Virus record (IMG/VR): IMGVR_UViG_3300027708_000012
Location: 62,001 to 126,000 of that record
Reading direction: 5' to 3' (one strand)
Length of the DNA: 64,000 nt
Both the position numbers and the translations under genes were made by a program. Under the pieces are notes generated by a model that saw nothing but the letters and a program-made list of their open reading frames with translations, had not been told where the DNA came from and did not search any database. This document shows positions 1 through 64,000 of this stretch, piece by piece (positions within the stretch are counted from its first letter, which is position 1; each line of letters starts with the position of its first letter).

Positions 1-493
1 ATTAGGCAATGATATATCTAACAATAGTTGGATACTTGATAACCCTATATTTTCAAATTTAAAAAACGAGTTAATGTTACACGTACATTCTTATATGAAA
101 GAGTTAATGAAAATTGAAGTAGATCTGTACATGACTAATTCTTGGATTAATGTTACTGGTTTTCAAAAACAACATTCTGCGCACAGTCATACTAACAGTA
201 TATTATCGGGTGTGTATTATTTTAAAACTAGCGATAGTCAACCAAGTATATCATTTAATCGATTAACTCCGCCATTTTTCTTAAACATGAAATCTACTGA
301 ATATACACCTGCTAATTCTATTGAATGGACAGTACCGGTTGAAGACGGTGAGATTATTATATTTCCTAGTACTTGTTTTCATTATGTAAAACCAAACTTA
401 ACACAGAATGAAAGAATTAGCATTGCATTTAATACATTTGCACGAGGAACGATTGGTTCTGAAGTTCCAGGCGCAGATTTAGAATTAAAATAA
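1..493 (+). CDS. 2OG-Fe(II) oxygenase-like protein (TIGR02466-type), 5'-truncated by the window edge
   Basis: Frame is open from position 2 to the TAA at 491-493. Motifs SWIN, HSAHSH.NS.LSGVYY, IIIFPS..FHYV and RISIAFN match the phage 2OG-Fe(II) oxygenase family. Confidence 0.8.
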   Translation, partial: LGNDISNNSWILDNPIFSNLKNELMLHVHSYMKELMKIEVDLYMTNSWINVTGFQKQHSAHSHTNSILSGVYYFKTSDSQPSISFNRLTPPFFLNMKSTEYTPANSIEWTVPVEDGEIIIFPSTCFHYVKPNLTQNERISIAFNTFARGTIGSEVPGADLELK

Positions 494-500
494 GGTTATT

Positions 501-2291
501 ATGAAAAAAACATCGTGGATTGCAGGAGTTACTCGAGGGCATAATGCTAGTGTATGCTTGCTCAAAGACGGAGAAATAGTATTTTCTATCGAAGAAGAAA
601 GACTAAGTCGTAAAAAATACGACGGCGGCCCGTTTGCTGCAATGTTAAAAATACTTGATTATACAGATAAATTAGATTATATTGTAATTGCACATACACA
701 AAGTTTAAAAGACACTGCTGGTAAAATTGATTTTACAGGCGATGACGTTTATACAGGCCTAGCACGTAAACTAGGATTAATTGATCGTAAAGCAGACATT
801 TATAATCATCCACAAGTTATTGATTTAAGTCATATACATCATAAATTGCATGCAGCGTGTGCATTTTATCGATCTGGATTTACTGAAGCAGTTGCAGTAA
901 TTGTTGATGGCGCTGGAACTTTTATTCCATTGAATCTAGGTAATGAAAATGTAACTGGATGGGAAACTGAAAGTATATACACTTGTAATTATCCAAGTAA
1001 ATTTAGTACGCTTTATAAGCATATTGGTGTACGTGGGCCGGCACCCGGTTACTTAATTCAAGATTTTGATAGCGGTTTGTACGATGAGCCGGGTAAGACG
1101 CATCACGCTTTAATTACAGATCGAGCAGGCATTACTAAAACATACGAAGCTGTAACTCAATATTGCGGTTGGAGTCCTATTGAAGCTGGTAAAACTATGG
1201 GGTTATTTCCTTATGGTAAAGATAATCCTGCAATACCTCCACTTTTTGATGATACAAGTATAGCACCTCTTGCTAATAGAAATATTGTAGTACCAACATA
1301 CCCTAACGGTGCATTGATTAATACTGGATTATTTGAATTTTTAGATCAACATAATAATGATGATTTGACAATGCTAGAAAATCGAAGAGATCTTGCATAT
1401 GCTTGCCAGACACAAACACAATCTCAAGTTGTTAAATTAATTCAACAAGCCGTAGATATAAGCGGACATAAAAATGTTGTGTTAAGCGGCGGGTATGGAT
1501 TAAATTGTGTTGCTAATTATCATTACCTACAAGCTCTTAAAGACAACGGTATTAATTTCTATGTAGAACCTATTAGTAATGATGCTGGTACCGCTATTGG
1601 AGCAGCTCTAATGCATTGGCATTCATTAACAGGAAATCGTACTCCAGCAAAACATGATACATTGTATTTAGGCCCAGCTCATAGTTACACAACGGAACAA
1701 GTTATCGATATATCAATGCAACATGATGTTGAAATACAAGATGCTACTTATAGTGATATTGTAGAGTTATTAACTAAGAAAAACATTGTCACATTATTCC
1801 AAGGCTCTAGCGAAAACGGGCCACGGGCATTAGGAAATAGAAGTGTATTATTTGATCCACGGTTTGAAGATGGAAAAGATTTTGTTAATGGTGTAAAACA
1901 TCGTGAATATTTCCGACCATTTGCTGGTAGTATTTTAGCAGAATATGCTAAAGAGTGGTTTGATTTACGTGGCATGGAAGACAGTCCTTTTATGATGTAT
2001 GCTGTAAATTGCCAGCCTGGTGTTTCTGAAAAAATTCCAAGCATTATCCACGTAGATGGAACTTGCCGTATACAAACAGTTACGGAAGAACAAAACTTTC
2101 ATTACTACAACTTAATCAAAGAATTTCATAATACAACAGGATGTCCCATCTTGTTCAATACTAGCTTCAACTTAGGTGGCGAACCGTTAGTTGAAACACT
2201 AGAAGATGCTATTTGGACGTTACAGCATTCTGATATCGAATATCTGTTTTTACCAGAATTCAACAAACTAATTACTATCAGGAACAGCTAA
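501..2291 (+). CDS. Carbamoyltransferase (NodU/CmcH/TobZ family; Kae1-like plus YrdC-like domains)
   Basis: Motifs EEERLSRKK, HHKLHAACAFY, VDGAG, GGYGLNCVAN, NDAGTAIGAA, ENGPRALGNRS, KHREYFRPFA, HVDGTCRIQTV, NTSFNLGGEPLV. Confidence 0.93.
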   Translation: MKKTSWIAGVTRGHNASVCLLKDGEIVFSIEEERLSRKKYDGGPFAAMLKILDYTDKLDYIVIAHTQSLKDTAGKIDFTGDDVYTGLARKLGLIDRKADIYNHPQVIDLSHIHHKLHAACAFYRSGFTEAVAVIVDGAGTFIPLNLGNENVTGWETESIYTCNYPSKFSTLYKHIGVRGPAPGYLIQDFDSGLYDEPGKTHHALITDRAGITKTYEAVTQYCGWSPIEAGKTMGLFPYGKDNPAIPPLFDDTSIAPLANRNIVVPTYPNGALINTGLFEFLDQHNNDDLTMLENRRDLAYACQTQTQSQVVKLIQQAVDISGHKNVVLSGGYGLNCVANYHYLQALKDNGINFYVEPISNDAGTAIGAALMHWHSLTGNRTPAKHDTLYLGPAHSYTTEQVIDISMQHDVEIQDATYSDIVELLTKKNIVTLFQGSSENGPRALGNRSVLFDPRFEDGKDFVNGVKHREYFRPFAGSILAEYAKEWFDLRGMEDSPFMMYAVNCQPGVSEKIPSIIHVDGTCRIQTVTEEQNFHYYNLIKEFHNTTGCPILFNTSFNLGGEPLVETLEDAIWTLQHSDIEYLFLPEFNKLITIRNS

Positions 2292-3475
2292 TGAAACTGG
2301 CAATATTAGGCGCCGGCAGTTCTGGTATACAATCTGCTTGCCATTTTTTAGCATACCTTCCGGCAGGCTGGGAAGTTACACTGATATATAATCCTAACAT
2401 TCCAGCCTTTGGTATCGGAGAAAGTACTAACGGAACATTTTCAAAAGCACTCAAAGCAGGTTTAAATTTTGATTTTGAAAAAGACATGCATCATCTTGAT
2501 GCAACAATCAAATGGACTACTAAGTATGAAAATTGGAGGGATCAAGATTTTCATGGGCCGCTACTAACACTGGGCGACGGCGTATTTGCTTTGCATTTTA
2601 ATACATTTAAATTAAAAGATTTTGCATTGCCCAGACTAAAAAATACATGGGGTAATAAATTCAAAATAATAGAAGGACATGTTAATTCGTTAGTAAATGG
2701 AGTAGAACATGCAACTGTAACTGTAGATGATGCAGAATATCAATATGATTTTGTAATGGATAGTAGAGGATTTTCTAATGATTTAGATAATTATTTTGTT
2801 CTACAAAGTCCAGTATTAAATCATGCGCTGATACATAATATTCCGGGCGATGGTACAGATTGGCAATATACTGTACATCGTGCTACTGTCGATGGGTGGA
2901 TGTTTCAGATTCCTTTGTCTACTAGAATTAGTAATGGATATTTGTTTAACGATAATCTTGTTAGTATAGAAGATGCTAAGAAAAACTTTGCTAAAGAAAT
3001 AAACATTTCAATAGAAGAATTAGAAAATATTGAATACAAATTTACTCCTTACTATGCAAAAAACGTTTTAGAGAATAGAATAATTAAAAATGGAAACACA
3101 GCATTATTCTTTGAACCAATGTTTGGTAATTCTTTATGGAATTATGATGCAATTAATAGATTGTTCTTTGAATATATTACAGGCGAAACTGACGACATAG
3201 CAATAAATTCTAGATACATTACACACGTTCATGCATTAAAAGATATGTTTTATTTCAAATATCACGGCGGATCTATTTATAGTACTGAATTTTGGAATAA
3301 AACTGTAAACGTATCAAAAGAAAAATTAAATGAAAGTATGAGTTTTCACAATGCATTGTTGTTGATGAAAAAAATAAAAACAAACAACTTTTATGGTAAT
3401 TTTAATTGGGTCTATGGTCCAAGCGGACTTGATTTAGTAGATACGGTATTTGGTTACAATTATTTTAAAATTTAA
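2291..3475 (+). CDS. Flavin-dependent tryptophan-halogenase-like protein
   Basis: N-terminal FAD motif ILGAGSSG, GIGEST, ATIK (position of the catalytic Lys), GWMFQIP (variant of WxWxIP), GN..LFFEPM. Start overlaps the upstream stop (TAATG). Confidence 0.8.
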   Translation: MKLAILGAGSSGIQSACHFLAYLPAGWEVTLIYNPNIPAFGIGESTNGTFSKALKAGLNFDFEKDMHHLDATIKWTTKYENWRDQDFHGPLLTLGDGVFALHFNTFKLKDFALPRLKNTWGNKFKIIEGHVNSLVNGVEHATVTVDDAEYQYDFVMDSRGFSNDLDNYFVLQSPVLNHALIHNIPGDGTDWQYTVHRATVDGWMFQIPLSTRISNGYLFNDNLVSIEDAKKNFAKEINISIEELENIEYKFTPYYAKNVLENRIIKNGNTALFFEPMFGNSLWNYDAINRLFFEYITGETDDIAINSRYITHVHALKDMFYFKYHGGSIYSTEFWNKTVNVSKEKLNESMSFHNALLLMKKIKTNNFYGNFNWVYGPSGLDLVDTVFGYNYFKI

Positions 3476-3479
3476 TCAT

Positions 3480-3507
3480 AAAAATCCCGCAACTTGCGGG
3501 ATTTTTT
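3480..3507. terminator. Bidirectional rho-independent terminator
   Basis: AAAAATCCCGCAA-C-TTGCGGGATTTTTT inverted repeat with A and T tracts, between convergent genes. Confidence 0.85.
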
Positions 3508-3521
3508 AATTTGTTAGTTGT

Positions 3522-4148
3522 TTATTCTTCAAGCGATTTACCACTTGCCGGAGCGGGTCGCTGAGGAGTTAACGGTACTAAATTAGGATCTACGTCGTCT
3601 GGCCAATCAGGATTGCTAGGAGGTGCAATATATATTGGTGGCTCAGGAAGCCATTTTGAATCAGAACTTGATAGCTGACCAGGTGCTTCTGGCCAAGAAA
3701 TTTCAGCAATATCTTTGATATTTGTCAAATCAGTATCTGTCATATCTCGTAAGGCTGCTCGATATGCTCGCCATGATGCTTTTTCTTCATCAGATAATGG
3801 ACTATCAGCTACTTGAGTCCAGTCACTCATTAGTAATTTATAACCCCTTGCTGGAAGAACCCAACGTCTCATTTTTTCGTGATTTGATAACTCCTGGACA
3901 ATCCATTTTTGTTCAATGGTGCCATCTGGATTTTTAACAATATTTGTTCGAACTATATCTAGAACTTCATATTGCGGCATGATCCCTAGTCCAGGATTTT
4001 CGCCGTTAATTAGTTCTGCAAATCCATGTTCTTTTAATGATTCAGGCGTAATTGGCCCAATAAATTCAAAATAATGTTCTATGTTTTCTTCTGTTATTGG
4101 AAAATCTACTGGGTTTCCGTCTTCATCAATTTTAATATATAACGTCAT
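3522..4148 (-). CDS. Tail fibre assembly chaperone-like protein
   Basis: LLMSDWTQVADSPLS.EEKA.W.AYRAALRD..WPEAP is the Phage_tail_APC/Tfa-type motif. It lies directly downstream of a fibre gene and has a Pro-rich C-terminus. Confidence 0.75.
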   Translation of the reverse strand: MTLYIKIDEDGNPVDFPITEENIEHYFEFIGPITPESLKEHGFAELINGENPGLGIMPQYEVLDIVRTNIVKNPDGTIEQKWIVQELSNHEKMRRWVLPARGYKLLMSDWTQVADSPLSDEEKASWRAYRAALRDMTDTDLTNIKDIAEISWPEAPGQLSSSDSKWLPEPPIYIAPPSNPDWPDDVDPNLVPLTPQRPAPASGKSLEE

Positions 4149-4173
4149 TCTATGTTTGTCCTTTTAGATTAGA

Positions 4174-5970
4174 TTAACTTGAAGCATTAGGGTAGCTTCT
4201 GCCTGAACCCCAAATAATTCTAACCGCTCCTGTGCCGCCCCAACCGCCGCCGTGTGATGTTCCGCCACCGCCGCCGCCACCGCCGTAGCAACCGCCTTGG
4301 CCGTAACCGTTGCCAATACCGTTGCTATATGGTTCTCCATGTCCACCGTTTTGGCCACCCGATCCTCCGCATCCTGAAATTCCGTTTGAGCCGCCAGCGC
4401 CGTTGGTTCCTTGGGTAATAATTCCAACGCCGCCGCCGCCTGCTGTACCGTAAGTTGAGCTATGATATTGACAAGCTGAGCCACCACCGCCGCCGTATCC
4501 ACAGTTACAGTATGTATATGTATTGTTACAGCAATAACCAGCTGCGCCGCCGCCGCCGCCAGCTGTGCTGGACCATGCTACGTTTCCATAACTTGCACAA
4601 TAGCCTGTGTTTGATCCACCCATGTATGCGCAACCTGCGCCGCATCCACAGCATCCGCCGTAGGCAATCATAAATGTGCTATCTCCGCAAAATACACTAC
4701 AACCGCCTGGAGATTGACTCCAACAACCACCATTTCCTACGTTTACAAAATAGCCAGAACCTGGAGTTACAGGTATACCGTTGGCCCAGATTAATGCGCC
4801 ACCGGCACCGCCGCAAACTGCCCAACCATAGTAACCGCCGCCGCCACCACCTACAACAATTGCAGACACACTGTTTACACCTGATGGTGCTGTCCAAGTG
4901 TAGTAGTTTTGTTCGCCGTTTGAGTTGCTGTTACCACCAAAACTTGAGTGGCCGCCGCGTCCAGTATACAATTGTGTTCCAGAAGGTATTGTGGTTGTAA
5001 TTGCCCAAGAAAGTGCCTGATCAGTTGTATAAGGGCCGTCTGTAGCTCTAATTGTGAAATTATATGTTTGTGTGCCTGGAGATTGACTACAGTTACCGCT
5101 AATAACACCCGTAGTACCGTTTAAACTTAAACCAGGAGGTAAACTTCCGCTAACTAATGAATATGTAATCGTTCCAGTACCTGCGGTAGCAACAACTGTT
5201 GTGCTAAACGAACTGTTAACCAACCCTGAAGCACTACCAATACTTGTTGTACTCCATACTGGAATTTGGTTTAGTAACGACACATAAAATGTATACACAG
5301 CTCGTTGAGTGCCAACAGTGTCTGTAATAGTAACATCGACAGTATATGATGCATTTGCAGCGTTAGCCATGGTACCAGTTAGTACACCAGAGCTGTTTAA
5401 TGATAATCCTGTTAATAGCGTAGTACCGCTAGTAATTGCATAACTTAAACTAGAACCGTTTGTAGATGATGCAGCTAGTGATTTTGATACGTTTGTATTG
5501 CTTTTGTTATATGTACCAAGAGTCAACGATGTTGTTGGTACACTAATAAAAGGACTTGACCACGCAACTGCATTACCTGCGCCTGCTTGGGCTAGGAATC
5601 CACCAGATGTTGCTAATCTTGCTGGTAAATTTTCCCATTCTAAATAATAGTTTGTACCGTCTGATACAATTTGTATTGTTTGACCTGCAGCAATACTTTG
5701 TACAGTTACTTGACTTCCGCCGGTGCCTGCAAATACTCCGGTAGGAGTTGTTACAGTCATCGTGTAAGTAGAATCATTCCAGTATGAAACTGATACTTTT
5801 GGAAAAGCACTAGGCGCCGGCAATGTAACATTATAACCTGCACTAGTTGCTGTAAGTTGTGTTAATTGTCCGCTACTAAAATATGTTTCTGTAAATGCTG
5901 TTGTAGCGGTCTTCGTTACCGACGAACCGCCTCCAGGATTTCCGCCCAGTGTATTGACTCTTCTTCCCAT
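4174..5970 (-). CDS. Tail fibre/adhesin-like protein with putative Ig (He_PIG-like) repeats and a Gly/Cys-rich C-terminal domain
   Basis: Ig-like repeats (YSLVSGSLPPGLSLNGTTGVISG). C-terminal YTWTAPSGV.SVS.IVVGGGGGG...GG.GAVRIIW glycine-rich adhesin-type domain. GGAG SD upstream. Confidence 0.75.
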   Translation of the reverse strand: MGRRVNTLGGNPGGGSSVTKTATTAFTETYFSSGQLTQLTATSAGYNVTLPAPSAFPKVSVSYWNDSTYTMTVTTPTGVFAGTGGSQVTVQSIAAGQTIQIVSDGTNYYLEWENLPARLATSGGFLAQAGAGNAVAWSSPFISVPTTSLTLGTYNKSNTNVSKSLAASSTNGSSLSYAITSGTTLLTGLSLNSSGVLTGTMANAANASYTVDVTITDTVGTQRAVYTFYVSLLNQIPVWSTTSIGSASGLVNSSFSTTVVATAGTGTITYSLVSGSLPPGLSLNGTTGVISGNCSQSPGTQTYNFTIRATDGPYTTDQALSWAITTTIPSGTQLYTGRGGHSSFGGNSNSNGEQNYYTWTAPSGVNSVSAIVVGGGGGGYYGWAVCGGAGGALIWANGIPVTPGSGYFVNVGNGGCWSQSPGGCSVFCGDSTFMIAYGGCCGCGAGCAYMGGSNTGYCASYGNVAWSSTAGGGGGAAGYCCNNTYTYCNCGYGGGGGSACQYHSSTYGTAGGGGVGIITQGTNGAGGSNGISGCGGSGGQNGGHGEPYSNGIGNGYGQGGCYGGGGGGGGTSHGGGWGGTGAVRIIWGSGRSYPNASS

Positions 5971-5994
5971 TTAATATCTCCAATATTTCAAGTT

Positions 5995-6000
5995 TATTTA
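5995..6000 (-). promoter_or_regulatory. T4-type late promoter core (TAAATA)
   Basis: GATAAATA on the - strand about 25 nt upstream of the 5970 start; a gp55 homologue is encoded in the window. Confidence 0.55.
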
Positions 6001-6020
6001 TCTGTAAAGTTAGCAGATAA

Positions 6021-6344
6021 TTAAGTTGTTGATGTTTCTATACCCGTAACAACTACAGTACAACCAGTTGAACTTGCTCTACACAATACAATCTTTCCAG
6101 CATCCATTACAATACCGGTTCTTTCAAGAACACCGTTTGGTAGTAGTTGTGTTTCATATTCTAAATATTCTGTAGCCAACGCAGTACTACTAGCAGAAAT
6201 TGATAATCTAATAGTAATAGTTGTTGTATTTCTGTTGCAAAATGATACATTCACAACGCTAAATGTATTGATTGGAACCGTATACGCTACTGTGTCAGTA
6301 GCTGCGTTGGTCATGTCAATCGCTCCTAATCTTCCTGATGCCAT
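6021..6344 (-). CDS. Small beta-rich virion/fibre-associated protein (paralogue family A)
   Basis: 107 aa with GGAG SD. Shares a pattern with the ORFs at 20300-20647 and 23505-23849. Confidence 0.6.
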   Translation of the reverse strand: MASGRLGAIDMTNAATDTVAYTVPINTFSVVNVSFCNRNTTTITIRLSISASSTALATEYLEYETQLLPNGVLERTGIVMDAGKIVLCRASSTGCTVVVTGIETSTT

Positions 6345-6357
6345 AATAAATTCTCCG

Positions 6358-9300
6358 TTATCTTAATAAAAAGTTGAATGCTAAAGGCATTCCATCGATT
6401 CCACCGGTAAAATTCATTTTACTCGGTACATTGATGTAAACGCCTGTTGTGGTTGTTATCGTGTTACCAGATACATAAATCACACCTGCCGTTAAGGTAT
6501 TTACATTCAAATTACTTCCGCCGCCACCAATTTGGCTGCTTATATATGCTCTAATTGCCTTTTGAGTTGGCACAACATTGTCTGAATTAGCCGTAAAATA
6601 CGGATCTGACGAGAATGAAGTAATTGTAGCATTGTATCCGCCTAATGAGGTAGTACCCAATGTCAGCGATGTTAGTCCTGCTAGCGAGAACGCACTAGCA
6701 TTTAAAGTAGCAGAACCTGTACTTTGTACAACATTAAACAAGTTACCAACGTTAAAGTTACCATCTTGGTCAGTACTTGTAAAGAACACACGGCCACCGC
6801 CGTTTGCAATTGTTTGTTTTGTTGAATCTGCAGCTATTAGCGGAGTTCCTGGATAATTGGTGTTGGAGAAATTTCCAGTTCCAATATTTAAGAAATCATG
6901 TCCTGTTAATCGCACTTGACTATACTTAATTCTCATCGTAGTAGTAGTGTTGTGTGTAGGTGCATTAGCCACTGTTAATGCAGGATTAATATTAAAATAT
7001 GCATTATTAGGAGTAAGTCCGCCGCCGCTTGATGTTACATTTGATACTGATACAAGTTTATAAACCGTACTATTACCAGAGAATACAACGTTTGCTCCTG
7101 ATATTGGCGTTGTGTACAATCCTGATATATTAACATACGCACCAGTTTGGAACGAATCACTGTATCCATTACCGGACACTGTAGCACTTGCACTTACATA
7201 TAATGATCCTCTACTTGCAAATGTCGGATTAGCAAGTGCGCCAACGCCAGTTCTGACTGTCCAAGTAGCTGCAATTGTTGCATTAGGATCAGTTATAGTC
7301 ATTACAGGAGTAGTTGCATAACCACTTCCTGGCTCAATGATTCTAACTGAAGAAATACTACCAGCTGATGCAACAGCTCTGGCTTGTGTTGTTGCGCCTG
7401 CTACTATAGAATTTGCTGTAGTTGTTCCTGCAGTTATGGCTACCCATAACGGAGTACTAGTTGGATTTCCAAACGCAATTCCTTGCCAGTTTGTTCCAGT
7501 TAGTAGTGCTCTAGATGTCCAATTAATGCCGTCTTCAGAGGTAGCAACTGTTGTAGAATTAGCTGCAACTGCAAAGAACAAGCCTTGTCCGTAACGAACT
7601 TTTGTCCATTGTAACGTTGCAGGTAATCCTGCTGGACTAGCTACCCATGTAATTCCATCTAAAGAATATGCTGATGCATTACTTCCTGTAGCTATTGCAA
7701 CAAAAATTCCTCTTCCGAATGCAACAGAACTCCAATATGCTGTAGTTGGCAAGGTTGCTGTAACCCAAGTTGTACCTGTTATGCTGTATGCTGCTTGTGT
7801 TCCACCTGCAGCAATCGCTACGTATGTTCCGTTGCCATATGCTACTCCAGACCATGATGTGCTAGCTGGTAATGCTCCAGTTGCTGCCCACGATGAGCCG
7901 TTTGACGAATATGAAGCTGCTGTTGAACCAGATGCCACAGCCATAAAAACTCCATTACCGTAACATATTGCACTCCACGAACCTGCTTGTAATGCGCCGC
8001 CTAATGTCCAAGATGTACCAGTGGATGTTGTTGTTGATGAAGTACCAGCACCAATTGCTACAAATACACCAGCACCGTATGCTATTGAAGTCCATGCTCC
8101 TGATGCAGATAGTGCTCCACCGGATGTCCAAGATGTACCATTAGTACTATATTGGTTTGCAGTTCCGCTATTGGCAATTGCAATATATCTACCACCGCTA
8201 CCTGTACCAGTAAATGTAAAGTTTGTGATTGATCCGCTAACTCCAATATTAGTTACTACGATATTAATGGCATTACTTGCCGAGCCTCCTAAACTAGTTC
8301 CTGCTATTACTAGTACTTCCCCAATTACATATCCGCCGCCGGATGCACTTTGGGTAACTGCGTAAGATACTCCAGTTTTAACTACATTAAACGTAGCTAG
8401 TGTTCCTGCGCCTGAGCTTGTACTACTTATGTTAGAATATGTAACAACATCATCACCGTATACACAATCAATCCATGTTCCTGATATTTGTGTAGAGCTA
8501 CTTGGAGTGAAAGATGGACTGGAGAATGTTAGTCGAGGTTCAATAATGTATTGAGTGGTAACGTCTAAATTAGCTACAATAGGAGTTCCTAGAACAACGT
8601 GATCCCACCCAGCTGCATATACTGATACAGGCGATGGTGATGAGCTAGTAATTATTATTGCACTTGTAGCAACGCTACTAGTACCAACACTGAATAAATT
8701 ACTGTTAGGAACTACAGCCATTGCATAATATAATGTAGCAGGTAATAAATTTGTTCCTACCGTGGCGCTTACATACATAGGCATGCCGTTATAAACACTA
8801 ACGTTGCTACCAACTGTTAATGTATTTTGTGTAGCAGAAATAGCTGCACTAGTACGTGTTTGACTTGCACTGACACTATAGCTTAAACTTGTTGTTGGCG
8901 TTCCAGTTGCAGTTTGATTAATACCGTATGTTCCTAATCCGCCAGCTGTGTAAACACTTGTTGACCCGCTTACGTTACCGACTAACGTGTTACTAATAGT
9001 AATTATACCTGTAAGATAGTTAACCGCAGTTACATATGTGTTAGCAAGCATACCGCTAATTGGTGCAATAAATTGTCCAATTACTACATTACTAATAGAA
9101 CCAACGGTAAACGAAGTCAATGTTATTGAAGTAGTTCCGCTAGTTCCAGTGAATGTAGCTGTTGCAAGAGCTGTGGCTCCTGTTGCGCTAATTTGCGCTA
9201 CAATATAAGTTCCAGCTGTTATAGCTCCACCAAGCAATAAAGCATACGGTGTTATACCAGTACTTGTTGCGCCAGCTGATAACAATATACTGGAAACGTT

Positions 9301-12300
9301 AGTTACCGTACCAGCTGTTGGCGTAGTACCTCCAAAAACTGTATATGTTATACTAGTAGTACTAACAATACTTGTAACTAATACGCTAGTAGGACTTCCA
9401 CCGTATAATGTTCCAGTACCAGTTGTTGCTGTTATTGGCATACCGACATAAAATCCAGTTGTTGAACTCATGTTGGTAATAGTGGCTGACCAGGGACCAG
9501 TTCCTGTAATTGAGCCAATTGTTCCAGTAGTGCTACCAATAACACTTGCAAGACTTGCTGAGCCAATTGTTCCACTATTAGTACTAGTAATATATGTTCC
9601 AGCTGTAATAGTTCCAGCACTAGTTAAAATCATACCAGGAGTAAATGATCCAGTAAGTGTTCCAGTAGCTGTCATATAGCCACCGCCTGCGCCAGTCGTA
9701 TTAGGATTAATGATTGCGGCGGTATTGCTTGCACTAGCATTTGTTGTCACAGTAATAGTTAAAGGTGCAAAACTTTCTTTAGCCATTAATGCAATTTTAC
9801 TTCCTGAATTGAAATCAGCAACAAAACCTGTTTGTCCTACACCTGCACCGCCAATTAGATTTAATCGCATACCTTTGTATGCATTAGTAATTCCAATATC
9901 AGTTGCCGCAATTGTTATTTGGTATGTATTACCAGTCTGTCCTGTATTTGTAATGGTAACATAACTAGATCCGTTTGTTAATAAACGAACTTCATAAGCA
10001 GCATTATCTCTAAATTCATTTGCAACAGCACTTACTCCATATCCAGTTGAACTATTAAACGAATATGTTGCTGTATTGTAAGCAGAACCTGCATTAGAAT
10101 ATTCTAAACGGTAAATTTTATTTGAATTATCTGTATATACGTTAGCAATCTGTGCTTGAAATGCTCTATTGTTTACGTTTGCAATAATTGGAGTTTCTGA
10201 AGCATCGTAACCTTCTGCTACTACACCAAATGTTCCATAAGAACTATTTCCATTAGTAGCACGAATTTTACCACCAGCTTCTGCTAGATATCCTGCTGTG
10301 TTATAGTATGCAAACACTGAAACTAATTCAGTTAAGGCATTAGATCCAGTGCACCAGCAACCAATACCATCACTTAGTACCTGTGTGAAATCGTTGGCAA
10401 CTATACTTCTGTTTCCGCCGTTGTGCAATGTTCCGTCAATTTTTAATCCAACACATGCAGTACCAAATGTAGTAACGTTTTGTACATAAGGCGATTTTCT
10501 AAAAATCCACACTGAAGAATCTGCTGGCCCGGTGCCTGGATCTAAACTTACATAAGCACCTGCTGTTGGTCTGTACGATCCAAATGCATTTGCAGATGTT
10601 AACGTTCCTGTTAAACCAGATAAAGTCATATTTCTGATGCCGGCGCCATTTCGTACATAGAACATGTTAGCTGTATTATAACTTGCAACTAATGATGTAC
10701 TACTAATTGACCAACCATTAATATTATTAACAGTATATGTTCCTGTTCCGCCAGCATAGAAGAAATAAACTGTAGTACTAACGCCTGAAGTTAATTCGTT
10801 GCTTAATTTTATTGTTGTGCCATTGATAGAAGTTACATATGTATTTGCTGGAATACCGCTGATAGCACCGCCGTTACCCGATACAAACATACCAACAGCA
10901 ATACCAGTATTGCTGGTTACGGTTAAGTTAAAACTTCCGCTTGAACCTGTTGACGCTGTATTCGCTGCCGCTGTACTACTTGCACCAGTTAGTTGTGCTG
11001 TTATTTGTAATGGTGCTGTAATTGTTGCAGAACCGCTTACAAACATTCCGCTTATAATATTACCAGTTGCTGTAAAAGTAGTACCAGTAATAGTAGCTGC
11101 TGGAGTTAAAGTTATATATGTTCCGGCAAGAGCATTTGCATAACTACTTGAGAGTGTTAAAGTCGTAGCAGTTAAAACAGCTCCTACAAAATATGTGCCA
11201 GCTGATACACCGCCACCGCCAGTGCCAGTAATAACAAATTTGTTACCAGTTTGCAAACCGGTTGTACTAGCAACTGTAAGTACACCGCCGCTACCAGTTG
11301 ATCCGTAAATACCAACTGCTGCAGCCGTAATATTTTGACTTGATAAAATTGATGTGATTGCTGATGCTGTAAGGGTATTACCGCTCACAGAACCAGTAAA
11401 TCCAGCCGAAGTGATTAGAGGTTCAACAACAACACCACGTAGTTCATCACCAACTAGTGCTGTATTTTCAGCTACGCTGATAGGAAGTACTTCTTGGTAT
11501 GTTCCATTTTTAATATTAATTGTGCTAGTAACACCTTGGTTTGCAGGAGGAATACTTGCTGTACTTTGAGCTGTTAATGCTGTTGTAATTATTCCAAATA
11601 ATGTAGTAATAGCGGAACTTGAACCAGTTTCAGCTGTATAGTTAGTATCAATTGCCTGACTAATAGCAGATCCTGCAATATTTCCACCGCTAGTATATGA
11701 TGCTGTATTTGTACTTGAAACAGTTACACTAGTTGCTGATAATGCTACTACTGTATATGTTGTATTATAGCTAGTAGGGACAACTGAAGTAACTGTTATA
11801 GTTTCACCTATAACAAATGGTGAACGAGTTTGCGATGCAAAACTAAACGTTACTTGGTTATTCAAACTAGTAATACCAGTAATTGCTAGCGTTGTTAATG
11901 CCGCAGATCCACCTGTTGTATTTTGATAAGTTGATGCTGGCGCACTATTAGCTATAATATTTTGTGAAATTGTAGCAAGACGACCTAACGATGCAATAAT
12001 AAATGGCATTGCGTTTGTTGTTGCTGTATTATAGAATAAATTAGATCCTTGTTGGAAATAAGAATATGCTGCAGCTACTGTTTGACTATTGCCGCCACGT
12101 GCCAGGTCGTATATGATTGCATCTATAACATATCCTGCATCACGCTGAGTTTTATACGGATCGTAAACTGACGAACCGCTAAATGGTGTGTTATTATTGG
12201 CTGCTTGATATGTCATCCAATTGTACATTTCAGCTACTAAGAAATTTTTGTTTTTTGTTAGTAGCGTTGTAGTATTTGTAAATGCTGTTCCAGCTAATAC

Positions 12301-14175
12301 TTGGGCACAAGCATATGCAATAGTTTTCCATGGGCGGTCTAATGTATTTCCATATGAAGGCAACGGTGCATCTACACCATTAGTTGCAGACACATAGAAC
12401 ACATTACTAACGACACCAAAATAATTCCAAGCAGGGATACCTGAAGGAGTTACTCCAAGTATTTGTCCTGATGATCCAATTGGCAATCTTGTTGGTCCTG
12501 ACGGGCCTTGATATATCATATCGCCCTGTGTGGTCATAACACTTGTAATTGCACCAGCTGCTAGTAAATTCCAATATGCTCCAACTGTGTCACTTGCTGG
12601 TGAATTTCCGCTAGATGCGGTATGTGCTTGTACACAAATAAAACTGCTATTGCCGTATGTAATAGCATCGCCTAGTACATATATTGTACTGGTCGCCCAA
12701 GTTGTTGAATAACCAGTATTAGTAACAGCACCAATCACGCCGCTTGTTTGTGCCGATACTGTTACAATGATATCATTTGCTGGACTAATTCCGCCAACAC
12801 TTGTTCCTAAAATTTTAATAGTATCGTTAGTAGCATAACCTGTACCACCTGCATTCTTTACAACAAGATAATAAGTGTTGCTTATAGTAACATTAAATGT
12901 AGCGTCTTGTCCAGTACCTACAACATTGGTTCCTGTAACTCCTGTGAATGTTTGAGAACTTGGATTCCAATAAATTCCACTATTGAGTCTAGACCAGTAT
13001 GTTGCATTGCCTGTACCTTGTACTGAAGTTGCGTTCGGTGCATCAAGTAATGCCGTATAAGTATAACCGTTTTGACGTACTACATCGCCTACTTTATAAC
13101 TTTGAGTTCCGTCAAATAATGCATCACCTCTGAAATTAAATCCAGTAGTAAACAACTGCCAATTTCCGCCTGATGCAAGTACATCGCTTTCAGGATTTAC
13201 ACTGGTGTTTAGTCTTTGCGCTATAAAAGCATAGCCACCGTATGTAACTAAATCACCAATTTGATAAACTACTCCGGTAGTCCAACTATTATAAAATTGC
13301 AGGCCGGCAATAAAAATTGACCAAGAATTTGAATCAAATGCTGTTTGAGAAGTATGATATGCTGTACAAATATAAACATCCGCACCGTATTTTACAACGT
13401 CATTAACTTTATAACGAACAGAACTAGGACTCCATGTTCCTAAATAATTAATACCCTTGTTAAAGTAGTCCCACTTGCCTTGATCGGCTTCTAAGCCCGA
13501 TGTTGCAGATGATGCACTGGTATGTCCAAGATTACATATGTAAGTTTGGCCGCCGTAAAGCACAACATCATTGATACGATATCTAGTAGATGTAGTCCAT
13601 CCAGCAGATATCCAATTAAGACCTTTAGTATAAACATCCCAATAACTTGATTGATCTTCAAGACCTAATGTTGTTGTTGCAGAACTAGTATGCCCTGTAT
13701 TACAATAGTATGATATACCGTTATATTTTACAACATCTCCAATTTTGTATCTAGTTGATGTATTCCATCCAGCGGATACCCAATTAAAACCAGTTGCATA
13801 CAAGTTCCATTTTCCAATATCTGCTTCTAAACCTGTTGTAGTTTCGGTGCCAGCTGTGCCCGTGCCAAGACTTGAACTACTAGTATGCCCTGTTGTACAA
13901 ATATATAATCTTCCGCCATACGCTACAAGATCATTAACTTTATAATAGGTACTAACGGCCCAATTGTTCATCCAAGTGGAGCCGTCTGACACTTGTTGCC
14001 AGTAGGAATTTACAGTTAAATCTGTATAAAAATTAGCGTTAGGTGTGTGACCAGTGACACACATATATGTTTTGCCGCCGTATCGAACGATATCGTCTTT
14101 AACATAAGTTGCTGTGGCACTAGACCATGCACCTTGCCATATAAAACGTAATCTTCCTAATTTAAATTCTGCCAT
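6358..14175 (-). CDS. Giant tail-fibre/virion structural protein (~2605 aa): CBM5/12-like repeats, beta-helix-like domain, beta-propeller-like repeats
   Basis: N-terminal repeats W...T.Y..GDVV.YGG..Y.C..GHTS; central SPYVQNVTTFGT..VANDFTQVLSDGIG; repeats W..V.YG.G.FVAIA. Start moved to MAEFKLGR (14175) because GGAG precedes it. Paralogue of 14224-19905. Confidence 0.75.
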   Translation of the reverse strand: MAEFKLGRLRFIWQGAWSSATATYVKDDIVRYGGKTYMCVTGHTPNANFYTDLTVNSYWQQVSDGSTWMNNWAVSTYYKVNDLVAYGGRLYICTTGHTSSSSLGTGTAGTETTTGLEADIGKWNLYATGFNWVSAGWNTSTRYKIGDVVKYNGISYYCNTGHTSSATTTLGLEDQSSYWDVYTKGLNWISAGWTTSTRYRINDVVLYGGQTYICNLGHTSASSATSGLEADQGKWDYFNKGINYLGTWSPSSVRYKVNDVVKYGADVYICTAYHTSQTAFDSNSWSIFIAGLQFYNSWTTGVVYQIGDLVTYGGYAFIAQRLNTSVNPESDVLASGGNWQLFTTGFNFRGDALFDGTQSYKVGDVVRQNGYTYTALLDAPNATSVQGTGNATYWSRLNSGIYWNPSSQTFTGVTGTNVVGTGQDATFNVTISNTYYLVVKNAGGTGYATNDTIKILGTSVGGISPANDIIVTVSAQTSGVIGAVTNTGYSTTWATSTIYVLGDAITYGNSSFICVQAHTASSGNSPASDTVGAYWNLLAAGAITSVMTTQGDMIYQGPSGPTRLPIGSSGQILGVTPSGIPAWNYFGVVSNVFYVSATNGVDAPLPSYGNTLDRPWKTIAYACAQVLAGTAFTNTTTLLTKNKNFLVAEMYNWMTYQAANNNTPFSGSSVYDPYKTQRDAGYVIDAIIYDLARGGNSQTVAAAYSYFQQGSNLFYNTATTNAMPFIIASLGRLATISQNIIANSAPASTYQNTTGGSAALTTLAITGITSLNNQVTFSFASQTRSPFVIGETITVTSVVPTSYNTTYTVVALSATSVTVSSTNTASYTSGGNIAGSAISQAIDTNYTAETGSSSAITTLFGIITTALTAQSTASIPPANQGVTSTINIKNGTYQEVLPISVAENTALVGDELRGVVVEPLITSAGFTGSVSGNTLTASAITSILSSQNITAAAVGIYGSTGSGGVLTVASTTGLQTGNKFVITGTGGGGVSAGTYFVGAVLTATTLTLSSSYANALAGTYITLTPAATITGTTFTATGNIISGMFVSGSATITAPLQITAQLTGASSTAAANTASTGSSGSFNLTVTSNTGIAVGMFVSGNGGAISGIPANTYVTSINGTTIKLSNELTSGVSTTVYFFYAGGTGTYTVNNINGWSISSTSLVASYNTANMFYVRNGAGIRNMTLSGLTGTLTSANAFGSYRPTAGAYVSLDPGTGPADSSVWIFRKSPYVQNVTTFGTACVGLKIDGTLHNGGNRSIVANDFTQVLSDGIGCWCTGSNALTELVSVFAYYNTAGYLAEAGGKIRATNGNSSYGTFGVVAEGYDASETPIIANVNNRAFQAQIANVYTDNSNKIYRLEYSNAGSAYNTATYSFNSSTGYGVSAVANEFRDNAAYEVRLLTNGSSYVTITNTGQTGNTYQITIAATDIGITNAYKGMRLNLIGGAGVGQTGFVADFNSGSKIALMAKESFAPLTITVTTNASASNTAAIINPNTTGAGGGYMTATGTLTGSFTPGMILTSAGTITAGTYITSTNSGTIGSASLASVIGSTTGTIGSITGTGPWSATITNMSSTTGFYVGMPITATTGTGTLYGGSPTSVLVTSIVSTTSITYTVFGGTTPTAGTVTNVSSILLSAGATSTGITPYALLLGGAITAGTYIVAQISATGATALATATFTGTSGTTSITLTSFTVGSISNVVIGQFIAPISGMLANTYVTAVNYLTGIITISNTLVGNVSGSTSVYTAGGLGTYGINQTATGTPTTSLSYSVSASQTRTSAAISATQNTLTVGSNVSVYNGMPMYVSATVGTNLLPATLYYAMAVVPNSNLFSVGTSSVATSAIIITSSSPSPVSVYAAGWDHVVLGTPIVANLDVTTQYIIEPRLTFSSPSFTPSSSTQISGTWIDCVYGDDVVTYSNISSTSSGAGTLATFNVVKTGVSYAVTQSASGGGYVIGEVLVIAGTSLGGSASNAINIVVTNIGVSGSITNFTFTGTGSGGRYIAIANSGTANQYSTNGTSWTSGGALSASGAWTSIAYGAGVFVAIGAGTSSTTTSTGTSWTLGGALQAGSWSAICYGNGVFMAVASGSTAASYSSNGSSWAATGALPASTSWSGVAYGNGTYVAIAAGGTQAAYSITGTTWVTATLPTTAYWSSVAFGRGIFVAIATGSNASAYSLDGITWVASPAGLPATLQWTKVRYGQGLFFAVAANSTTVATSEDGINWTSRALLTGTNWQGIAFGNPTSTPLWVAITAGTTTANSIVAGATTQARAVASAGSISSVRIIEPGSGYATTPVMTITDPNATIAATWTVRTGVGALANPTFASRGSLYVSASATVSGNGYSDSFQTGAYVNISGLYTTPISGANVVFSGNSTVYKLVSVSNVTSSGGGLTPNNAYFNINPALTVANAPTHNTTTTMRIKYSQVRLTGHDFLNIGTGNFSNTNYPGTPLIAADSTKQTIANGGGRVFFTSTDQDGNFNVGNLFNVVQSTGSATLNASAFSLAGLTSLTLGTTSLGGYNATITSFSSDPYFTANSDNVVPTQKAIRAYISSQIGGGGSNLNVNTLTAGVIYVSGNTITTTTGVYINVPSKMNFTGGIDGMPLAFNFLLR
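10460..10557. repeat. 98-bp exact direct repeat, copy 1 (copy 2 at 16982-17079)
   Basis: gtaccaaatgtagtaacg...tctaaacttacataagc is identical in both fibre genes by direct comparison. Confidence 0.9.
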
Positions 14176-14204
14176 TGTAAGCTCCAAAAACTATCAAGTT
14201 ATTA

Positions 14205-14214
14205 TATTTATTTA
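14205..14214 (-). promoter_or_regulatory. T4-type late promoter core(s) (TAAATAAATA)
   Basis: Overlapping TAAATA motifs in the short gap upstream of the giant fibre gene. Confidence 0.5.
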
Positions 14215-14223
14215 AAATTATCA

Positions 14224-17200
14224 TTATGTAAAATCAAATCCTGATTTTAAAAACATTGTCATTGCAGGCATATTTCCGTTAATGCCTTTTGTTATTAATA
14301 CTTTTTTAGCCATTTTTACCGATCCGCCAGCTGTATTGTAAATTCGTTGATTTCCAATTGCTGTAACACCTGCTGTTAATAATGCGGTAAATGCATTTGA
14401 TCCACCGTTGGCAATATTTCTGGACAGATATGCCTTAATTGCTTTTTGGGTTGGAACAACTACATCGGAGTTTTGTAAGAAATACGCATCAGTTGAAAAA
14501 GAATTTACCGTTATGGTTGGGGATCCTAACAAGGTTAAACTTGTGATACCGCCAATATTAACAACACTTGCTGCAAGTGTAACTATTCCCGATGCTTGCT
14601 GTACAGCAAATAATCCACCTACGTTAAAGTTTCCGTCTTGATTTGTACTTGTATAAAATACTCGTCCGGTATTGTTTTCAACAGTTTGGAATGTTTCGTT
14701 CGCTGTTCTTACATCCACATTTGGATAGTTTGTACTAGAGAAGTTTCCAGTTCCAATAAGTAGAAAGTCGTGTCCTGTTAATCGAACTTGACTATATTTT
14801 TGTCGTATAGTTACACCTTGTCCGTGTATAGGGCTTATACTCCTATCAATATCTGGTGTTACCTGCAAAGTAGCAACACCGCCTACCAAAGATGTATAGT
14901 TTAAAACTATTTTATAAACTGTAGATACTCCAGTAATAACCAGGTTAGATCCAACAGCTGGTAACGATGCTAAATTATTCAAAGTAAGGTAACTAGATAT
15001 TTGATAACTATCTGCAAAACCATCACCAGTTAGTGTACATTTTGTAGTTGACGTTTGATATCCGTTACCCCTATTAGTAAATGATGGGTTACCAAGTACT
15101 CCTGTAGCTGTTCTACATAAAGTAGTTGCCGCTGTTCCACTACTTAAGGCTATATTTGGATCTGTTATAGTTGCAGTAGGAGTCGAACTATAGCTTGATC
15201 CTGGTTCCCACATTCTAATAGAACTAATTTTACCAGATGCTACTACAGTTCTTCCACGAGCTGTTGCTCCTGCTGTAATAATTGATGTTAAACTAGTACT
15301 TTGCCCTGCACCGCCTGTGATAGCTACCCATCTTGGAGTTACTAAGCCGCCAATAGTTGGGTTGCCAAAAGCAATTCCTACCCAGTTTGATACTTGAGGT
15401 AATAATCGAGTGATCCAATTTAAACCGTCTTGACTGGTTGCTCCAATTGTTGAAGATAATGCTACAGCAAAAAATAAACCTTGAGCATACGAAACTTTGG
15501 ACCAGTTTTGTGTACTAGGCAATCCGTTACTAGCAATCCAAGTAATACCATCAAAAGAATATGCAGATACTGTTCCTCCACTGGCAATTGCTACAAATCT
15601 TCCGTTGCCGTAAGAAACACTAGTCCAAACAGCTGATACTGGCATAGTTGTCAGCGTCCATGTTCCGCCATCGTTAGTACTATAGGCGGCTGTTGTAGTT
15701 GATACAGACTGTCCGGCTACCGCAACCCATGTAGCTGGTCCAGATCCGTAAACTACTCCGCACCATGTAGTGGTACTAGGTAAACTACCATTTTGTATCC
15801 AAACAGTTCCAGTTGTAGTATATGCTGTATAAGTTGCACCTATAGCTATAAATTTATTATTACCGTAAGCAACTGATGACCATAAATCTGATATTGGTAA
15901 TGTAGATTGTATCCATACTCCTGGAGTCGTTGAATATGCAACTGTAGTTGCGCCTGCGGCTACTGTTACATAATAAGTTGTTCCGCTAATTTTTCCTGCT
16001 GCTAAAGAAGTGTATACTGCAGCATTAATGAATGTACTAGTCCACGATGTTCCGTTGGTAGAATATAAGGAATTACCAGATTGGTCTACTGAAACATAAT
16101 ATCCGTTACTATAGACAATTGAACTCCACGATGATGCTATTGGCAACACACCTGATGTAGAAGTATATGCAGGATCACTAAAAACTACTCTAGCTTCAAC
16201 TGAATATACTGTTGTTGAATCCAATGTAGATGCTATAGGAGTTCCTGGCAAAATATTATCCCAACCTGCTAAACTAGTAGAATCTGCGTATATTGTTGCT
16301 GTTTTTGTGCTCGTATTATATGATTGGATATATCCGTATTGTCCAACTCCAGTTCCGCTAGTAATAAAAACACGCAGACCTAAATAATTAGCTGGCAAAT
16401 TCTGATCATTACTGGCAAATATAATTGTAGAACTGGTGCCGCCTTGAGCATTATTACCTGCTGTTAAGTAACCATTACCACCTGCCGCTATAGAAGTTCC
16501 GGTAATACGTGTTTCAAATATTGCATTATCTCTAAATTCGTCAGCAATAACTGAAACTCCAGTACCTGCGCCTGTAAAACTATAGCTGGCTGTTGTGTAA
16601 TTTTGTCCAAAATTACTAAATTCTAATGCTAAAATTTTATTTTGAGCCTGACCTGCAAATACTTCAGCTACTTGTGCTTGTGTTGCCCTATTATTAACAA
16701 CAGGAGTTAGTGGAATTTCTGTGTTATCGTATCCTTCGGCTATAGCACCATACGTACCATACGAACAATTTCCGTTAGTAGCACGAATACGTCCGCCAGC
16801 ATCTGCCAAGTAACCAACAGCATTATAGTATGTAAATACAGACACTAGTTCTGTTAATGCTCCAGACCCAGTACACCAGCAACCAATACCATCACTTAGT
16901 ACTTGTGTAAAATCGTTGGCTACAATTGACTTATTTCCGCCATTATGTAATGTTCCGTCAATTTTCATTCCGACGCATGCGGTACCAAATGTAGTAACGT
17001 TTTGTACATAAGGCGATTTTCTAAAAATCCACACTGAAGAATCTGCTGGCCCGGTGCCTGGATCTAAACTTACATAAGCGCCGGCATTTGGTCTGCTAGT
17101 TCTATAAATGTTTGGAGATTGTAATACTCCAACAATTCCAGATAACGTCATATTTCTGATACCAGAACCGTTGCGTACATAGAACATATTAGCTGTTGAA

Positions 17201-19905
17201 TATCCGCCTACAATAAGGATACTATTAAAATTAGCAGCATTACTAACAGTATATATTCCAGCACCGCCTGGAGTACCCGAAACTTGCGCGGTAATTTGTG
17301 TTGGCAATGTACAAACAGGACTACTAATGTACATACCAATTGAAATTGGATTGCTGCCACTAACCATAGAAGTCACAGTTAGTATTGTACCAGATCCGCC
17401 ACTTCCGTTATTAATAGATCCATTAAAGCTAGAAGTTATCGGAGATGGCTGAACTATTGTAGTTCTTAATTCGTCTCCAACTAGTGCTGTGTTTTCTGGT
17501 ACACTAATTGGAAGTATTTCTTGATAAGTGCCTGTTTTAATAAAAATTGTAGCAGTCAGTCCTTGATTTGCTGGAGGAATGTTTGTGGTAGTTTGATTTG
17601 TTAACGCATATATTATAATATTTGTTAAATTTGTAACCAAAGAAGCTGCACTTGTTTCTGCAGTGTAGCTAAGATTAATAGTTTGATTAATTGCGGACCC
17701 TACAACCGATGGTGTACCGCCTATAAACGAATCAACTACTGTACTTAAAAAAGTTACACTACTGGTTGTTACAGTAGAAACAGTATATGTTCCATTATAA
17801 GTAGATGGGATAACACCGCTTACTGTTATAGTTTCGCCTATTGAAAACGGTTCAGTAATTTGCGTAGCAAACGATATTACTACTTGCACTCCAGATGATG
17901 TTATATTTGTAATTGCCAATGACGTTGAAGAAACATTATTAGCTGATTGATAGCTTGTTGCTGGAGCAGTATTATTAACAGCATTTAATAACAATGTCTG
18001 GAGATAATTTAGTGCCGCTATAAAATAAGGCATTTCACTTGCCACAGTTGTATTAATAAATGTATTAGTTCCAGGAATAAAATATGCAGATGCTGCCGCT
18101 ACTGTCTGACTATTTCCGCCTCGACCCATGTCGTAAACAAGTGCGTCTACAATATATTCGGCATCGCGTTGCGTTTTTTGAGGATCGTATGACGAACTAG
18201 TTGTAAACGGACTTAAATTATTTTTATTTTGATAAATCATCCAGTTATACATTTCTGCCACAGCCCATGCTTTATTGGCTTTCAGCAAATAATTGGCATT
18301 TGTATACAATGTACCGGCGGCAACTTGGGCGCAAGCATATGCAATAGTTTTCCAAGGAGAATTTATAGTAGTACCGTTAGTAAGACTGTCAGTTCCTGTG
18401 GTGTTTGATACGTAGTATACACCTGGTACAGCACCAAAGTTAGACCATGAAGGATCTGTTCCTGTTGATTTTAAAACATTACCGTATGTGCCAATCAATA
18501 AAGCCGAAGCTGGGTTAGATGATGCATATACTGGTAAATCTCCAACAGTTAGTAATCCATCAAACTCGTCACCTTGTACTAGTGTTTTCCACCATGTACT
18601 AGCTGAACCGGTATTACTCGGAGTGCTAGCAACTGATGACACGTGTCTGAGTATGCATTCAAAACTTGTTCCTTTATAAGAAACAACATCTCCAACGACA
18701 TATGTTGTAGTCGATGCCCAGATATTTTTCCAATATCTTCCTGGTACTACTACGGTCCAATATGTTCCGTTATCAGTTTCTATGCCAGCTGTTGTATCTT
18801 GTATTGCAACATATAGATATCCGTCTCTTCTAACTAGACTACCAATTTTATACGGTGTTGTATTATTCCATTCACCTTGTACGCTGTACTGTTGTGTTAG
18901 TAATAACCAATTGGCACTACTAGTGCTTGGTACGTTTCCTGTATTATTTGATATTTTGCTTGTATAAGTATAACCACCATAACGTACTACATCGCCTAAT
19001 TGATAGGTAGTTCCTATGACCCATGCATTTACAAATTCTTGGCCTGGAGTATATAGTGTCCAGTTTGAAGGATTAAATGTAGATGTTGATACATGATATG
19101 TACTGCAAATCCAAGCATTGGCACCATATGTAATTACGTCATTTGCTTTATAACGATAACTTGATCCGTTGTAAGTTGACAAATATTGAATACCGTTGTG
19201 TACTACTGTCCACTTGCTTAAATCATTTTCAAGACCTAAATATGTAGGTGTTGTGTAGGTAGCACTGGTGTGCCCGGTAGTACAACGATATAGTATACCG
19301 CCGTAACGTACTAAATCGTTAGCCTTATATGCTGTTGTTGGAGTCCAGTCTGTTTTCCAATCATCTGAAACACTAAATGTTGCCCATGATGATAAATTTA
19401 ATTCTAAGCCGCCTGATGGAGGTAATGCTGTTGCAGCACTGATATGTGCCGTTGTACAAATGTACAAGGTACCTCCATAGCGTACTACATCTTTGACTTT
19501 GTATTGTGTACCAACAGTCCAAACAGATTTCCAAGATTCTGTAATTGCATACGCTGTCCATGAACTTTGATTAGCTTCAAGACCGCCTGCAGATGCTAGC
19601 GAAGCTGAGCTTGCACTAGTATGATTTGTTGAACATATATAAACTATTCCACCGTAATTTACTATATCACCTGTTGAGTATATGGTGTTAGTGGTCCATG
19701 TATTTTTCCATGTATATCCATCAAACCATAGACTCCAATATGCACTGGCAAGGTCTGTATTAAAATTAGAAGTTGCAGTATTACCAATTAGACAAACATA
19801 ACTTTTTCCGCCGTACTGTACAATATCATCTTTAGTATAAGATGTAGATGCAACCCATGGGCCTTTCCATGTAAATCTAATTCTGCTTATTTGAAATTCA
19901 GTCAT
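14224..19905 (-). CDS. Giant tail-fibre/virion structural protein (1893 aa), paralogue of 6358-14175
   Basis: Same domain order: CBM-like repeats, SPYVQNVTTFGT block, propeller-like repeats, and the KYSQVRLTGHDFL.IGTGNFS.TNYP C-terminal block. Confidence 0.75.
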   Translation of the reverse strand: MTEFQISRIRFTWKGPWVASTSYTKDDIVQYGGKSYVCLIGNTATSNFNTDLASAYWSLWFDGYTWKNTWTTNTIYSTGDIVNYGGIVYICSTNHTSASSASLASAGGLEANQSSWTAYAITESWKSVWTVGTQYKVKDVVRYGGTLYICTTAHISAATALPPSGGLELNLSSWATFSVSDDWKTDWTPTTAYKANDLVRYGGILYRCTTGHTSATYTTPTYLGLENDLSKWTVVHNGIQYLSTYNGSSYRYKANDVITYGANAWICSTYHVSTSTFNPSNWTLYTPGQEFVNAWVIGTTYQLGDVVRYGGYTYTSKISNNTGNVPSTSSANWLLLTQQYSVQGEWNNTTPYKIGSLVRRDGYLYVAIQDTTAGIETDNGTYWTVVVPGRYWKNIWASTTTYVVGDVVSYKGTSFECILRHVSSVASTPSNTGSASTWWKTLVQGDEFDGLLTVGDLPVYASSNPASALLIGTYGNVLKSTGTDPSWSNFGAVPGVYYVSNTTGTDSLTNGTTINSPWKTIAYACAQVAAGTLYTNANYLLKANKAWAVAEMYNWMIYQNKNNLSPFTTSSSYDPQKTQRDAEYIVDALVYDMGRGGNSQTVAAASAYFIPGTNTFINTTVASEMPYFIAALNYLQTLLLNAVNNTAPATSYQSANNVSSTSLAITNITSSGVQVVISFATQITEPFSIGETITVSGVIPSTYNGTYTVSTVTTSSVTFLSTVVDSFIGGTPSVVGSAINQTINLSYTAETSAASLVTNLTNIIIYALTNQTTTNIPPANQGLTATIFIKTGTYQEILPISVPENTALVGDELRTTIVQPSPITSSFNGSINNGSGGSGTILTVTSMVSGSNPISIGMYISSPVCTLPTQITAQVSGTPGGAGIYTVSNAANFNSILIVGGYSTANMFYVRNGSGIRNMTLSGIVGVLQSPNIYRTSRPNAGAYVSLDPGTGPADSSVWIFRKSPYVQNVTTFGTACVGMKIDGTLHNGGNKSIVANDFTQVLSDGIGCWCTGSGALTELVSVFTYYNAVGYLADAGGRIRATNGNCSYGTYGAIAEGYDNTEIPLTPVVNNRATQAQVAEVFAGQAQNKILALEFSNFGQNYTTASYSFTGAGTGVSVIADEFRDNAIFETRITGTSIAAGGNGYLTAGNNAQGGTSSTIIFASNDQNLPANYLGLRVFITSGTGVGQYGYIQSYNTSTKTATIYADSTSLAGWDNILPGTPIASTLDSTTVYSVEARVVFSDPAYTSTSGVLPIASSWSSIVYSNGYYVSVDQSGNSLYSTNGTSWTSTFINAAVYTSLAAGKISGTTYYVTVAAGATTVAYSTTPGVWIQSTLPISDLWSSVAYGNNKFIAIGATYTAYTTTGTVWIQNGSLPSTTTWCGVVYGSGPATWVAVAGQSVSTTTAAYSTNDGGTWTLTTMPVSAVWTSVSYGNGRFVAIASGGTVSAYSFDGITWIASNGLPSTQNWSKVSYAQGLFFAVALSSTIGATSQDGLNWITRLLPQVSNWVGIAFGNPTIGGLVTPRWVAITGGAGQSTSLTSIITAGATARGRTVVASGKISSIRMWEPGSSYSSTPTATITDPNIALSSGTAATTLCRTATGVLGNPSFTNRGNGYQTSTTKCTLTGDGFADSYQISSYLTLNNLASLPAVGSNLVITGVSTVYKIVLNYTSLVGGVATLQVTPDIDRSISPIHGQGVTIRQKYSQVRLTGHDFLLIGTGNFSSTNYPNVDVRTANETFQTVENNTGRVFYTSTNQDGNFNVGGLFAVQQASGIVTLAASVVNIGGITSLTLLGSPTITVNSFSTDAYFLQNSDVVVPTQKAIKAYLSRNIANGGSNAFTALLTAGVTAIGNQRIYNTAGGSVKMAKKVLITKGINGNMPAMTMFLKSGFDFT
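16982..17079. repeat. 98-bp exact direct repeat, copy 2
   Basis: Identical to 10460-10557. Confidence 0.9.
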
Positions 19906-19931
19906 TGTTTATCTCTTGTTAATTAGTAGTT

Positions 19932-20288
19932 TTATACACCTGTTGGGTATGAATATGCTTGATTAACTCTAGCTACAAATTGCCCAGTAGTTTGATCTAA
20001 ATAATAGTTAATATTGGCGTCAGCCCATCGATATTGTTCGTAATTTAAATTACCAAATACTAAATTATGATTAACATCTCTGCCTTCAAAAAAATCTACG
20101 CCTTCAGCAAATTGTATAAAATTATTTGCAGAATCACCTGCATTGTTAATTGTTACAGAATCGCTTCCTTGGATCATGTCAACTTTTTGAATGTATAAAT
20201 CGCCTGCATCAGTTCTACGCAAACCGTAAAAGTATCGAGGTGTTCCACCTAATAGTCCACTTGAATTATCTTGTCCAATATAGCTCAT
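19932..20288 (-). CDS. Hypothetical protein in the fibre operon
   Basis: 118-aa ORF packed tightly in the operon, with AGGA upstream. Confidence 0.6.
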   Translation of the reverse strand: MSYIGQDNSSGLLGGTPRYFYGLRRTDAGDLYIQKVDMIQGSDSVTINNAGDSANNFIQFAEGVDFFEGRDVNHNLVFGNLNYEQYRWADANINYYLDQTTGQFVARVNQAYSYPTGV

Positions 20289-20299
20289 AATTTTATTCC

Positions 20300-20647
20300 T
20301 TAACTAATCTCTACCCAGCTCATTACTACATCTAAACTATTATCTGTATTAGCTGTCATAACAACAGCCGTACTAGCTGCTAATATTAATTTTTCGCCGC
20401 CGTTAATAACTCGTAAACTTTGATAAGGAGGTACTATAATATTGCGCAAGTAATATGCTGTAGTTGCAACACCAAATCCGCCACCATTTGGGTCAGTAAG
20501 TTTTATGCTAATTGTTACAGGATCAGCTGTTATGTTTGTAACGCTCATACCAATAATAGTAGTCGTGGCTGATGCATTTGATGTTAACACCGTGGTAGGT
20601 GTTGTACCTAAATTTGCCGCTAATACATTTTTAAAAACTGATGTCAT
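20300..20647 (-). CDS. Small beta-rich virion/fibre-associated protein (paralogue family A)
   Basis: TTVLT...TTIIGMSVTN...YYLRNIIVPP..SL....GEKLIL pattern shared with 6021-6344 and 23505-23849. Confidence 0.6.
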   Translation of the reverse strand: MTSVFKNVLAANLGTTPTTVLTSNASATTTIIGMSVTNITADPVTISIKLTDPNGGGFGVATTAYYLRNIIVPPYQSLRVINGGEKLILAASTAVVMTANTDNSLDVVMSWVEIS

Positions 20648-20653
20648 TATTCT

Positions 20654-21709
20654 TTATCCAAATGTTAAAACTGTTGCAATTCCAATATCAGATGCTGCAC
20701 TACTAGTTATGCCTCCGTTATTTCCCGCAACACTAGCCCATGCAGCACCGTTATAAACTTCTACTCCTTGACTCACGGTATTAAATCGAATCATACCAAT
20801 CTCATCTAAGATAAGCGGAGGTCTATCAGCATTATCTCCGACCGGTATAACTAAACCATACGATCCACCAAATTTATAATACCCGTTGCCAGTTGAAACA
20901 AAATTAGTAACAGCACCTATTACAGTGTTTGTAATATTATTATTACTAAAAGCTAAATTACTTAAAACTACGTTTCCGGCACCGTTAGGCGTTAAATTAA
21001 TATCGGTGTCAGTTGTATATGTACTTATCGTATTTCCGGTGATTTCTAAATCCGAAGTTTTTAAATCGGATGTGGCAACAGAAGTACTGATAACATTGTC
21101 AGAATTGGCGGTTCCAACATATATATTTTTCCATTTTAAACTAAGAGATCCTAGACTATGGGTATTATTTGTGTTAGGTAAAATATCGCTGTTAATTTCA
21201 GCATCAAATGTTACAGTATCAGTAGATGCATTTCCTAGAGTAATATTACCATCTGCAGTTATATCACCAGTGGCATGCAAGTTTCCGTTGACAAGAGTAT
21301 TACTGTTTAATTTAATTTTGCCTGTGCCACTAGGGCTTACATTAATGTCAACATTAGTTCCAACACTACTAATAGTATTTGTAGCAATATTTAAACTGCC
21401 TACGCTGATTTTTCCTTGATAAACTACAGCATTTGTACCGCTAGGAGTAAGATTAATTGTATTATCTGAACTACTTAAAGTATTACCACTAAAGGTAAAA
21501 GTAGCTAGTTTGGCACTTGTAGTTGCTATTAAATTGGTAGTACGGATCGTGCCATTGACATCTAAGTCGTATTGTGGCGAGGCTGTGTTAATACCGACAC
21601 GGCTATGATTAACATCTAAGTAAAGAAGGCTCGTCTCAAAAGCTAAATCTACTCCGTCGCGAAGCAAATTATCTTTTAAGAGCGGACCCGAAATTCGACC
21701 AACAGCCAT
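20654..21709 (-). CDS. Fibre/virion structural protein (paralogue family B)
   Basis: N-terminus GRISGPLL.DNL.R.G.DLAFET.LLY.DV is shared with 21854-22930. Contains beta-repeats (NTIS....DINLTP.G.G) and a C-terminal LVIPVG...RP...GMIRFN motif. Confidence 0.65.
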   Translation of the reverse strand: MAVGRISGPLLKDNLLRDGVDLAFETSLLYLDVNHSRVGINTASPQYDLDVNGTIRTTNLIATTSAKLATFTFSGNTLSSSDNTINLTPSGTNAVVYQGKISVGSLNIATNTISSVGTNVDINVSPSGTGKIKLNSNTLVNGNLHATGDITADGNITLGNASTDTVTFDAEINSDILPNTNNTHSLGSLSLKWKNIYVGTANSDNVISTSVATSDLKTSDLEITGNTISTYTTDTDINLTPNGAGNVVLSNLAFSNNNITNTVIGAVTNFVSTGNGYYKFGGSYGLVIPVGDNADRPPLILDEIGMIRFNTVSQGVEVYNGAAWASVAGNNGGITSSAASDIGIATVLTFG

Positions 21710-21836
21710 TTACGCTCCCGTATACCCCGTGTTTCACGGTTAACCTAGTTTGAGATCACTCTCGCATCCTTTCGGCTCTTTGTCGGTTTACCACAGTTGA
21801 ATATCGTAAAACCTTGGTCAGATTTTACAGTAATAG
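21710..21836 (-). promoter_or_regulatory. Structured 5' leader RNA candidate
   Basis: About 127 nt between a TATAAATA promoter and the ATG, with several hairpins (two with GNRA loops) abutting the GGGAG SD. Confidence 0.5.
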
Positions 21837-21844
21837 TATTTATA
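21837..21844 (-). promoter_or_regulatory. T4 late promoter (perfect TATAAATA)
   Basis: Exact T4 gp55 consensus in an intergenic region. Confidence 0.75.
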
Positions 21845-21853
21845 GGATTTTGG

Positions 21854-22930
21854 TTATAACCCTAGCATAAGGGTATAAATTAGTACTTCCTCTGAGTAAG
21901 TTGTTTGGTTAGCAATACCTCCTGGAGGGCCTTGCCAACTGATCCAGCCGTTATCTGTTGTGTATACCTGTCCAGTATTAAGTGTTGGATTAAAACGTAT
22001 GGTTCCAACTTCAGGAGTATAATTTGTAGCATCGCCCAGTGGAATTACTACCGCACCAACATCGCCTGTTGTAAATTTATAAAGACCCTTTATAGGCAAA
22101 TCAGCAGACTGTGCAAATGTAAGTACAGTTCCGGATGTATTACTGATTGTATTATCCTTAAATGTTAAAAAATTATTTAAATTTACTACACCAGCTCCAT
22201 TGGGGCTAAACACAACTGAACTATCAGGAGTTATATTGTAAATTTGATTATTTGTTAAGTGTACCGATCCAATTGTAATATCATTAGATGATAATCTGTT
22301 GTTGATATTAGTTAATGTTGCATATAAATTAGTTGAGTATTCTGCCAACCATTGATTATTTGTATATCCAAGATTGTCTTTTAACGTTTCACTTGGTAAG
22401 ATATCACTTGCAACTTCAGCGTCAAATGTTACTGTATCAGTTGGTTCATTACCAAACGTGATATTTCCATCAAAGGTAATACTACCGGTAGCATGTAAAT
22501 CTCCAGTGATATAAACATCGTTGTTTAAGTTTATACTACCGGTTGCTGTAAAATTAATATCGTCGCTTGTAAGCGTACTTTGTATACAGGTTGTATTAAA
22601 ATTTAAATTAGCAGTACTTAATGTCGGAACAACAATTGTAGGGTCGCTAGACTGGTCAGGAGATATAGTAATTGATCCAGTTGTAGCACTTATAGTGTTA
22701 GTATTGACAACAAAATTGGCAAAATCAGCTTCGGTATCAATTCGTACTATTGGAGCATTCGTGGTACTGTTTACAAAAAGATCAGTTGTAGGAGAGTTAA
22801 AATTAATACCAATGCGATTATTGGTAACATCAAAATATAAAAGATTTGTTTCAAATGCGAGATCAATTCCGTTACGCTTTAGATTATCTGCTAATAACGG
22901 ACCGCTTATTCTACCTAGTTCTCGCCCCAT
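21854..22930 (-). CDS. Fibre/virion structural protein (paralogue family B)
   Basis: Shares its N-terminus, the TDTVTFDAE..SDILP block and the C-terminal GTIRFN motif with 20654-21709. AGGAG SD. Confidence 0.65.
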   Translation of the reverse strand: MGRELGRISGPLLADNLKRNGIDLAFETNLLYFDVTNNRIGINFNSPTTDLFVNSTTNAPIVRIDTEADFANFVVNTNTISATTGSITISPDQSSDPTIVVPTLSTANLNFNTTCIQSTLTSDDINFTATGSINLNNDVYITGDLHATGSITFDGNITFGNEPTDTVTFDAEVASDILPSETLKDNLGYTNNQWLAEYSTNLYATLTNINNRLSSNDITIGSVHLTNNQIYNITPDSSVVFSPNGAGVVNLNNFLTFKDNTISNTSGTVLTFAQSADLPIKGLYKFTTGDVGAVVIPLGDATNYTPEVGTIRFNPTLNTGQVYTTDNGWISWQGPPGGIANQTTYSEEVLIYTLMLGL

Positions 22931-22945
22931 GGTAGACTCCTTGTA

Positions 22946-23503
22946 TTACTGGTCAAAACCATGTAATACAGTAACAACTTTTCCTAGTGGAACTGGACTA
23001 CTGAAGAATATATAATATCCTGTTGTATATGCTCCTGGATGATGTATAGTGGGCGCTGGGTTTTGTACTATTGTATAGTTTGTTACGCTTATTTGAATAA
23101 CATTTTCAACAATAACTAAAATATTTTTAGCCATTTGTACCATGTCCCAAGTCATGTCACTTTGTGTACTAGCATACGAAATAGGGGACGGAGTTAACGG
23201 GCCAAAATAGACTTCGTCGGCATCACCTGTACCAAGCGTTTGTTGCGTGATTAAACCAGGTTCTTTAAATCTTAGACTTCTCCAAGTTCCGCTTTGATAC
23301 ACTTGTACTTGATTATGGTCAACATTATAACGCATCATTCCATTTACTGGATTGCCTGGAATTTGTGCATCTGTTCCTTGCGGTAATACTAGACTACCAG
23401 AGTTTCTAGGATTAACATAGACGTTGGCATCGGCCGCATCTGAGTATACCGTTGTACTTTGCGGAATCCTACGATTTATATTTTGACGCTTGAGATATCG
23501 CAT
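22946..23503 (-). CDS. Virion structural protein (LVLPQGT...GMMRYN motif)
   Basis: 185 aa; the motif is related to the C-termini of the family B proteins. Confidence 0.55.
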   Translation of the reverse strand: MRYLKRQNINRRIPQSTTVYSDAADANVYVNPRNSGSLVLPQGTDAQIPGNPVNGMMRYNVDHNQVQVYQSGTWRSLRFKEPGLITQQTLGTGDADEVYFGPLTPSPISYASTQSDMTWDMVQMAKNILVIVENVIQISVTNYTIVQNPAPTIHHPGAYTTGYYIFFSSPVPLGKVVTVLHGFDQ

Positions 23504-23504
23504 G

Positions 23505-23849
23505 TTATACTGGAATCCAACTTACTAGTACAGTTAGCATATTTGACACGTTACTAGAAACTACCAGTGTGTCGTTATTGCCAAATACTAATTTTTCTTG
23601 ATCAAAACTTACAGTTTCACCACCTGGCACAGCCAGTGCGTTGACAATTTGATTGCTTGTACTCGGAGATCCAACTGCTCCTGCATCATTGGGCACAGCC
23701 CACATACTTATTACAGCGGTATCATCATTGCCAGTATTGCAAATCATAATACATGTAATGGCATTTCCAGTGATTGGAGCAACCGTTACTCCTGTAAATG
23801 CTGTATAAGATGTACTACTAGTTGTTATTCTTGTTGTTGAAATTGCCAT
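23505..23849 (-). CDS. Small beta-rich virion/fibre-associated protein (paralogue family A)
   Basis: AITCIMICN...VPGGETVSFDQEKLVF.NND pattern. Confidence 0.6.
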   Translation of the reverse strand: MAISTTRITTSSTSYTAFTGVTVAPITGNAITCIMICNTGNDDTAVISMWAVPNDAGAVGSPSTSNQIVNALAVPGGETVSFDQEKLVFGNNDTLVVSSNVSNMLTVLVSWIPV

Positions 23850-23858
23850 TATATTTCC

Positions 23859-24851
23859 TTATAGTAAAATACTTAGTGCTACTGCACGTCTTCTACTAAT
23901 TAATTCGTCCGGCGTCTGCGCGGCTTGATTATTTGTAAAGTACAAACCTGTGCCGCCAGCACCTACAGTACTACTAGAATATAATTTTGTATTGCCTGAC
24001 GAATAAGCAGGTGTGTTCCAAGTCTGATCATCCAATGCTAAGACAGTAGCAACTTCTACAGAGTATCCAGATGATGTTGTCAGTACAAGATTATGTGCTC
24101 CAGTATTTGTAATTGTATTTTGATAAGCGTTTATATTATCAATAGACAAGCCGCCTGCATCTAACCTAGCACGAGTTAATTGAGAGATTTGAAATACAAT
24201 ACTGGATCCAAACGCTTCAATACTACTTGTTGAACTACCAATTCCTCCAGAAATAGGAAAATAAATTCTATCTACAGTGGCCACTCCGCCGCTAGCTGCA
24301 ACATAGTTATACAAATATTTTCTGTTAATAAGATCGTTATCATTATTAACATTGTTTTCATAGCCGCCACTAGCATTTGCTACTCGTATCACATTAGTAG
24401 AATTTTGCATGTCAAATACAAAGTCAGTTGTACCTGAGTTAGCAATGCTAGCTACTTGTAGTCCGCTTAATTTTCCGTCAGCGGTTCGCATGACAAAAGT
24501 ACCGTTGACAGTTGTTGAAGTTATCGGATCATAGTGTGGTACTTGCTCGCTAAAAATAACCTGAGCTGCACTATAAGATCCTCGTAAAATTTCAACACCG
24601 GATATGTATGCATTAGCTGCACTAATACCGTTTCCAGTTTGTCCTACATTTAATTGTAAAATGTTATCTCTAATCTGTGTATTTTGAGTTTCAATATAGG
24701 AATTCGTGCCTTTAACATCAAGATTACCTAAAATAGTAACTGTACCATATTTAAGAGTAGTGGTGTTCCACTGCGTGTCTAAAATAATGTTGCCATTAGG
24801 TTGAACACGCAGTATATAATCACCATCACTAACATTTACGACTTTTGTCAT
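23859..24851 (-). CDS. Virion structural/fibre-like protein
   Basis: 330 aa. VTILGNLDVKG...IRDNILQLN.G...SGVEI.RG is a beta-repeat pattern seen in phage fibre proteins. Confidence 0.55.
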   Translation of the reverse strand: MTKVVNVSDGDYILRVQPNGNIILDTQWNTTTLKYGTVTILGNLDVKGTNSYIETQNTQIRDNILQLNVGQTGNGISAANAYISGVEILRGSYSAAQVIFSEQVPHYDPITSTTVNGTFVMRTADGKLSGLQVASIANSGTTDFVFDMQNSTNVIRVANASGGYENNVNNDNDLINRKYLYNYVAASGGVATVDRIYFPISGGIGSSTSSIEAFGSSIVFQISQLTRARLDAGGLSIDNINAYQNTITNTGAHNLVLTTSSGYSVEVATVLALDDQTWNTPAYSSGNTKLYSSSTVGAGGTGLYFTNNQAAQTPDELISRRRAVALSILL

Positions 24852-24863
24852 TAATTTTCTCTA

Positions 24864-26198
24864 TTAAGCGTTTTCGATCTTTACATAACCAGCTGAAGCA
24901 TTTGCTTGACCTTCAAAGAACTTCCAAGGTACAGCTCGGCCAGCGGCAAACAATGCGCCAGCTGATTTGCTTAAACGAACACATGCAAATGGATAAACAA
25001 CTGCTTTGCGAGCTGTTAATTTCTTAACAAGATATGAACCGCCGTCTGCATCAAATGCCCAGATGTTCATTTGTGTGCCTTCGGCACCAACAAAACTGCT
25101 GCCAGCAACACCGTCAACTTTTAATTTACCAATAACATATCCTGTATCGCTATTACCAGTGTCATTTGAATTGATACGATAACGATCTGTTGAAACTTGT
25201 TTAATAATATCAACTTCTTCCAAACCAGCTACCCAAGCATAAGCAATAATAGCGTTTTCTTGATTGGTTGCTGAGCCAACATTTCCGCTATCAGTTGTTA
25301 AAACCATAGTACCAGTAGCACGAGTTTCGCTGTTTCCACCAACTGCGGATGAAAATGTAACTGGTTCTATTCCAGTGTAACCAGAGCCTTTTTCACTTAC
25401 AGTAATTGTTTTAACACCGTAGTATACATCCAATGTGCATCCAGCTGCTGAACTTGCTGACAAATCTGCATGTGTCACTGTAGTTGCTGATGCACCACTA
25501 GTAACTGCTGTATAATCGCCTTGTTGTAACACTGTTACATCTTTAACACCCCAAGTAAAGTTACAAGTAAATCCTTGACCACCCAATGAGTTTACATGTG
25601 TTACTGTGCCTGTTGGTGGAGTAGTACCGTTGTAAGTGCCACGGTTTGTAAAAGTTACTCCAGTTACTGGACCAAGAGCACCGCCACCACTGATGGCTGC
25701 CACAGCTAGTACAACGCCATTGGCAAAGTTTAATGGATCTCCAACAGCATAACCGTTTGTTCCGTCATTGCCTGCAACAATACTCACTTGAGAAACTTCC
25801 AAATTGCCAACTGTGAATTTTGCTGGAGTTATATTTGTACCAACTAGTGTTAAAATATCACCAGTTAAGTAGTCTGCGCCAGGGCCAGTACCGTCAGTAT
25901 TTACTACACCGTGAACTGCTTGCACATGACTTACGGTGGCAACAGCTGCCACTCCGTTAGCGATAGTAGGTGGTGCTATTGAGATTGTGGGGATTCTTTC
26001 CAAGTATGCACCGCTGCCGTATGATGTATCAGCTACCGATGCGCCAAATGTAACTCCTGCAAAGCCTTCGCCGCCAATGTGGTCATCACCATCATTTATT
26101 TCAGTGTCAGTATTTGAAATACCGTGTTGTGTTGTTTGATAGCCGCCAGTGCCTATGTTGCGGTTACCAAAATATTTTTTATTTAAAGGACGTCCCAT
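24864..26198 (-). CDS. Virion structural protein (possible head-decoration or fibre protein)
   Basis: 444 aa, Gly/Thr/Val-rich, strong AAGGAG SD, its own late promoter and a structured leader; two genes downstream of the capsid gene. Confidence 0.55.
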   Translation of the reverse strand: MGRPLNKKYFGNRNIGTGGYQTTQHGISNTDTEINDGDDHIGGEGFAGVTFGASVADTSYGSGAYLERIPTISIAPPTIANGVAAVATVSHVQAVHGVVNTDGTGPGADYLTGDILTLVGTNITPAKFTVGNLEVSQVSIVAGNDGTNGYAVGDPLNFANGVVLAVAAISGGGALGPVTGVTFTNRGTYNGTTPPTGTVTHVNSLGGQGFTCNFTWGVKDVTVLQQGDYTAVTSGASATTVTHADLSASSAAGCTLDVYYGVKTITVSEKGSGYTGIEPVTFSSAVGGNSETRATGTMVLTTDSGNVGSATNQENAIIAYAWVAGLEEVDIIKQVSTDRYRINSNDTGNSDTGYVIGKLKVDGVAGSSFVGAEGTQMNIWAFDADGGSYLVKKLTARKAVVYPFACVRLSKSAGALFAAGRAVPWKFFEGQANASAGYVKIENA

Positions 26199-26220
26199 TT
26201 TATTTTCTCCTTAAGAAAAG

Positions 26221-26276
26221 TGGCGTTCTAGGCCATACGCGGTTGGATTTCCGCATAAAACTCACCCCATGTGAGT
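26221..26276 (-). promoter_or_regulatory. Three tandem hairpins in the 5' UTR
   Basis: ACTCAC/GTGAGT, TATGCGG/CCGCGTA and TGGC/GCCA stems lie between the promoter CATAAATA (26287-26294) and the SD. Confidence 0.5.
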
Positions 26277-26289
26277 CATTACTTTGTAT

Positions 26290-26871
26290 TTATGCGTAGG
26301 TGACTCGTAAGGCTACTTGATCAACATAGGCAATGTCTCTATGTGGATATATTTGATTACTTTTAAAACTAATTACAATGCCAAATGTAGGATCAGTAAC
26401 ATCAGTATTAGATAATGTAGTTCCCCATAAATTATTTGATCCGCCGTAGATATTATAATCTCCTATGGGATCTACAGGTTCTTTTAAATCATTTATATAC
26501 ATACTGCTTTGTACAGGATTAATAGAACTAGCTAGATTATCTCCAATTAATTCGCCGTTTAAGGTTAACTGTATCAGTAAGTCTTCGATACGAGCAGCAC
26601 GTTGTATGTTTAATTGAAATTCTATTCCAGTTAATGTGTTAGCATTTACAGGTATGTTAAAATCAGTTAACCATATCTGACTTGTGTTACTAAGAAACGT
26701 TTCCATCCACAACCCACTAATAGTATAAAGTGGTTGTTTGCTAACAGCATATAAACCTGTGCCAGTAATATAGTTTAAGTCTTTCCAATCAATACTAGGT
26801 ATGCCTGTTATTTCATTAGGAATAGTTACTTGGTTAATTGTATTAGGAAGTAAGAAAGCTGTAGTGGTCAT
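26290..26871 (-). CDS. Hypothetical (probable structural, beta-rich) protein
   Basis: 193-aa ORF whose ATG lies 4 nt after a TAAATA promoter core. Confidence 0.6.
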   Translation of the reverse strand: MTTTAFLLPNTINQVTIPNEITGIPSIDWKDLNYITGTGLYAVSKQPLYTISGLWMETFLSNTSQIWLTDFNIPVNANTLTGIEFQLNIQRAARIEDLLIQLTLNGELIGDNLASSINPVQSSMYINDLKEPVDPIGDYNIYGGSNNLWGTTLSNTDVTDPTFGIVISFKSNQIYPHRDIAYVDQVALRVTYA

Positions 26872-26884
26872 AATGTATTTACAT

Positions 26885-26910
26885 AAAAAAAGGGCTCCGA
26901 AGAGCCCTTT
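26885..26910 (-). terminator. Rho-independent terminator after the major capsid gene
   Basis: AAAGGGCTC-TTCG-GAGCCCTTTTTTT: a C(UUCG)G tetraloop hairpin plus U-tract, typical of T4-like phages. Confidence 0.92.
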
Positions 26911-26936
26911 GATTTATTACAAACCCTAGGTTTGAA

Positions 26937-28112
26937 TTAGCTAAACTTAACGTTACCGCTATTGATAGCAACTAGACCTAAGTAGTCAGCTGCGTTACCT
27001 AGAGAAGAAGCTGTGTTAGACAACTCAACATAACCATAACGTGTCATGAATGAAACGACTGGTTCGAATGTTGATGGATCCAATACAACACCACTGCTCA
27101 TCAATGGGATATATGGGCAATAGAAAGCAGGAGCATCGCTCTCGCTTGAGCCTTTGTATCCAATTAGGATAGGTGCTGTGTCATATGCATAGCTGTTAAC
27201 ATAAATCTTCATTGCGCCATTCAATGTACCAACAAACTTGGTGTTTGTAGGTGCTTCGAATGTACCTTCTGTTGTACGAGCAAATGCGCTAGTAGTAGCA
27301 GATTGTAGAATTGTTAAAGCAAATGGTGATACAACAGCGTAGTTACCTGCACCACGACGTGTACGTTGAGCGATCAAGTTGCTTACGCGATTGATCTGAA
27401 CAGCTAAAGCGGCATGCTCATCACCAACGAATGTAGCTGTACCGCTAACGGCAGCTTGGTCATAAGTTTGTGTAGCTGTACCAGCTAATGAAGTCAACGA
27501 AGCGATAATTTCTTGGTCGATTTCAGCTGTAATTTCTTGTGCCAAAGCAGCCATAACTTCTGCTTCAACGTCAATACCTTGTTGGGCTTGTGCGTCTTGA
27601 GCAGCCTCGAATGTCCAACGTGCAGACAATTTACGAGTTTTAGCTTCAACTGTTTGTTTCAAGATTTGAATGCTCATTCTGTTACCAGCTTGACCTTCTA
27701 AAGAAGCTGTAGTAGCTGCTTTAGCAGTGCCATCGTTCTGGTTGCCAGAGTAAGCACTAGCAATCTTGAATGGGCTTAATGCCTCTTCACCAGCTAGCAC
27801 ATTAGCGCCGCTTGATGAGTCTGCATAACGCACACGCAATGTGTGGATTTGACCGACAGGGCCAGTCATTGGCTGTACGCCGACCAACTCGTTAGCAATA
27901 ACGGTTGGCATAACACGACGGATTACTGGAAGAATCACGCGGTTTAAAGTTGCAACGTTACCAGCAGAAGTAGCACCAGCAGTTGGAGATTCCATCAAAT
28001 ACTTGCGAGTATTTTCTAGAGTTACACCCATTACTGATTTTTTAGTGCCTTGTAAGCCTTCTAATAGGGCTTCTTTTGTTTCTGCCCAACGTCCATTAAG
28101 TAGTTCTGACAT
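26937..28112 (-). CDS. gp23: Major capsid protein (T4 gp23-like)
   Basis: VIRRVMP..IANELVGVQPMTGPVGQI, VEAKTRKLSARWT.EAAQD, EITAEIDQEII, FYCPYIPL, F.TRYG. AAGGAG SD. Confidence 0.96.
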   Translation of the reverse strand: MSELLNGRWAETKEALLEGLQGTKKSVMGVTLENTRKYLMESPTAGATSAGNVATLNRVILPVIRRVMPTVIANELVGVQPMTGPVGQIHTLRVRYADSSSGANVLAGEEALSPFKIASAYSGNQNDGTAKAATTASLEGQAGNRMSIQILKQTVEAKTRKLSARWTFEAAQDAQAQQGIDVEAEVMAALAQEITAEIDQEIIASLTSLAGTATQTYDQAAVSGTATFVGDEHAALAVQINRVSNLIAQRTRRGAGNYAVVSPFALTILQSATTSAFARTTEGTFEAPTNTKFVGTLNGAMKIYVNSYAYDTAPILIGYKGSSESDAPAFYCPYIPLMSSGVVLDPSTFEPVVSFMTRYGYVELSNTASSLGNAADYLGLVAINSGNVKFS

Positions 28113-28123
28113 TTAAATTCTCC

Positions 28124-29218
28124 TTAAATTTTAAGTCCGGCGAGCTTACGAATATCAATAATGTTATCGACTGCCTCGCTGCTACGGTTGGTGTTGGAAA
28201 TCTTATTTCCATAAATTTCTTTAGCCTCTACTAGTGCCTGTTTCTTCTGCGGAGCCTTACCATTAATTACTGACGGCAAGTACTTTTCAAAACTTTCGTT
28301 TAGACGTTCTGTTTTCACAGTCTCCATTAGCTCTCCCATAATTGCACGTTGCTCACTGTTAAGTGGAGCAAGTAGTTCACTCATGATTGCTTTTCTTTCT
28401 TGGCTCTCTTTAAGAGCACGGATTTCAGCTTGTTTACTTTCTAAAATTTGTTCAGCTTTAACAACAGCTTCCGCTGCTTCTTTCATTGCCAAATCTTTCA
28501 AGTCTATGACCTTGAGTAATTTTGCTGTTTCCGATTTTTCATTTAGGTAGCTTGCAGAATATTCTTGAGCAAAAGCTTCGAATAATTTACGGCCAAAATC
28601 TTGTCTACGAGCTGCTTCGATGTCTTCTTTCAATGATGTAATTTCAGAACGTAAGTTCTTGCTTACAACACCTTCAACCATCTTAGCTGCACGAGTAACG
28701 AAATCTTGTTTTACCTTCTTGATTTCTTGACGACCTTCGCGAACTAAACGTACTTTAGTTTCTGCTAAGTCTTGTTTGTCTTTAAAGAACTCTGTAATTT
28801 CTTGAGCAAGAGCTTCAACTACAAATTGTTCCAATTTTCCGAACTTACTAGCCATTGCCATTTGATCTTCGTGTAGTTCACGTACTTCAGAAGCTAACTG
28901 ACGAGTAACAAATTCACTCATTACTTTAGCTGTCTTTTTACGTTCTTGAACTAGCTTAACTTTCATTTCAGCTAGTTGACGACGATCGTCTGCAAATTCA
29001 ACAATCTCAGCAGATAATTGTTCAGAGATCATACGATCTACTGCTTCAATCATTGTGTTCTTGTCGTGTTCGTATTTTTGTGCGAATTCTTCGCGTAGTT
29101 GTTGAGTCAGAACCTGACGACTCTCGCTAATGCGAGCTTCGAAGGCCTGTTCAATTGACTCTTTAATCTCTTCAGAAATCACATTGTTTTCAAATAAACT
29201 TTTTAGCGCATCCAACAT
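28124..29218 (-). CDS. gp22: Prohead core scaffold protein (gp22-like)
   Basis: Glu/Lys-rich coiled-coil protein located between the protease and capsid genes; GRKLFEAF..E motif. Confidence 0.8.
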   Translation of the reverse strand: MLDALKSLFENNVISEEIKESIEQAFEARISESRQVLTQQLREEFAQKYEHDKNTMIEAVDRMISEQLSAEIVEFADDRRQLAEMKVKLVQERKKTAKVMSEFVTRQLASEVRELHEDQMAMASKFGKLEQFVVEALAQEITEFFKDKQDLAETKVRLVREGRQEIKKVKQDFVTRAAKMVEGVVSKNLRSEITSLKEDIEAARRQDFGRKLFEAFAQEYSASYLNEKSETAKLLKVIDLKDLAMKEAAEAVVKAEQILESKQAEIRALKESQERKAIMSELLAPLNSEQRAIMGELMETVKTERLNESFEKYLPSVINGKAPQKKQALVEAKEIYGNKISNTNRSSEAVDNIIDIRKLAGLKI

Positions 29219-29231
29219 ATGATTCTCCTTG

Positions 29232-29867
29232 TTATTGGAGTTTGCTTATTATTGATAATAAGCTCTCTTTGAGATATTTCTGTGCCTTAGGATCGCCTTT
29301 AACCTCTTGCGCTATGCGCAAGCTACTTAATCCTCCTCGACTATTCATCAAGTGTTCATAAATTGGTGTTGGGTACGCTCCCGGCGCACTAGGTTGAGCT
29401 ACCATATCTACTGTGATAATCTCAAAATCTGATACTTCGCCAGTGCCGTCGTCCTTGACGTTACCGGATCCGCGACTTGAAACACCTAACTTGACGCCGC
29501 TTTCCAGCATTGTCTTGATAAGTTGTCCCATAGGTGTTGGAAGTATTTTCAACTTCCCGTAACCATTAGGACCGTCCATCCACATATTTGTTATCATGTG
29601 GCTTACGCGGTCCAGGTTAATTTTTAGATCATCTGGATGATCCACTTCTCCGAGAACTGAATAACCGTTCTGAATCTGATCGTTAAGGGTCTTAACAGCC
29701 TTGCCAATCTCATTAACAGGGTAAACACGCTGGTTAGCGTTACGTATACCGCCCTGGATGCAAATCCCGGACATGTATAAGTTTTTCCCATCTTTGTCAT
29801 CAGATTCAACGATCATTTTTGCTTCGTTGAAACTGAGATTCTCTCGGAGGTATAACATATTTTTCAA
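29232..29867 (-). CDS. gp21: Prohead protease (gp21-like); start may be the ATG at 29858
   Basis: GICIQGGIRNANQRVYP, GEVDHP, GVSSRGSG, ITVDMVAQPSAPGAYP. Confidence 0.93.
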   Translation of the reverse strand: MKNMLYLRENLSFNEAKMIVESDDKDGKNLYMSGICIQGGIRNANQRVYPVNEIGKAVKTLNDQIQNGYSVLGEVDHPDDLKINLDRVSHMITNMWMDGPNGYGKLKILPTPMGQLIKTMLESGVKLGVSSRGSGNVKDDGTGEVSDFEIITVDMVAQPSAPGAYPTPIYEHLMNSRGGLSSLRIAQEVKGDPKAQKYLKESLLSIISKLQ

Positions 29868-29879
29868 TGTCTCTATCTA

Positions 29880-30764
29880 TTAACGAATCTTTCCGCCGAT
29901 AAGACTTTTCTTATCAACATTACTTTCGCCTTTGCCTTTCTTCTCAGCACCGTGGCCTGGTTCTTGCTTTTTAAAGCTAGTTTTACCAGCATTGGCTTTT
30001 ACGCTGTTCTGAACATCACCAATTAATGGCTTTGTTGTTGGAGCTGCTAAACCACCTTGTGTGCCGCCTTTTTCTGTTGAAAAACTTTGTGCAATGTTCT
30101 TTGCAGAACCGCCCATGTCGTTCTTCATGTTGTCAATTGTTGACTTAGTATTTTGTCCGTTGTCACCATGGCTAACAGATACTTTCTTGTAGTATTCCAT
30201 AACTGGCATATGTGAACCTTCGTCATCCATGCCCATTTCCATGTCATCATCGCCGCCCATACCTGCATCATGGATAGCATCCATGTCATGGCCGCCTTCT
30301 TCGCCTTCTTGTGACAATAGTTGTTCAAATTCTGCTTTTAGGTCTTCTAATGCATCTTCTAGATCCATTACACGGTCTTCCATGTCACCGCCTTCTGCGT
30401 CGTCTTCGCCGCCGAATTCGTCGTCTTCACCGTCATCTTCACCATCATCTTCTGGCTCTTCTTCATCGTCTTCACCGCCAAAGGGATTATCCTCGCTGTC
30501 GTCATCACCTTCTTCGTCAGCGCCTTCTTCTTCCATGTCTTCTTCCACATCTTCTTCAGCACCTTCTTCTTCCATGCTTTCTGATTGAGTATGGCCACCG
30601 GCTGCGCGGTTAGCTTCTTCTGGGCTGAAATCTTCAGCTAGAAGTTCTTCATAAATTTCACGTGATTTTCCAACAACGATGTTGTGAAAAATTTCTTTTG
30701 CTGCGTCTTGATCTTCATTGATCAAAGCTTCAAGCATAGCTTCAAATTGAGCGCGGTCAGTCAT
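29880..30764 (-). CDS. Highly acidic prohead core protein (gp67/gp68-like position)
   Basis: Long Asp/Glu tract. Start moved to MTDRAQ (30764), which follows AGGAG; GTAAATA promoter at about 30808-30814. Confidence 0.65.
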   Translation of the reverse strand: MTDRAQFEAMLEALINEDQDAAKEIFHNIVVGKSREIYEELLAEDFSPEEANRAAGGHTQSESMEEEGAEEDVEEDMEEEGADEEGDDDSEDNPFGGEDDEEEPEDDGEDDGEDDEFGGEDDAEGGDMEDRVMDLEDALEDLKAEFEQLLSQEGEEGGHDMDAIHDAGMGGDDDMEMGMDDEGSHMPVMEYYKKVSVSHGDNGQNTKSTIDNMKNDMGGSAKNIAQSFSTEKGGTQGGLAAPTTKPLIGDVQNSVKANAGKTSFKKQEPGHGAEKKGKGESNVDKKSLIGGKIR

Positions 30765-30846
30765 GTTTATTCTCCTGTGGTATGATTGTTGATACAAGGC
30801 TGTATTATATTTACACTATTGTTAAAAAATAGTGTACTTATATAGC

Positions 30847-30872
30847 AAAAACAGTCGTTTTTGACTATTTTT
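30847..30872 (-). terminator. Possible rho-independent terminator
   Basis: AAAAATAGTC-AAAAAC-GACTGTTTTT on the - strand just after the 30877 stop. Confidence 0.45.
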
Positions 30873-30876
30873 ATAA

Positions 30877-31116
30877 TTATGCGGGCGGGGCCGGCGGAGT
30901 TGCATACATTGAATGTATGAAATCTAATTCGTTTTCTTGTTCTAGAATATGTGCTTCAGTACTTTTACGTAGTTCATTAATTTGTTTTAATGTTAATCTA
31001 GTTTTGCGTGTATCGTCTCTGTGCAAAACAGAATCGTCACGTTTAGGCTCGTAGCGTAAATCATTAGCCACGTGCCTAGTTTCAGGATCAATATAAAACA
31101 ATTCTCTTAATATCAT
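30877..31116 (-). CDS. Small head-module protein (~79 aa)
   Basis: Likely start MILRELF (31116), 4 nt after CATAAATA. DTRKTRLTLKQINELRK motif. Lies between the portal and core genes. Confidence 0.65.
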   Translation of the reverse strand: MILRELFYIDPETRHVANDLRYEPKRDDSVLHRDDTRKTRLTLKQINELRKSTEAHILEQENELDFIHSMYATPPAPPA

Positions 31117-31123
31117 CTTGTAT

Positions 31124-32845
31124 TTATGCTGGAGGTGCTGTAGGAGTTCCTGCTGGAGGTGCGCCTGGCGCGGTATCGGCACTTTCTTCTGGTTGCATAT
31201 CTTCTGGTGCTGTTAAGTCTCCGGCGGCATCTAAATCACCTTCAATACCACTTGAACTCAAGCCTGCACTACGTAATTCACCAGCAGCATCTGTAGTAGT
31301 TGGTTGTCCTTGACCGTTTTCTTCTGCCCAATAGCGTTCGTTTTCTGCTACTTCTTCGTCTGTTAGTCCTAAGAAACGTTTGAGGGCAAAGCGTTTACTC
31401 ATGAAAGGAACCGCTTGAATAGTGTTAAAAGTATTAATACGCTCTGCATCAATGGCTGCTTGACGTGAACTTGCAAAGTTCATTGGAGGATTGAAGTTTA
31501 ATTCAAACAAACTTGAATCAATATTCAAACCCTTGCCATGCATATACATTTTGAATTCTTCGTCAAACACTGTTGTTAATAAACTTTGTAGTCTTTCACA
31601 GTATTTGTTAAAGCGTAATTCTTGAATGTAAGCTGTACCTACTCGTCCATCATTGAAATTGCTTTGTGAATCATCTGCACCTGTAGGCAAATAGCTACTA
31701 GGAATACGCAATCCACGGAATAACTTGTTAGTAAAATATTTCAAGTCGTCAATTTCACCAATATTCTTACCGCCTTCTAGCATTGTGACGTCTGATCCTT
31801 TGCCGTCTGCTGTTTTAGGGAAGAAATAATCTTCGTTAATGCTTAGAGGGTTGTATGCAGAGTCTATGACATTCTGTCCGCCTCCTGTTTGTGACGGAAT
31901 ACGGCGCTGATGAATTTCGTTTTTAACACGTTCTACAAATGCCATAGCCAAGTGACTAGGCATATTACCCACATCAATGTGGAATACTCTGCGCTCTGGA
32001 GCACGTTGTATACGATAAATTAGAATAGCATCTTCTAATAATTCTTTTTGTTTGTACACTTTGTAGATATTTTCTAACAAACTATTACCAAACGGATAGT
32101 TGTTATCTAGTCCTTCGCTTAGACTTAAATGTACAATATGCTCAAAATCAATAGCGTGTTCAGTTTGTTGTAGACCAAATCTGTTGCTTGAACTACCCGT
32201 TGAACCTTTACTTCCAGAGCCACTACCGCTGTATCCGCCTACTGGTTGTGGTCCTGACCCTGCACCTTGTTGAGGCTTAATAGTTGGTGTAATCTGTGTT
32301 GCAACTAAATTTACAAAGTTTGGCGCAAGGTCTTTAATTATAAATTGTTCAGGTTTTTTGCCTTCGCTTTCGTTGACAATAACTTTAATTAAGTTGCTTG
32401 GATCAATATAATTCCATTTTTGATTTTCAGGATCTCGAATAAAAAAACTATCGCCATATTTGAATGTGTTACGCACAATACGGAATATTTTTGTATCAAA
32501 TTTTTGTAAAGTGTTCCATTGTTGCAGGTACTCTCCGAGAATTTTAATCTCAGAATTAGTTGCCTTTTGACGCCATTTGATAGCAAATGGGTTCTTACTA
32601 TCTTTTAATTTTTGTGTACAAAACTCAGCTAAAATATCCAAAGCCGCGTTAACTTCTGGATCGCTGTCCATAACTTCGTATTGCTGATAACGTTCAATAC
32701 GATTTGGGCTTCCTGTATATACATCTGGAAGATAGCTACTATAATTAGTACGAGCAGGTCCTGGACGATTACCGCTGCTTTGGCCGCTAATAGTACTTAA
32801 CTGTCCACTGACTTCCACAGGGCTGAAATATTTTTTCCATGTCAT
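31124..32845 (-). CDS. gp20: Portal vertex protein (gp20-like)
   Basis: MDSDPEVNAALD, LLEDAILIYRIQRAPERRVFHIDVGNMP, EDYFFP, DDLKYF..KLFRGLRIPSS, ELRFNKYCERLQ. Confidence 0.95.
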   Translation of the reverse strand: MTWKKYFSPVEVSGQLSTISGQSSGNRPGPARTNYSSYLPDVYTGSPNRIERYQQYEVMDSDPEVNAALDILAEFCTQKLKDSKNPFAIKWRQKATNSEIKILGEYLQQWNTLQKFDTKIFRIVRNTFKYGDSFFIRDPENQKWNYIDPSNLIKVIVNESEGKKPEQFIIKDLAPNFVNLVATQITPTIKPQQGAGSGPQPVGGYSGSGSGSKGSTGSSSNRFGLQQTEHAIDFEHIVHLSLSEGLDNNYPFGNSLLENIYKVYKQKELLEDAILIYRIQRAPERRVFHIDVGNMPSHLAMAFVERVKNEIHQRRIPSQTGGGQNVIDSAYNPLSINEDYFFPKTADGKGSDVTMLEGGKNIGEIDDLKYFTNKLFRGLRIPSSYLPTGADDSQSNFNDGRVGTAYIQELRFNKYCERLQSLLTTVFDEEFKMYMHGKGLNIDSSLFELNFNPPMNFASSRQAAIDAERINTFNTIQAVPFMSKRFALKRFLGLTDEEVAENERYWAEENGQGQPTTTDAAGELRSAGLSSSGIEGDLDAAGDLTAPEDMQPEESADTAPGAPPAGTPTAPPA

Positions 32846-32857
32846 TGTGACTTATCC

Positions 32858-35800
32858 TTAAAATGCTCTACCAGTTGATTTTGCCGCTGTCTTTGCTGTT
32901 TTGCTACTAGCATCGGCTGTAGTGGCACTGTGATTAATTAATTCTACCATATGTCTATTTAACATGATTAGCTGGTCGTTCAAATCTTTTAAGGTAGCCT
33001 CAGCTGTTTTTGCTTTGGGTGCTTCTTTAGGTGCTTCTTTAGGTGCTTCTTTAGTTGCCGCAGCTTTTGCTTGTTCTGATTCTCCAGGTTTACCTGTTGT
33101 TTTTGTTTCTTCTTTCTTAGCGGCCGCTTCGGTAGTTTTAGGAGCACTAGCAGTTGCAGCAGGTTTTGGTGCACCTGTTGTTTTTGTTTCTTCTTTCTTT
33201 GCGGCCGCTTCAGTAGTTTTAGGAGCACTAGCAGTTGCAGCAGGTTTTGGTGCACCTTCTGTTTTATTTTTTGCTGTGAGTTTGGCAAATTCTTCATCAC
33301 TTACTTTGTTAACAATTTTAGGATTAAACATATCGCCAAGCATGCCACCTTTGCCACCGATAATATCTCCAAAACTTCCAGTTAATTTGTTAGCTTGCTC
33401 GGTGACATATCCTACATCTCCTGATTTTTTTCCTTTAGTCAAATCTCCTACCTTACCTGCTATGTCTGCACTTTTAGGAATCATTCCACCAAGCATTTTA
33501 TTCATCTGTGATTTTGCAGATTCTGCTTGAGCAATAACTGCTTTAGCTTCTGGACTATTAGGATCTACAATTTTTCCGTTAATTTTTACGGTTGTATTTG
33601 CATTTTCAAGTGCGTCTGCCTGTGCTGTTTTTGTAACTTCTGATATTTTTGCAACTGTTTCTTCTTGCATACTTACTTGTTCGTTAGCTGCTTGTTGCTT
33701 TAATTCTTTTTCTCTTGTAGCACTATATTCGTTAAGATTCTCCATGACATCTTGCATTTCTCTTTTAGATGCCGCTTGCTTTTCAAACATTGCTTTATTA
33801 AGTGTTTCGTTTTCAATTGCAGCAAGTTCTTCGGTAGTTGCTTGACGATCACCAATTTCTGCTTTCATTTTAATAATTCGTTCACCGATCATCTGTGCTG
33901 TTTCAGCATCTTCTTTGGCTCCTTTTTCCATAGCTTTTGCATGGAACGATCTGTTTTCTTCACTGTATCCTTTATAGTCGTCAATTATTTTTTGCTGACT
34001 TTCTGTAAATTGTGAATGATATTGTTCTTGGGCTTTTCCTGCAACTGTTGCAGATTCTATACTTTTTAATCCCATATCTTCAGATACTTTTCGCGCAGCT
34101 TCCGATGCCGATATCTTAATTGTTGAAGATGCTTGCTCGTTGTCTGTTATTTTTTTCAAATTATTTGCGCTGTCATTGGAAAAACTTTGTATATTATCGT
34201 TCATATCTATATAAAAGTCATCCATACTTGCACTAATAGGCAATATTGCAGCTATAGCATCATCACTAAGACCTTTAACATTGTATCCTACAACGCTTCT
34301 TGCAAGCTCAGCGGCTTTAAATATTTCATCTTTCTTAGCTGCCTGATCAGCTAATTCAGCAGAAGTTTTTTTCTTAGTGTCTCCAAAGAAATTATCTTCA
34401 TCTTTTGTTTTTGATTTAAACGCTTCTAATTGTTTTGCATTTCCAGAAAATGATATTTTAGTTTGTTCTTCTACTACTTTTTTAGTTTCTTCAATTGCAG
34501 AAGCTTTTTTAGTAGTTTCCCAACTAATGCCAGCTTCAATTTGTTTTTGTAAAGGCTCCATTATAGCCTTATATTTGTCACCTATTGCTTTACCTTCGTC
34601 TCCAGTCCGCATTTCATAAGAAACTTTACTTCCACCTAACTTGCTACCGTCACCCATTTGAGCTTTTAATTTTTCTCTAAGAGCAGCTCGCTCAGCTTGC
34701 ATCTGTTCTCGAACAGCTGCCAATTCTTTTTCAGCAGCTTTGCTACTGTCATTTTGTACTTGTTTGGTTTCAGTTGAGCCGCCACCTGACATGCTACTAA
34801 TAGAAGTGGATACTGATTTGCTAATTTCAGAAAAATTTACTCCTCCTGGAGCTTTACTTCCAGCACTTAGTTGTTTGCCCATAGCTTTAGTAGCATCAGG
34901 ATTTAATACAGTTTCACCTTTGTGTATTTTGACAATAGCATCTTCAGGTTCTACAGCACTTCCAGTTTCTGCTAGTGTTCCGCCTGCACGTTTTTTAGTT
35001 GGCTCGTAGTCTTTAGGCAAACTACTAGCACCGCCTGTAGTTTTAGTAGGACCTTCTTTTCCTCCCGAAACTATTTCGTTTAAACCTTTAGCAATTTTTG
35101 AAGGAGCTTTTTCAGCTTGCTCCATTGTAGTAGCACCGCCAGAAACTTTCTTCATAGCTGCGTTCATAGCATCTATATAAGCAGGCGTGGTAGCTAATTT
35201 TTTGTTTACATCTTCAAAATTATGAGAAAGGCCTCCGGCTGCTATTGCAGCTGCTTTGTTCATTGCATTTAAATCTTGAGCAACTTTTTGTCCTTCGTCT
35301 GCTTCAGGCGTTGCTTTTGCTTTGCCGTTTTCATCTACTTTCAAACCAGCTTGAGTAGCTTGCACAGCTTCTCGTTGATCTTTAATTGCTTTTACATAGT
35401 CGCCGCCGTTTTTGTTTGCTTCACTTTGTACACTCATCATGGCTTTATTGCCCATGACAAGATTAGCCGCAGCTTGTTGTTGTTCTGCTGTTCCGCTCTT
35501 GACTAACCGTTTAAATTCTTCATCAGCCATACGACGTTGAACAGCCGCTTGTGCTTCATCCATTTGAGCTTGCGCTACTTTTTTCTGCTCGTCAGTTTTG
35601 GCATTCAACATAAGTTCAGTAGCTGCTTGATATTTGTTAGCTGCTTCTGGTCCCATCGCCTGCAACATGGCCAAACCTTCTTTAGTTTGCACTCCACCTG
35701 TGGCAATTTCTGTTGTCAGGCTCATAAATCCAGGGCCTAGTTTTTGCACTTGCTGTTGGACTTTTTCGTAATTTTCTCGTTGCTTTTCGTCCATTTGCAT

Positions 35801-36541
35801 CATGGCTAACTGTGCTAAAGGTTTTTTCTCTTCAGCTTTAATGCTGTCCATGATAGCTTGACGACTTTGGCCAGTAATTTTTGCCGTTTCATCTAAACTC
35901 ATTGCTAAATCAATAGCACTCTTGGCGATAGCAGCTTGTCCAGCTTTATCATTAGCATTTCTTTTGGCATCATTCATTGTAGCCATTGCTGTGATTTCAG
36001 CTTGCTCTTGCGCACTGATACCCATCTTGTTCAACTGATCACCAGTTTCTACAATTTGTTTCTGAACTTTACTAAAATTTAACGCACTTTGCTGTGCTGT
36101 GATACCTAATCCGCCAATACTTCCATCAGCTCGTTTGATTACTTCAGAGAATTGTTGCGTAGTTAGTCCTGCATCTCCTGCCATTCTAACAAACAATCCA
36201 ATATTATTGCCGCCAATGCCTAACTCGGCACTAGCTTTATCCATATTAGTTTTTTGTTGTAATAACGCACCGCCAAATAAATCTAAACCTTTACCCAGTG
36301 CATTCAATCCAACAGCTTGAGCACCTTTAGATAACGCTGCTAATCCAGCTGTGGCTGCATCAGTTCCGCTGTTTAATCTATTAAATCCAAAATATAAACT
36401 GGCCGCGCCATCGGATAGATCTTTTAAACCTTTGTTTGCGCCAGCAGCATTTAGACCAGCTTGTTGCGGTTGAGCTGCACTATTGCCCGAGCCTTGTGCT
36501 AACAGTTTTTGTGCGGTTTCTTCAGATAATGGTGTTGCCAT
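32858..36541 (-). CDS. Tape-measure-like / baseplate hub protein (gp29-like)
   Basis: 1227 aa, Ala/Gln/Lys-rich and helical-looking, with RAGGT...E...VKIHKGETVL, a motif common in tape measures. Adjacent to the gp26/gp51-like chaperones. Confidence 0.65.
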   Translation of the reverse strand: MATPLSEETAQKLLAQGSGNSAAQPQQAGLNAAGANKGLKDLSDGAASLYFGFNRLNSGTDAATAGLAALSKGAQAVGLNALGKGLDLFGGALLQQKTNMDKASAELGIGGNNIGLFVRMAGDAGLTTQQFSEVIKRADGSIGGLGITAQQSALNFSKVQKQIVETGDQLNKMGISAQEQAEITAMATMNDAKRNANDKAGQAAIAKSAIDLAMSLDETAKITGQSRQAIMDSIKAEEKKPLAQLAMMQMDEKQRENYEKVQQQVQKLGPGFMSLTTEIATGGVQTKEGLAMLQAMGPEAANKYQAATELMLNAKTDEQKKVAQAQMDEAQAAVQRRMADEEFKRLVKSGTAEQQQAAANLVMGNKAMMSVQSEANKNGGDYVKAIKDQREAVQATQAGLKVDENGKAKATPEADEGQKVAQDLNAMNKAAAIAAGGLSHNFEDVNKKLATTPAYIDAMNAAMKKVSGGATTMEQAEKAPSKIAKGLNEIVSGGKEGPTKTTGGASSLPKDYEPTKKRAGGTLAETGSAVEPEDAIVKIHKGETVLNPDATKAMGKQLSAGSKAPGGVNFSEISKSVSTSISSMSGGGSTETKQVQNDSSKAAEKELAAVREQMQAERAALREKLKAQMGDGSKLGGSKVSYEMRTGDEGKAIGDKYKAIMEPLQKQIEAGISWETTKKASAIEETKKVVEEQTKISFSGNAKQLEAFKSKTKDEDNFFGDTKKKTSAELADQAAKKDEIFKAAELARSVVGYNVKGLSDDAIAAILPISASMDDFYIDMNDNIQSFSNDSANNLKKITDNEQASSTIKISASEAARKVSEDMGLKSIESATVAGKAQEQYHSQFTESQQKIIDDYKGYSEENRSFHAKAMEKGAKEDAETAQMIGERIIKMKAEIGDRQATTEELAAIENETLNKAMFEKQAASKREMQDVMENLNEYSATREKELKQQAANEQVSMQEETVAKISEVTKTAQADALENANTTVKINGKIVDPNSPEAKAVIAQAESAKSQMNKMLGGMIPKSADIAGKVGDLTKGKKSGDVGYVTEQANKLTGSFGDIIGGKGGMLGDMFNPKIVNKVSDEEFAKLTAKNKTEGAPKPAATASAPKTTEAAAKKEETKTTGAPKPAATASAPKTTEAAAKKEETKTTGKPGESEQAKAAATKEAPKEAPKEAPKAKTAEATLKDLNDQLIMLNRHMVELINHSATTADASSKTAKTAAKSTGRAF
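33017..33257. repeat. In-frame tandem repeats: 2 x 81 bp (33092-33257) and 3 x 12 bp (33017-33053)
   Basis: They encode GAPKPAATASAPKTTEAAAKKEETKTT twice and KEAP three times; the DNA copies are near-identical. Confidence 0.9.
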
Positions 36542-36565
36542 AATTTTTTCCAGGAAATGTGCGTA

Positions 36566-36591
36566 TATAAATACTACATAAGATATTTATC
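36566..36591. promoter_or_regulatory. Face-to-face pair of late promoters serving divergent genes
   Basis: TATAAATA on + (36566-36573) for gp26 and GATAAATA on - (36584-36591) for the tape-measure-like gene. Confidence 0.7.
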
Positions 36592-36602
36592 TGGAGATAA
36601 AC

Positions 36603-37424
36603 ATGGTACAGAACCCTTTACAGCAATTTTTTAGACAACCTAAAATTTACATCAAATTACCAAGTCAGGGTGTGTACTGTCAGCCCGGAACTATACAAGG
36701 AGACGTGGGTAACATGCCTGTGTATAGTTTAACAGGCATGGATGAAATTATTTTAAAAACTCCTGATGCTTTGCTATCCGGCGAAAGTTCAGTTAAAGTT
36801 ATAGAAAGCTGTGTTCCAGGAATTAAAAACGGCTGGGACATGAGCATTTTAGACAGTCAGGTTATATTTGCTGCCATGCGCATTGCTACATTTGGTAATG
36901 AAATGGCTGTTACTAACACTTGTAGCAGTTGCAAAACTGAAAACGATTATGATTTAGATCTAAGTAAAATTATTGAACATTTTAGTTCAGTGGTCTACGA
37001 CAGCAAAATAGTTTTAAAAGAATTAATTATAAAATTACAACCATTAAACTATCGTCAAAGCACAGAGTTTAATTTGAAGAATTTTAGACTACAACAAAAG
37101 ATTCGACAAACAGAAACAATAGAAGATCAAGCTGAGCAACAGCAACTGATCAATAAACTGTTTGAAGAACTAAGTGTAATTCAAAATGAATTGTACAAAG
37201 CATGTGTTGAATCTGTAGAAGTCAATAATAAAGTTGTTACCGAACGTTCGTTTATTAACGAATGGCTAGACAACTGCGATAAAGAAGTATACGACAGTAT
37301 CAAGAAACATATTGAAGATAGCAGAGACAAATGGAAAGCACCTACATATCCTGTTAAATGTGACACTTGCGGTACTGAAGCTAAACTTTTTGTGGAATTA
37401 GATCAAAGTAATTTTTTCGACTAA
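36603..37424 (+). CDS. gp26: Baseplate hub assembly protein (gp26-like)
   Basis: NPLQQFFRQPKIYIKLPSQG, DEIILKTPDALL.G, AMRIATFG, two CxxC pairs, ends in NFFD. GGAG SD. Confidence 0.8.
   Translation: MVQNPLQQFFRQPKIYIKLPSQGVYCQPGTIQGDVGNMPVYSLTGMDEIILKTPDALLSGESSVKVIESCVPGIKNGWDMSILDSQVIFAAMRIATFGNEMAVTNTCSSCKTENDYDLDLSKIIEHFSSVVYDSKIVLKELIIKLQPLNYRQSTEFNLKNFRLQQKIRQTETIEDQAEQQQLINKLFEELSVIQNELYKACVESVEVNNKVVTERSFINEWLDNCDKEVYDSIKKHIEDSRDKWKAPTYPVKCDTCGTEAKLFVELDQSNFFD
37412..37418 (+). other. Candidate -1 programmed ribosomal frameshift site (T TTT TTC)
   Basis: X XXY YYZ heptamer in the gp26 frame. The -1 frame opens exactly at 37412 and continues into the gp51-like ORF. Confidence 0.6.
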
Positions 37425-37651
37425 GCCTAATCGGACTTAGTGGTCAAGAAATCCACGAAAGTTTGGTTAGGCTTGAAAAAGAAACAAAGATTTTTAAAGA
37501 AGATTTGTTTAGAATCTCGTGGTACATGCGTGGCGGAGTTACTGTAAACGATCTAATGGAGCGATACGGTTTCGAAGATCGTCAGATCATGTACGAGATT
37601 ATTAAAGAAAACATCGAAGCAACTAAAGCTAGCCAAATGCCTTTGCTTTAA
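37412..37651 (+). CDS. gp51-like baseplate hub assembly chaperone domain (probably expressed as a gp26 frameshift extension)
   Basis: LFRISWYMRGGVT..DLM...EDR.IM.EIIKEN resembles short gp51-like proteins. The only start upstream of this core is a TTG at 37463 without an SD. Confidence 0.6.
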   Translation, partial: FFRLSLIGLSGQEIHESLVRLEKETKIFKEDLFRISWYMRGGVTVNDLMERYGFEDRQIMYEIIKENIEATKASQMPLL

Positions 37652-38853
37652 TCTGGCTTCCATCCTGGCGGTTTCAATGCTCGCTTGACAGGATTAGTAG
37701 GATCTTGTATCATATTTTGATTATCGGGATCCACTACCCAGCCAGTTATATCCTGATTGTTACTGTGCCAGTTGTCATTGTAGTACATCTTACGGCCAGC
37801 AGCTGTTTTTCCAGTAGTTGGGTTAACAGGATTAGCTGATGTCCCAGGATCACTAGATGCTGCTATATCTTTTTGAGGATCAGTCTCACCGGTTGTTCCA
37901 GTTGGTGCTGCGGCTTTGTTGTATTCGCTATTAGGATTGTCAGCATTAGGAATTGAAGGACGTATTGCCTTTGGTACGTATTGTAATCCGTTATTAATAG
38001 TTTCGCCGATTGTTTGAGCCAGTTCAGGAATGTTATCTGCTATTAATGCCGCAATATAGTTTGCATTATCTTTGTTGTTAATCCAAGATTTAATAGCAAC
38101 GGCACCGCCTAACAATACTGTATTAAATCCAGGAATGTGTTTTGTTATTGTTCTTAAAAATGGGCCACCTGTTAGTGCATAAAAAGCTGTTGTGCCAGCA
38201 AGTACTGTTGCCCAACGAGCCAACATAATAGTGGCTTCTTGATTCAATACTGCATTGTATTCGTCTTCAGTCCATGCACCTGTATCTAGTTTAGTTTTTT
38301 TGTAACCATCCATCTTGCTTACAAAATCTAAATAAGGCTGTATCAATTCCTTAATATTCCAACCCCACAATGCAGCCTTTACAGATTTAGTAATTACGCC
38401 CCAAGCTGAAATCTTTTCCAAACCAAGACCTAAGCTACCAATTTTCATTTGAGCAGTAGCTGTTGCTTTTTTAATAACAGCCGCATCTAATTGTTCTGCT
38501 TCCATGCCCAGACTATCAATAGCTTGTGCTCTAAGAGTTGTTTGATTAGGAACTGCTTTGCCAGCTTCTTTATACTCTCTTTCCAAATTCATCATTTCTC
38601 TACTGACTTTGGCATTATTTCTACGCAAATACTCAGTAGCAGCATCTGCGGCTTTCATGTTTTTGTTTTGGGCAAGTACAGCTATTTCATCAGCAATTTT
38701 ATCTTCTAAAGCACCTGCAGCACCCCTAAGAGTCTTGATAGGACTTGAAATAAATTGTTTTCCTTTAGCCAAGGTACTGCCTAATTTCTCAATTCCTTGA
38801 GATATTGCACCTTCATGAACTTTCTTTTCAACAATTATTTCGTAGACTTTCAT
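37648..38853 (-). CDS. Hypothetical late protein, possibly an internal head or ejected protein
   Basis: 401 aa with its own late promoter GATAAATA (38873-38880), an N-terminal MKVYEIIVE...E, and hydrophobic segments. Confidence 0.55.
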   Translation of the reverse strand: MKVYEIIVEKKVHEGAISQGIEKLGSTLAKGKQFISSPIKTLRGAAGALEDKIADEIAVLAQNKNMKAADAATEYLRRNNAKVSREMMNLEREYKEAGKAVPNQTTLRAQAIDSLGMEAEQLDAAVIKKATATAQMKIGSLGLGLEKISAWGVITKSVKAALWGWNIKELIQPYLDFVSKMDGYKKTKLDTGAWTEDEYNAVLNQEATIMLARWATVLAGTTAFYALTGGPFLRTITKHIPGFNTVLLGGAVAIKSWINNKDNANYIAALIADNIPELAQTIGETINNGLQYVPKAIRPSIPNADNPNSEYNKAAAPTGTTGETDPQKDIAASSDPGTSANPVNPTTGKTAAGRKMYYNDNWHSNNQDITGWVVDPDNQNMIQDPTNPVKRALKPPGWKPD

Positions 38854-38884
38854 TACTTTAATCCCTATAAGATATTTATCATAC

Positions 38885-39327
38885 TGTAAAGATGAACTAC
38901 GTTCATCTGTTCTTCGCTTTCGCTCGAACTTTTTGTTTCTTTTTTAATTATTATCAAGTGCGAAGCACTGTTAATATTATCTAGATTGTTCAGTCACACT
39001 TTGCCCAGGCAGGGCAAAGAATAAAATAACATTATCTGAGTTGCACAATGTCACACTAGCGTTACTGCATTACTGTGGCGGTTGTCCGGTACCACGAGCA
39101 GAGTCTTTATCACAACGGCGGCTTACAAATATACGCTAACATATTTGTAAACGTGGGTTTTTCACCCTCCTTTTGCCTTTTTTACTATTTTTAAACAACC
39201 AAACAGCGGCATTTTGCTATCATCGTCCTGTTAAGGATAGTGGTTGAGTACTCACAACGGCGAGAGATTTCCGTCCCTGCGACCCGAGGTCCAGGTATAG
39301 AGCGCACGAAATTAGCCTGCGCCAGCT
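38885..39327. ncRNA. Large structured non-coding element (ncRNA or hairpin-rich DNA origin-like locus)
   Basis: Longest intergenic region in the window, with no ORF of 60 aa or more, at least 7 hairpins and two pairs of internal direct repeats. Confidence 0.45.
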
Positions 39328-39765
39328 TTAACCGTTTAATTGTTTGCCTTTAATGTGGGAACCGTGTACCCGAACCTGTATGTGCCCGTTATAATAGTCG
39401 TCAGATTCTAAAACTCTACGACTAAATTGCTCTCTTGCCTCTATGTAACTGCATTCTGATTTGGATTTACAGTAATAAAGTATTTCTCTACGGAAGTTTT
39501 CGGTACCTAACTGCGTAACATCTTTGCTAAGTTCAGGGCTAGAACCATAATATTCTTGCCAGTCGCTATCAATTTTGCTACGGATTTTCTTTTTTTTCTT
39601 TGTGCCGTTCTTTAACTTTAAAGTTTTGTAGGTCGTTTTACTAAATTTTGCTAATTTTTTGCCTATGTACATACGCCCGGTAATTGTATTTGTTATATTA
39701 TAAACAAACCCAACACAATCTTCGGGCAATTCTGTGATTAATTGATTTTCGTAGTACCAAGACAT
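39328..39765 (-). CDS. GIY-YIG endonuclease (stand-alone catalytic domain, DenA/Seg-like)
   Basis: GFVYNITN...GRMYIGKK, YYGSS, F.REIL, E, and YYN motifs; 145 aa. Confidence 0.85.
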   Translation of the reverse strand: MSWYYENQLITELPEDCVGFVYNITNTITGRMYIGKKLAKFSKTTYKTLKLKNGTKKKKKIRSKIDSDWQEYYGSSPELSKDVTQLGTENFRREILYYCKSKSECSYIEAREQFSRRVLESDDYYNGHIQVRVHGSHIKGKQLNG

Positions 39766-39768
39766 ACA

Positions 39769-40047
39769 CTAGTTAGTGTTATCTGGATCCTCCGACTGTG
39801 CCTTTTGATTTTCTTTCTTTGCTGCCTTGTCTTTGTCCAGCCACATTCTATATTGTTGAACATGCCCTCTACGTTCTTTTGCTATAATTCTAATCTGTGC
39901 CAACCAGTAGCGCATGTTTTCGCCTGCTCGTCTTGAGCCTCTTGATTGCCAATTTTGATTTGCCTTGAAATATTCTCTAAAAGCCAGCATGAGTCTTTCA
40001 TGAGATTCCTCATTTTGTTCTGGACTCGGCTCTACATGCTTAGACAT
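39769..40047 (-). CDS. Small basic protein, Hc1/histone-H1-like
   Basis: F..YFKAN.NW..RG.RRAG..MR..LA.I...AKERR..VQ resembles the Hc1-like family. Confidence 0.5.
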   Translation of the reverse strand: MSKHVEPSPEQNEESHERLMLAFREYFKANQNWQSRGSRRAGENMRYWLAQIRIIAKERRGHVQQYRMWLDKDKAAKKENQKAQSEDPDNTN

Positions 40048-40276
40048 TTGGACCTTTTATCTTCTCCAACAGTTGATAATGTTCATATTTTTTAACATAT
40101 TCTGATTCTTGGTCATAAGTTGCACACTGATTTAAGGCCTGTTCACACGCCCATTTTAACAAATACAAGTCTTTTTTACAATCCCATTGACTATTTGTAT
40201 TGCGTCTAGGACTGTTTACTTCAGTTTTTATACGTTTTATAAGCTCAATGGCTTGACCAGTGGACCATTCCTTCAC
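40040..40276 (-). CDS. Hypothetical protein
   Basis: 78 aa; overlaps both neighbours (GTGA at the gp46 stop), suggesting translational coupling. Confidence 0.55.
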   Translation of the reverse strand: MKEWSTGQAIELIKRIKTEVNSPRRNTNSQWDCKKDLYLLKWACEQALNQCATYDQESEYVKKYEHYQLLEKIKGPNV

Positions 40277-42054
40277 TCATTGACCTCTAAATCATTTGCA
40301 TAACTGGTGTAACCGTTTTCTTTAATAACTTTTAGCACATTGTTTACACGACCAATTAGTTCATCCTTGTGACTGATTAAGAAAATATTCTTTTTACGTT
40401 CACGCGACATCTTTTTAAGTACAGCTAATGCGCCTTCAACGCCTGATGCATCAAGTCCGTTGTCAATAAGCTCATCGACAAACAGTAAATTAATCTGCTG
40501 ATACAAACTTTCCCATACATCTCTAAACGACCAAGACAGGCCTAGAATCAAACGATTACGTTCGCCACGCGACAAGTTGTCAAAGTCTAAGTCTTGCCCA
40601 AGCTGTGTAATTTCCACAGTTAAATCGTTTTTAAATACAACAGTATGCGGTAAGCCCATCTTGTCTAGATAGTAAGTAAGACGATTGTTTAAGTAGGCTA
40701 GATTTTGATCTATAATCTTCTTGCGAATAAAGCTGTCTTTACTTGTAAGTAGTTTAAGCAAGAACTCTTGATGTTCTTTTAATGTATTAAGTGTGTTTAC
40801 ATTATCCCAAGATATTTCTTGCATAGCGGTATTGGTCAATTCATCAATTTGATCTTGATAAGGATCGCTTTCGCCAGCTTTAATTTGTAATTGTGTTTCA
40901 AGTGTCTTGAGATTGTTCTGATGTTTAAGTGCTTGCTCTATTGTATCGTAATAAGTTTCTGGGCGACTAGCAACTTCGCCTGTACCGGCAATCTCAGTTG
41001 TAATTTTAGTAAGATCCTTACCGACTTTATCAAAATACATGACAGCTTCATCAGCATTAGCCTGTGCTTGCTTGCTCATTTCTTCATGCTTATGGTCATG
41101 TAGTTCTTGTTCACAAGCGTGACACTTTTTATCCTGCAACTTAGCAAGCTCGTCAGCGTATTTTTTTACGCTTCGCTCCGCTTGCGCTATCGCGCTTTCG
41201 AGTGTTGCCCTCTCTTTGTTTAGACTCTTTAATTTTCTGTTTCGTTCTTCGTAATCTTTTAACTCGGCATGTTTAATTAATTCGCTATCAATGTCTACAT
41301 TCTCAAGTTCGACAATAGCACGGCCTATTTTTTCTAGTTCTTGTGTATGCTGATTATTCCAAGCACTTTGTCTAGTTAAAATACCATCAATACTTTTTTG
41401 AATATTTTCATTAGATCGTTTAATTGCTTCTATATTTGCAGATTCTTGTATGATTGTATCTTTAGTCTGACGAATTTGTTCTTTAAGAGCTTCTGCTTTT
41501 TCACTCAGTAGAGTAATGCCAAGTAATTGTTCAATAATAACTCGTTGATCATTAGCCCGCATACTAAGAAACGGTTCTGTATAAGTGTTTAATGCCACAA
41601 TATGTTTAAACATATCGTGACTCATACCTAGCAAATCATCTAGATCTTTTTGCGTTTCACGCATGTCGCCTTGTGCGTCATCTGTTTCTTCTGTTTCTTG
41701 TGCTAGATTATTAACAAAGAATTGCAATACATTTGGCTTGCGTCCTCGCTCAATACGATAATCAATGCCGTCTTTTTCAAATGCTAGTGTAACTAACATG
41801 TTCTTATTGTTAATCTTATTAATAAGATTATCTTTTTTAATGTTAGTTAACGCATTACCAAACAATGCATAGCTAAGGGCATTTACAATAGTTGTTTTGC
41901 CCGTTCCATTGCGCGAACCGCTGTCATCTCCGCCTTGATCTAGATTTTCACCTAGGACAAGAGTTAAATTTTCTTGTGCAAAATTTACAGCCTGGGTTTG
42001 ATTGCCCACGCTCATAAAATTTTTAACTGTTAATTCTTTAATTTTAATTGTCAT
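40273..42054 (-). CDS. gp46: Recombination endonuclease ATPase subunit (gp46; Rad50/SbcC-like)
   Basis: Walker A GTGKTT, zinc hook CHAC, signature LSRGE, Walker B LLFVDE, ISH. Confidence 0.93.
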   Translation of the reverse strand: MTIKIKELTVKNFMSVGNQTQAVNFAQENLTLVLGENLDQGGDDSGSRNGTGKTTIVNALSYALFGNALTNIKKDNLINKINNKNMLVTLAFEKDGIDYRIERGRKPNVLQFFVNNLAQETEETDDAQGDMRETQKDLDDLLGMSHDMFKHIVALNTYTEPFLSMRANDQRVIIEQLLGITLLSEKAEALKEQIRQTKDTIIQESANIEAIKRSNENIQKSIDGILTRQSAWNNQHTQELEKIGRAIVELENVDIDSELIKHAELKDYEERNRKLKSLNKERATLESAIAQAERSVKKYADELAKLQDKKCHACEQELHDHKHEEMSKQAQANADEAVMYFDKVGKDLTKITTEIAGTGEVASRPETYYDTIEQALKHQNNLKTLETQLQIKAGESDPYQDQIDELTNTAMQEISWDNVNTLNTLKEHQEFLLKLLTSKDSFIRKKIIDQNLAYLNNRLTYYLDKMGLPHTVVFKNDLTVEITQLGQDLDFDNLSRGERNRLILGLSWSFRDVWESLYQQINLLFVDELIDNGLDASGVEGALAVLKKMSRERKKNIFLISHKDELIGRVNNVLKVIKENGYTSYANDLEVNE

Positions 42055-43064
42055 AGGCTATTATAAATGGCTAATAATGTATTTTTATCAAATTGATCTG
42101 AATCAATACTTATAATTTGGTTGCTAACAATTTGATCTACACTTTCAAATGCTTGTATATCAATGTTTGTATTGATTTCTGTTTCTTTCTTTTCTGCAAT
42201 AAGTGTAAGTTCGCGGATGTCGTAATCAGCCATGAACTTTTCTTTAATAAAACTTGCTTCTTCGTAAGTAATATCAATGTCTAGTGTAACACGTAGATGT
42301 TGCTTGGGTTTAATAACTGTGTCTGCTTCATCGATCAGCTGACTTAGTTTAATAGTTCTAAATGTAGGTTGAGCTGGCCAGCTGTGATATTCAGGTTGCC
42401 CGCCCCATTCTAAAATCATCATGCCACGTTCATCGTCCCATGCATCCGCATAGTTGTGGGGAAAGGCATTGCCAATATAAACCATGTTCTTTTGTTGCTG
42501 ACGTTTGTGAAAGTGTCCACTAAATCCTAATTCATAGTTTTTAAAACTGCTAAGTTGAATTTCTCCGTGATCTGGCATTTGAATCATTGCATTCATAAAG
42601 AAACTGGGTAATTCAAAGTGACCAAAGATATACTTGCCACCTTTTTTGCCTACAGCTTTCCATTCTTCTCCAACCAACCACGGACAAAGGGTAACATCTC
42701 CAATAGTAGTAGGCTCGTGTACGACAGTGACGCCAGGAATATATTTTCCAAACTCCACAGAGTGTATGTCCCGTTTGTCCTTATAATACAAATCATGATT
42801 ACCAGGAAAGAAAAAGAACTGATCAAACGCCTGCCCCAACTTTTCCAGGGCCCTAAGGCTATAATCCATTGTAGTAATGTTAAGGCTATTGCGGTTATGA
42901 TGCCAATCGCCCATAAAGATACCTGTATCACAACCTTCCTCCTTTGCTTTAGCAATATACCAATCTACAAAATCTTCACAGTCTTGGTTATGTGTGTTAC
43001 TATTAGACTTTAATCCAAAGTGTATATCTGTAAAACAAGCAACTTTTTTAAATAAATTTGTCAT
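42051..43064 (-). CDS. gp47: Recombination endonuclease nuclease subunit (gp47; Mre11/SbcD-like)
   Basis: Metallophosphoesterase motifs DIHFG, GDWHH, GNHD, GHFE, SGHFH. Confidence 0.93.
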   Translation of the reverse strand: MTNLFKKVACFTDIHFGLKSNSNTHNQDCEDFVDWYIAKAKEEGCDTGIFMGDWHHNRNSLNITTMDYSLRALEKLGQAFDQFFFFPGNHDLYYKDKRDIHSVEFGKYIPGVTVVHEPTTIGDVTLCPWLVGEEWKAVGKKGGKYIFGHFELPSFFMNAMIQMPDHGEIQLSSFKNYELGFSGHFHKRQQQKNMVYIGNAFPHNYADAWDDERGMMILEWGGQPEYHSWPAQPTFRTIKLSQLIDEADTVIKPKQHLRVTLDIDITYEEASFIKEKFMADYDIRELTLIAEKKETEINTNIDIQAFESVDQIVSNQIISIDSDQFDKNTLLAIYNSL

Positions 43065-43894
43065 TCGGCACCTTCGTCGAATCGCTTAACAGCGGCTGCA
43101 TGCTCCCCTGAACCGGTTCTGCTATAACTTGGATTCATACCATTAATTTCTAAAATGTCATCTCGAATATTTTGATTGCGTTTTTCTGTATTGATAACAC
43201 GAACAAAACTATTTGTAACAGCTGCGGTAAAATAAGCAAACGGATTATCGCTTTTAGACTCATCAAATTGTAGACCAATTTGTGTTAATTGCAAAATAGC
43301 CATGCCTTTCATTTCGTCGTTATAGGTATAACCCCGAACATTACCTCGTGTAGCATATCGTTCGCATAGTTTGATCATCATCTTAGCCAGTGTATTTGAT
43401 ATAGATCCAGCATCTTTGTCAAAATGACCCTTTTCTAGATCACCCTTCCAGTGACTTTTTCCAACACATATTAAGTTTTCTGGCGCATCGTCATCAAATT
43501 TCCAATGCTGGAACGGAGGAAAGTTCACTTTGTCTCTATGATCTGCAAGACTTTTTGGATTCTTTTTACGAGTTCCGTTTAAAGGAATATGATCAAATGT
43601 CATAATCCTAAAAACAACATCTGTTTTGGCTATTTTTTTATAATCAACTTCACAATCTGCGATTTTAATTTTTTCGCCAAGCGATTTTCTCCGCTCAAAT
43701 TCTTGCTGACCCATGCGTTTAGCACGAACACGCTTGGCTTCAGCTATGCTTCTGATATTAATTTTATCCACACTAGGTAGAATTAGATCATATTGGTGAT
43801 ATTCTGGTTTTGTAAAACTACAATATGATGTTTTACTTCTGTGTATTTCTAACAACATATCTTTGTTGTTTAAATAGTTAACTTTTACTGTCAT
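43061..43894 (-). CDS. gp55: Late transcription sigma factor (gp55-like)
   Basis: NYLNNKDML, N.RGYTYNDEM, FDESKSDNPFAYFT...NSF.RVI..EK. Syntenic with gp47-gp46, as in T4. Confidence 0.88.
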   Translation of the reverse strand: MTVKVNYLNNKDMLLEIHRSKTSYCSFTKPEYHQYDLILPSVDKINIRSIAEAKRVRAKRMGQQEFERRKSLGEKIKIADCEVDYKKIAKTDVVFRIMTFDHIPLNGTRKKNPKSLADHRDKVNFPPFQHWKFDDDAPENLICVGKSHWKGDLEKGHFDKDAGSISNTLAKMMIKLCERYATRGNVRGYTYNDEMKGMAILQLTQIGLQFDESKSDNPFAYFTAAVTNSFVRVINTEKRNQNIRDDILEINGMNPSYSRTGSGEHAAAVKRFDEGAE

Positions 43895-43944
43895 CCTGAG
43901 AGCCCTCTTATATGTAATTATAAACTACGTACATAATAAAGTCA

Positions 43945-43952
43945 AATAAATA
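43945..43952 (+). promoter_or_regulatory. Late promoter core (AATAAATA) for the baseplate operon
   Basis: TAAATA about 25 nt upstream of the 43977 start. Confidence 0.5.
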
Positions 43953-43976
43953 GAGTATCAAAAGGAAAGAAACACT

Positions 43977-44978
43977 ATGTCATTTGGCGATTCATTATTA
44001 AACACTGCAACATCTGTAGGTGGTATAGCGGCCGGCATTGGTATTGCTAGTAATCTGAGCGCGGCACTTGGTACAGGTGCAAATATTCCAGGCGCATTAT
44101 CAAGTGCGATGCGAAGTCTTAATTTACCTCCTGCAGGACAAGCAATTGCAGGACTATTAGGAGCGGCATCAGCAACATTTGGCGGAGATGTTAGTCCAAA
44201 TGATTGGAGAGTCCGTTTAAGTTTGAGTAGCTGGTATAGCTTTCAAACTAGTCCTATCCTTGCTCCTTTAAAACATGCAGGCGGCTTAGTATTTCCTTAT
44301 ACTCCTCAGATTAACATAGCCAGTGCTGCCAAATATACTCCAATTAGTACAATACATACAAATTTTACAATGCAATCCTTTCAAAATAGCGACCCTGGAA
44401 CAATTACTATCACAGCTCCGATGAATGTTGAAGATTCTACACAAGGCCTATATTGGATTGCAGCTGTACATTATTTACGAAGCCTGACAAAAATGTTTAG
44501 TGGTCCTGATGCACTAGCTGGAAATCCTCCTCCTGTTATTTTCTTAAACGGTTATGGAAATCATGTGTTTAAAAATGTTCCAGTAGTTGTAACACAATTC
44601 TCAACTCAATTAGATAATGATTGTGATTATATAAGTGTTGATTTAGCGGCCACCGGTGGCCCGCTAGGTGGGTTAGGTGGAATTGCATCAGGCTTAAATG
44701 ATATTGCAGGAATTGCCGGAGCATCCGCTCTTGGACTTGGCGGCATTGCAAACAAACTAAGTAGTGTAGCTTCTGGATTAGGCTCCATTGCAAATATAGC
44801 AAACACAGTTTCTCAGTTAGGTGGCGGCAGCGTAACAGGCGATGTTAGCCATGTACCTACAAAAAGTAGTTTTTCAGTAACATTACAACCAGTTTATAGT
44901 AGAAGCAGCGTGAAGAATTTCAGCCTCGATACGTTTGTTCAAGGCGGCTACTTAAATAATTCATTCGGATATATCTAA
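43977..44978 (+). CDS. Baseplate/tail-tube initiator-like protein (gp48/gp54-like)
   Basis: DWRVRLS, GLVFPYTPQI, HYLRSLTKMF, GNPPPVIFLNGYG..VF.NVPVVV; first gene of the baseplate operon. Confidence 0.6.
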   Translation: MSFGDSLLNTATSVGGIAAGIGIASNLSAALGTGANIPGALSSAMRSLNLPPAGQAIAGLLGAASATFGGDVSPNDWRVRLSLSSWYSFQTSPILAPLKHAGGLVFPYTPQINIASAAKYTPISTIHTNFTMQSFQNSDPGTITITAPMNVEDSTQGLYWIAAVHYLRSLTKMFSGPDALAGNPPPVIFLNGYGNHVFKNVPVVVTQFSTQLDNDCDYISVDLAATGGPLGGLGGIASGLNDIAGIAGASALGLGGIANKLSSVASGLGSIANIANTVSQLGGGSVTGDVSHVPTKSSFSVTLQPVYSRSSVKNFSLDTFVQGGYLNNSFGYI

Positions 44979-44979
44979 T

Positions 44980-45279
44980 ATGGCCAAATATTCAAACACT
45001 AGTCCTTGGTATAAGACACCAGTAACTAATAATTATTTAAATATTTTAACTATTCGTCCAGTTAGTGCCGAGACTGATGATTTCTTTTATCACATTGAAG
45101 CACAATATGCATATCGTCCAGATTTATTAGCGTATGACTTATATGGTACATCTAATTTATGGTGGGTATTCATGCAAAGAAATTTAAATGTTATCCAGGA
45201 TCCTATACTAGATTTTGTACCAGGTACTGGCATTTTTATTTGCAAAAAAAATAGTTTAGTAAAGGCATTAGGACTATAA
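44980..45279 (+). CDS. gp53: Baseplate wedge protein (gp53-like, LysM-like)
   Basis: YRPDLLAYDLYG.SNLWWVF..RN motif. Confidence 0.8.
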   Translation: MAKYSNTSPWYKTPVTNNYLNILTIRPVSAETDDFFYHIEAQYAYRPDLLAYDLYGTSNLWWVFMQRNLNVIQDPILDFVPGTGIFICKKNSLVKALGL

Positions 45280-47714
45280 TGGGAATATTTGATCCGTTAG
45301 GTTCCACTATATCACATGTTGGATCTAGTTTAGTATCTGGTGCATCTAATGCAATAACAGCAGTAGAGCACGGTCTAGCTTCAGGCCTGTCTGCTGCAAC
45401 TAATGCATTATCTGGTGTAACGTCAGCTCTTGGAAATTTGTCTGGCGGAGTGTCCGGCATTCTGTCTGTTGCAAATAGTTTTGGTTCTTCTTTTGTATCA
45501 TTATCAGGACCAGCAAACAGTGAATTTCCTTTGCCTAATCCTCTATTTGATTATGCAACTTATAACTGTCTTATTGGATTGGCAGCATTGCCTAAAGATT
45601 TTTTAGAAAATCCCGATAGCACTTATCGAGTTGGAGCAAGGGCCCCTTTAATTGCAAAATCCGCCAGCATTGATCCTGAGAATCGAGTTCGTTTAGCAGA
45701 AGGATCTTTTGAATTTTATATAGATGATCTTAAAATACATAGTATGGTAGGATGGGAACAGGGTAAAAATAGTAATGCACAGACAATGTCATTTAAAATA
45801 TTTGAACCATACAGTATGGGATTGTTTTTTGAAGCACTACAAGTTACAGCACAAAAATTAGGGTTTAAGAATTGGACAGATGCGCCCTATATGATAACAA
45901 TTGAATTCCAGGGAAATAAAGAAACTGGACAGATGGAATTTATTCCCAAGACAGACAGACAAATTCCAATTAATATAACTGACATACAAATGAGGGTTAC
46001 CAACGAAGGTACTCATTACGATTGTGTGGCCAATCCGTATAATCAAGCAGCACTAACAGATGGTTTTAAAAACTTTCAATCTGATTTGGCTATTAAAGGA
46101 ACAACTGTACAAGAGATGTTGCAGTCAGGACCAAAAAGTTTAGAATCTGTTATTAATCAAAAACTAAGAGAAGTTGCTAAAATTAATAACATAGAACGAC
46201 CAGATAGGATATTAATTTTATTTCCAAAAGAAGCTGCGTCAGAAGCAGCTAGTAGCGGATCAACTTCTGGTGACACAGAAGCTAACCCTGATACAAATGC
46301 TGCAACAACCGCATCGGACCCGGTCAGTGTTAGCGATAGCAAATCGGTAACCATAAAATTAAATGTGACTGAAAGTGAGCATCATAATTTAATACAATCT
46401 AAAGATGATGTTAACGATATTGGTAGAGCTAAAATGGGTTTTTCTCAAACTCGTCGAGGCGATGCGCCTATGGGCAACGATAAAGACGTATATGATGCCG
46501 AAGGCAAAATCATGAGTCGTAATCAAAATCCAATTGATGTAAATCAATCAGATATGAAGTTTAGACAAGACACTGATATTTTAAATGCTATAAATCAAGT
46601 TATACTACAAAGTGAATTTATTGATCAAACCTTAGACCCTGGAGCTGTTACTGCGGAAGGATACAAAGGTTGGTGGAATATTGATACACAAGTTTATATC
46701 ATTGGTGAGATGAATAAAGCAACAGGTGTTCCTCCTAAACTATTAGTTTATAGAGTGTTACCTTATAAATTACACATGAGTTCGGGACCTACTCCTCCTA
46801 ACGTTAAACCTGCTGGCGTTGCTGCTCTTAAAAAACAAGCAGTAAAAGAATACAACTATATCTACACTGGAAAAAATGTTGATATACTTAAATTTGACAT
46901 TAACTTTAAAGCTAATTTCAGAGGAGTGCTGTTAGCAGATGGCGGCACAGCTAATCAAAGTGTAGTTACTCAGTCCAATACTGGTGGATCTAAAGAAAAC
47001 AATGTTCCAGAAATTGAAGCTATCACTCCAGGAAATAATCCGTCAACAGCTCCTTCTATTCCTACTAGTGTAAGTTATTTTCAAACACTGTCTAATACTG
47101 ATAAATTTGGTGGCGGCGGCGCCGAAACTCAAGCTACACGAGCAGCAAGAATGTTTCACGATAGCGTTACCGCAGGTTTTGATATGATGTCTCTAGATAT
47201 GACAATAGTAGGAGACCCATATTATATTGCAATGAGCGGAACTGGAAATTATACAGCACAAGCATCAACTGAAAATCTCAATGAAGACGGGTCAATAAGC
47301 TATCAAACTGGAGAAGTACACATCGTGGTTAATTTTAGAACTCCTATTGATATTGATCTAAATAAAGGGCTGTATAATTTTGGTAGCAATCCTACTGTGC
47401 CTGTTCATAGTTTTAGCGGTTTATATAGAGTACAATCAATTGATAGTACATTTTCAAAAAATCAATTTACACAAGATTTACATCTATTTAGAATAAGAAA
47501 TCAAGAACTGGCCGGAGCAGGAACAGCATCTGCTGCACTAGCTGTAACTAGAACTGAGCCATACAAAGGACCGCCTGACTCGGATGAAACAGGCGGTGGC
47601 ACTAGTGCATCGTCTCCTGCATCGTCAGATCCAGAAATGCAAGATCAAAGCGAATCAGGTGCAGGTAGCACAGAGCCAGGTAGTACAGAAGGCCAAGAGG
47701 AATCAGGAACATAA
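45279..47714 (+). CDS. Baseplate hub protein (gp27/gpD-like)
   Basis: 811 aa between gp53 and gp5. EPYS.GLF, KEYNYIYTGKNVDIL.F, IVGDPYY, FSGLYRV..I.S.F...FTQ.L. Confidence 0.6.
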   Translation: MGIFDPLGSTISHVGSSLVSGASNAITAVEHGLASGLSAATNALSGVTSALGNLSGGVSGILSVANSFGSSFVSLSGPANSEFPLPNPLFDYATYNCLIGLAALPKDFLENPDSTYRVGARAPLIAKSASIDPENRVRLAEGSFEFYIDDLKIHSMVGWEQGKNSNAQTMSFKIFEPYSMGLFFEALQVTAQKLGFKNWTDAPYMITIEFQGNKETGQMEFIPKTDRQIPINITDIQMRVTNEGTHYDCVANPYNQAALTDGFKNFQSDLAIKGTTVQEMLQSGPKSLESVINQKLREVAKINNIERPDRILILFPKEAASEAASSGSTSGDTEANPDTNAATTASDPVSVSDSKSVTIKLNVTESEHHNLIQSKDDVNDIGRAKMGFSQTRRGDAPMGNDKDVYDAEGKIMSRNQNPIDVNQSDMKFRQDTDILNAINQVILQSEFIDQTLDPGAVTAEGYKGWWNIDTQVYIIGEMNKATGVPPKLLVYRVLPYKLHMSSGPTPPNVKPAGVAALKKQAVKEYNYIYTGKNVDILKFDINFKANFRGVLLADGGTANQSVVTQSNTGGSKENNVPEIEAITPGNNPSTAPSIPTSVSYFQTLSNTDKFGGGGAETQATRAARMFHDSVTAGFDMMSLDMTIVGDPYYIAMSGTGNYTAQASTENLNEDGSISYQTGEVHIVVNFRTPIDIDLNKGLYNFGSNPTVPVHSFSGLYRVQSIDSTFSKNQFTQDLHLFRIRNQELAGAGTASAALAVTRTEPYKGPPDSDETGGGTSASSPASSDPEMQDQSESGAGSTEPGSTEGQEESGT

Positions 47715-47715
47715 T

Positions 47716-49401
47716 ATGGGAAAATCCAACGATCCAGGAATTAGCACAATTGCACAACCGGATCCCAAACCGGGCCCGTTTTTAGCTAAAGTGGTTAGCA
47801 ATGCCGATCCTACCTACATGGGTATTTTAGAAGTACAAATATTAAGACCAACTGGTGGAAGTACTAGTGAAGGACAATTACATCAAGTAAAATATATGAG
47901 TCCTTTCTTTACCGCAACAAATACAAACTATAACGGCGAAGATAACGATTATAATAATACACAAAAGTCAGCGGGATTTTGGATGGCTCCTCCTAATCCT
48001 GGACAGATTGTAATGATATTTTTTATTGACGGAGATCCTAAACAAGGATACTGGATGGGATGTGTTCCTGACGGCGCCGCCAATTTTATGACCCCAGGTA
48101 TAGCAGCAACTGAAAATTGTGTAGAAGGTGGAATAGATACTCCATACGGTCATGCAGATCGTGTTCCAGTTGCAGAATATAATAAAAACGCACCTGAAAA
48201 TAAAACATTAACAGATCCAAACAAGATTAAAAAACCTATTCATCCATTTGCACAAATACTTGCAGATCAAGGATTAATATTAGACGATGTGCGCGGCATA
48301 ACAACTAGTAGTTCTAGAAGAGAATCTCCTAGTATGGTTTTTGGTATCAGTACCCCAGGACCGTTAGATAAGCAATCGGGTTCGCAAACAGGAAATTACG
48401 GTAAACCAGAACATTTAATTAAAAATGGTCCTGTAAGCAGATTAGGCGGATCGTCTTTTATAATGGACGATGGAGATGATAAATTTTTAAGAAAAACATC
48501 TCCTAGTGAAGGTCCGCCTGAATATGCTGCTGTAGAAGAAAAAGAAAAAGACGGTGATGTTACTCGTCCGCATAATGAATTAATCAGACTACGTACCCGA
48601 ACTGGCCATCAAATACTATTGCATAATAGTGAAGATCTCATTTATATCACTAACAGTCGAGGCACAGCATGGATTGAATTAACCAGCGACGGTAAGATTG
48701 ATGTTTATGCTCAAGACAGTATTAGTATACGTACACAAAACGATTTAAATTTTTATGCAGATCGAGATATTAATATTGAAGCTGGTAGAAATTTTAATTT
48801 AAAAGTTGCAGAACGTCATCAAACAGAAGTAGGCATGGATAAAATTTGTATAGTCAACGGCAATGTTGCTATTCAAGTTGACGGAACTCATGACGAAACA
48901 ATTACTGGAGATACAGCAATTAGTATTGCAGGTGCATTAGATATAGATGTTGGCTCAGGTACAAAACTATCATCAGGCGGTGATTTTGATGTCAACACCG
49001 GCGGTGGAAATAAGTTTACATCAGGCGGAGATGCAGATATAAAAGCTGCTAATACTACCATTTCTGGAGGTAACATTAATTTCAACGGGCCTGCGGCAGG
49101 CGCTGCAACAGCTGCGGCATCTGCTACTGCTCCCGAGCCGCTTAGTACCTTTGATAATCCAACAGAAGTCGAAGGCGATACTATTACCAGTATCATGTTA
49201 CGTATTCCTACAACTGAGCCGTACCCTCATCACGAAAATCTAGATCCTACTATGTTTAAGACAGATTTAACAGATAGGGAATCAGGTAGTGCAATAGATC
49301 CACCCGCAGCATGGAAACAATATTCTACTTCAATTGATACGTTTTCTCGTAATATTCCGCTACAAGGTCAAATAGAAGACCAATACTCTGAGACAATATA
49401 A
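47716..49401 (+). CDS. gp5: Baseplate central spike (gp5/VgrG-like; no lysozyme domain evident)
   Basis: OB-fold-like N-terminus (GPFLAKVV...GFWMAPP..G..V...F.DGD...GYWMGC), RTRTGHQILLH, beta-helix repeats. Start moved to the ATG at 47716, just after the upstream stop. Confidence 0.75.
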   Translation: MGKSNDPGISTIAQPDPKPGPFLAKVVSNADPTYMGILEVQILRPTGGSTSEGQLHQVKYMSPFFTATNTNYNGEDNDYNNTQKSAGFWMAPPNPGQIVMIFFIDGDPKQGYWMGCVPDGAANFMTPGIAATENCVEGGIDTPYGHADRVPVAEYNKNAPENKTLTDPNKIKKPIHPFAQILADQGLILDDVRGITTSSSRRESPSMVFGISTPGPLDKQSGSQTGNYGKPEHLIKNGPVSRLGGSSFIMDDGDDKFLRKTSPSEGPPEYAAVEEKEKDGDVTRPHNELIRLRTRTGHQILLHNSEDLIYITNSRGTAWIELTSDGKIDVYAQDSISIRTQNDLNFYADRDINIEAGRNFNLKVAERHQTEVGMDKICIVNGNVAIQVDGTHDETITGDTAISIAGALDIDVGSGTKLSSGGDFDVNTGGGNKFTSGGDADIKAANTTISGGNINFNGPAAGAATAAASATAPEPLSTFDNPTEVEGDTITSIMLRIPTTEPYPHHENLDPTMFKTDLTDRESGSAIDPPAAWKQYSTSIDTFSRNIPLQGQIEDQYSETI

Positions 49402-49403
49402 TT

Positions 49404-49841
49404 ATGGCAAATACTTTATACACTACCAAAGAAGTTCACACTCTTCCAGCTCACCCACCGCCTATAACAAGACGCTATCGTGGATTTAGTACAGTTAGTA
49501 AATCAACTGAAAATTTTTCTTTATTTGATTTTGAATTAATAAAACAAGATTTATTAAATCACTTTTATGTAAGGCAAGGCGAGCGATTAATGAATCCAGC
49601 TTTTGGAACTATAATTTGGGACGTTATATTCGAACCGTTAACTAATGAAATACAAAATCTTATTTTGCAAAATGTAAATGAGATTTTTAGTAGTGACCCT
49701 CGAGTAAGAGCCAAGAGTATAGTTATTACTCCTTACGATACTGGTTTAGAAATACAATGTACATTAGAATATCTGCTTTACAACATACAAGAAAGCATGA
49801 GATTAAAGTTTGATCAGAATAACGGGTTGACGAGACAATAA
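49404..49841 (+). CDS. gp25: Baseplate wedge subunit (gp25-like)
   Basis: YRGFST, LIKQDLLNHF..RQGERLMNP.FGT.IW..IFEP, DPRV. Confidence 0.88.
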   Translation: MANTLYTTKEVHTLPAHPPPITRRYRGFSTVSKSTENFSLFDFELIKQDLLNHFYVRQGERLMNPAFGTIIWDVIFEPLTNEIQNLILQNVNEIFSSDPRVRAKSIVITPYDTGLEIQCTLEYLLYNIQESMRLKFDQNNGLTRQ

Positions 49842-49864
49842 ACTACCCACATAATTTGATCTAA

Positions 49865-49870
49865 TAAATA
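49865..49870 (+). promoter_or_regulatory. Late promoter core (TAAATA)
   Basis: In the 47-nt gap before gp6. Confidence 0.5.
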
Positions 49871-49888
49871 CACTTATTAGGATACATT

Positions 49889-52800
49889 ATGAGCTCAACG
49901 GATAGACAGAATAACCTGTTAATTGCTGAAAATTGGCAAAAAATTTATCAATCATTTAAAAATGCGGACTTCCAAAGTTACGACTTTGAGAACTTACGCC
50001 GCACAATGATTGACTATATCCGAACAAATTTTCCTGAAGATTTTAACGATTATATTGAGTCTAGCGAATACCTAGCCCTAATTGACCTTATTGCATTTGT
50101 GGGCCAAAGCATAGCTTTCCGTGTTGACTTAAATGCTCGCGAAAACTTCTTAGAACTAGCAGAACGCAGAGATAGCATACTTCGATTGAGTCGAATGATA
50201 GGCTATAATGCCAGTCGTAATCAAGCAGCAACTGGACTTTTAAAATTTAATACAGTTAGTACTACCGAAGCTATTATTGACAGTAATGGTCGAAATCTTG
50301 CAGGACAAACTATTCAATGGAATGATCCCAGTAACGTTAATTGGTATGATCAATTTATTAAAATAATAAACGCAGCACTTCCACAAAATCATCAGTTTGG
50401 TACTCCTATTGATTCTGCTAAAATTTACGGAATTCCTACAGCACAATACAGATTTAATGCATCTAATAACAACGTTCCGATTTATAATTTTACTAAAACA
50501 GTATCTGGACGTAGTATGAATTTTGAAGTAACTAGTACAACTTTCAAAGGAAAAACATACATTTACGAAGAAGCACCTAAAGTGGGTAATAGTATTGCTT
50601 TTATCTATAGAGATGATGGCTTTGGTGCAACCAGTCCTACAACTGGATTCTTTTTTAATTTTACACAGGGCACATTAAACAATGGTTCCTTCTCAGTAAC
50701 GCATCCTGTTAGCAATCAAACAGTGGATATTGCTACACAAAATATTAACAATACTGATATTTGGGTATACTCTATTGATCAAAACACTGGATTAGAAACC
50801 GAGCTATGGACTCAAGTTCCATCGACTACCGGAAACAATGTTATCTATAATAGTTTAAATTCAAAAATTAAAAACATTTATAGTGTTGTTACTAGAGCAG
50901 GGGATGCAATTACACTTAATTTCAGTGATGGAATTTTTGGAAATTTACCTTTAGGACAATTTAGAATTTATTATAGAGTTAGTAATGCGCTTCACTACTC
51001 AATAAATCCAGCTGATATTGTCAATATTAGCGTAGCTATTCCTTATATTAGTACAAAAAATAAAGTTGAAACACTTACTATTAGTTTAAGTTTACCAACT
51101 AGTGTGTCAAATTCAACTACGGCAGAAACAAATGCTAGCATTAAAACTAATGCACCCCAAACATACTATATGCAAGATCGTATGGTTACAGGTGAAGATT
51201 ATAACATTGGTCCGCTAAGTGCAAATTTATCAGTAGCTAAAGTTAAAGCTATTAATAGAACAAGCAGTGGTATTAGTAGATACTTTGACCTTACTGATCC
51301 TACTGGAAAATATTCTAAAACAAACTTGTTTGCTGACGACGGAGTATTATACCAAGAGATTTATATTTCTGATATAAATTTTTCATATGTTACACAAACT
51401 GATATTCAAGGTGTGATTTATAATACTGTTTACGATTTATTAAATACTCCCGACTTACGAAATTTCTATTATGCAAATTACTTAGATTTTTTAAACGTTA
51501 GTCTTAATATACAATGGAATGCTGTTACTTCTGATAGTAATAGTTCTACTGGTTATATAAGTTTAATTAATAACACTCCGGGAATTTTTCTTTCTCCGCT
51601 TAAAGTTGGAACTTATGCATCAACTGATTTAAAATATCTTACAGTGGGATCTCTAATTAAATTTGTAGCACCAACTGGATTCTATTTTGATACAGCTAAT
51701 AATAATGTTCTTATTTCAGGAACAGCAAATGTTTTAAATTCTTCAACATATGTTTGGGCAGAAGTAGTAAATGTTGTTGATAATGGAACAGCTGGTGGCA
51801 AAGGCATATTACCAACAAATGCTGGACCAATAACATTGAATAAATCAATTCCAACTACTGCCATTGCTACACAGGTAATTCCTCAATTCACTGTTACTAT
51901 TAGTCCCACAGTTGTTACTGGTATGATAGATAAAATATTTGCTAATCTTAATTTTGGTTTACGCTACGATGCAACTACACAAAGTTGGCAATTAATTTCA
52001 GCAGCTAATTTAAACACAGTTGATCAGTTTAGTTTAGGTAATCAGGGTAATACAGATAATTTACAATTAGATTCTAGTTGGTTGTTATTGTTTACCACAG
52101 ACACTGAAAAATATACTATAACAACAAGAAATTTACGTTATATTTTTGAAAGTGATAAAGATGTCACTTTCTATTTTGATACAAATGCAGTTGTTTATGA
52201 TACTGTATCGAGTACAACTGTGTTAGATACAATTAAAGTACTCGGTGTCAATACTAAACCTGACAGTACTAATCCGTTTACATTAGATTTAACATGGGAA
52301 GTCACTTCAGCTTATACTGGAAAAGATGGCTATATTGATCCTAAAAAGATTATATTAACATTTGCAAATTCTAGCGGATCTAATGTAGTGGATAATCCTC
52401 AGCTATTTTTAGATATAGTTGATCCATCAGTTAACCCATTACGTAAGTATGTTGTTGAACAGAGATATTCTATATCATCAGGACAAGAAGATTACAAATA
52501 TGTATTAAATGATCCATATAATGGTCCAGTAAGAATTTTTAACAGTCGAAGTGATCCTAGACTAGGATCGTTACAACAATATGCAGATGGATCGTATTTT
52601 TACTTTGTTGATTCTGCTACAGTGTTTAAGTTAACAGCATCTACAGGAAAATTATCTCCTACTTTAGATTATAAAGTATACGTTGGAAGAGATAGATTGA
52701 AGTTTCAGTATGTTCATAGTGCAGACTACGATAGTAGAATAGATCCAGGTAATAGTAATATCATGGATATCTATATATTAACTACTAGTTACGATACATT

Positions 52801-53380
52801 ATTTAGACAATGGGTAACTAACGGAACAACAGGAGTCAAACCGTTGCCTCCTAGTAGTAGTGAGTTAAACAGTATACTAAGTTCTAATTTAAATTTAATT
52901 AAATCTATAAGTGACGAAATAATATATCATCCAGTAAATTATACATTATTATTTGGATCAAATGCTGATATATCCTTGCAAGCAAATTTTAATGCTATGA
53001 TAAATTCAAATAGTGCTGTATCGAATTCAGACGTACAGGCACGAATATTAAAAGCAATTAATACATTCTTTGCATTAGATAACTGGGATTTTGGAGACAC
53101 ATTTTATTTTACGGAGTTGAGTACATATGTAATGAATCAACTAGCACCTGACTTAATTTCATTTGTAATAGTTCCAGTGCAACCTAATCATTTCTTCGGA
53201 GCATTATTTGAAATACAGTGCTCTACTGATAGTATATTTTTAAGTTGTGCTACAACAGATAATATTATTATTGTAAACGGATTAACTAGCAGCAATTTAA
53301 AAACCATTGGCGCATCACCAACAAATAGTCTTACGACCAACCAAACAGTGACTAGCAATTCAATCGGAGGAACTATTTAA
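49889..53380 (+). CDS. gp6: Baseplate wedge protein (gp6-like)
   Basis: DFENLR..MIDY, FNDYIESSE, ENFLELAERRDSILRL...IGY, FSDGIFG.LP, QDRMVTGEDY; follows gp25. Confidence 0.85.
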   Translation: MSSTDRQNNLLIAENWQKIYQSFKNADFQSYDFENLRRTMIDYIRTNFPEDFNDYIESSEYLALIDLIAFVGQSIAFRVDLNARENFLELAERRDSILRLSRMIGYNASRNQAATGLLKFNTVSTTEAIIDSNGRNLAGQTIQWNDPSNVNWYDQFIKIINAALPQNHQFGTPIDSAKIYGIPTAQYRFNASNNNVPIYNFTKTVSGRSMNFEVTSTTFKGKTYIYEEAPKVGNSIAFIYRDDGFGATSPTTGFFFNFTQGTLNNGSFSVTHPVSNQTVDIATQNINNTDIWVYSIDQNTGLETELWTQVPSTTGNNVIYNSLNSKIKNIYSVVTRAGDAITLNFSDGIFGNLPLGQFRIYYRVSNALHYSINPADIVNISVAIPYISTKNKVETLTISLSLPTSVSNSTTAETNASIKTNAPQTYYMQDRMVTGEDYNIGPLSANLSVAKVKAINRTSSGISRYFDLTDPTGKYSKTNLFADDGVLYQEIYISDINFSYVTQTDIQGVIYNTVYDLLNTPDLRNFYYANYLDFLNVSLNIQWNAVTSDSNSSTGYISLINNTPGIFLSPLKVGTYASTDLKYLTVGSLIKFVAPTGFYFDTANNNVLISGTANVLNSSTYVWAEVVNVVDNGTAGGKGILPTNAGPITLNKSIPTTAIATQVIPQFTVTISPTVVTGMIDKIFANLNFGLRYDATTQSWQLISAANLNTVDQFSLGNQGNTDNLQLDSSWLLLFTTDTEKYTITTRNLRYIFESDKDVTFYFDTNAVVYDTVSSTTVLDTIKVLGVNTKPDSTNPFTLDLTWEVTSAYTGKDGYIDPKKIILTFANSSGSNVVDNPQLFLDIVDPSVNPLRKYVVEQRYSISSGQEDYKYVLNDPYNGPVRIFNSRSDPRLGSLQQYADGSYFYFVDSATVFKLTASTGKLSPTLDYKVYVGRDRLKFQYVHSADYDSRIDPGNSNIMDIYILTTSYDTLFRQWVTNGTTGVKPLPPSSSELNSILSSNLNLIKSISDEIIYHPVNYTLLFGSNADISLQANFNAMINSNSAVSNSDVQARILKAINTFFALDNWDFGDTFYFTELSTYVMNQLAPDLISFVIVPVQPNHFFGALFEIQCSTDSIFLSCATTDNIIIVNGLTSSNLKTIGASPTNSLTTNQTVTSNSIGGTI

Positions 53381-56300
53381 TGGCAACAAATATCAATGGT
53401 AAAAAAGGTCTTAGCGCAAATTTATTGCCAAGTTTTTATCAAACTCCTGCAAACAAGAAATTCTTACAAAGCACTATAGATCAATTATTTCAACCTGGTA
53501 CGCTTACAAAAATTAAAGGTTATATTGGTAGAGAAAATGCAAAAGCAAGTACTGGTAATGATGTTTATCTTAAATCTGCAAATCAGATTAGACAAAACTA
53601 TCAGTTAGAACCGGGACTTGTAATTAAAGATTCATCGGATAATATTGCATTTTTTAAAGACTATATTGATTATATAAATCAAATTAGTATTTTTGGCGGC
53701 AATACTTCTAATCATGCAAGATTAAACAAACAAGAATTTTACAGCTGGGACCCCCATATTGATTGGGATAAATTTGTTAATTTTCAAAATTATTACTGGT
53801 TGCCTTACGGTCCTGACACAATTACAATTTACGGTCCTCAGAATGTTATTAGTACAACATATACTGTTAAGTTACAAACAGAAGGATCCAACAATCAATA
53901 TGTTTTTACACCAGACGGTTCAACTCCTAATCCTGACTTAATACTCTATAGGGGTAAAACATACAAATTTGATATTGACAGTCCTGGCAATCCATTTAGT
54001 TTTAAAACAACTAGAAGTACTGGATCTTTAAATCGCTATCAGCGTTTAAATGCTGTGGACAATTATGCAGTTGAATCTGGAACTATTACAATTTCTATAC
54101 CAGAAGATGCTCCAAGCATTTTATATTATCAAAGCGAAACTGATATAACATCCGGTGGCGTGATTCAAATATTATCAATAGATGAAAATACAAATATTGA
54201 TGTTACTTTAGAAATTCTAGGTAAAAAATCAGTTACATTAAGCGATGGCACTTTATTAAGTAACGGCATGAAAATTGCATTTGGTGGCAACGTACAACCG
54301 GCAAGTTATGCTGTAGATCAATATTATGTTGAAGGTGTTGGTAAATCTATTATACTAGTTCCAGCATCTGTATTAGAAGTTATCAGTCCATGGTCGGTGG
54401 ATGAATCAATACCTTTTGATTCAACTCCTTTTGATAAAGCACCATGGGAAGATGCCACAAGTTATGCTAGCGAAGTAGATTATATAACAATTAATCGCTC
54501 TAGTCGAGATCACAACCCTTGGAGTCGATATAACAGATGGTTCCATAAAGATGTTATTACCGCAAGTGCATTGTACAATAACACTACTGTTGGCTTAGAT
54601 CAAACTCTTCGTGCTGTTCGTCCTATTATTGAATTTGAAGCAGATATTCGATTGTTTAATTTTGGTACAACCGCAATTTTTGACATTGACATCTTTGATG
54701 ATACTACTGGTAATACTGCATTGAATAAACATGCATTGCCTGTTTTTACAGCCATCGAAGGCACAACAAGTTACCAAGCACCTACAGGCAATCCGTCGGT
54801 TTCTATACCATTATCGGATGGTATGCTAGTTTTATTTACAGGCGACCCTGATCCGTTAGTGCAAAATAAAATTTATCGAGTAGAATATATTGATGTAAAA
54901 CATGTTGCACCTACTGATAATTCACCGTCGGGCAGTAAACAACTTCACTTGGTTGAAATTGCATCACCTGAGTTAAATCAAGTAGTGTTAGTTAGACAAG
55001 GAAAATATCAAAGTCAGATGTTTTGGTTTAACGGTAGTTCTTGGATACAAGCACAACAGAAATTAAAAGTAAATCAACCACCGTTATTTGATATTGTTGA
55101 TGATAGTGGAACAAGTTTTGGAGATGAGTCTGTTTACACAGGAACTACATTTAAAGGTTCTAAGATTTTTTCTTATAAAATAGGAACAGGACAAACAGAC
55201 TCTAAATTAGGATTCCCATTAAGTTATCAAAATGTGAATAACATTGGGGATATTGTTTTTAACTTTGACCTTGCAAATGATGCTTTTGAATATAAAAAAG
55301 AATTAGGATTAATATCGCAAAACATAAATGTTGGATACTTGTCTTCTTTAAACTACGGCGGCAATACAATTTATAAAAATGGCTGGCAAACCTGTACTAC
55401 TGAAAATGTTCAAGCAGCTGTTAGAATTTATAAAAATTCCGGATTAACTAAATCTTTTCAGTTAGATATATTTGATAATCATAATAAATTAGAAGATTTA
55501 GTAGTCAAAGTATATGTTAATGGCCATCGACTATCTAGCTCTAATTGGAATTTAGTTAATTCAACTCCTTACAAACGAATTGTTTTAACTACACCTATTA
55601 GTTTAACAGATGTTCTTACTGTAAGAGCATTTTCTTCTCAGCCTATTAATGCTAACGGATACTACGAGGTTCCGCTTAATTTACAAAATAATCCGTTAAA
55701 CGATAATATGCTTAACTTTACACTAGGTGAAGTTATTGATCACGTTGGAACTATTGTAGACAATTTGCCAGGATTTACAGGAGTTTTTCCAGGCAATAGT
55801 ACATTAAGAGATTTAGGAAATATAACTCGTTATGGAACACGATTTGTCCAACATAGCGGCCCACTAAGTCTAGGCATATATCATGTTACATCAGAAACTA
55901 ATAACATTATAAAAGCAATTCAACAATCTCGAGATGATTATAATAATTTTAAACGAGTTTTTATTGATACAGCTAGTAACTTAGGAAAAGATGGCGACCC
56001 TATAACTATAACAAATTTAGTTTTAGAAAAAATAAATGCAAACAAACCAAATACTGCTCCATATTATTTTAGTGATATGGTGCCCTACGGTGCATGCATA
56101 GTTTCTGATCTTTCAGTAGTAGATTATCGAATTAAAAAATACCCTTTAAGCACAGTTTTCACTTTAGACAAATTAAGTAACAAAGCAGTTGGTGTATATT
56201 TAAATGGTACACAATTGATAAATGAACAAGATTATTCGTTTAGTAATCAAAGTTTTGTTATTATTGCTGATCGGGTTAATCTTAAAAATGGCGACACTAT

Positions 56301-58569
56301 TACTACCTACGAGTACGATAGTACCGACGGATGCTTTGTACCAGCAACTCCTACTAAGCTAGGAATGTATCCATCATTTATTCCACAGATTTATACCGAT
56401 ACAACATTAGTTAATCCCCAAACAGTAATTCAAGGACACGATGGCAGTATTGTTTTAGCATACGGCGATTATCGAGATGATTTGTTGCTAGAGTTAGAAA
56501 AAAGAATTTTTAATAACATTAAAGTAAAATACAATACTGATATCTTTGATATATCTGACGTTATTCCTAGTTATAACAGAAATACAGATTATACATTATC
56601 TGAATTTAATCAAGTATTAGCTCCTAATTTTTACAAATGGACTAACTTAATAGGAAAAGATTTAACTACTCCTTTAAATTATGACCGAGCAAATTCATTT
56701 ACGTATAATTACTCGTTAAACTATGCGCCCGATGCTTCTACTAGTCTTCCAGGTTACTGGAGAGGAGTTTATAGATATTTGTTAGATACCGATCGTCCTA
56801 ATATCTGTCCGTGGGAAATGCTTGGATTTACTATCGAACCTAGTTGGTGGCAAGATGTTTACGGACCAGCACCTTATACTAGCAATAATTTACCATTATG
56901 GCAAGATATTGCAAACGGCACAATTCGTATACCAAATCAATCGGCAATGTATTCTAAAAAATATGCAAAGCCTTTTATATTAAATCACATACCGGTTGAT
57001 GATTCTGGAAATCTTATTAGTCCGTTAGATTCGGGAATTGCCGGAGGTTCGTTAAATCCAAACATAGATAATAACTTTGTGTTCGGAGACGGCAGTCCAG
57101 TTGAAACAGCGTGGTCAAGAAGTAGTCACTATCCGTTTAGTGTTTTAATTTCTAGTATTTTATTATTTCCTGCAAAAACGTTCGGAATTTTGTTAGACAG
57201 ATCTCGCATTAAACGAAACCTTGCAGGCCAATTAATATATACCGCAACTGGTTTACGTATAACACCTGCAGATATTATTTTGCCAAGTATATATTCAAGT
57301 AAGTCTAGGGAACAAACAGCTGGACTTATAAATTATTCGGTTGATTTAATATTCAATTATATTTTTAGTAATAATCTTGCAAATTATAATTCTTATCAAT
57401 CTGATTTAAGATCAATGTTACCTCAGTTAAGTTATCGCATGGGTGCGTTTTCTAATCAAGGTCAATTTAATTTGTTATTAGAATCTAAAACACCAACCAG
57501 TTCTGGTAATGTTTTTGTCCCAACCGATGACTATAAGATATTTCTAAATAAATCCAGTAGTATAAAAAAATTAAACTATAGTGGTGTTATTATCACAAAG
57601 CTATCTACAGGTTTTGAAATTAAAGGTTATAGTATAACACAACCTTATTTTAATTATTATAGCCCTAACAATGTTGGAGTTACAATAAATGTAGGTGGTA
57701 TATCTGAAAACTATTCAACATGGACCGCAGGTCAACAATATGCAACCGGTCATGTAGTAAAATCTGATAATGTTTACTATAGAACAACAGTTACACATGT
57801 TTCATCTAACACATTTAATTCAGATTATTTTGTTGCATTGCCTGACTTGCCAATGTCGGGCGGGGTATCGGCCAAATTAAAAAATTCATGGGATCGATCA
57901 TCTGTTAATGTTGCACCGTACGGAACTTTAATTACAAAACTACAAGATGTTGTTGATTTCTTATTAGGATACGGAGAATATTTAAAAGATCAAGGATTCT
58001 TATTTGATGACTTTAATAGAAATCTTTCAGCAGTTGCTAACTGGGAAACTAGTGCAAAAGAATTTATGTTCTGGTCAACTCAAACTTGGAGTACTGAACA
58101 AGATAAATGGAGTGATTGGTCTGCATCGCAACCTTATACATACGGCACAATTGTAAGATACGATGGCGACTACTATAGCGCATTATTCAATATTGCGCCT
58201 GCAACTACTTTTGATTATACAAAATGGTCAATATTACCAGGTTTGAGTAATGTTGGTAGTAGTGTAATTAGTTTAAGTCCTAGCGCAAATGGTATAACTT
58301 TTGTCACTGACTTGGCTGTAGTGGATAGCATTACTAGTAATTTTAATCCTTATGAAATTTTTAAAGTTGACGGAACCCCCTTTGAAATAGCTCATATAGA
58401 TAGTTACCGACAAGAGAACACTGTAACTTATAGTCCTCGTACCACAGATGGAATTTTTGGTGCAAGTTTTTACCTAGTTCAAAACGAACATATTATTGTT
58501 GTAAACAATAAAACAATATTTAACGATATAATTTACAGTCCTGCTAGTGGATATAGACAGGAACGATAG
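53380..58569 (+). CDS. Giant baseplate wedge/structural protein (gp7-like), N-terminal 1729 codons ending at an in-frame TAG
   Basis: Coupled to gp6 by TAATG. Motifs LLP.FYQT..NKKFL, IDWDKFVNF.NYYWLP.GP, PWEMLGF, and CBM-like repeats. Confidence 0.7.
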   Translation: MATNINGKKGLSANLLPSFYQTPANKKFLQSTIDQLFQPGTLTKIKGYIGRENAKASTGNDVYLKSANQIRQNYQLEPGLVIKDSSDNIAFFKDYIDYINQISIFGGNTSNHARLNKQEFYSWDPHIDWDKFVNFQNYYWLPYGPDTITIYGPQNVISTTYTVKLQTEGSNNQYVFTPDGSTPNPDLILYRGKTYKFDIDSPGNPFSFKTTRSTGSLNRYQRLNAVDNYAVESGTITISIPEDAPSILYYQSETDITSGGVIQILSIDENTNIDVTLEILGKKSVTLSDGTLLSNGMKIAFGGNVQPASYAVDQYYVEGVGKSIILVPASVLEVISPWSVDESIPFDSTPFDKAPWEDATSYASEVDYITINRSSRDHNPWSRYNRWFHKDVITASALYNNTTVGLDQTLRAVRPIIEFEADIRLFNFGTTAIFDIDIFDDTTGNTALNKHALPVFTAIEGTTSYQAPTGNPSVSIPLSDGMLVLFTGDPDPLVQNKIYRVEYIDVKHVAPTDNSPSGSKQLHLVEIASPELNQVVLVRQGKYQSQMFWFNGSSWIQAQQKLKVNQPPLFDIVDDSGTSFGDESVYTGTTFKGSKIFSYKIGTGQTDSKLGFPLSYQNVNNIGDIVFNFDLANDAFEYKKELGLISQNINVGYLSSLNYGGNTIYKNGWQTCTTENVQAAVRIYKNSGLTKSFQLDIFDNHNKLEDLVVKVYVNGHRLSSSNWNLVNSTPYKRIVLTTPISLTDVLTVRAFSSQPINANGYYEVPLNLQNNPLNDNMLNFTLGEVIDHVGTIVDNLPGFTGVFPGNSTLRDLGNITRYGTRFVQHSGPLSLGIYHVTSETNNIIKAIQQSRDDYNNFKRVFIDTASNLGKDGDPITITNLVLEKINANKPNTAPYYFSDMVPYGACIVSDLSVVDYRIKKYPLSTVFTLDKLSNKAVGVYLNGTQLINEQDYSFSNQSFVIIADRVNLKNGDTITTYEYDSTDGCFVPATPTKLGMYPSFIPQIYTDTTLVNPQTVIQGHDGSIVLAYGDYRDDLLLELEKRIFNNIKVKYNTDIFDISDVIPSYNRNTDYTLSEFNQVLAPNFYKWTNLIGKDLTTPLNYDRANSFTYNYSLNYAPDASTSLPGYWRGVYRYLLDTDRPNICPWEMLGFTIEPSWWQDVYGPAPYTSNNLPLWQDIANGTIRIPNQSAMYSKKYAKPFILNHIPVDDSGNLISPLDSGIAGGSLNPNIDNNFVFGDGSPVETAWSRSSHYPFSVLISSILLFPAKTFGILLDRSRIKRNLAGQLIYTATGLRITPADIILPSIYSSKSREQTAGLINYSVDLIFNYIFSNNLANYNSYQSDLRSMLPQLSYRMGAFSNQGQFNLLLESKTPTSSGNVFVPTDDYKIFLNKSSSIKKLNYSGVIITKLSTGFEIKGYSITQPYFNYYSPNNVGVTINVGGISENYSTWTAGQQYATGHVVKSDNVYYRTTVTHVSSNTFNSDYFVALPDLPMSGGVSAKLKNSWDRSSVNVAPYGTLITKLQDVVDFLLGYGEYLKDQGFLFDDFNRNLSAVANWETSAKEFMFWSTQTWSTEQDKWSDWSASQPYTYGTIVRYDGDYYSALFNIAPATTFDYTKWSILPGLSNVGSSVISLSPSANGITFVTDLAVVDSITSNFNPYEIFKVDGTPFEIAHIDSYRQENTVTYSPRTTDGIFGASFYLVQNEHIIVVNNKTIFNDIIYSPASGYRQER

Positions 58570-61500
58570 ATCGTTTCCGGATATGTTACTACTGATTGGT
58601 ACGGCGGCCTTGACATACCAGGGTTCATATTTGACTCAGCAGCAATAAAATTATGGGAACCTTATCAAGACTATTCAATTGGTGATATTGTTAACCATCA
58701 AGGATACTATTATAGTGCTCCTAAGCTATTAGGAGGAACTGCAGTATTTTCAGCAAGCGACTGGACCTTATTACCTAAAAAGCCATCAAGCCAGATTTTA
58801 CCAAATTGGACAAACGTTGCAACTCAATTTACAGATTTTTATAATCTTGAAGTTGATAGTTTTAATACTGACCAACAATCGATGGCTCATCATTTGATCG
58901 GCTATCAAAAACGCCAGTATCTTGATAATATTATTCAAGATGATGTAAGCGAATTTAAATTCTATCAAGGAATGATTCGAGAAAAGGGAACACAAAATGT
59001 CCTTAACAAATTATTTGATGTGTTAAGTTCTGATAATCTTGAAAGTTTGGTATTTTATGAAGAGTGGGCGATTCGTGTCGGACAATATGGTGCTGCAAAT
59101 GCATTTGAAAATGTTGAATTTATTTTAAATCAAGAAGATTATAATAGAAATAATCCGCAAGCTACTCTGTTAGTAGAACAATTTAACTCATCGGTTAGTA
59201 CATTTGTTAATCAACAACCAGCTAACTCTGTATACTTAAAACCGTTAGGATATAATTCTAATCCGTTTCCGCTTAAAGAAAGTAACAATTCTTTCTTAAG
59301 AAGTGCCGGACATGTAAATTTGCTAGATGTTAAATTAGGGATACGAGATCTTAGTCAGCTAGTATCTCAGTCGGTTGCTTCGATTAAAACAGGAATTAAC
59401 TATAAAATATTAGTTCCTGGCGCAACTAACTTTACACAAATAGGATCATCTAATAACGATCCTGGTACAATTTTTAATGCTACTTCTGTAGGAACAGGAG
59501 ACGGTACAGTATCGGTTGATGTTACACAGTTTACAGAAGGTGATTACATTTGGTGTTCATTTGATGATACTGTTGTGTCAAACACTTGGAATGTCTACAG
59601 ATTTACCGATATAGGCTTGCGAGTAACTAATGCAACTTATTCTAATAATACTCTTTCTATAACTTGCAAACATCTAGTGAATCTTAAAGTTGGGTCGTAT
59701 GTTGGTATTGTTTTAGAATTACCAAACTCGCAAAAAATAAAAGGGCTTGATGGATTTTTCCAAGTAGCTAGTGTTAGTTTAAATTCGTTTACGGTTTCTG
59801 CTAAAATTGCAGGTTTCCCTGCACACTTTACGCACTTGCAACAACTTGTTATATTTGGTCTATTAACACAACGATCTACCAACATTGATTTAATAGATAA
59901 TATTTTACCAAAAAATCTGCGTCAGGGGGATTTATTATGGACAGACAATGATGCTTCGGGCAAGTGGGCTGTATGGACCTATAAACCGGCATTTTCTAAA
60001 AATACAATCAAACCAAAAACTCGCCCGAGCAATTTAAAATTTGGAAAAACTACTGCGATAAATCAGCTTGGAACTATTTCTGCGGTTGGAACAGCAACAG
60101 GTAGTGTTAGCATATATGATAGAATTAGCAAAGGACTTGGTTGGATAAGTCGACAATACATACAAGCACCGTTTACTGCACATTCTGATGTTAATGAACT
60201 TAGTACACTTGCTACAGTACTAGCAATATCCCCATCGGGCGAATGGTTCTTATCAGGATCTCCAGCCGCTGGAAATATTGCTACAGCTTATGTTGGGGAA
60301 TATGTTTCTTCTAATGCATACAATATTGGAGATATAGTAAAGTATATTGACACTTATTACGAAGCAATAGTATTAACACCTGCTCATCAAACTCCGTCAA
60401 CTAAATCGTTATATTGGAAATCTATACTATACATTCCAGTTAGTAATCAATCAGATAATTCAGAATTATCTACACAAGGTGCTGTATCTTTATACAAAAA
60501 AGATATCAATAATACCTATACATTAGTAGATACTGTTATTAGTCCAATGCCGGCCAATAATGAACAATTTGGCCAATCAATTGTACTTAATGATAATGTA
60601 CTATGGATAAGTGCTCCAGGTGCAAATGATTCTCAAGGCGCAATTTATAAATTTATTAATACTGATACTGTACAGGCAAGCACATTTTATGATGCGGTTG
60701 GAAGTTCTGGTGTAACAATGCATGTAACTAGTACAGCTGGTATATCAGCAGGACAACTTGTTCGAGGAGTTGGATTTGCAAGTGGACAAGCAGTTAAATC
60801 GGTATTATCTAAATTATTTTTTGCTTCTATTCCAGGAGTTCCAAATTATATTCGTGATACACAAAATAATAATGTAAATTTAAATTTTATATCACAAGCA
60901 ACAGTTGTTACCGGTAACGGTATTTTACCAGGCACACAAGTAGTAAAATCAGGAGTAGATATATCTGGAAAATACTATGTGTTAGTTAGTTCAGAAAGAG
61001 ATATCTTACAAACTGTGACAACAGTCACATTTACAAATTCAATAATCTCGGCAGAATTTACAATTGATAATATACAAAGCGATGCAACTATATTATTATC
61101 TAGTAAACCAGATCAAACGCCTGAGGGTAATTTGCAATTCATTGTTACTAATTGGAAATATGATTTAACAGGAACGATTTCTGGCCAACAAGTCAACTCT
61201 AATTTTGGAAGTGTGCTTTCATTTAGTAAAGACGGTTCTACCCTGTTAGTTTCTTCCATAGAAACTAGAATAATTAGCCCTTCAGAAACAATAATGATTG
61301 GTGTAGTCTATGTCTATAAAAATAACGAAAATACTTATAGTTTAATTCAAACACTAGAAGGAACAGACAGTAGTTTTGGTCAAAGTACCTCAATATCAAC
61401 TAATGGAGAATTTATTTCCATTACTGATAGTACATATCCGGATAACGTAAGTCGTCATGGACGAGTTAGTATCTATTCATTGAACACTGAAACTAATCAG

Positions 61501-64000
61501 TATGAAAATCCTCAGTATATTACTGACCACTATTCTGATATAGGTAGTAATTTTGGCAATTTGGCAGCATTTATGAATAACTATGATACATTAGTTGTCT
61601 ATAGCGAAAATGCTGCCGGCCCACAAATAACTTCGTTTGATAGCGGAACAGTAACCTTTGATAAAGCATCAACTAAAATTATTTCATCTATTATTGGTAG
61701 CGGAAGAATTGATGTTTATGACAGATACAATAACAATTGGGTGTTCGGCGAGTCGTTAGCTAATCCTGATGAAAATCTTGATGCGTTTGGAGCAGGATTT
61801 TCTGTAGGCAACAATAGTATATTTGCTGGCGCACCGTTGTTTACCCCAACTGATTCTGACGGAAACTTAATTACTGATTCAGAAAATACCGGAGTATTGT
61901 ATTCTTACACAAAAACTGAAAATGTATATAGTTGGACACGAAAAGATATTCAATCTAAAATAGTTGATGTTGAAAAACTTAAAAAATCTTTTTTATATAA
62001 TAAATCTACAGATCAACTTGTAACTTATCTAGATGTAATAGATCCTATACAAGGTAAAATTGCAGGACCAGCCGATGAAGAATTGAAATATAAAACTTTT
62101 TATGATCCTGCAGTTTATTCGCACAGTGACGGCACAGTATCGGTTACAGTTAGTACACAAACATACTGGTCAAAAAATCAATTAGGTCAACTATGGTGGG
62201 ATTTAAGATCTGCAAAATTCATTGATCCTTATTTTAATAATATTCTTTACAAGTCTAATACTTGGAATAATCTTGCACCCGGCGCAACTATTGATATTTA
62301 CGAATGGATTACTTCTTCGGTGTTGCCCGAGTCATGGGATGCTCAAGCCGATACTCCTGCAGGAATTGCGTTAGGTATTAGCGGTACAAGTTTATATGGT
62401 AATAAAGTTTATAGTGTACGTCAACGATACAATAATATAACTAAAAAATTTACTAATGTTTATTATTTCTGGGTTAAGAATAGACGATTGACGCCGGCTA
62501 TTACAGGCCGCCGTATTTCGGCGCTATCAGTTTCAAATTTGATATCGTCTCCAATTTCTGAAGGATACACATATCTTTCATTGATTGGTGGAGATTCGTT
62601 TGCATTATCAAATTCTTACAAATACCTAGAAGGAAATAATACAGTATTGTCAGTAGAATACTGGACAACTGATAGCATACACAGAAATATCCATAGTCAG
62701 TGGAAATTAATTAGCTCCGATAGTATTGTAGATTTACCTCATACTATTGAGCAAAAATGGATTGACAGTCTTTGCGGATCTGATATTGCCGGAAGAGTTG
62801 TTCCTGATACAGAATTACCTCCTAAACTAAGATACGGTATTGAAAATCGTCCACGTCAAAGTATGTTTGTAAATCGTATTGAAACTTTAAAAGAATTTGT
62901 TGAACTAACTAATATTTCTTTATTAAAGCATCAAATAACTAAGACACGGGATATTAGCAAACTAGAAGAGTATGATATTCATCCTACAGTAATACACGGA
63001 TTGTATGATAGCACTCTGGACACCGAAGCAGAACTATCATATACAAATGCAAATTTATTCCAGAGACCAAGTTTATCTCCAATTATAGTAGACGGTAAAA
63101 TTACTGGAATTATGATTATAAATTCAGGCAAGGGGTATTTAAATCCGCCATACATTCAGATATCTGGATCAGGCGAAGGCGCCATTGTAAGATCGGTAAT
63201 TGATTCTTCTGGTAGAATTATATCAGCAACTGTAGAGTCTTCAGGCTATGGATACGATGATAATACAACTTGCTCTGTAAGGGATTACTGTGTATTAGTT
63301 CTTAGCGATATTTCAGCAAATGGTGTGTGGAGTATATATTCTTACGATCCTACATATATTGATAATACAACAAGATCAGTAGTTGGCATATGGTCCCGAA
63401 CACAGACACAAAGTTACGATGTTAAAAATTATTGGACTTATGCCGACTGGTACGGATCATACACAGATACTTCTGGGAAAGTATTATTCACCGCTAGTCA
63501 GTATACCGCAGCGGATTTTAGTGTTGCAACCTATGCAGATTTAAATTCTATAGCAACAAAAATTGGTCAACTTGTTAAAGTATTAACTGTTAATACTGGT
63601 GGTTGGGAATTATTATACAAGTATGCTGATTCTTCTAGTATTGATTGGACACAAAGCTATAGTTTAGTTGGTATACAAAATGGTACATTGCAATTAAATT
63701 CTAACTTGTACGAAACTAGTTCAACTACTGTAGGCTATGATTCTGGTATATATGATAATACTGGATTTGATATTAAAGCAGCAACTGAATTAAGAAGAAT
63801 TTTAAATACTTTAAAAAATAATATTTTTATTAACGAGTTAAAGAGTTCTTATTTAGAATTATTTTTCAGCAGCATACATTATGCGCATAGTGAACAACTG
63901 TATCTTGATTGGATCTTTAAAACAAGTTTTGTTCGTGCCACACACAATGTAGGAGATCTAGGACAACCTGTTTATTATCCTGTGGATAATTTAAGTAATT
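58570..64000 (+). CDS. In-frame continuation of the gp7-like gene (about 1810 codons, runs off the window)
   Basis: Same frame after the TAG: IVSGYVTTDWYGGLDIPGFIFD...LIGYQKRQYL...FYQGMIREKGT...EEWAIRVGQYG...DPIQGKIAGPA...GQLWWDL...YLDWIFKTSF. I translated the first ~900 nt and spot-checked the rest. It is absent from the ORF track, consistent with no stop before the window end. Confidence 0.85.
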   Translation, partial: MVSGYVTTDWYGGLDIPGFIFDSAAIKLWEPYQDYSIGDIVNHQGYYYSAPKLLGGTAVFSASDWTLLPKKPSSQILPNWTNVATQFTDFYNLEVDSFNTDQQSMAHHLIGYQKRQYLDNIIQDDVSEFKFYQGMIREKGTQNVLNKLFDVLSSDNLESLVFYEEWAIRVGQYGAANAFENVEFILNQEDYNRNNPQATLLVEQFNSSVSTFVNQQPANSVYLKPLGYNSNPFPLKESNNSFLRSAGHVNLLDVKLGIRDLSQLVSQSVASIKTGINYKILVPGATNFTQIGSSNNDPGTIFNATSVGTGDGTVSVDVTQFTEGDYIWCSFDDTVVSNTWNVYRFTDIGLRVTNATYSNNTLSITCKHLVNLKVGSYVGIVLELPNSQKIKGLDGFFQVASVSLNSFTVSAKIAGFPAHFTHLQQLVIFGLLTQRSTNIDLIDNILPKNLRQGDLLWTDNDASGKWAVWTYKPAFSKNTIKPKTRPSNLKFGKTTAINQLGTISAVGTATGSVSIYDRISKGLGWISRQYIQAPFTAHSDVNELSTLATVLAISPSGEWFLSGSPAAGNIATAYVGEYVSSNAYNIGDIVKYIDTYYEAIVLTPAHQTPSTKSLYWKSILYIPVSNQSDNSELSTQGAVSLYKKDINNTYTLVDTVISPMPANNEQFGQSIVLNDNVLWISAPGANDSQGAIYKFINTDTVQASTFYDAVGSSGVTMHVTSTAGISAGQLVRGVGFASGQAVKSVLSKLFFASIPGVPNYIRDTQNNNVNLNFISQATVVTGNGILPGTQVVKSGVDISGKYYVLVSSERDILQTVTTVTFTNSIISAEFTIDNIQSDATILLSSKPDQTPEGNLQFIVTNWKYDLTGTISGQQVNSNFGSVLSFSKDGSTLLVSSIETRIISPSETIMIGVVYVYKNNENTYSLIQTLEGTDSSFGQSTSISTNGEFISITDSTYPDNVSRHGRVSIYSLNTETNQYENPQYITDHYSDIGSNFGNLAAFMNNYDTLVVYSENAAGPQITSFDSGTVTFDKASTKIISSIIGSGRIDVYDRYNNNWVFGESLANPDENLDAFGAGFSVGNNSIFAGAPLFTPTDSDGNLITDSENTGVLYSYTKTENVYSWTRKDIQSKIVDVEKLKKSFLYNKSTDQLVTYLDVIDPIQGKIAGPADEELKYKTFYDPAVYSHSDGTVSVTVSTQTYWSKNQLGQLWWDLRSAKFIDPYFNNILYKSNTWNNLAPGATIDIYEWITSSVLPESWDAQADTPAGIALGISGTSLYGNKVYSVRQRYNNITKKFTNVYYFWVKNRRLTPAITGRRISALSVSNLISSPISEGYTYLSLIGGDSFALSNSYKYLEGNNTVLSVEYWTTDSIHRNIHSQWKLISSDSIVDLPHTIEQKWIDSLCGSDIAGRVVPDTELPPKLRYGIENRPRQSMFVNRIETLKEFVELTNISLLKHQITKTRDISKLEEYDIHPTVIHGLYDSTLDTEAELSYTNANLFQRPSLSPIIVDGKITGIMIINSGKGYLNPPYIQISGSGEGAIVRSVIDSSGRIISATVESSGYGYDDNTTCSVRDYCVLVLSDISANGVWSIYSYDPTYIDNTTRSVVGIWSRTQTQSYDVKNYWTYADWYGSYTDTSGKVLFTASQYTAADFSVATYADLNSIATKIGQLVKVLTVNTGGWELLYKYADSSSIDWTQSYSLVGIQNGTLQLNSNLYETSSTTVGYDSGIYDNTGFDIKAATELRRILNTLKNNIFINELKSSYLELFFSSIHYAHSEQLYLDWIFKTSFVRATHNVGDLGQPVYYPVDNLSN

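Follow-up and report, generated by a model that had tools for sequence, protein, structure and literature searches.

A freshwater jumbo phage and all of the relatives we examined appear to make a short and a long version of a T4 gp26/gp51-type tail-hub assembly chaperone from one gene, by a programmed −1 ribosomal frameshift, whereas T4 and some other phages achieve this with two separate genes. The sequence analyzed (hereafter the window) is a 64,000-nucleotide stretch of IMG/VR virus record IMGVR_UViG_3300027708_000012 (positions 62,001 to 126,000 of that record). The phage belongs to the RaK2/PA5oct/Atu_ph07 supergroup of jumbo phages with T4-like core genes, and is not T4-like in the narrow sense, although an initial sequence-only reading called it T4-like. 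A blastn search against cultured phages gave no match, and the phage is known only from freshwater metagenomes. We consider the frameshift likely on the basis of sequence anatomy, conservation, coding signal and RNA covariation, although there is no direct protein or RNA evidence that the fusion exists.

The gp26-like gene (36603–37424, plus strand) encodes a 273-aa product with two CxxC zinc-ribbon knuckles, whose cysteines are invariant in our alignments, ending in LDQSNFFD. The product matches Pfam PF12322 (T4_baseplate) at 4.5e-14, with 53.1 bits against a gathering cut-off of 24.5 (residues 61–272 on profile positions 43–218 of 219), and phrog_150 (baseplate hub) at 1.3e-18. The 3′ end of the gene (37404–37424) reads CAA AGT AAT TTT TTC GAC TAA, in which the slippery heptamer T_TTT_TTC occupies 37412–37418 (plus strand) in X_XXY_YYZ phase with the ORF. 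The −1 frame has a TAA at 37409–37411 and is then open from 37412 to the TAA at 37649–37651, reading FFRLSLIGLSGQEIHESLVRLEKE... for 79 codons (extension 37412–37651, plus strand, including the stop). Joined after Asn270, the extension gives a conceptual fusion of 270 + 79 = 349 aa (...SNFFRLSLIGL...MPLL), as the sequence-only reading had proposed. A T4 late-promoter-like motif, TATAAATA (36566–36573, plus strand), lies 30 nt upstream of the gp26-like ATG and is one of only 3 copies in the window, against 10.7 expected by chance.

This arrangement is more than chance. Of 49 ORFs of 100 aa or more in the window, it is the only one with an in-phase slippery heptamer in its last 20 codons followed by at least 50 open −1 codons. 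Elsewhere the window avoids this encoding of Phe-Phe, with T_TTT_TTY at 2 of 26 FF sites although TTT makes up 82% of Phe codons. All 32 distinct homologous genes examined (19–97% identity, including RaK2, 121Q, PA5oct, Atu_ph07, CBB, and XacN1, and a locus with 55% G+C) keep T_TTT_TTY in phase, 30 with TTTTTTC and 2 with TTTTTTT, and the T run is never disrupted by a synonymous change. The XacN1 query found nothing in IMG/VR. The heptamer alone is nevertheless weak evidence in A+T-rich genomes. Codon usage alone gives AAT TTT TTY a chance of about 0.55 per lineage, and the short paralogs of lineages with two genes (see below) still carry T_TTT_TTC or T_TTT_TTA in 3 of 4 cases without a useful −1 ORF. 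An assembly or sequencing error, or a decaying gene, is extremely unlikely. Homopolymer runs are typical sites of indel errors and in-frame versions do exist in other lineages, but the same break is present in 32 distinct genes from independently sequenced isolates and metagenomes, five IMG/VR contigs are identical here, and DNA contigs from three other metagenome runs cross the T run without an indel. Further, the in-frame versions have a different junction (a single F, no T run) and, in all four contigs examined, come with a second, short paralog.

The −1 ORF is 72–82 codons long in all of these homologs, while the 0-frame tail after FF varies from 1 to 13 residues. The peptide read after the shift site (FFRxxLIxxSxxEI) is conserved from the first codon across the variable 0-frame stop, and entropy by codon position in the −1 frame is 0.71/0.37/1.17, a pattern that holds for codons 3–14. 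These observations bear on the possibility that the downstream ORF is a separate small gene, expressed from its own start or by termination-reinitiation coupling. GenBank records annotate it this way in Phosso, Atu_ph07, A4, CBB, XacN1, 121Q, 7t3, and others; Phosso and Atu_ph07 have an ATGA stop/start overlap, and Phosso, Atu_ph07, and 121Q have an ATG 3–4 codons after the heptamer, which could allow coupled reinitiation there. However, the annotated starts fall at arbitrary, non-homologous positions (extension-profile positions 1 to 39), several lineages have no ATG, GTG, or TTG before codon 38 although residues 1–37 are conserved and show coding periodicity, and PA5oct has none in 75 codons. 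In the window the only start found for the downstream ORF is TTG at 37463, which is CTG in a relative with a 97% identical extension (L008). We consider a separate gene very unlikely.

Homologs that carry the extension in frame provide further support. While Pfam and PHROG searches with the extension alone gave nothing usable, a profile of the extension finds 402 cluster representatives, and 21 of the top 150 have the domain in frame at the C-terminus of 261–351 aa proteins (20 of them 319–351 aa), with the junction DLDxSxxFRxKLI. In all four contigs examined, such a gene follows a second, short PF12322 gene ending SFFND or similar. Both the short and the long paralog map to a single place in every cultured jumbo genome, and the in-frame protein aligns to Atu_ph07 in two pieces across the shift site. 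A predicted structure of an in-frame homolog is confident (pLDDT 89.6, pTM 0.84), with the extension as a helical module continuous with the domain, and its fold matches BFVD entries named baseplate hub assembly protein at E down to 4e-17. A search of this model against PDB and Swiss-Prot AFDB gave no match with E < 0.05 or TM > 0.2, and hence no structural link to known chaperones.

The sequence-only reading called the downstream ORF gp51-like, but it is the whole fusion (PF12322 domain plus a C-terminal tail) that appears to correspond to gp51, while the 0-frame product corresponds to gp26. PF12322 covers T4 gp26 residues 1–206 of 208 and gp51 residues 1–201 of 249. The extension aligns weakly but in the right place with the gp51 tail: single-sequence hhalign comparisons with T4 gp51 or gp26 were not significant (E 0.13 and 0.15), whereas family profiles gave P = 1.3e-3, and 5e-5 to 5e-4 with larger profiles, at a modest hhalign probability of 18–66%. 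Position and motifs (LLxxP[DE]EI, ER) agree, and the conceptual fusion aligns end to end with gp51 across the junction.

Downstream of the heptamer, the dominant and conserved structure in the window is a stem-loop (37422–37475, plus strand) with a 17-bp stem pairing 37422–37438 with 37459–37475 (−29 kcal/mol, z = −6.1, with 0 of 200 dinucleotide shuffles folding as well; −27.7 to −29 kcal/mol and z −6.1 to −7.1 across analyses). The full stem starts only 3 nt after the heptamer, whereas its conserved core, pairing 37425–37437 with 37460–37472, starts 6 nt after it. In the window’s clade, 72.9% of alignment cells are paired, against 22–45% in slid controls, the covariation score is 0.317 against at most 0.166, and RNAalifold independently predicts the same helix. 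The smaller hairpin at 37420–37441 noted in the sequence-only reading can form, but with 57.5% of cells paired it is weaker than the long stem, and we rejected it as the main conserved element. PA5oct, XacN1, and Atu_ph07 have their own hairpins, but the RaK2/121Q group and the homologous loci L016/L017 and L026/L027 show no convincing downstream structure.

The same fusion could be made by transcriptional slippage, since RNA polymerase adding one U in the T6 run would give the identical protein (...NFFR...). Two lineages (XacN1 and CM1) have T7, and several clades lack an obvious stimulatory hairpin. However, a run of six is probably short for efficient polymerase slippage, the run is held at exactly six, followed by C and in X_XXY_YYZ phase, in 30 of 32 lineages rather than lengthening, and a covarying stem-loop 3–6 nt downstream is the hallmark of ribosomal −1 frameshifting. 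We consider slippage by the polymerase unlikely, albeit without data on RNA indels, as the only metatranscriptome run holds a 180-nt contig inside the gp26-like gene (36910–37089).

We infer that most ribosomes read AAU UUU UUC GAC UAA and release the 273-aa short form, while a fraction slip back one base on U_UUU_UUC, with both Phe-tRNAs re-pairing on UUU UUU, probably helped by the stem-loop. These ribosomes would continue in the −1 frame for 77 more codons to make a 349-aa long form that shares the first 272 residues, with a defined junction peptide (tryptic LFVELDQSNFFR here; ...FFR or ...FFQR in cultured relatives). This phage and the cultured RaK2/121Q/CBB/PA5oct/Atu_ph07/XacN1 jumbo phages appear to encode the pair as one gene plus a frameshift, whereas T4 and a clade of uncultured phages encode it as two paralogous genes. 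No examined GenBank record annotates the slippage, the extension being either unannotated or called a separate hypothetical protein, and we found no paper describing it, although our literature coverage was incomplete. This reading corrects the annotation of about 90 or more phage genomes and several hundred metagenomic clusters.

The divergent neighbor (32858–36541, minus strand), a 1227-aa Ala/Lys/Glu-rich protein lying between the portal gene and the gp26-like gene, is a tape-measure candidate. Neither it nor a 401-aa neighbor gave a usable Pfam or PHROG hit, and BLASTP showed no significant similarity of the candidate to the RaK2 or PA5oct counterparts. Its identity rests on synteny, composition, and the nearest ESM-Atlas feature clusters, all tape-measure proteins (score 0.92), which is a lead only. 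The order of portal, large virion protein and divergent gp26-like gene is also seen in RaK2, PA5oct, CBB, and Phosso; in A4 a small ORF lies between the large protein and the gp26-like gene, and the 121Q locus did not reach the portal. The counterpart is annotated as tape measure in RaK2 and pEa_SNUABM_50. Both gp26 and gp51 of T4 are listed as hub assembly chaperones, and gp51 is absent from the particle (PMC3004832). As indirect evidence only, in PA5oct the neighbor carries an ESI-MS/MS virion note and the gp26-like gene does not, and the CBB virion table lists CBB_251 but not CBB_250 or CBB_249 (PMC5259590). By analogy with T4 and with lambda G/GT, the pair probably acts in hub and tape-measure assembly with the divergently transcribed candidate; the G/GT analogy and the tape-measure identity, both raised in the sequence-only reading, are reasonable but remain inference.

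Programmed frameshifting in tail assembly chaperone genes is a classic conserved feature of long-tailed phages, but T4-type phages have seemed to lack it. More tentatively, and with the balance of probability slightly against it, the PF12322 short/long pair may be the missing counterpart of lambda G/GT for T4-like and jumbo contractile tails, a tape-measure and hub chaperone system whose two-product logic is universal. It would be encoded either by a conserved −1 frameshift (jumbo phages) or by duplicated genes (T4 genes 26 and 51, tandem pairs in uncultured phages), one architecture having evolved from the other, and this would give T4 gp26 and gp51, whose roles have been unclear for decades, a concrete and testable function.

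Among known systems, E. coli dnaX tau/gamma and IS-element sites represent bacterial-type −1 frameshifting on a heptamer with a downstream stem-loop as stimulator, as proposed here, although in dnaX the shift gives the shorter product and uses an upstream Shine-Dalgarno-like stimulator, which was not seen in our alignment. In the lambda gpG/gpGT tail assembly chaperones and the conserved frameshift of long-tailed phages (Xu, Hendrix and Duda 2004, cited in PMC9024508), one gene next to the tape-measure gene gives, as inferred here, a short and a C-terminally extended long protein by a −1 shift on an X_XXY_YYZ heptamer near its 3′ end, the role proposed here is likewise assembly chaperone, and phages that lack the frameshift keep the short/long logic in another form. 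However, the protein family and fold are unrelated (no Pfam family other than PF12322 at E ≤ 0.1, and no PDB fold match), the protein is larger (273/349 aa) and has zinc ribbons, the heptamer is T_TTT_TTC rather than G_GGA_AAG, and the gene is divergent from the tape-measure candidate, whereas G/GT lie upstream of H on the same strand. In the tandem PF12322 pairs of uncultured phages (L043, L044, L047, and L049), the long gene carries the same extension (E 1e-16 to 1e-17 to the profile) with the same junction motif FRxKLI, and the short gene ends at the same FF motif, but both products are encoded in the 0 frame and the short paralog has lost the zinc-ribbon cysteines. T4 gp26 and gp51 belong to the same family, gp26 being the bare domain ending EFFELL and gp51 the domain plus a 48-aa tail that begins just after the equivalent VF, and the gp26-like gene is a divergent neighbor of the tape-measure candidate, as gene 26 is of the tape-measure operon in T4. 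T4 uses two genes at about 19% identity and no frameshift, its FF being encoded by the non-slippery G TTC TTT, and the window protein is longer at the N-terminus and in a central insert, with an extension about 25 residues longer than the gp51 tail.

The region at 37404-37424 reads CAA AGT AAT TTT TTC GAC TAA and closes an ORF (36603-37424) encoding 273 aa, which matches Pfam PF12322 (T4_baseplate, the family of T4 gp26 and gp51) at 4.5e-14 and phrog_150, "baseplate hub," at 1.3e-18. The heptamer T_TTT_TTC lies at 37412-37418 in X_XXY_YYZ phase. The -1 frame has a stop at 37409-37411 and is then open to 37651, reading FFRLSLIGLSGQEIHESL... for 79 codons, such that a shift on the heptamer would give a 349-aa protein. 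The window is part of a 345-kb IMG/VR contig from a freshwater metagenome and has no DNA match among cultured phages. Its gp26-like protein is 26-29% identical to those of the jumbo phages Phosso, Atu_ph07, PA5oct, RaK2, A4/121Q, CBB, GAP32, and XacN1. In the Yersinia phage fHe-Yen9-04 (g243c; positions 1189-2064 of the retrieved locus), the gp26-like gene is annotated in RefSeq as "Lead, cadmium, zinc and mercury transporting ATPase," evidently a mis-annotation, probably caused by the cysteine motifs.

Neighboring genes in the window are a T4-type portal, prohead protease, major capsid protein, gp46/gp47-like SbcCD, and a GIY-YIG endonuclease. The latter, a homing-endonuclease-like ORF at 39328-39765 (- strand), lies between the tail-hub region and the gp46/47-like genes; its best PHROG is labeled "NAD synthetase," but homing-endonuclease families also hit. 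Two very large ORFs (2609 and 1893 aa) lie downstream of the head gene block at 6358-14187 (-) and 14224-19905 (-). The sequence TATAAATA at 36566-36573 (+), the T4 late-promoter consensus, lies 30 nt upstream of the gp26-like ATG. This motif occurs only 3 times in the window against 10.7 expected, which suggests that it is avoided except where it functions.

Among 49 ORFs of 100 aa or more in the window, only the gp26-like gene has an in-phase slippery heptamer in its last 20 codons followed by at least 50 open codons in the -1 frame. The window otherwise avoids this encoding: TTT accounts for 82% of Phe codons, yet 14 of 26 Phe-Phe pairs are TTC TTT and only 2 are T_TTT_TTY, which looks like genome-wide avoidance of slippery U runs. 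Five IMG/VR contigs are identical at the site and DNA contigs from three further runs cross it without an indel; it is therefore not an assembly artifact.

To test the prediction of the sequence-only reading, which had proposed a -1 frameshift joining the gp26-like gene to the downstream ORF, we collected the homologous locus from 26 IMG/VR contigs at 48-100% identity, further IMG/VR relatives of RaK2, PA5oct, and Atu_ph07, twelve cultured phages, and three more metagenomic or MAG contigs. In one of these MAGs (GCA_012033295.1; positions 1-757 of the retrieved locus), the T4-type portal gene next to a frameshift-type gp26-like gene carries a weak intein-splicing domain hit, and its product is 1083 aa. 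The collection makes 32 distinct genes, and the same picture holds in every one. T_TTT_TTC is in phase near the 3' end, with the Xanthomonadaceae phages XacN1 and CM1 having T_TTT_TTT instead; the codon before the heptamer always ends in T, although it encodes Asn, His, Ser, Arg, or Ala; and a -1 ORF of 72-82 codons starts at the heptamer. An error or a pseudogene is excluded by this conservation. By contrast, the 0-frame tail after Phe-Phe varies from 1 to 13 residues with little conservation (D, E, A, GKA, ERA, RES, DLSFSS, and FSSQTQKK-type tails). One locus has 55% G+C and still reads AGT TTT TTC. T4 gp26 has the same C-terminal ..EFFELL motif, but it is encoded G TTC TTT and gene 25 follows it. 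The Phe-Phe motif is thus a protein-level feature of the family, while the slippery encoding is specific to genes that have a -1 extension, although exceptions among two-gene lineages are described below.

The -1 peptides align from their first residue, with the consensus FFRxxLIxxSxxEIxxxLxxLxxExKxFKxELFRISWYMRGG..., and the conserved stretch spans the 0-frame stop. Column entropy by codon position in the -1 frame is 0.71/0.37/1.17, and for codons 3-14, directly after the shift site, it is 0.86/0.57/1.29. In many lineages the first ATG/GTG/TTG in the -1 ORF is codon 38, and PA5oct has none in 75 codons. The window's TTG at 37463 is CTG in a relative whose extension is 97% identical. GenBank annotators either leave the extension unannotated (RaK2, PA5oct) or call a "hypothetical protein" from whatever internal ATG is available, and no record examined shows a joined CDS. 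A separately initiated small protein is contradicted by these missing starts and by the in-frame homologues described next, and we consider it very unlikely.

A profile of the extension searched against 1.84 billion cluster representatives found 402 proteins at E <= 1e-3 and 113 at E <= 1e-10. Most are small ORFs of 41-119 aa with starts at arbitrary profile positions, many of which begin in the -1 frame upstream and read ..KFFR.... However, 21 of the top 150 are proteins of 261-351 aa (20 of them 319-351 aa) with the extension in frame at the C-terminus. Their junction is ..DLDxSxxFRxKLI.., with a single Phe and no T run. In all four contigs we looked up (L043, L044, L047, and L049), such a long gene directly follows a second PF12322 gene of 294-329 aa (L043 820-1704, L044 51-1040, L047 7097-7999, and L049 411-1295), which ends ..SFFND*, ..NFFTDNK*, or ..NFLPDNQ* and has no extension. 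Contig L047 also has a SegE-like GIY-YIG gene beside its PF12322 pair. Both paralogues, used as tblastn queries, hit one and the same place in each complete genome of the cultured jumbo phages, and the in-frame protein aligns to Atu_ph07 in two pieces that together cover 97% of it, crossing the frameshift site. So one gene plus a frameshift in one set of phages corresponds to two genes in another. The short paralogue of the two-gene lineages has lost the CxxC zinc-ribbon cysteines, yet in three of four cases it still keeps T_TTT_TTC or T_TTT_TTA at the homologous FF/FL site without a useful -1 ORF, possibly a relic of a frameshifting ancestor. Given this, and given that A+T-rich codon usage alone makes AAT TTT TTY fairly likely, the heptamer by itself is not the decisive evidence; the -1 ORF anatomy and the fusions are.

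PF12322 covers T4 gp26 almost entirely (residues 1-206 of 208). In gp51 it covers residues 1-201 of 249, which leaves a 48-aa tail beginning right after the VF that corresponds to the FF. A newer Pfam model, PF28602, is attached to gp51 homologues. The extension profile aligns to the gp51 family at residues 221-253 with P = 1.3e-3, and a 68-sequence profile gives P = 5e-5 to 5e-4, with probability 32-66%. An alignment of conceptual fusions matches gp51 from residue 30 to 248, running through the junction (FFRxxLIxxPxEI against vFKLLLNPDEIF). This is positionally consistent but statistically modest, so we regard the homology of the tail as probable rather than shown. Functionally, the T4 tail review lists gp26 and gp51 both as "hub assembly chaperone" and states that gp51 is required but absent from the particle (PMC3004832).

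In the window, the 60 nt after the heptamer fold into a predicted 17-bp stem pairing 37422-37438 with 37459-37475, with an energy of -27.7 to -29 kcal/mol and z = -6.1 to -7.1; 0 of 200 dinucleotide shuffles fold as well. On an ungapped alignment of 15 relatives, 72.9% of cells in this stem are paired, against 22-45% when the partner is slid by 1-3 columns, 22 cells have changes on both sides, against 5-14 in the controls, and the covariation score is 0.317, against at most 0.166. RNAalifold predicts the same helix without being told. The conserved core starts 6 nt after the heptamer, whereas the local hairpin at 37420-37441 proposed in the sequence-only reading pairs in only 57.5% of cells. 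When the heptamer is included in the fold (37412-37482), the U run itself pairs with the downstream GAAAAAGA (37474-37481), which extends the stem to the slippery site. PA5oct, XacN1, and Atu_ph07 have different hairpins 6-19 nt downstream, and the RaK2/121Q group and some members of the window's clade have none that stands out. Any stimulator is therefore lineage-specific, and a stimulator may not always be required. Transcriptional slippage on the T6 run would give the same protein and cannot be excluded without RNA data, but we consider it unlikely, since the fixed length of six, the fixed phase, and the covarying downstream stem favor the ribosome.

An in-frame long form, modeled with 19 homologues, folds with mean pLDDT 89.6 and pTM 0.84. 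In this model the extension forms four helices (266-275, 279-308, 313-318, and 321-341) continuous with the zinc-ribbon domain. The model matches many viral predicted structures named baseplate hub (assembly) protein, down to E = 4e-17, but nothing in the PDB or Swiss-Prot AFDB. There is thus no structural link to known tail assembly chaperones.

The divergent neighboring ORF, encoding 1227 aa, has no Pfam or PHROG hit and no BLAST similarity to the RaK2 or PA5oct counterparts. It does occupy the conserved slot between the portal gene and the gp26-like gene, which in RaK2 and pEa_SNUABM_50 holds a protein annotated as tape measure; in PA5oct and CBB the protein was found in virions by MS. Its nearest ESM-Atlas feature clusters are all tape-measure proteins, with score 0.92, which is a lead only. 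Within the C-terminal part of this tape-measure candidate, at about 33090-33260 (- strand), is a perfect tandem duplication of a 27-aa unit (APKPAATASAPKTTEAAAKKEETKTTG, twice) that may mark a recent change in length. The gp26-like gene carries no MS note in PA5oct, and CBB_250 and CBB_249 are not in the CBB virion table. This fits a non-structural chaperone, but the evidence is weak.

The best explanation for these observations is a programmed -1 ribosomal frameshift that makes a gp26-like short form and a gp51-like long form, which probably act as a chaperone pair for hub and tape-measure assembly. We consider the recoding and the correspondence likely, although they are inferred from sequence comparison without direct protein or RNA evidence, and place less confidence in the specific G/GT-like function. 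No description of a frameshift in gp26-like genes was found in the full-text literature searched, and no examined record annotates one. The kind of event, a short/long tail-assembly pair made by -1 frameshifting, is well known from lambda G/GT. What appears new is the protein family in which it occurs, the phage group that carries it, and the proposed equivalence with T4 genes 26 and 51.

What the first reader, a model, noticed from the sequence alone, without database searches (positions are those of the whole stretch)
38885..39327. ~450-nt structured, internally repeated non-coding element directly downstream of a stand-alone GIY-YIG nuclease
Seen: the largest ORF-free gap in a tightly packed genome begins right at the GIY-YIG stop and is partly more GC-rich than other gaps. 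Hairpins (+ strand): AGATGAAC-TAC-GTTCATCT (38890-38908), GTTC..GC-TTTC-GC..GAAC (38909-38929), AGTGC-GAA-GCACT (38957-38969), CTTTGCCC-AGGCA-GGGCAAAG (38999-39019), TTACAAATAT-N8-ATATTTGTAA (39123-39150), GGGT..ACCC and TCCT..AGGA. Internal direct repeats: TCACAACGGCG at 39110-39120 and 39252-39262, and TAA(T/C)ATTATCT...TTG...GTCACACT at 38972-39000 and 39027-39057, which flank the GC-rich hairpin. I could not match it to tRNA, tmRNA, RNase P or group I/II introns. Inference: a large ncRNA co-transcribed on the - strand with gp55-47-46-Hc1-GIY-YIG. It could be a partner or guide RNA for the nuclease, which has no obvious C-terminal DNA-binding domain, by analogy with nuclease-associated RNAs such as HEARO/omegaRNA. 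That would be an undescribed system, but it is speculative.
Basis: partly seen in the sequence, partly recalled or inferred. Interest (0 to 1): 0.75.

Follow-up and report, generated by a model that had tools for sequence, protein, structure and literature searches.

The report
Large structured RNA beside phage nuclease
The gap encodes a roughly 440-nt, heavily folded non-coding RNA, a long form of the function-unknown Rfam family Polynucleobacter-1, which hundreds of freshwater T4-like phages keep directly behind a small DNA-cutting enzyme gene; its job is unknown, but two variable loops that are almost always identical to each other make it a candidate recognition RNA.

Summary
Window 39327 to about 38888 (minus strand) is a conserved, structured RNA of about 440 nt. 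Its first 135 nt match Rfam RF01718 (Polynucleobacter-1, 113 bits, threshold 37), an RNA motif of unknown function described in 2010. The rest is equally conserved in more than 100 viral contigs. I support about 14 helices and three pseudoknots by compensatory changes.

The RNA starts right at the stop codon of a 145-aa GIY-YIG nuclease that has only a catalytic domain. Of 120 viral contigs that carry the RNA, 114 have this nuclease upstream. Of 77 contigs found through the nuclease, all 77 have the RNA. In two contigs a PD-(D/E)XK nuclease sits there instead.

The 2010 paper had already noted the upstream gene family (PSSM2_218-like). I show that this family is the GIY-YIG nuclease.

Two new points stand out. 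Rare bacterial copies lack the nuclease; they sit beside DUF6641 and often a tyrosine recombinase with only a catalytic domain.

A guide role is untested. No target was found, and the transcript evidence is thin.

The parts
38888..39327 (-). Full-length conserved structured RNA (about 440 nt), an extended Polynucleobacter-1 RNA
   Evidence: Conservation across 91 and 78 homologues runs from 39327 to about 38895 and then collapses. An HMM of the whole region finds it in 77 of 77 nuclease-sampled contigs. 62 of 98 curated base pairs have at least 3 sequences with double compensatory changes.
39193..39327 (-). 5' domain, the Rfam RF01718 match (helices PK0, P1, P2, P3, P4, P5)
   Evidence: cmscan gives 113.4 bits (gathering threshold 37), E = 1.7e-25, model positions 1-141 of 141.
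39314..39327 (-). Pseudoknot PK0: 39327-39325 (AGC) pairs with 39316-39314 (GCU) inside the P1 loop. It starts on the base after the GIY-YIG stop codon.
   Evidence: 0.91 canonical pairs against 0.07-0.46 for slid controls; compensatory changes in 17 and 12 sequences. Bacterial copies use GAG/CUC.
39122..39152 (-). Hairpin P7. Its loop (UAGCGU, 39138-39133) forms pseudoknot PK1 with ACGCUA at 39062-39057.
   Evidence: All 12 pairs of P7 covary. PK1 is 0.95 canonical against 0.19-0.37 for slid controls, and all 6 pairs show compensatory changes.
39064..39116 (-). Most conserved core: helices P8 and P9, plus pseudoknot PK2 (GUUGU 39116-39112 pairs with ACAAC 39085-39081 in the P9 loop)
   Evidence: Block identity is 0.86. 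PK2 is 0.98 canonical with 19, 15 and 5 compensatory sequences; P8 and P9 are 0.91 and 0.98 canonical.
39030..39056 (-). Repeat module 1: GUGUGAC, then a variable stretch, then ACUC, then variable heptamer r1 (AGAUAAU, 39037-39031)
38999..39019 (-). G+C-rich hairpin P10 between the two modules
   Evidence: 0.87 canonical pairs; one pair has 24 compensatory sequences.
38975..38999 (-). Repeat module 2: GUGUGAC, then a variable stretch, then AUCU, then variable heptamer r2 (AGAUAAU, 38982-38976), identical to r1
   Evidence: Corrected mutual information between corresponding columns of the two modules is 0.42-0.96. r1 equals r2 in 74 of 77 sequences, against 10 expected.
38909..38929 (-). 3' module: stem GUUC/GAAC enclosing GA[GC-GAAA-GC]GAAG (tandem G-A-like internal loop and a GNRA-type loop)
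   Evidence: The pattern recurs by eye in the alignment. The inner 2-bp stem P12 is 0.88 canonical with a few compensatory changes (GC, GU/AC, AC/GU). The outer stem P11 scored only 0.40 in the MAFFT columns, so it is not supported by my count.
38888..38908 (-). Terminal hairpin P13 (AGAUGAAC-GUA-GUUCAUCU) followed by UUUAC; probable 3' end or weak intrinsic terminator
   Evidence: This is the best-covarying helix: 0.96 canonical, with 7 of 8 pairs compensatory. Conservation stops just after it. The consensus terminator scan did not call it.
39328..39765 (-). 145-aa GIY-YIG nuclease with a catalytic domain only (SegE-type domain; PHROG 447, mislabelled 'NAD synthetase' in public records)
   Evidence: Pfam PF19835, E = 6e-33. 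PHROG 447. 39% identical to PSSM2_218. The GIY, YIG, Glu and Asn positions align with I-TevI and are conserved in the clade. It is more conserved than gp46 in 45 of 54 loci.

Best explanation
What is shown. The gap is a gene for a roughly 440-nt compactly folded non-coding RNA. It is the full-length form of the Rfam family Polynucleobacter-1 (RF01718), whose function is unknown. It has about 14 helices and three pseudoknots and ends in a conserved hairpin. It lies on the minus strand as the last element of the gp47-gp46-(small ORFs)-GIY-YIG transcription unit of a large clade of uncultivated freshwater T4-like phages.

What is inferred. The RNA is made as the tail of the nuclease mRNA and may then be trimmed. 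It works as the RNA subunit of a ribonucleoprotein with a small DNA-acting enzyme that has no nucleic-acid-binding domain of its own. That enzyme is the GIY-YIG nuclease here, a PD-(D/E)XK nuclease in a few relatives, and possibly the catalytic-domain-only tyrosine recombinase and/or DUF6641 in bacterial copies.

In this model the conserved scaffold holds the protein. The two variable heptamers, r1 and r2, are the specificity elements. They are read by one and the same partner. That partner could be the two arms or strands of a symmetric nucleic-acid site, or the two subunits of a homodimer.
For: Identity and structure:
- RF01718 match at 113 bits.
- Conservation over the whole gap.
- 62 of 98 curated pairs have compensatory changes, slid controls are far lower, and three pseudoknots are supported.
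- z = -3.0 for the single-sequence fold.

Linkage to the nuclease:
- The nuclease lies directly upstream on the same strand in 114 of 120 RNA-bearing viral contigs. About 106 of these have its end within about 200 nt of the RNA (stop-to-RNA gaps are mostly 3-30 nt in the nuclease-sampled set); 8 carry an inserted gene.
- The genes on either side vary between contigs.
- 77 of 77 contigs sampled through the nuclease carry the RNA.
- The RNA's first pseudoknot strand begins on the base after the stop codon.
- A non-homologous nuclease (PF24608) takes the same slot in L062 and L100.
- The nuclease is more conserved than gp46 in 45 of 54 loci and keeps its catalytic residues, so it is not a decaying selfish gene.
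- It has no DNA-binding domain; the 145 aa are essentially the catalytic domain.

Twin heptamers:
- r1 equals r2 in 74 of 77 phage sequences, across 12-13 states and about 25 parsimony changes each. Shuffling gives 10 of 77, with a maximum of 22.
- The same rule holds, with different sequences, in most bacterial copies.

Bacterial context: the RNA again neighbours a catalytic-domain-only DNA enzyme, a roughly 190-aa tyrosine recombinase, in 7 of 14 loci.

Transcription: lake metatranscriptome contigs match exactly inside the RNA and across the nuclease/RNA junction.
Against: - There is no direct evidence of RNA-protein contact or of any guided activity.
- No complement to r1/r2 was found within 2.5 kb on either side in 77 loci. 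No extended complement, enrichment or depletion was found in the 345-kb genome.
- r1 and r2 are not predicted to be especially unpaired.
- Adjacency is interrupted by inserted genes in about 8 of 120 loci.
- Bacterial members of the RNA family have no GIY-YIG gene nearby; their constant neighbour is DUF6641.
- Five cultured-phage homologues of the nuclease (38-48% identical) have no RF01718 downstream, so the protein family can work without this RNA.
- In L100 the nuclease type changed but the RNA and its heptamers did not.
- Transcript evidence is low-depth and unstranded, and DNA carry-over is not excluded.
Confidence: 0.4

Rival explanations
1. The RNA is an autonomous structured RNA gene whose function has nothing to do with the nuclease. 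Under this view the neighbouring GIY-YIG and PD-(D/E)XK genes are domesticated or selfish Seg-like free-standing homing endonucleases. They settled next to a highly conserved RNA gene, as T4 seg and mob genes sit next to conserved genes. Alternatively, the pairing is simply conserved gene order.
For: - Different nuclease families occupy the same slot, as happens at homing-endonuclease hot spots.
- Other genes can be inserted between the nuclease and the RNA.
- L100 changed nuclease type without any change in the RNA.
- Bacterial copies have no nuclease.
- The nuclease family exists without the RNA in cultured phages.
- The protein hits homing-endonuclease profiles.
Against: - The nuclease is nearly universal in the clade (114 of 120; 77 of 77) and is more conserved than gp46. 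That is unlike sporadic, fast-decaying homing endonucleases.
- It lacks the C-terminal DNA-binding domain that Seg and I-TevI enzymes need to find their sites.
- The zero-nucleotide spacing between stop codon and RNA is kept across a clade whose flanking genes vary.
Confidence: 0.27
2. The RNA is a cis-acting 3'-UTR element of the nuclease operon. It could protect the mRNA from 3' exonucleases, or it could control or neutralise a potentially toxic nuclease, in the manner of an RNA antitoxin in type III toxin-antitoxin systems.
For: - It lies immediately after the stop codon, at the end of the transcription unit, and in many relatives faces a convergent baseplate gene.
- It has two repeat modules.
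- A ribosome terminating at the stop codon would overlap PK0 and P1, which allows coupling between translation and RNA folding.
Against: - About 440 nt with three pseudoknots is far more than stabilisers or known 3' regulators need.
- In bacteria the RNA is a separate, divergently oriented unit with about 200 nt of its own upstream region, not a 3' UTR.
- In type III systems the RNA consists of tandem repeats processed by an endoribonuclease toxin, which is not the case here.
Confidence: 0.13
3. The phage RNA is a mimic or decoy of a host-encoded accessory system, the bacterial DUF6641 + RNA (+ recombinase) module. It would be carried to neutralise or hijack that system, as some phages carry pseudo-ToxI RNA.
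For: - Homologous full-length RNAs occur in freshwater Burkholderiales (Limnohabitans, Polynucleobacter), which are plausible hosts, next to DUF6641.
- Their distribution is sporadic: 2-3 of 151 genomes in the family.
- An AlphaFold DB relative of DUF6641 is fused to a SpoVT/AbrB domain.
Against: - The RNA is near-universal in hundreds of phage contigs, while the bacterial module is rare.
- Phage heptamers differ from all bacterial ones.
- No DUF6641 gene was found in the phage genome.
- The host of this phage is unknown.
Confidence: 0.08
4. The region is a DNA-level element, such as a replication origin, a packaging site, or a pair of direct-repeat recombination sites (r1 and r2 as crossover cores), rather than an RNA.
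For: - r1 and r2 are identical direct repeats 56 bp apart. A 6-8-bp identical core is what tyrosine recombinases require, and a recombinase neighbours the bacterial copies.
Against: - Dozens of compensatory changes and strand-specific G-U pairs, including three pseudoknots, show selection on RNA structure.
- No recombinase lies next to the phage copies.
- The 56-bp segment between r1 and r2 is present in almost all homologues; one contig, L105, has a larger internal deletion.
Confidence: 0.04

Closest known systems
Polynucleobacter-1 RNA motif (Rfam RF01718; Weinberg et al. 2010, PMC2864571)
   Same: The window element is a member: 113 bits over the full model. The original supplement already says the motif lies mostly downstream of GOS11034 / PSSM2_218-like genes and suspected a phage origin. 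The flanks of its alignment show the same downstream conserved blocks.
   Different: - The Rfam model covers only the first roughly 135 nt. I show the conserved, covarying RNA is about 440 nt with three pseudoknots and twin identical heptamers.
- The upstream gene is now identified as a GIY-YIG nuclease.
- The family is placed in T4-like phage contigs. The 2010 paper found none in sequenced phages, and I found none in 50,697 phage records by blastn.
- The function remains unknown.
HEARO / omega RNA of IscB (OMEGA systems)
   Different: - No Rfam HEARO hit, even at E <= 10.
- The enzyme is GIY-YIG, not HNH/RuvC.
- The RNA lies downstream of the gene.
- No transposon ends or terminal guide were identified.
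- There are two internal identical 7-nt elements rather than one longer terminal guide.
IS110 / IS1111 bridge (seek) RNAs
   Same: A structured RNA in the non-coding part of a mobile-element-like locus beside a small DNA recombinase, with two internal modules that carry short programmable segments sharing identical core bases. In bacterial copies the RNA lies upstream of, and on the same strand as, a recombinase gene.
   Different: - The recombinase here belongs to the tyrosine family (PF00589), not the DEDD/RuvC-like family.
- The two segments are wholly identical, rather than separate target and donor guides.
- No matching DNA sites were found.
- The phage copies neighbour nucleases, not recombinases.
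- My literature search turned up no RNA-guided tyrosine recombinase.
Free-standing GIY-YIG homing endonucleases of T-even phages (Seg proteins, I-TevI)
   Same: The neighbouring protein has a SegE-type GIY-YIG catalytic domain with the catalytic residues conserved. A different nuclease family can occupy the same slot.
   Different: It has no DNA-binding C-terminal domain (145 aa). It is near-universal and more conserved than gp46. It is not related to T4 endonuclease II, DenA.
Large phage-associated structured RNAs of unknown function (GOLLD, ROOL)
   Same: Large, intricately folded RNAs with unknown function that are frequent in phage genomes.
   Different: No sequence or structure match to these families. 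This RNA is smaller, and it is tied to a nuclease gene rather than to tRNA clusters; the window has no tRNA genes.

Membership tests
Rfam RF01718 Polynucleobacter-1 RNA | Covariance-model score at or above the curated gathering threshold, over the full model | tested here: met
   113.4 bits against 37; model positions 1-141 of 141; E = 1.7e-25.
Rfam RF01718 Polynucleobacter-1 RNA | The model's helices are kept by compensatory changes in relatives | tested here: met
   P1, P2b, P3, P4 and P5 are 0.89-0.99 canonical with compensatory changes in 77 sequences.
Rfam RF01718 Polynucleobacter-1 RNA | Located downstream of a GOS11034 / PSSM2_218-like gene, as the describing paper states for most members | tested here: met
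   The upstream ORF is 39% identical to PSSM2_218, E = 4e-20.
HEARO / omega RNA (IscB-associated) | Match to the HEARO covariance model | tested here: not met
   No hit in 38500-39900 at E <= 10.
HEARO / omega RNA (IscB-associated) | Adjacent IscB-type (RuvC + HNH) nuclease | tested here: not met
   The neighbour is a GIY-YIG domain protein (PF19835).
Group I intron carrying a GIY-YIG homing endonuclease | Group I catalytic core (Rfam Intron_gpI) and an interrupted host gene | tested here: not met
   No Intron_gpI hit at E <= 10. The ORF upstream of the nuclease ends 3 nt before it, leaving no room for a 5' intron half, and no split gene flanks the element.
IS110-type bridge RNA system | DEDD/RuvC-like IS110 recombinase encoded next to the RNA | tested here: not met
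   The phage neighbours are nucleases. The bacterial neighbour is a tyrosine recombinase, PF00589.
IS110-type bridge RNA system | Loop segments complementary to target and donor DNA at the element ends | tested here: inconclusive
   The twin variable heptamers exist, but no complementary sites were found in the flanks or the genome. Element ends are not defined.
Type III toxin-antitoxin (ToxIN-like) | Tandem array of short RNA repeats followed by an endoribonuclease toxin gene | tested here: not met
   There are two non-tandem modules inside a large scaffold, the gene order is reversed, and the protein is a GIY-YIG DNA-nuclease-type domain.
Free-standing Seg-like homing endonuclease (for the neighbouring gene) | GIY-YIG catalytic domain with conserved catalytic residues | tested here: met
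   PF19835, E = 6e-33. The GIY, YIG, Glu and Asn positions align with I-TevI.
Free-standing Seg-like homing endonuclease (for the neighbouring gene) | C-terminal DNA-binding domain, and sporadic presence or absence among close relatives | tested here: not met
   The protein is 145 aa with the catalytic domain spanning residues 3-129. It is present in 114 of 120 RNA-bearing contigs, and it is more conserved than gp46.
Rho-independent terminator (3' end of the RNA) | G+C-rich hairpin followed by a U tract | tested here: inconclusive
   A conserved 8-bp hairpin is followed by UUUAC. The consensus scan did not call it, because it has few G-C pairs and a short U run. No 3'-end mapping is available.

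The most novel reading that the evidence does not exclude
The extended Polynucleobacter-1 RNA could be the RNA subunit of an undescribed, modular RNA-directed DNA-targeting system. A conserved pseudoknotted scaffold would recruit enzymes that have only a catalytic domain: GIY-YIG or PD-(D/E)XK nucleases in T4-like phages, and a roughly 190-aa tyrosine recombinase (with DUF6641) in Burkholderiales elements. The twin identical heptamers would base-pair with the two arms or strands of a symmetric DNA site. That would explain why they change together.
Probability: 0.1. Interest if true: 0.95.

Novelty: new member of a known kind. Interest (0 to 1): 0.66.

Why it matters
RF01718 has had no known function since 2010 and was catalogued as a 141-nt motif of uncertain origin. 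This window, with its relatives, shows five things:
- The RNA is about three times longer than the catalogued motif.
- It is intricately pseudoknotted.
- It is carried by a very large clade of uncultivated freshwater T4-like phages.
- It is locked to a small nuclease gene that is under strong purifying selection.
- It contains two short hypervariable segments that have changed many times but almost always together and identically.

That last pattern is what one expects of a specificity element read by a single partner. It is rare among known RNAs. It gives an immediately testable handle: mutate r1, r2 or both.

The bacterial relatives sit next to a tyrosine recombinase that lacks its DNA-binding half. 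This extends the question to whether RNAs can supply target recognition to enzyme families not yet known to be RNA-directed.

Even if the answer is mundane, three products remain useful: a corrected family model, the correction of the 'NAD synthetase' label to a GIY-YIG nuclease, and the phage assignment.

Tried and rejected
- **tRNA or tmRNA.** None in the window.
- **Other Rfam families** (group I/II introns, ribozymes, HEARO, GOLLD, ROOL and others). Nothing at E <= 10 except chance-level hits.
- **Similar DNA in 50,697 phage records.** No match.
- **RF01718 downstream of nuclease homologues in five cultured phages** (Melnitz, C48C1, ACP17, phiN3, S-SRM01). None found.
- **The nuclease as the T4 DenA (endonuclease II) orthologue.** Rejected: different PHROG and no significant similarity.
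- **Antiparallel pairing between r1 and r2.** Rejected, because the G-to-A and G-to-C changes at the second position would break it.
- **Pairing between the variable stretches N1 and N2 of the two modules.** Only marginally above shuffled partners: 3.86 against 3.61 +/- 0.10.
- **A complement to r in cis.** No exact 8-mer at any consistent position within 2.5 kb on either side.
- **A complement, enrichment or depletion of r in the 345-kb genome.** None.
- **A complement of r at consistent positions in bacterial loci.** None.
- **A small ORF starting at the AUG inside r1.** An AUG is always present in the phage lineages, but the ORFs end in three different frames and the peptides are not conserved, so the region is not coding.
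- **Predicted accessibility of r1 and r2.** Not distinctive.
- **Fold of DUF6641.** The model is confident (pLDDT 86), but there is no PDB match and only uncharacterised AlphaFold DB relatives.
- **Direct or inverted repeats that would mark element ends in three bacterial loci.** Only short palindromic hairpins with no match to r.
- **Promoter and terminator consensus scan.** No convincing promoter between the nuclease gene and the RNA, and the terminal hairpin was not called.
- **Metatranscriptomes.** Only a few low-depth, unstranded contigs, so no RNA ends or strand could be read.
- **My first regex attempt to extract the modules** failed and was replaced by column-based extraction.
Full report
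**Setting**

The window is part of a 345-kb IMG/VR virus record (GC 0.38) with T4-like genes. On the minus strand the order is:
- gp47 (Mre11-like; 42051-43064)
- gp46 (Rad50-like; 40273-42054)
- two small ORFs of 78 and 92 aa with no family match
- a 145-aa GIY-YIG protein (39328-39765; Pfam SegE_GIY-YIG, E = 6e-33)
- a 474-nt ORF-free gap (38854-39327)
- a 401-aa ORF with no family match

A T4-type baseplate gene follows on the other strand. The gap is the largest ORF-free stretch of the window.

**What the gap is**

Rfam places RF01718, the Polynucleobacter-1 RNA, at 39327-39193 on the minus strand. The score is 113.4 bits against a gathering threshold of 37, over the full model. It is the only copy in the genome.

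This motif was reported by Weinberg et al. 2010 (PMC2864571). They found it in freshwater and estuary metagenomes and in one Polynucleobacter genome. Their supplement states three things: the 3' half is not always detected, most copies lie downstream of GOS11034 genes that may be related to PSSM2_218 of cyanophage P-SSM2, and no copy was found in a sequenced phage. In the library I could search, no later paper mentions the motif.

PSSM2_218 is a 145-aa protein annotated 'NAD synthetase'. It is 39% identical to the window's GIY-YIG protein (E = 4e-20). So the gene association recorded in 2010 is an association with this nuclease family.

**The RNA is much longer than the Rfam model**

I scanned IMG/VR with a pattern from the motif core.

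In alignments of 91 and 78 non-redundant homologues, conservation runs from 39327 to about 38895 and then collapses. The best-conserved blocks lie outside the Rfam model, at 39099-39060 and 38999-38980.

A covariation scan and a curated structure give helices P1-P14 (about 14 with covariation support) plus three pseudoknots:
- PK0: 39327-39325 with 39316-39314
- PK1: the P7 loop, 39138-39133, with 39062-39057
- PK2: 39116-39112 with the P9 loop, 39085-39081

The supported helices are 0.87-0.99 canonical, against 0.1-0.6 when the partner strand is slid by one or two columns. Of 98 curated pairs, 62 have at least three sequences with changes on both sides. The window sequence alone folds with z = -3.0.

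The RNA ends in the best-covarying hairpin (38908-38890), followed by UUUAC. This is probably the 3' end or a weak terminator, although the consensus scan did not call it.

**Linkage to the nuclease**

Of the 120 RNA-bearing contigs, 114 have a homologue of the nuclease upstream on the same strand. Most are 70-88% identical at the amino-acid level; two are 55%. In about 106 of them the gene ends within about 200 nt of the RNA. In 8 of them one or two extra genes are inserted between the two. Two other contigs are cut at the contig end, and four have no GIY-YIG gene.

In two of those four (L062, L100), the gene in that slot is a 172-aa PD-(D/E)XK nuclease, Pfam PF24608.

I also sampled the other way, starting from the protein. 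At least 598 viral contigs encode relatives. Of the best 80, all 77 with enough downstream sequence carry the RNA on the same strand, mostly 3-30 nt after the stop codon.

The surrounding genes vary. The small ORFs between gp46 and the nuclease differ. The 401-aa ORF is present in only a few relatives. In many, the convergent baseplate gene ends about 600 nt after the motif, so the RNA closes the transcription unit.

The nuclease is more conserved than gp46 in 45 of 54 loci (mean 77.5% against 67.6%). It keeps the GIY, YIG, Glu and Asn positions that align with the catalytic residues of I-TevI.

It is not the T4 DenA orthologue. It belongs to PHROG 447, which is widespread in T4-like cyanophages (458 phage records). 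The five cultured-phage loci I checked have no RF01718. The coupling is therefore a property of this freshwater clade, not of the whole protein family.

**The twin heptamers**

Each module has an invariant GUGUGAC, a variable stretch, ACUC or AUCU, and then a 7-nt segment. In the window both segments read AGAUAAU (r1 at 39037-39031, r2 at 38982-38976).

Across the family this segment varies. Observed forms include AGAUAAU, GGAUAAU, GGAUGAA, AGAUGAG, GGAUGAU, GCAUAAU and GAAUGAU. The two copies nevertheless carry the same bases:
- Corrected mutual information between corresponding columns is 0.42-0.96.
- r1 equals r2 at all four variable positions in 74 of 77 sequences, against 10 expected (maximum 22 in 2000 shuffles).
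- About 25 parsimony changes are inferred for each copy on a tree built from the rest of the RNA.

The rule also holds in most bacterial copies, with other sequences such as AUCGAAAG, AGCGAAAG and AUCAAAAG.

This is covariation by identity, not by complementarity. I tested the following explanations, and none accounts for it:
- r1-r2 pairing
- a complement in cis
- a complement or count bias in the phage genome
- a conserved small ORF

Gene conversion is unlikely, because the stretches next to the heptamers differ between the two modules. The simplest reading is that one partner reads both segments.

**Bacterial relatives**

A scan of one genome per species gave 39 pattern hits, of which about 26 are true matches. 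They lie mostly in freshwater Burkholderiales, including the isolates Limnohabitans sp. Bal53 (two copies) and Polynucleobacter rarus.

None has a GIY-YIG or gp46 gene nearby. Instead:
- The RNA sits in a non-coding stretch of about 1 kb.
- It is divergent from a DUF6641 gene in 23 of 24 loci with room to judge.
- In 7 of 14 loci it is followed, on the same strand, by a roughly 190-aa tyrosine recombinase that consists of the catalytic domain only (it aligns to XerD residues 102-283).

The module is rare, found in 2-3 of 151 genomes of the family, so it is accessory. A confident model of DUF6641 has no match among solved structures. The phage genome has no DUF6641 gene.

**Transcription**

Five lake metatranscriptome runs hold parts of the region. 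I laid four of them on the stretch. Exact-match contigs cover 39136-39286 inside the RNA, 39297-39447 across the nuclease/RNA junction, and parts of both flanking genes.

Depth is low, the contigs carry no strand information, and DNA carry-over cannot be excluded. The strand assignment rests on the covariance model and on strand-specific pairs.

**Interpretation**

Shown:
- It is a structured RNA gene of a known family whose function is unknown.
- The RNA is far larger than the catalogued motif.
- In phages it is tightly coupled to a conserved small nuclease gene.
- It carries twin specificity-like segments.

Inferred (confidence about 0.4): it acts as the RNA subunit of a complex with a DNA enzyme that lacks its own binding domain, and the heptamers are recognition elements.

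The main rival (about 0.27) is an autonomous RNA whose nuclease neighbours are homing-endonuclease-like settlers or simply conserved gene order. Weaker rivals are a cis-acting 3'-UTR or antitoxin-like element, a decoy of the bacterial module, and a DNA-level site.

I put the full RNA-directed targeting reading at about 0.1.

**Verdict**

The feature is real, and its RNA family is already catalogued, so formally it is a new member of a known kind. The function is unknown. The newly seen architecture, the identity covariation and the changing set of catalytic-domain-only enzymes beside it make it a good experimental target.

Noticed in passing
window 26196-26276 (-): A second Rfam hit: freshwater-2 RNA (RF02980, 72.8 bits, gathering threshold 49.9). 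It lies directly upstream of an ORF start with a GGAG ribosome-binding site, so it is a likely 5'-UTR cis-regulatory element.
   Followed up: partly
window 37648-38853 (-): The 401-aa ORF right after the RNA has no Pfam or PHROG match. It is present (29-51% identical) in only 4 of about 120 related contigs (L045, L073, L102, L125). The space between the RNA and the convergent baseplate gene therefore holds variable cargo.
   Followed up: partly
window 53380-58569 (+), 58882-63999 (+), 32858-36541 (-): Three very large ORFs: 1729 aa, at least 1706 aa (running off the window end), and 1227 aa (no Pfam match). I did not examine them.
   Followed up: no
L062:1666-2184(-), L100:13755-14273(-): In two related viral contigs a 172-aa PD-(D/E)XK nuclease (PF24608; PHROG 244, labelled 'RusA-like') replaces the GIY-YIG gene directly upstream of the RNA.
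   Followed up: yes
L011, L025, L034, L037, L041, L044, L104, L084: Extra genes are inserted between the GIY-YIG gene and the RNA. They are ORFs of 228-334 aa with no family match, and in L084 a B12-binding radical-SAM protein plus a 151-aa ORF.
   Followed up: partly
L129, L150, L152, L165, L176, L178, L184, L193, L205: A subgroup of contigs keeps the RNA from about model position 85 onward. It has a different stretch of about 100-125 nt in place of the first two hairpins, which looks like a variant 5' domain.
   Followed up: no
L021, L040, L048, L051, L078, L099, L100, L108 (alignment A1, columns about 330-390): Some homologues carry an extra hairpin of 20-60 nt inserted in the P8/P9 region. 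This marks a tolerated expansion site.
   Followed up: no
L219, L210, L242, L209, L220, L221, L245 (bacterial contigs): The bacterial module has a conserved layout: DUF6641 (divergent), then RF01718 RNA in a non-coding region of about 1 kb, then a roughly 190-aa catalytic-domain-only tyrosine recombinase. In L219 and L210, short palindromic hairpins (for example AAGCGTC...ACGCTT) recur at the cassette borders.
   Followed up: partly
L213 (Limnohabitans sp. Bal53, first copy): One of the two copies in this isolate matches the family only for the first roughly 225 nt and then diverges completely. The RNA gene is truncated or interrupted.
   Followed up: no
Public phage records (e.g. NC_006883 PSSM2_218, NC_041997 gp020, NC_028945 gp219): The GIY-YIG family (PHROG 447) is widely annotated as 'NAD synthetase', which appears to be a propagated misannotation.
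   Followed up: partly
Only the GCCG part recurs in other lineages, and the P3 loop does not covary with the PK2 partner. The repeat is specific to this lineage.
   Followed up: yes
window 39031-39037 (r1) and homologues: In all phage lineages except the divergent subgroup (L057, L062, L082), r1 contains an AUG. Only the combinations AU, GA, GG and GU occur at its two variable positions. The corresponding URA in r2 reads as a stop codon. The short ORFs between them are not conserved in frame, so the meaning of this, if any, is unknown.
   Followed up: partly

What the first reader, a model, noticed from the sequence alone, without database searches (positions are those of the whole stretch)
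58555..58620. Single in-frame amber codon splits a >3500-codon baseplate gene
Seen: ...AGA CAG GAA CGA TAG ATC GTT TCC GGA TAT... The frame continues for about 1810 more codons with the same character, including another CBM-like repeat soon after the stop. The first in-frame ATG/GTG/TTG is about 104 codons later (58882) and lacks an SD, so an independent second gene is unlikely. Almost all other genes here end in TAA, three end in TGA, and no other gene contains an internal TAG, so this is not genome-wide code-15 recoding. Inference: (a) programmed or suppressor-tRNA readthrough giving a short and a long wedge protein, (b) a true nonsense mutation in a probably essential gene, or (c) a sequencing/assembly error (for example TTG to TAG).
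Basis: partly seen in the sequence, partly recalled or inferred. Interest (0 to 1): 0.7.

Follow-up and report, generated by a model that had tools for sequence, protein, structure and literature searches.

The report
Amber stop is one assembly's error
The stop codon that seems to split a giant phage baseplate gene exists only in this one metagenome assembly; every other copy of the same phage reads Leu-Lys there, so it is an assembly error or a rare defective variant, not recoding.

Summary
A TAG at window 58567-58569 interrupts one frame, giving 1729 codons, the TAG, then 3247 more codons. The gene has 4977 codons and runs 4.3 kb past the window end.

The TAG is part of a four-base cluster, TAGATC where the population has TTAAAA (Leu-Lys). 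The cluster is private to this one 345,369-bp contig.
- Four other IMG/VR contigs of the same phage, 224 kb compared in all, differ from the window genome at these four bases. One of them has five further single-base differences of its own.
- Logan contigs from seven public runs, including the two samples flagged as possible sources, all read TTAAAA.
- The intact 4977-aa protein is called on 7 JGI contigs. The split products occur on one contig only.
- In 120 of 120 homologues the stop column is I, L, V or M, and the next column is an invariant Lys. The window has Ile there.
- The genome has no CUA-anticodon tRNA and no release-factor gene, and 17 other genes end normally in TAG.

Programmed readthrough, suppression and code 15 are therefore rejected. 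The likeliest cause is a consensus or assembly error. A rare defective haplotype cannot be excluded without raw reads.

The real gene encodes a giant virion protein of PHROG 10938. It lies directly after the gp6-like baseplate wedge gene.

The parts
58567..58572 (+). The discrepant hexamer TAGATC (stop-Ile). All other copies of this phage read TTAAAA (Leu-Lys). The differences are at 58568 (A for T), 58569 (G for A), 58571 (T for A) and 58572 (C for A). It lies inside the near-palindrome CGAT-AG-ATCG at 58564-58573.
53380..58566 (+). Codons 1-1729 of the giant virion/baseplate-module gene (PHROG 10938). The source's gene caller called this part as a separate 1729-aa protein because of the TAG.
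58573..64000 (+). Continuation of the same gene from codon 1732 onward. It runs off the window and ends at TAA at genome 130313, 4313 bases past the window end. Homology to single-ORF relatives continues without a break across 58567-58881.
49889..53380 (+). gp6-like baseplate wedge gene (1163 aa). Its stop codon overlaps the giant gene's ATG by one base.
   Evidence: phrog_10646, E 2.6e-292; synteny with 121Q gp583 and phAPEC6 gp244
49404..49841 (+). gp25-like baseplate wedge gene (145 aa).
   Evidence: PF04965, 30.0 bits against a cut-off of 27.2
47584..49401 (+). gp5-like baseplate hub / tail lysozyme gene. The start is uncertain: another assembly aa.
   Evidence: phrog_13211, E 4.4e-53; Gp5_trimer_C, below cut-off

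Best explanation
The amber codon is not a feature of this phage. It is a private four-base discrepancy (TTAAAA written as TAGATC) in one metagenome contig, most probably a consensus or assembly error. In the natural population the locus is a single uninterrupted 4977-codon gene. It encodes a giant virion protein that follows the gp6-like wedge gene, with Leu1730-Lys1731 at the site. No readthrough, suppression or restart is needed.

Shown: the discrepancy is unique to this contig, and the intact gene is the form found everywhere else. Inferred: the discrepancy arose in sequencing or assembly rather than in a living phage. The confidence given is for that inferred origin. That the natural gene is intact and the TAG is not a recoding signal I hold at about 0.95.
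For: (1) Four IMG/VR contigs from other metagenomes (91.5, 61.1, 44.7 and 32.8 kb; 224 kb compared) match the window genome except at 58568, 58569, 58571 and 58572. One of them has five private single-base differences elsewhere.

(2) Logan contigs of seven runs (X1, X2, X4, X5, X6, X7, X8) read T, A, A, A at those four places at full depth. These include the two samples flagged as possible sources of this DNA. Their near-identical contigs of 750-920 nt differ from the window at those four places only.

(3) No served run was listed as holding the 31-mers that span TAGATC, while 16 runs hold the surrounding 2 kb.

(4) The split products (1729 and 3143 aa) are on record for one contig, the 345,369-bp one. 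The intact 4977-aa protein is on 7 JGI contigs. It equals the window's read-through translation except for L at 1730 in place of the stop and K at 1731 in place of I. ENA strains 91-99% identical also have LK.

(5) In 120 of 120 homologues the stop column is I, L, V or M and the next column is K. The window version therefore damages two conserved positions at once.

(6) Four substitutions within five bases, with no other difference private to the window's contig in at least 91 kb, cannot be ordinary independent point mutations.

(7) The distant homologues 121Q gp582, Vibrio 2.275.O gp424 and SCTP-2 gp140 are single ORFs aligned collinearly across the site.
Against: An assembler writes only k-mers that occur in reads, so some reads, or some systematic read error, must have carried TAGATC. 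I could not see raw reads, because all runs were served as contigs, which drop rare variants. It is not certain that S1 or S2 is the true source library. No specific error mechanism was demonstrated. The new hexamer AGATCG equals the first six bases of the Illumina adapter, but that is from my memory and is only a lead. The change also lengthens a local inverted repeat, which would equally fit a real template-switch mutation.
Confidence: 0.62

Rival explanations
1. It is a real but rare defective haplotype. A single complex mutation, for example a template switch at the quasi-palindrome GGAACGAT..ATCGTTTCC, produced TAGATC in a minority of genomes in one sample. These genomes persisted briefly, perhaps complemented by co-infecting wild type, and the assembler happened to thread that path.
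For: The contig must reflect k-mers present in the reads. The change strengthens the local DNA hairpin, from -0.9 to -3.7 kcal/mol. Another JGI assembly (sample 3300010885) has the same gene in three in-frame pieces, with stops at W3511 and Q4601. Nonsense-bearing versions of this 15-kb gene therefore turn up more than once.
Against: Only two of the four changes (58571, 58572) are predicted by copying the opposite arm of the palindrome; 58568 and 58569 are not. The variant is absent from Logan contigs of the two likely source samples at 18x and 43x word depth, and no run was listed for its k-mers. It removes 3247 conserved codons of a virion protein and an invariant Lys, so it should be lethal when alone.
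Confidence: 0.3
2. It is programmed stop-codon readthrough or suppressor-tRNA decoding, giving a 1729-aa and a 4977-aa form of the protein.
For: The long conserved frame continues after the TAG, and no start or SD lies near it.
Against: The stop is absent from every other copy and from 120 of 120 homologues. The following codon replaces an invariant Lys. None of the 29 phage tRNAs has a CUA anticodon, and there is no release-factor gene. TAG is an ordinary terminator of 17 other genes.
Confidence: 0.02
3. These are two separate genes: translation ends at the TAG and a second protein starts at the ATG at 58882. A variant of this reading is genome-wide TAG reassignment (code 15).
For: The source's gene caller produced exactly these two products.
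Against: The 104 codons between the TAG and 58882 are among the best conserved of the family. No SD precedes 58882. All relatives have one ORF. Against code 15, the 17 other TAG terminators are followed by further stops within 0-29 codons. The one 146-codon exception is a full-length separate gene.
Confidence: 0.01

Closest known systems
Giant virion protein of Asteriusvirus/RaK2-like jumbo phages: Escherichia phage 121Q gp582 and phAPEC6 gp245 (PHROG 10938)
   Same: It is the gene directly after the gp6-like baseplate wedge gene, in the order lysozyme/hub, gp25, gp6. The profile match is collinear over both halves (E 4e-205 and 2e-109), and BLASTP segments cross the stop site. phAPEC6 gp245 (381.9 kDa) was detected in virions by mass spectrometry (PMC7247149).
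   Different: Identity is only about 26%. This protein has 4977 aa against 3323 aa. It comes from a freshwater metagenome phage whose close relatives all have roughly 4700-5700-aa versions. The function of the family has not been tested.
Programmed stop-codon readthrough in phage structural genes (e.g. Qbeta A1 protein; from my own knowledge)
   Same: There is an in-frame stop followed by a long coding extension.
   Different: In true cases the stop is conserved and both products are functional. Here the stop is private to one contig and sits in a conserved motif.
TAG-to-Gln reassignment (code 15) in crAss-like and Lak phages (from my own knowledge)
   Same: There is an in-frame TAG in a late structural gene.
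   Different: There is a single TAG only, TAG is used as a terminator elsewhere, and the genome has no suppressor tRNA.
Laboratory amber mutants of T4 baseplate genes (from my own knowledge)
   Same: A nonsense codon lies in an essential tail gene. If the variant is real it would behave as a conditional-lethal mutant.
   Different: There is no evidence that such a genome replicates in nature, and the change is four bases, not one.

Membership tests
Programmed readthrough / suppressor-tRNA recoding site | The stop codon is conserved at the site in close relatives | tested here: not met
   Four near-identical contigs and seven runs read TTA. In 120 of 120 homologues the column is I, L, V or M.
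Programmed readthrough / suppressor-tRNA recoding site | A cognate suppressor tRNA (anticodon CUA) is available from the phage | tested here: not met
   ARAGORN finds 29 tRNAs and a tmRNA in the 345-kb genome, none with a CUA anticodon. A host suppressor cannot be tested.
Programmed readthrough / suppressor-tRNA recoding site | Both the short and the long product are made | not testable with these tools
   This needs virion proteomics of an isolate.
Genetic code 15 (TAG reassigned) | TAG is not used as a terminator, and many genes carry in-frame TAG | tested here: not met
   17 other genes end in TAG, with 0-29 open codons downstream and one separate-gene exception.
PHROG 10938 giant virion structural protein (121Q gp582 family) | A significant collinear match to the family profile | tested here: met
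   E 4.3e-205 (residues 708-1570 to profile 546-1331) and E 2e-109 (part 2 to profile 1464-2140); BLASTP.
PHROG 10938 giant virion structural protein (121Q gp582 family) | Position directly downstream of the gp6-like wedge gene in the baseplate module | tested here: met
PHROG 10938 giant virion structural protein (121Q gp582 family) | Incorporation into the virion | not testable with these tools
   This is known only for the homologue phAPEC6 gp245, by mass spectrometry (PMC7247149).
T4 gp7-type baseplate wedge protein | Sequence or fold similarity to gp7 | tested here: inconclusive
   No PDB sequence hit for residues 1-1729 or for an N-terminal profile. The AF2 N-terminal model (pLDDT 62) matches only cupredoxin-like beta-sandwiches at TM 0.19. 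Only the gene position is gp7-like.
CBM_5_12 carbohydrate-binding module | A Pfam match above the gathering score | tested here: met
   Residues 1580-1602 score 27.1 bits against a cut-off of 26.2. The copy 29-49 residues after the stop scores 22.7 bits, below the cut-off.
Diversity-generating retroelement target (considered because 3 of the 4 changes are at A) | A reverse transcriptase in the genome and adenine-specific changes over a variable-region tract | tested here: not met
   There is no RVT_1 match in the genome. One change is T to A, and the neighbouring adenines are unchanged.

The most novel reading that the evidence does not exclude
The TAGATC version is a real minority haplotype made in one step by template switching at a quasi-palindrome. 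Together with the two other in-frame stops seen in the same gene in another assembly, this would mean that natural blooms of this freshwater jumbo phage carry defective 'cheater' genomes. Their 15-kb baseplate gene is knocked out, and they survive by complementation during co-infection.
Probability: 0.12. Interest if true: 0.4.

Novelty: not a real feature. Interest (0 to 1): 0.08.

Why it matters
The result removes a false lead. An apparent recoding or readthrough site in a giant phage gene is a defect of one deposited contig. Anyone annotating this 345-kb phage should merge the two called proteins (1729 and 3143 aa) into one 4977-aa protein with Leu-Lys at the junction. It also shows that comparing a contig with sister assemblies and run contigs can settle such cases quickly. 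The gene itself is one of the largest phage proteins. It belongs to an abundant and uncharacterised family, with more than 2000 relatives of about 5000 aa in metagenomes. That is of moderate interest, independent of the stop codon.

Tried and rejected
- AF2 model of residues 1555-1905 around the stop. Mean pLDDT was 50.6, and residues 140-198 of the model, which include the stop site, were below 50. It says nothing about the local fold, so no fold search was run on it.
- AF2 model of residues 1-420 with Foldseek against PDB. Only cupredoxin-like beta-sandwich matches at TM about 0.19, and no baseplate protein.
- PDB sequence searches. Nothing relevant.
- DGR mutagenesis as the source of the cluster. 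The genome has no reverse transcriptase, and the pattern does not fit.
- An ectopic donor for CGATAGATCG elsewhere in the genome, by gene conversion or repeat mis-threading. None was found on either strand.
- GATC avoidance, or adapter runs in the genome. GATC occurs at 1.03 times expectation, and no adapter 10-mer is present.
- Illumina adapter origin of AGATCG. This is a lead from memory only, and I found no way to test it without reads.
- blastn against GenBank phages gave no DNA match. Only protein-level relatives at about 26% identity were found.
- The second same-frame TAG pair in the window, 39769..40047 and 39328..39765 (-). The downstream ORF matches its PHROG over the full length and the TAG is present in the other assemblies, so these are two ordinary genes.

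Full report
**What is in the window.** The window is bases 62001-126000 of a single 345,369-bp contig. The genome has 38% G+C, 29 tRNA genes and a tmRNA, and it comes from freshwater metagenomes. At window 58567-58569 a TAG stands in the frame of an ORF that begins at 53380. Read with X at the stop, the frame runs for 1729 codons, then X, then 3247 codons. It ends at TAA at genome 130313, 4313 bases beyond the window end. The first possible start after the TAG is the ATG at 58882, and nothing like an SD precedes it.

**Is TAG reassigned or suppressed in this genome?** It is not.
- A simple gene set for the whole genome ends in TAA 232 times, TGA 76 times and TAG 18 times.
- After the 17 other TAG terminators the frame closes again within 0-29 codons.
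- The one exception is window 39769..40047 (-), with 146 open codons downstream. An ORF with its own ATG follows, and that ORF matches its PHROG over the full length. The TAG is present in the other assemblies as well, so these are two ordinary genes.
- None of the 29 tRNAs has a CUA anticodon, and the genome has no release-factor domain.

**What do relatives have at the site?**
- Distant relatives are single ORFs of 3323-3807 aa that follow a gp6-like wedge gene: Escherichia phage 121Q gp582, Vibrio phage 2.275.O gp424 and Salicola phage SCTP-2 gp140.
- BLASTP segments and the PHROG 10938 profile run collinearly across the stop.
- The stop lies in one of the best conserved motifs of the family. 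Its column is L, L and I in these three proteins.
- A search of the large protein collection gave 2297 relatives, most of about 4700-5700 aa.
- Among the best 120, the stop column is I (78), L (33), V (8) or M (1). The next column is K in all 120, whereas the window has Ile (ATC) there.
- The top hit, P0003, is an uninterrupted 4977-aa protein. It is identical to the window's read-through translation except for L at 1730 in place of the stop and K at 1731 in place of I.

**Is the TAG present in other copies of the same phage?** It is not.
- A pattern scan with the five central bases left free found four IMG/VR contigs from other metagenomes (taxon ids 3300028392, 3300010158, 3300027749, 3300009151). 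All four read TAAAA, giving TTA AAA.
- The window's own public contig, Ga0209188_1000003, reads AGATC.
- I compared those contigs almost in full, 224 kb in all. G001 alone covers 91.5 kb and nearly the whole window.
- All four differ from the window genome at exactly 58568, 58569, 58571 and 58572. G001 has five private single-base differences elsewhere, and the other three contigs have none.
- The split products of 1729 and 3143 aa are on record for one contig only, the 345,369-bp one. The intact protein is on seven JGI contigs.
- ENA strains 91-99% identical also have Leu-Lys.

**What do the sequencing runs show?**
- Sixteen public runs hold the surrounding 2 kb. The best hold 0.94-0.98 of the sampled words, never all of them.
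- Logan's contigs of X1, X2, X4, X5, X6, X7 and X8 all read T, A, A, A at the four positions, at full depth. S1 and S2 are flagged as possible sources of this DNA.
- The near-identical contigs of 750-920 nt differ from the window at those four positions and nowhere else. X3 had no contig over the site.
- A search with a 61-base stretch in which every 31-mer spans the variant listed no run. That is four sampled words, so the result is 'none was listed', not 'none exists'.
- All runs were served as contigs, which drop rare variants. A minority of TAGATC reads therefore cannot be excluded.

**Interpretation.**
- The dominant, and as far as can be seen the only, natural form of the gene is intact.
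- The window genome shows no other private difference from its sister contigs in at least 91 kb. Four substitutions within five bases cannot then be independent point mutations. This is one event.
- The change also replaces an invariant Lys, so even a read-through product would be damaged. That argues strongly against any selected recoding device.
- The most probable origin is an error introduced during sequencing or assembly of that one data set (about 0.6).
- The alternative is a real, rare and probably non-viable haplotype that the assembler threaded (about 0.3).
- Two leads bear on the origin, and neither is decisive. First, the change lengthens an inverted repeat (GGAACGAT / ATCGTT(T)CC) and stabilises the local DNA hairpin from -0.9 to -3.7 kcal/mol. 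That is what template-switch events do, but copying the opposite arm explains only 58571 and 58572, not 58568 and 58569. Second, the new hexamer AGATCG equals the first six bases of the common Illumina adapter. That is from my memory and was not tested, and no longer adapter stretch is present.
- No donor sequence for the variant exists elsewhere in the genome. There is no reverse transcriptase that could support DGR-type mutagenesis.

**What the gene is.**
- The upstream genes on the same strand are a gp5-like hub/lysozyme (phrog_13211, E 4e-53), a gp25-like wedge protein (PF04965, above the cut-off) and a gp6-like wedge protein of 1163 aa (phrog_10646, E 3e-292). The stop codon of the gp6-like gene overlaps the giant gene's ATG by one base.
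- The giant protein belongs to PHROG 10938, annotated 'virion structural protein'.
- Its homologue phAPEC6 gp245 (381.9 kDa) lies in the same position after gp244 'baseplate wedge'. It was found in purified virions with 17 unique peptides (PMC7247149).
- The protein therefore sits where T4 has gp7, but I could not show homology to gp7. There was no PDB sequence hit. A mediocre AF2 model of the N-terminus matched only generic cupredoxin-like sandwiches.
- It contains CBM_5_12-like repeats on both sides of the site, one above and one below Pfam's cut-off. It also has a borderline T7 tail-fibre N-terminal match near residue 4340.
- 'Giant baseplate-module virion protein' is a fair description. 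'Wedge protein' remains an inference from gene order.

**Verdict.** Readthrough, suppression, code 15 and a two-gene reading are rejected. Interest is low. The practical outcome is a corrected annotation: one 4977-aa protein with Leu-Lys at 1730-1731.

Noticed in passing
Same gene in another assembly (JGI sample 3300010885, contig of 32,803 nt); equivalent to genome 125910, 127677 and 129180, i.e. window 63910 and two positions beyond the window end: This assembly has the gene called as three in-frame pieces of 3510, 1066 and 365 aa. That implies stops at W3511 (TGG) and Q4601 (CAA), plus S4100Y, with the protein otherwise identical. The IMG/VR contig of the same length from sample 3300009151 is intact. 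No DNA was available for this sample, so error and real variant cannot be told apart. Two nonsense changes among three protein-level changes is odd either way.
   Followed up: partly
Genome 283032-283475 (-) and 261025-275644 (-), outside the window: The phage genome carries a tmRNA gene (tag peptide ending ...ANDAEFALAA). It also has 28 tRNA genes in a 14.6-kb stretch, plus one tRNA-Met at 5282.
   Followed up: no
window 6358-14187 (-) and 14224-19905 (-): Two adjacent very large paralogous tail-fibre-like genes of 2609 and 1893 aa. Both match phrog_9851 at about E 1e-145 to 1e-151.
   Followed up: partly
window 39328-40047 (-): A 92-aa ORF ends in TAG and is followed two codons later, in the same frame, by the ATG of a 145-aa ORF. 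The 145-aa ORF matches phrog_447, labelled 'NAD synthetase', and related families labelled 'homing endonuclease'. The DNA is identical in the other assemblies that cover it, so this is an ordinary gene boundary and not a second split gene.
   Followed up: yes
window 45279-47714 and 47584-49401 (+): The 811-aa ORF and the longest form of the gp5-like ORF overlap by 131 bases. Another assembly's gene call gives the gp5-like protein 561 aa rather than 605 aa, so the true start is probably further downstream.
   Followed up: no
window 58900-59030: Run contigs pile up here to very high word depth (up to 447 in X6) with many variants and joints. This conserved stretch of the giant gene (motif ...QDDVSEFKFYQGMIREKGTQN...) is evidently shared by many related phages in these lakes. 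It is also where Logan contigs break.
   Followed up: no
Whole family: More than 2000 relatives of this protein, mostly 4700-5700 aa, occur in JGI, ENA and Logan metagenome assemblies. This is a large, essentially unstudied clade of freshwater and environmental jumbo phages, only about 26% identical to the cultured RaK2/121Q group.
   Followed up: partly
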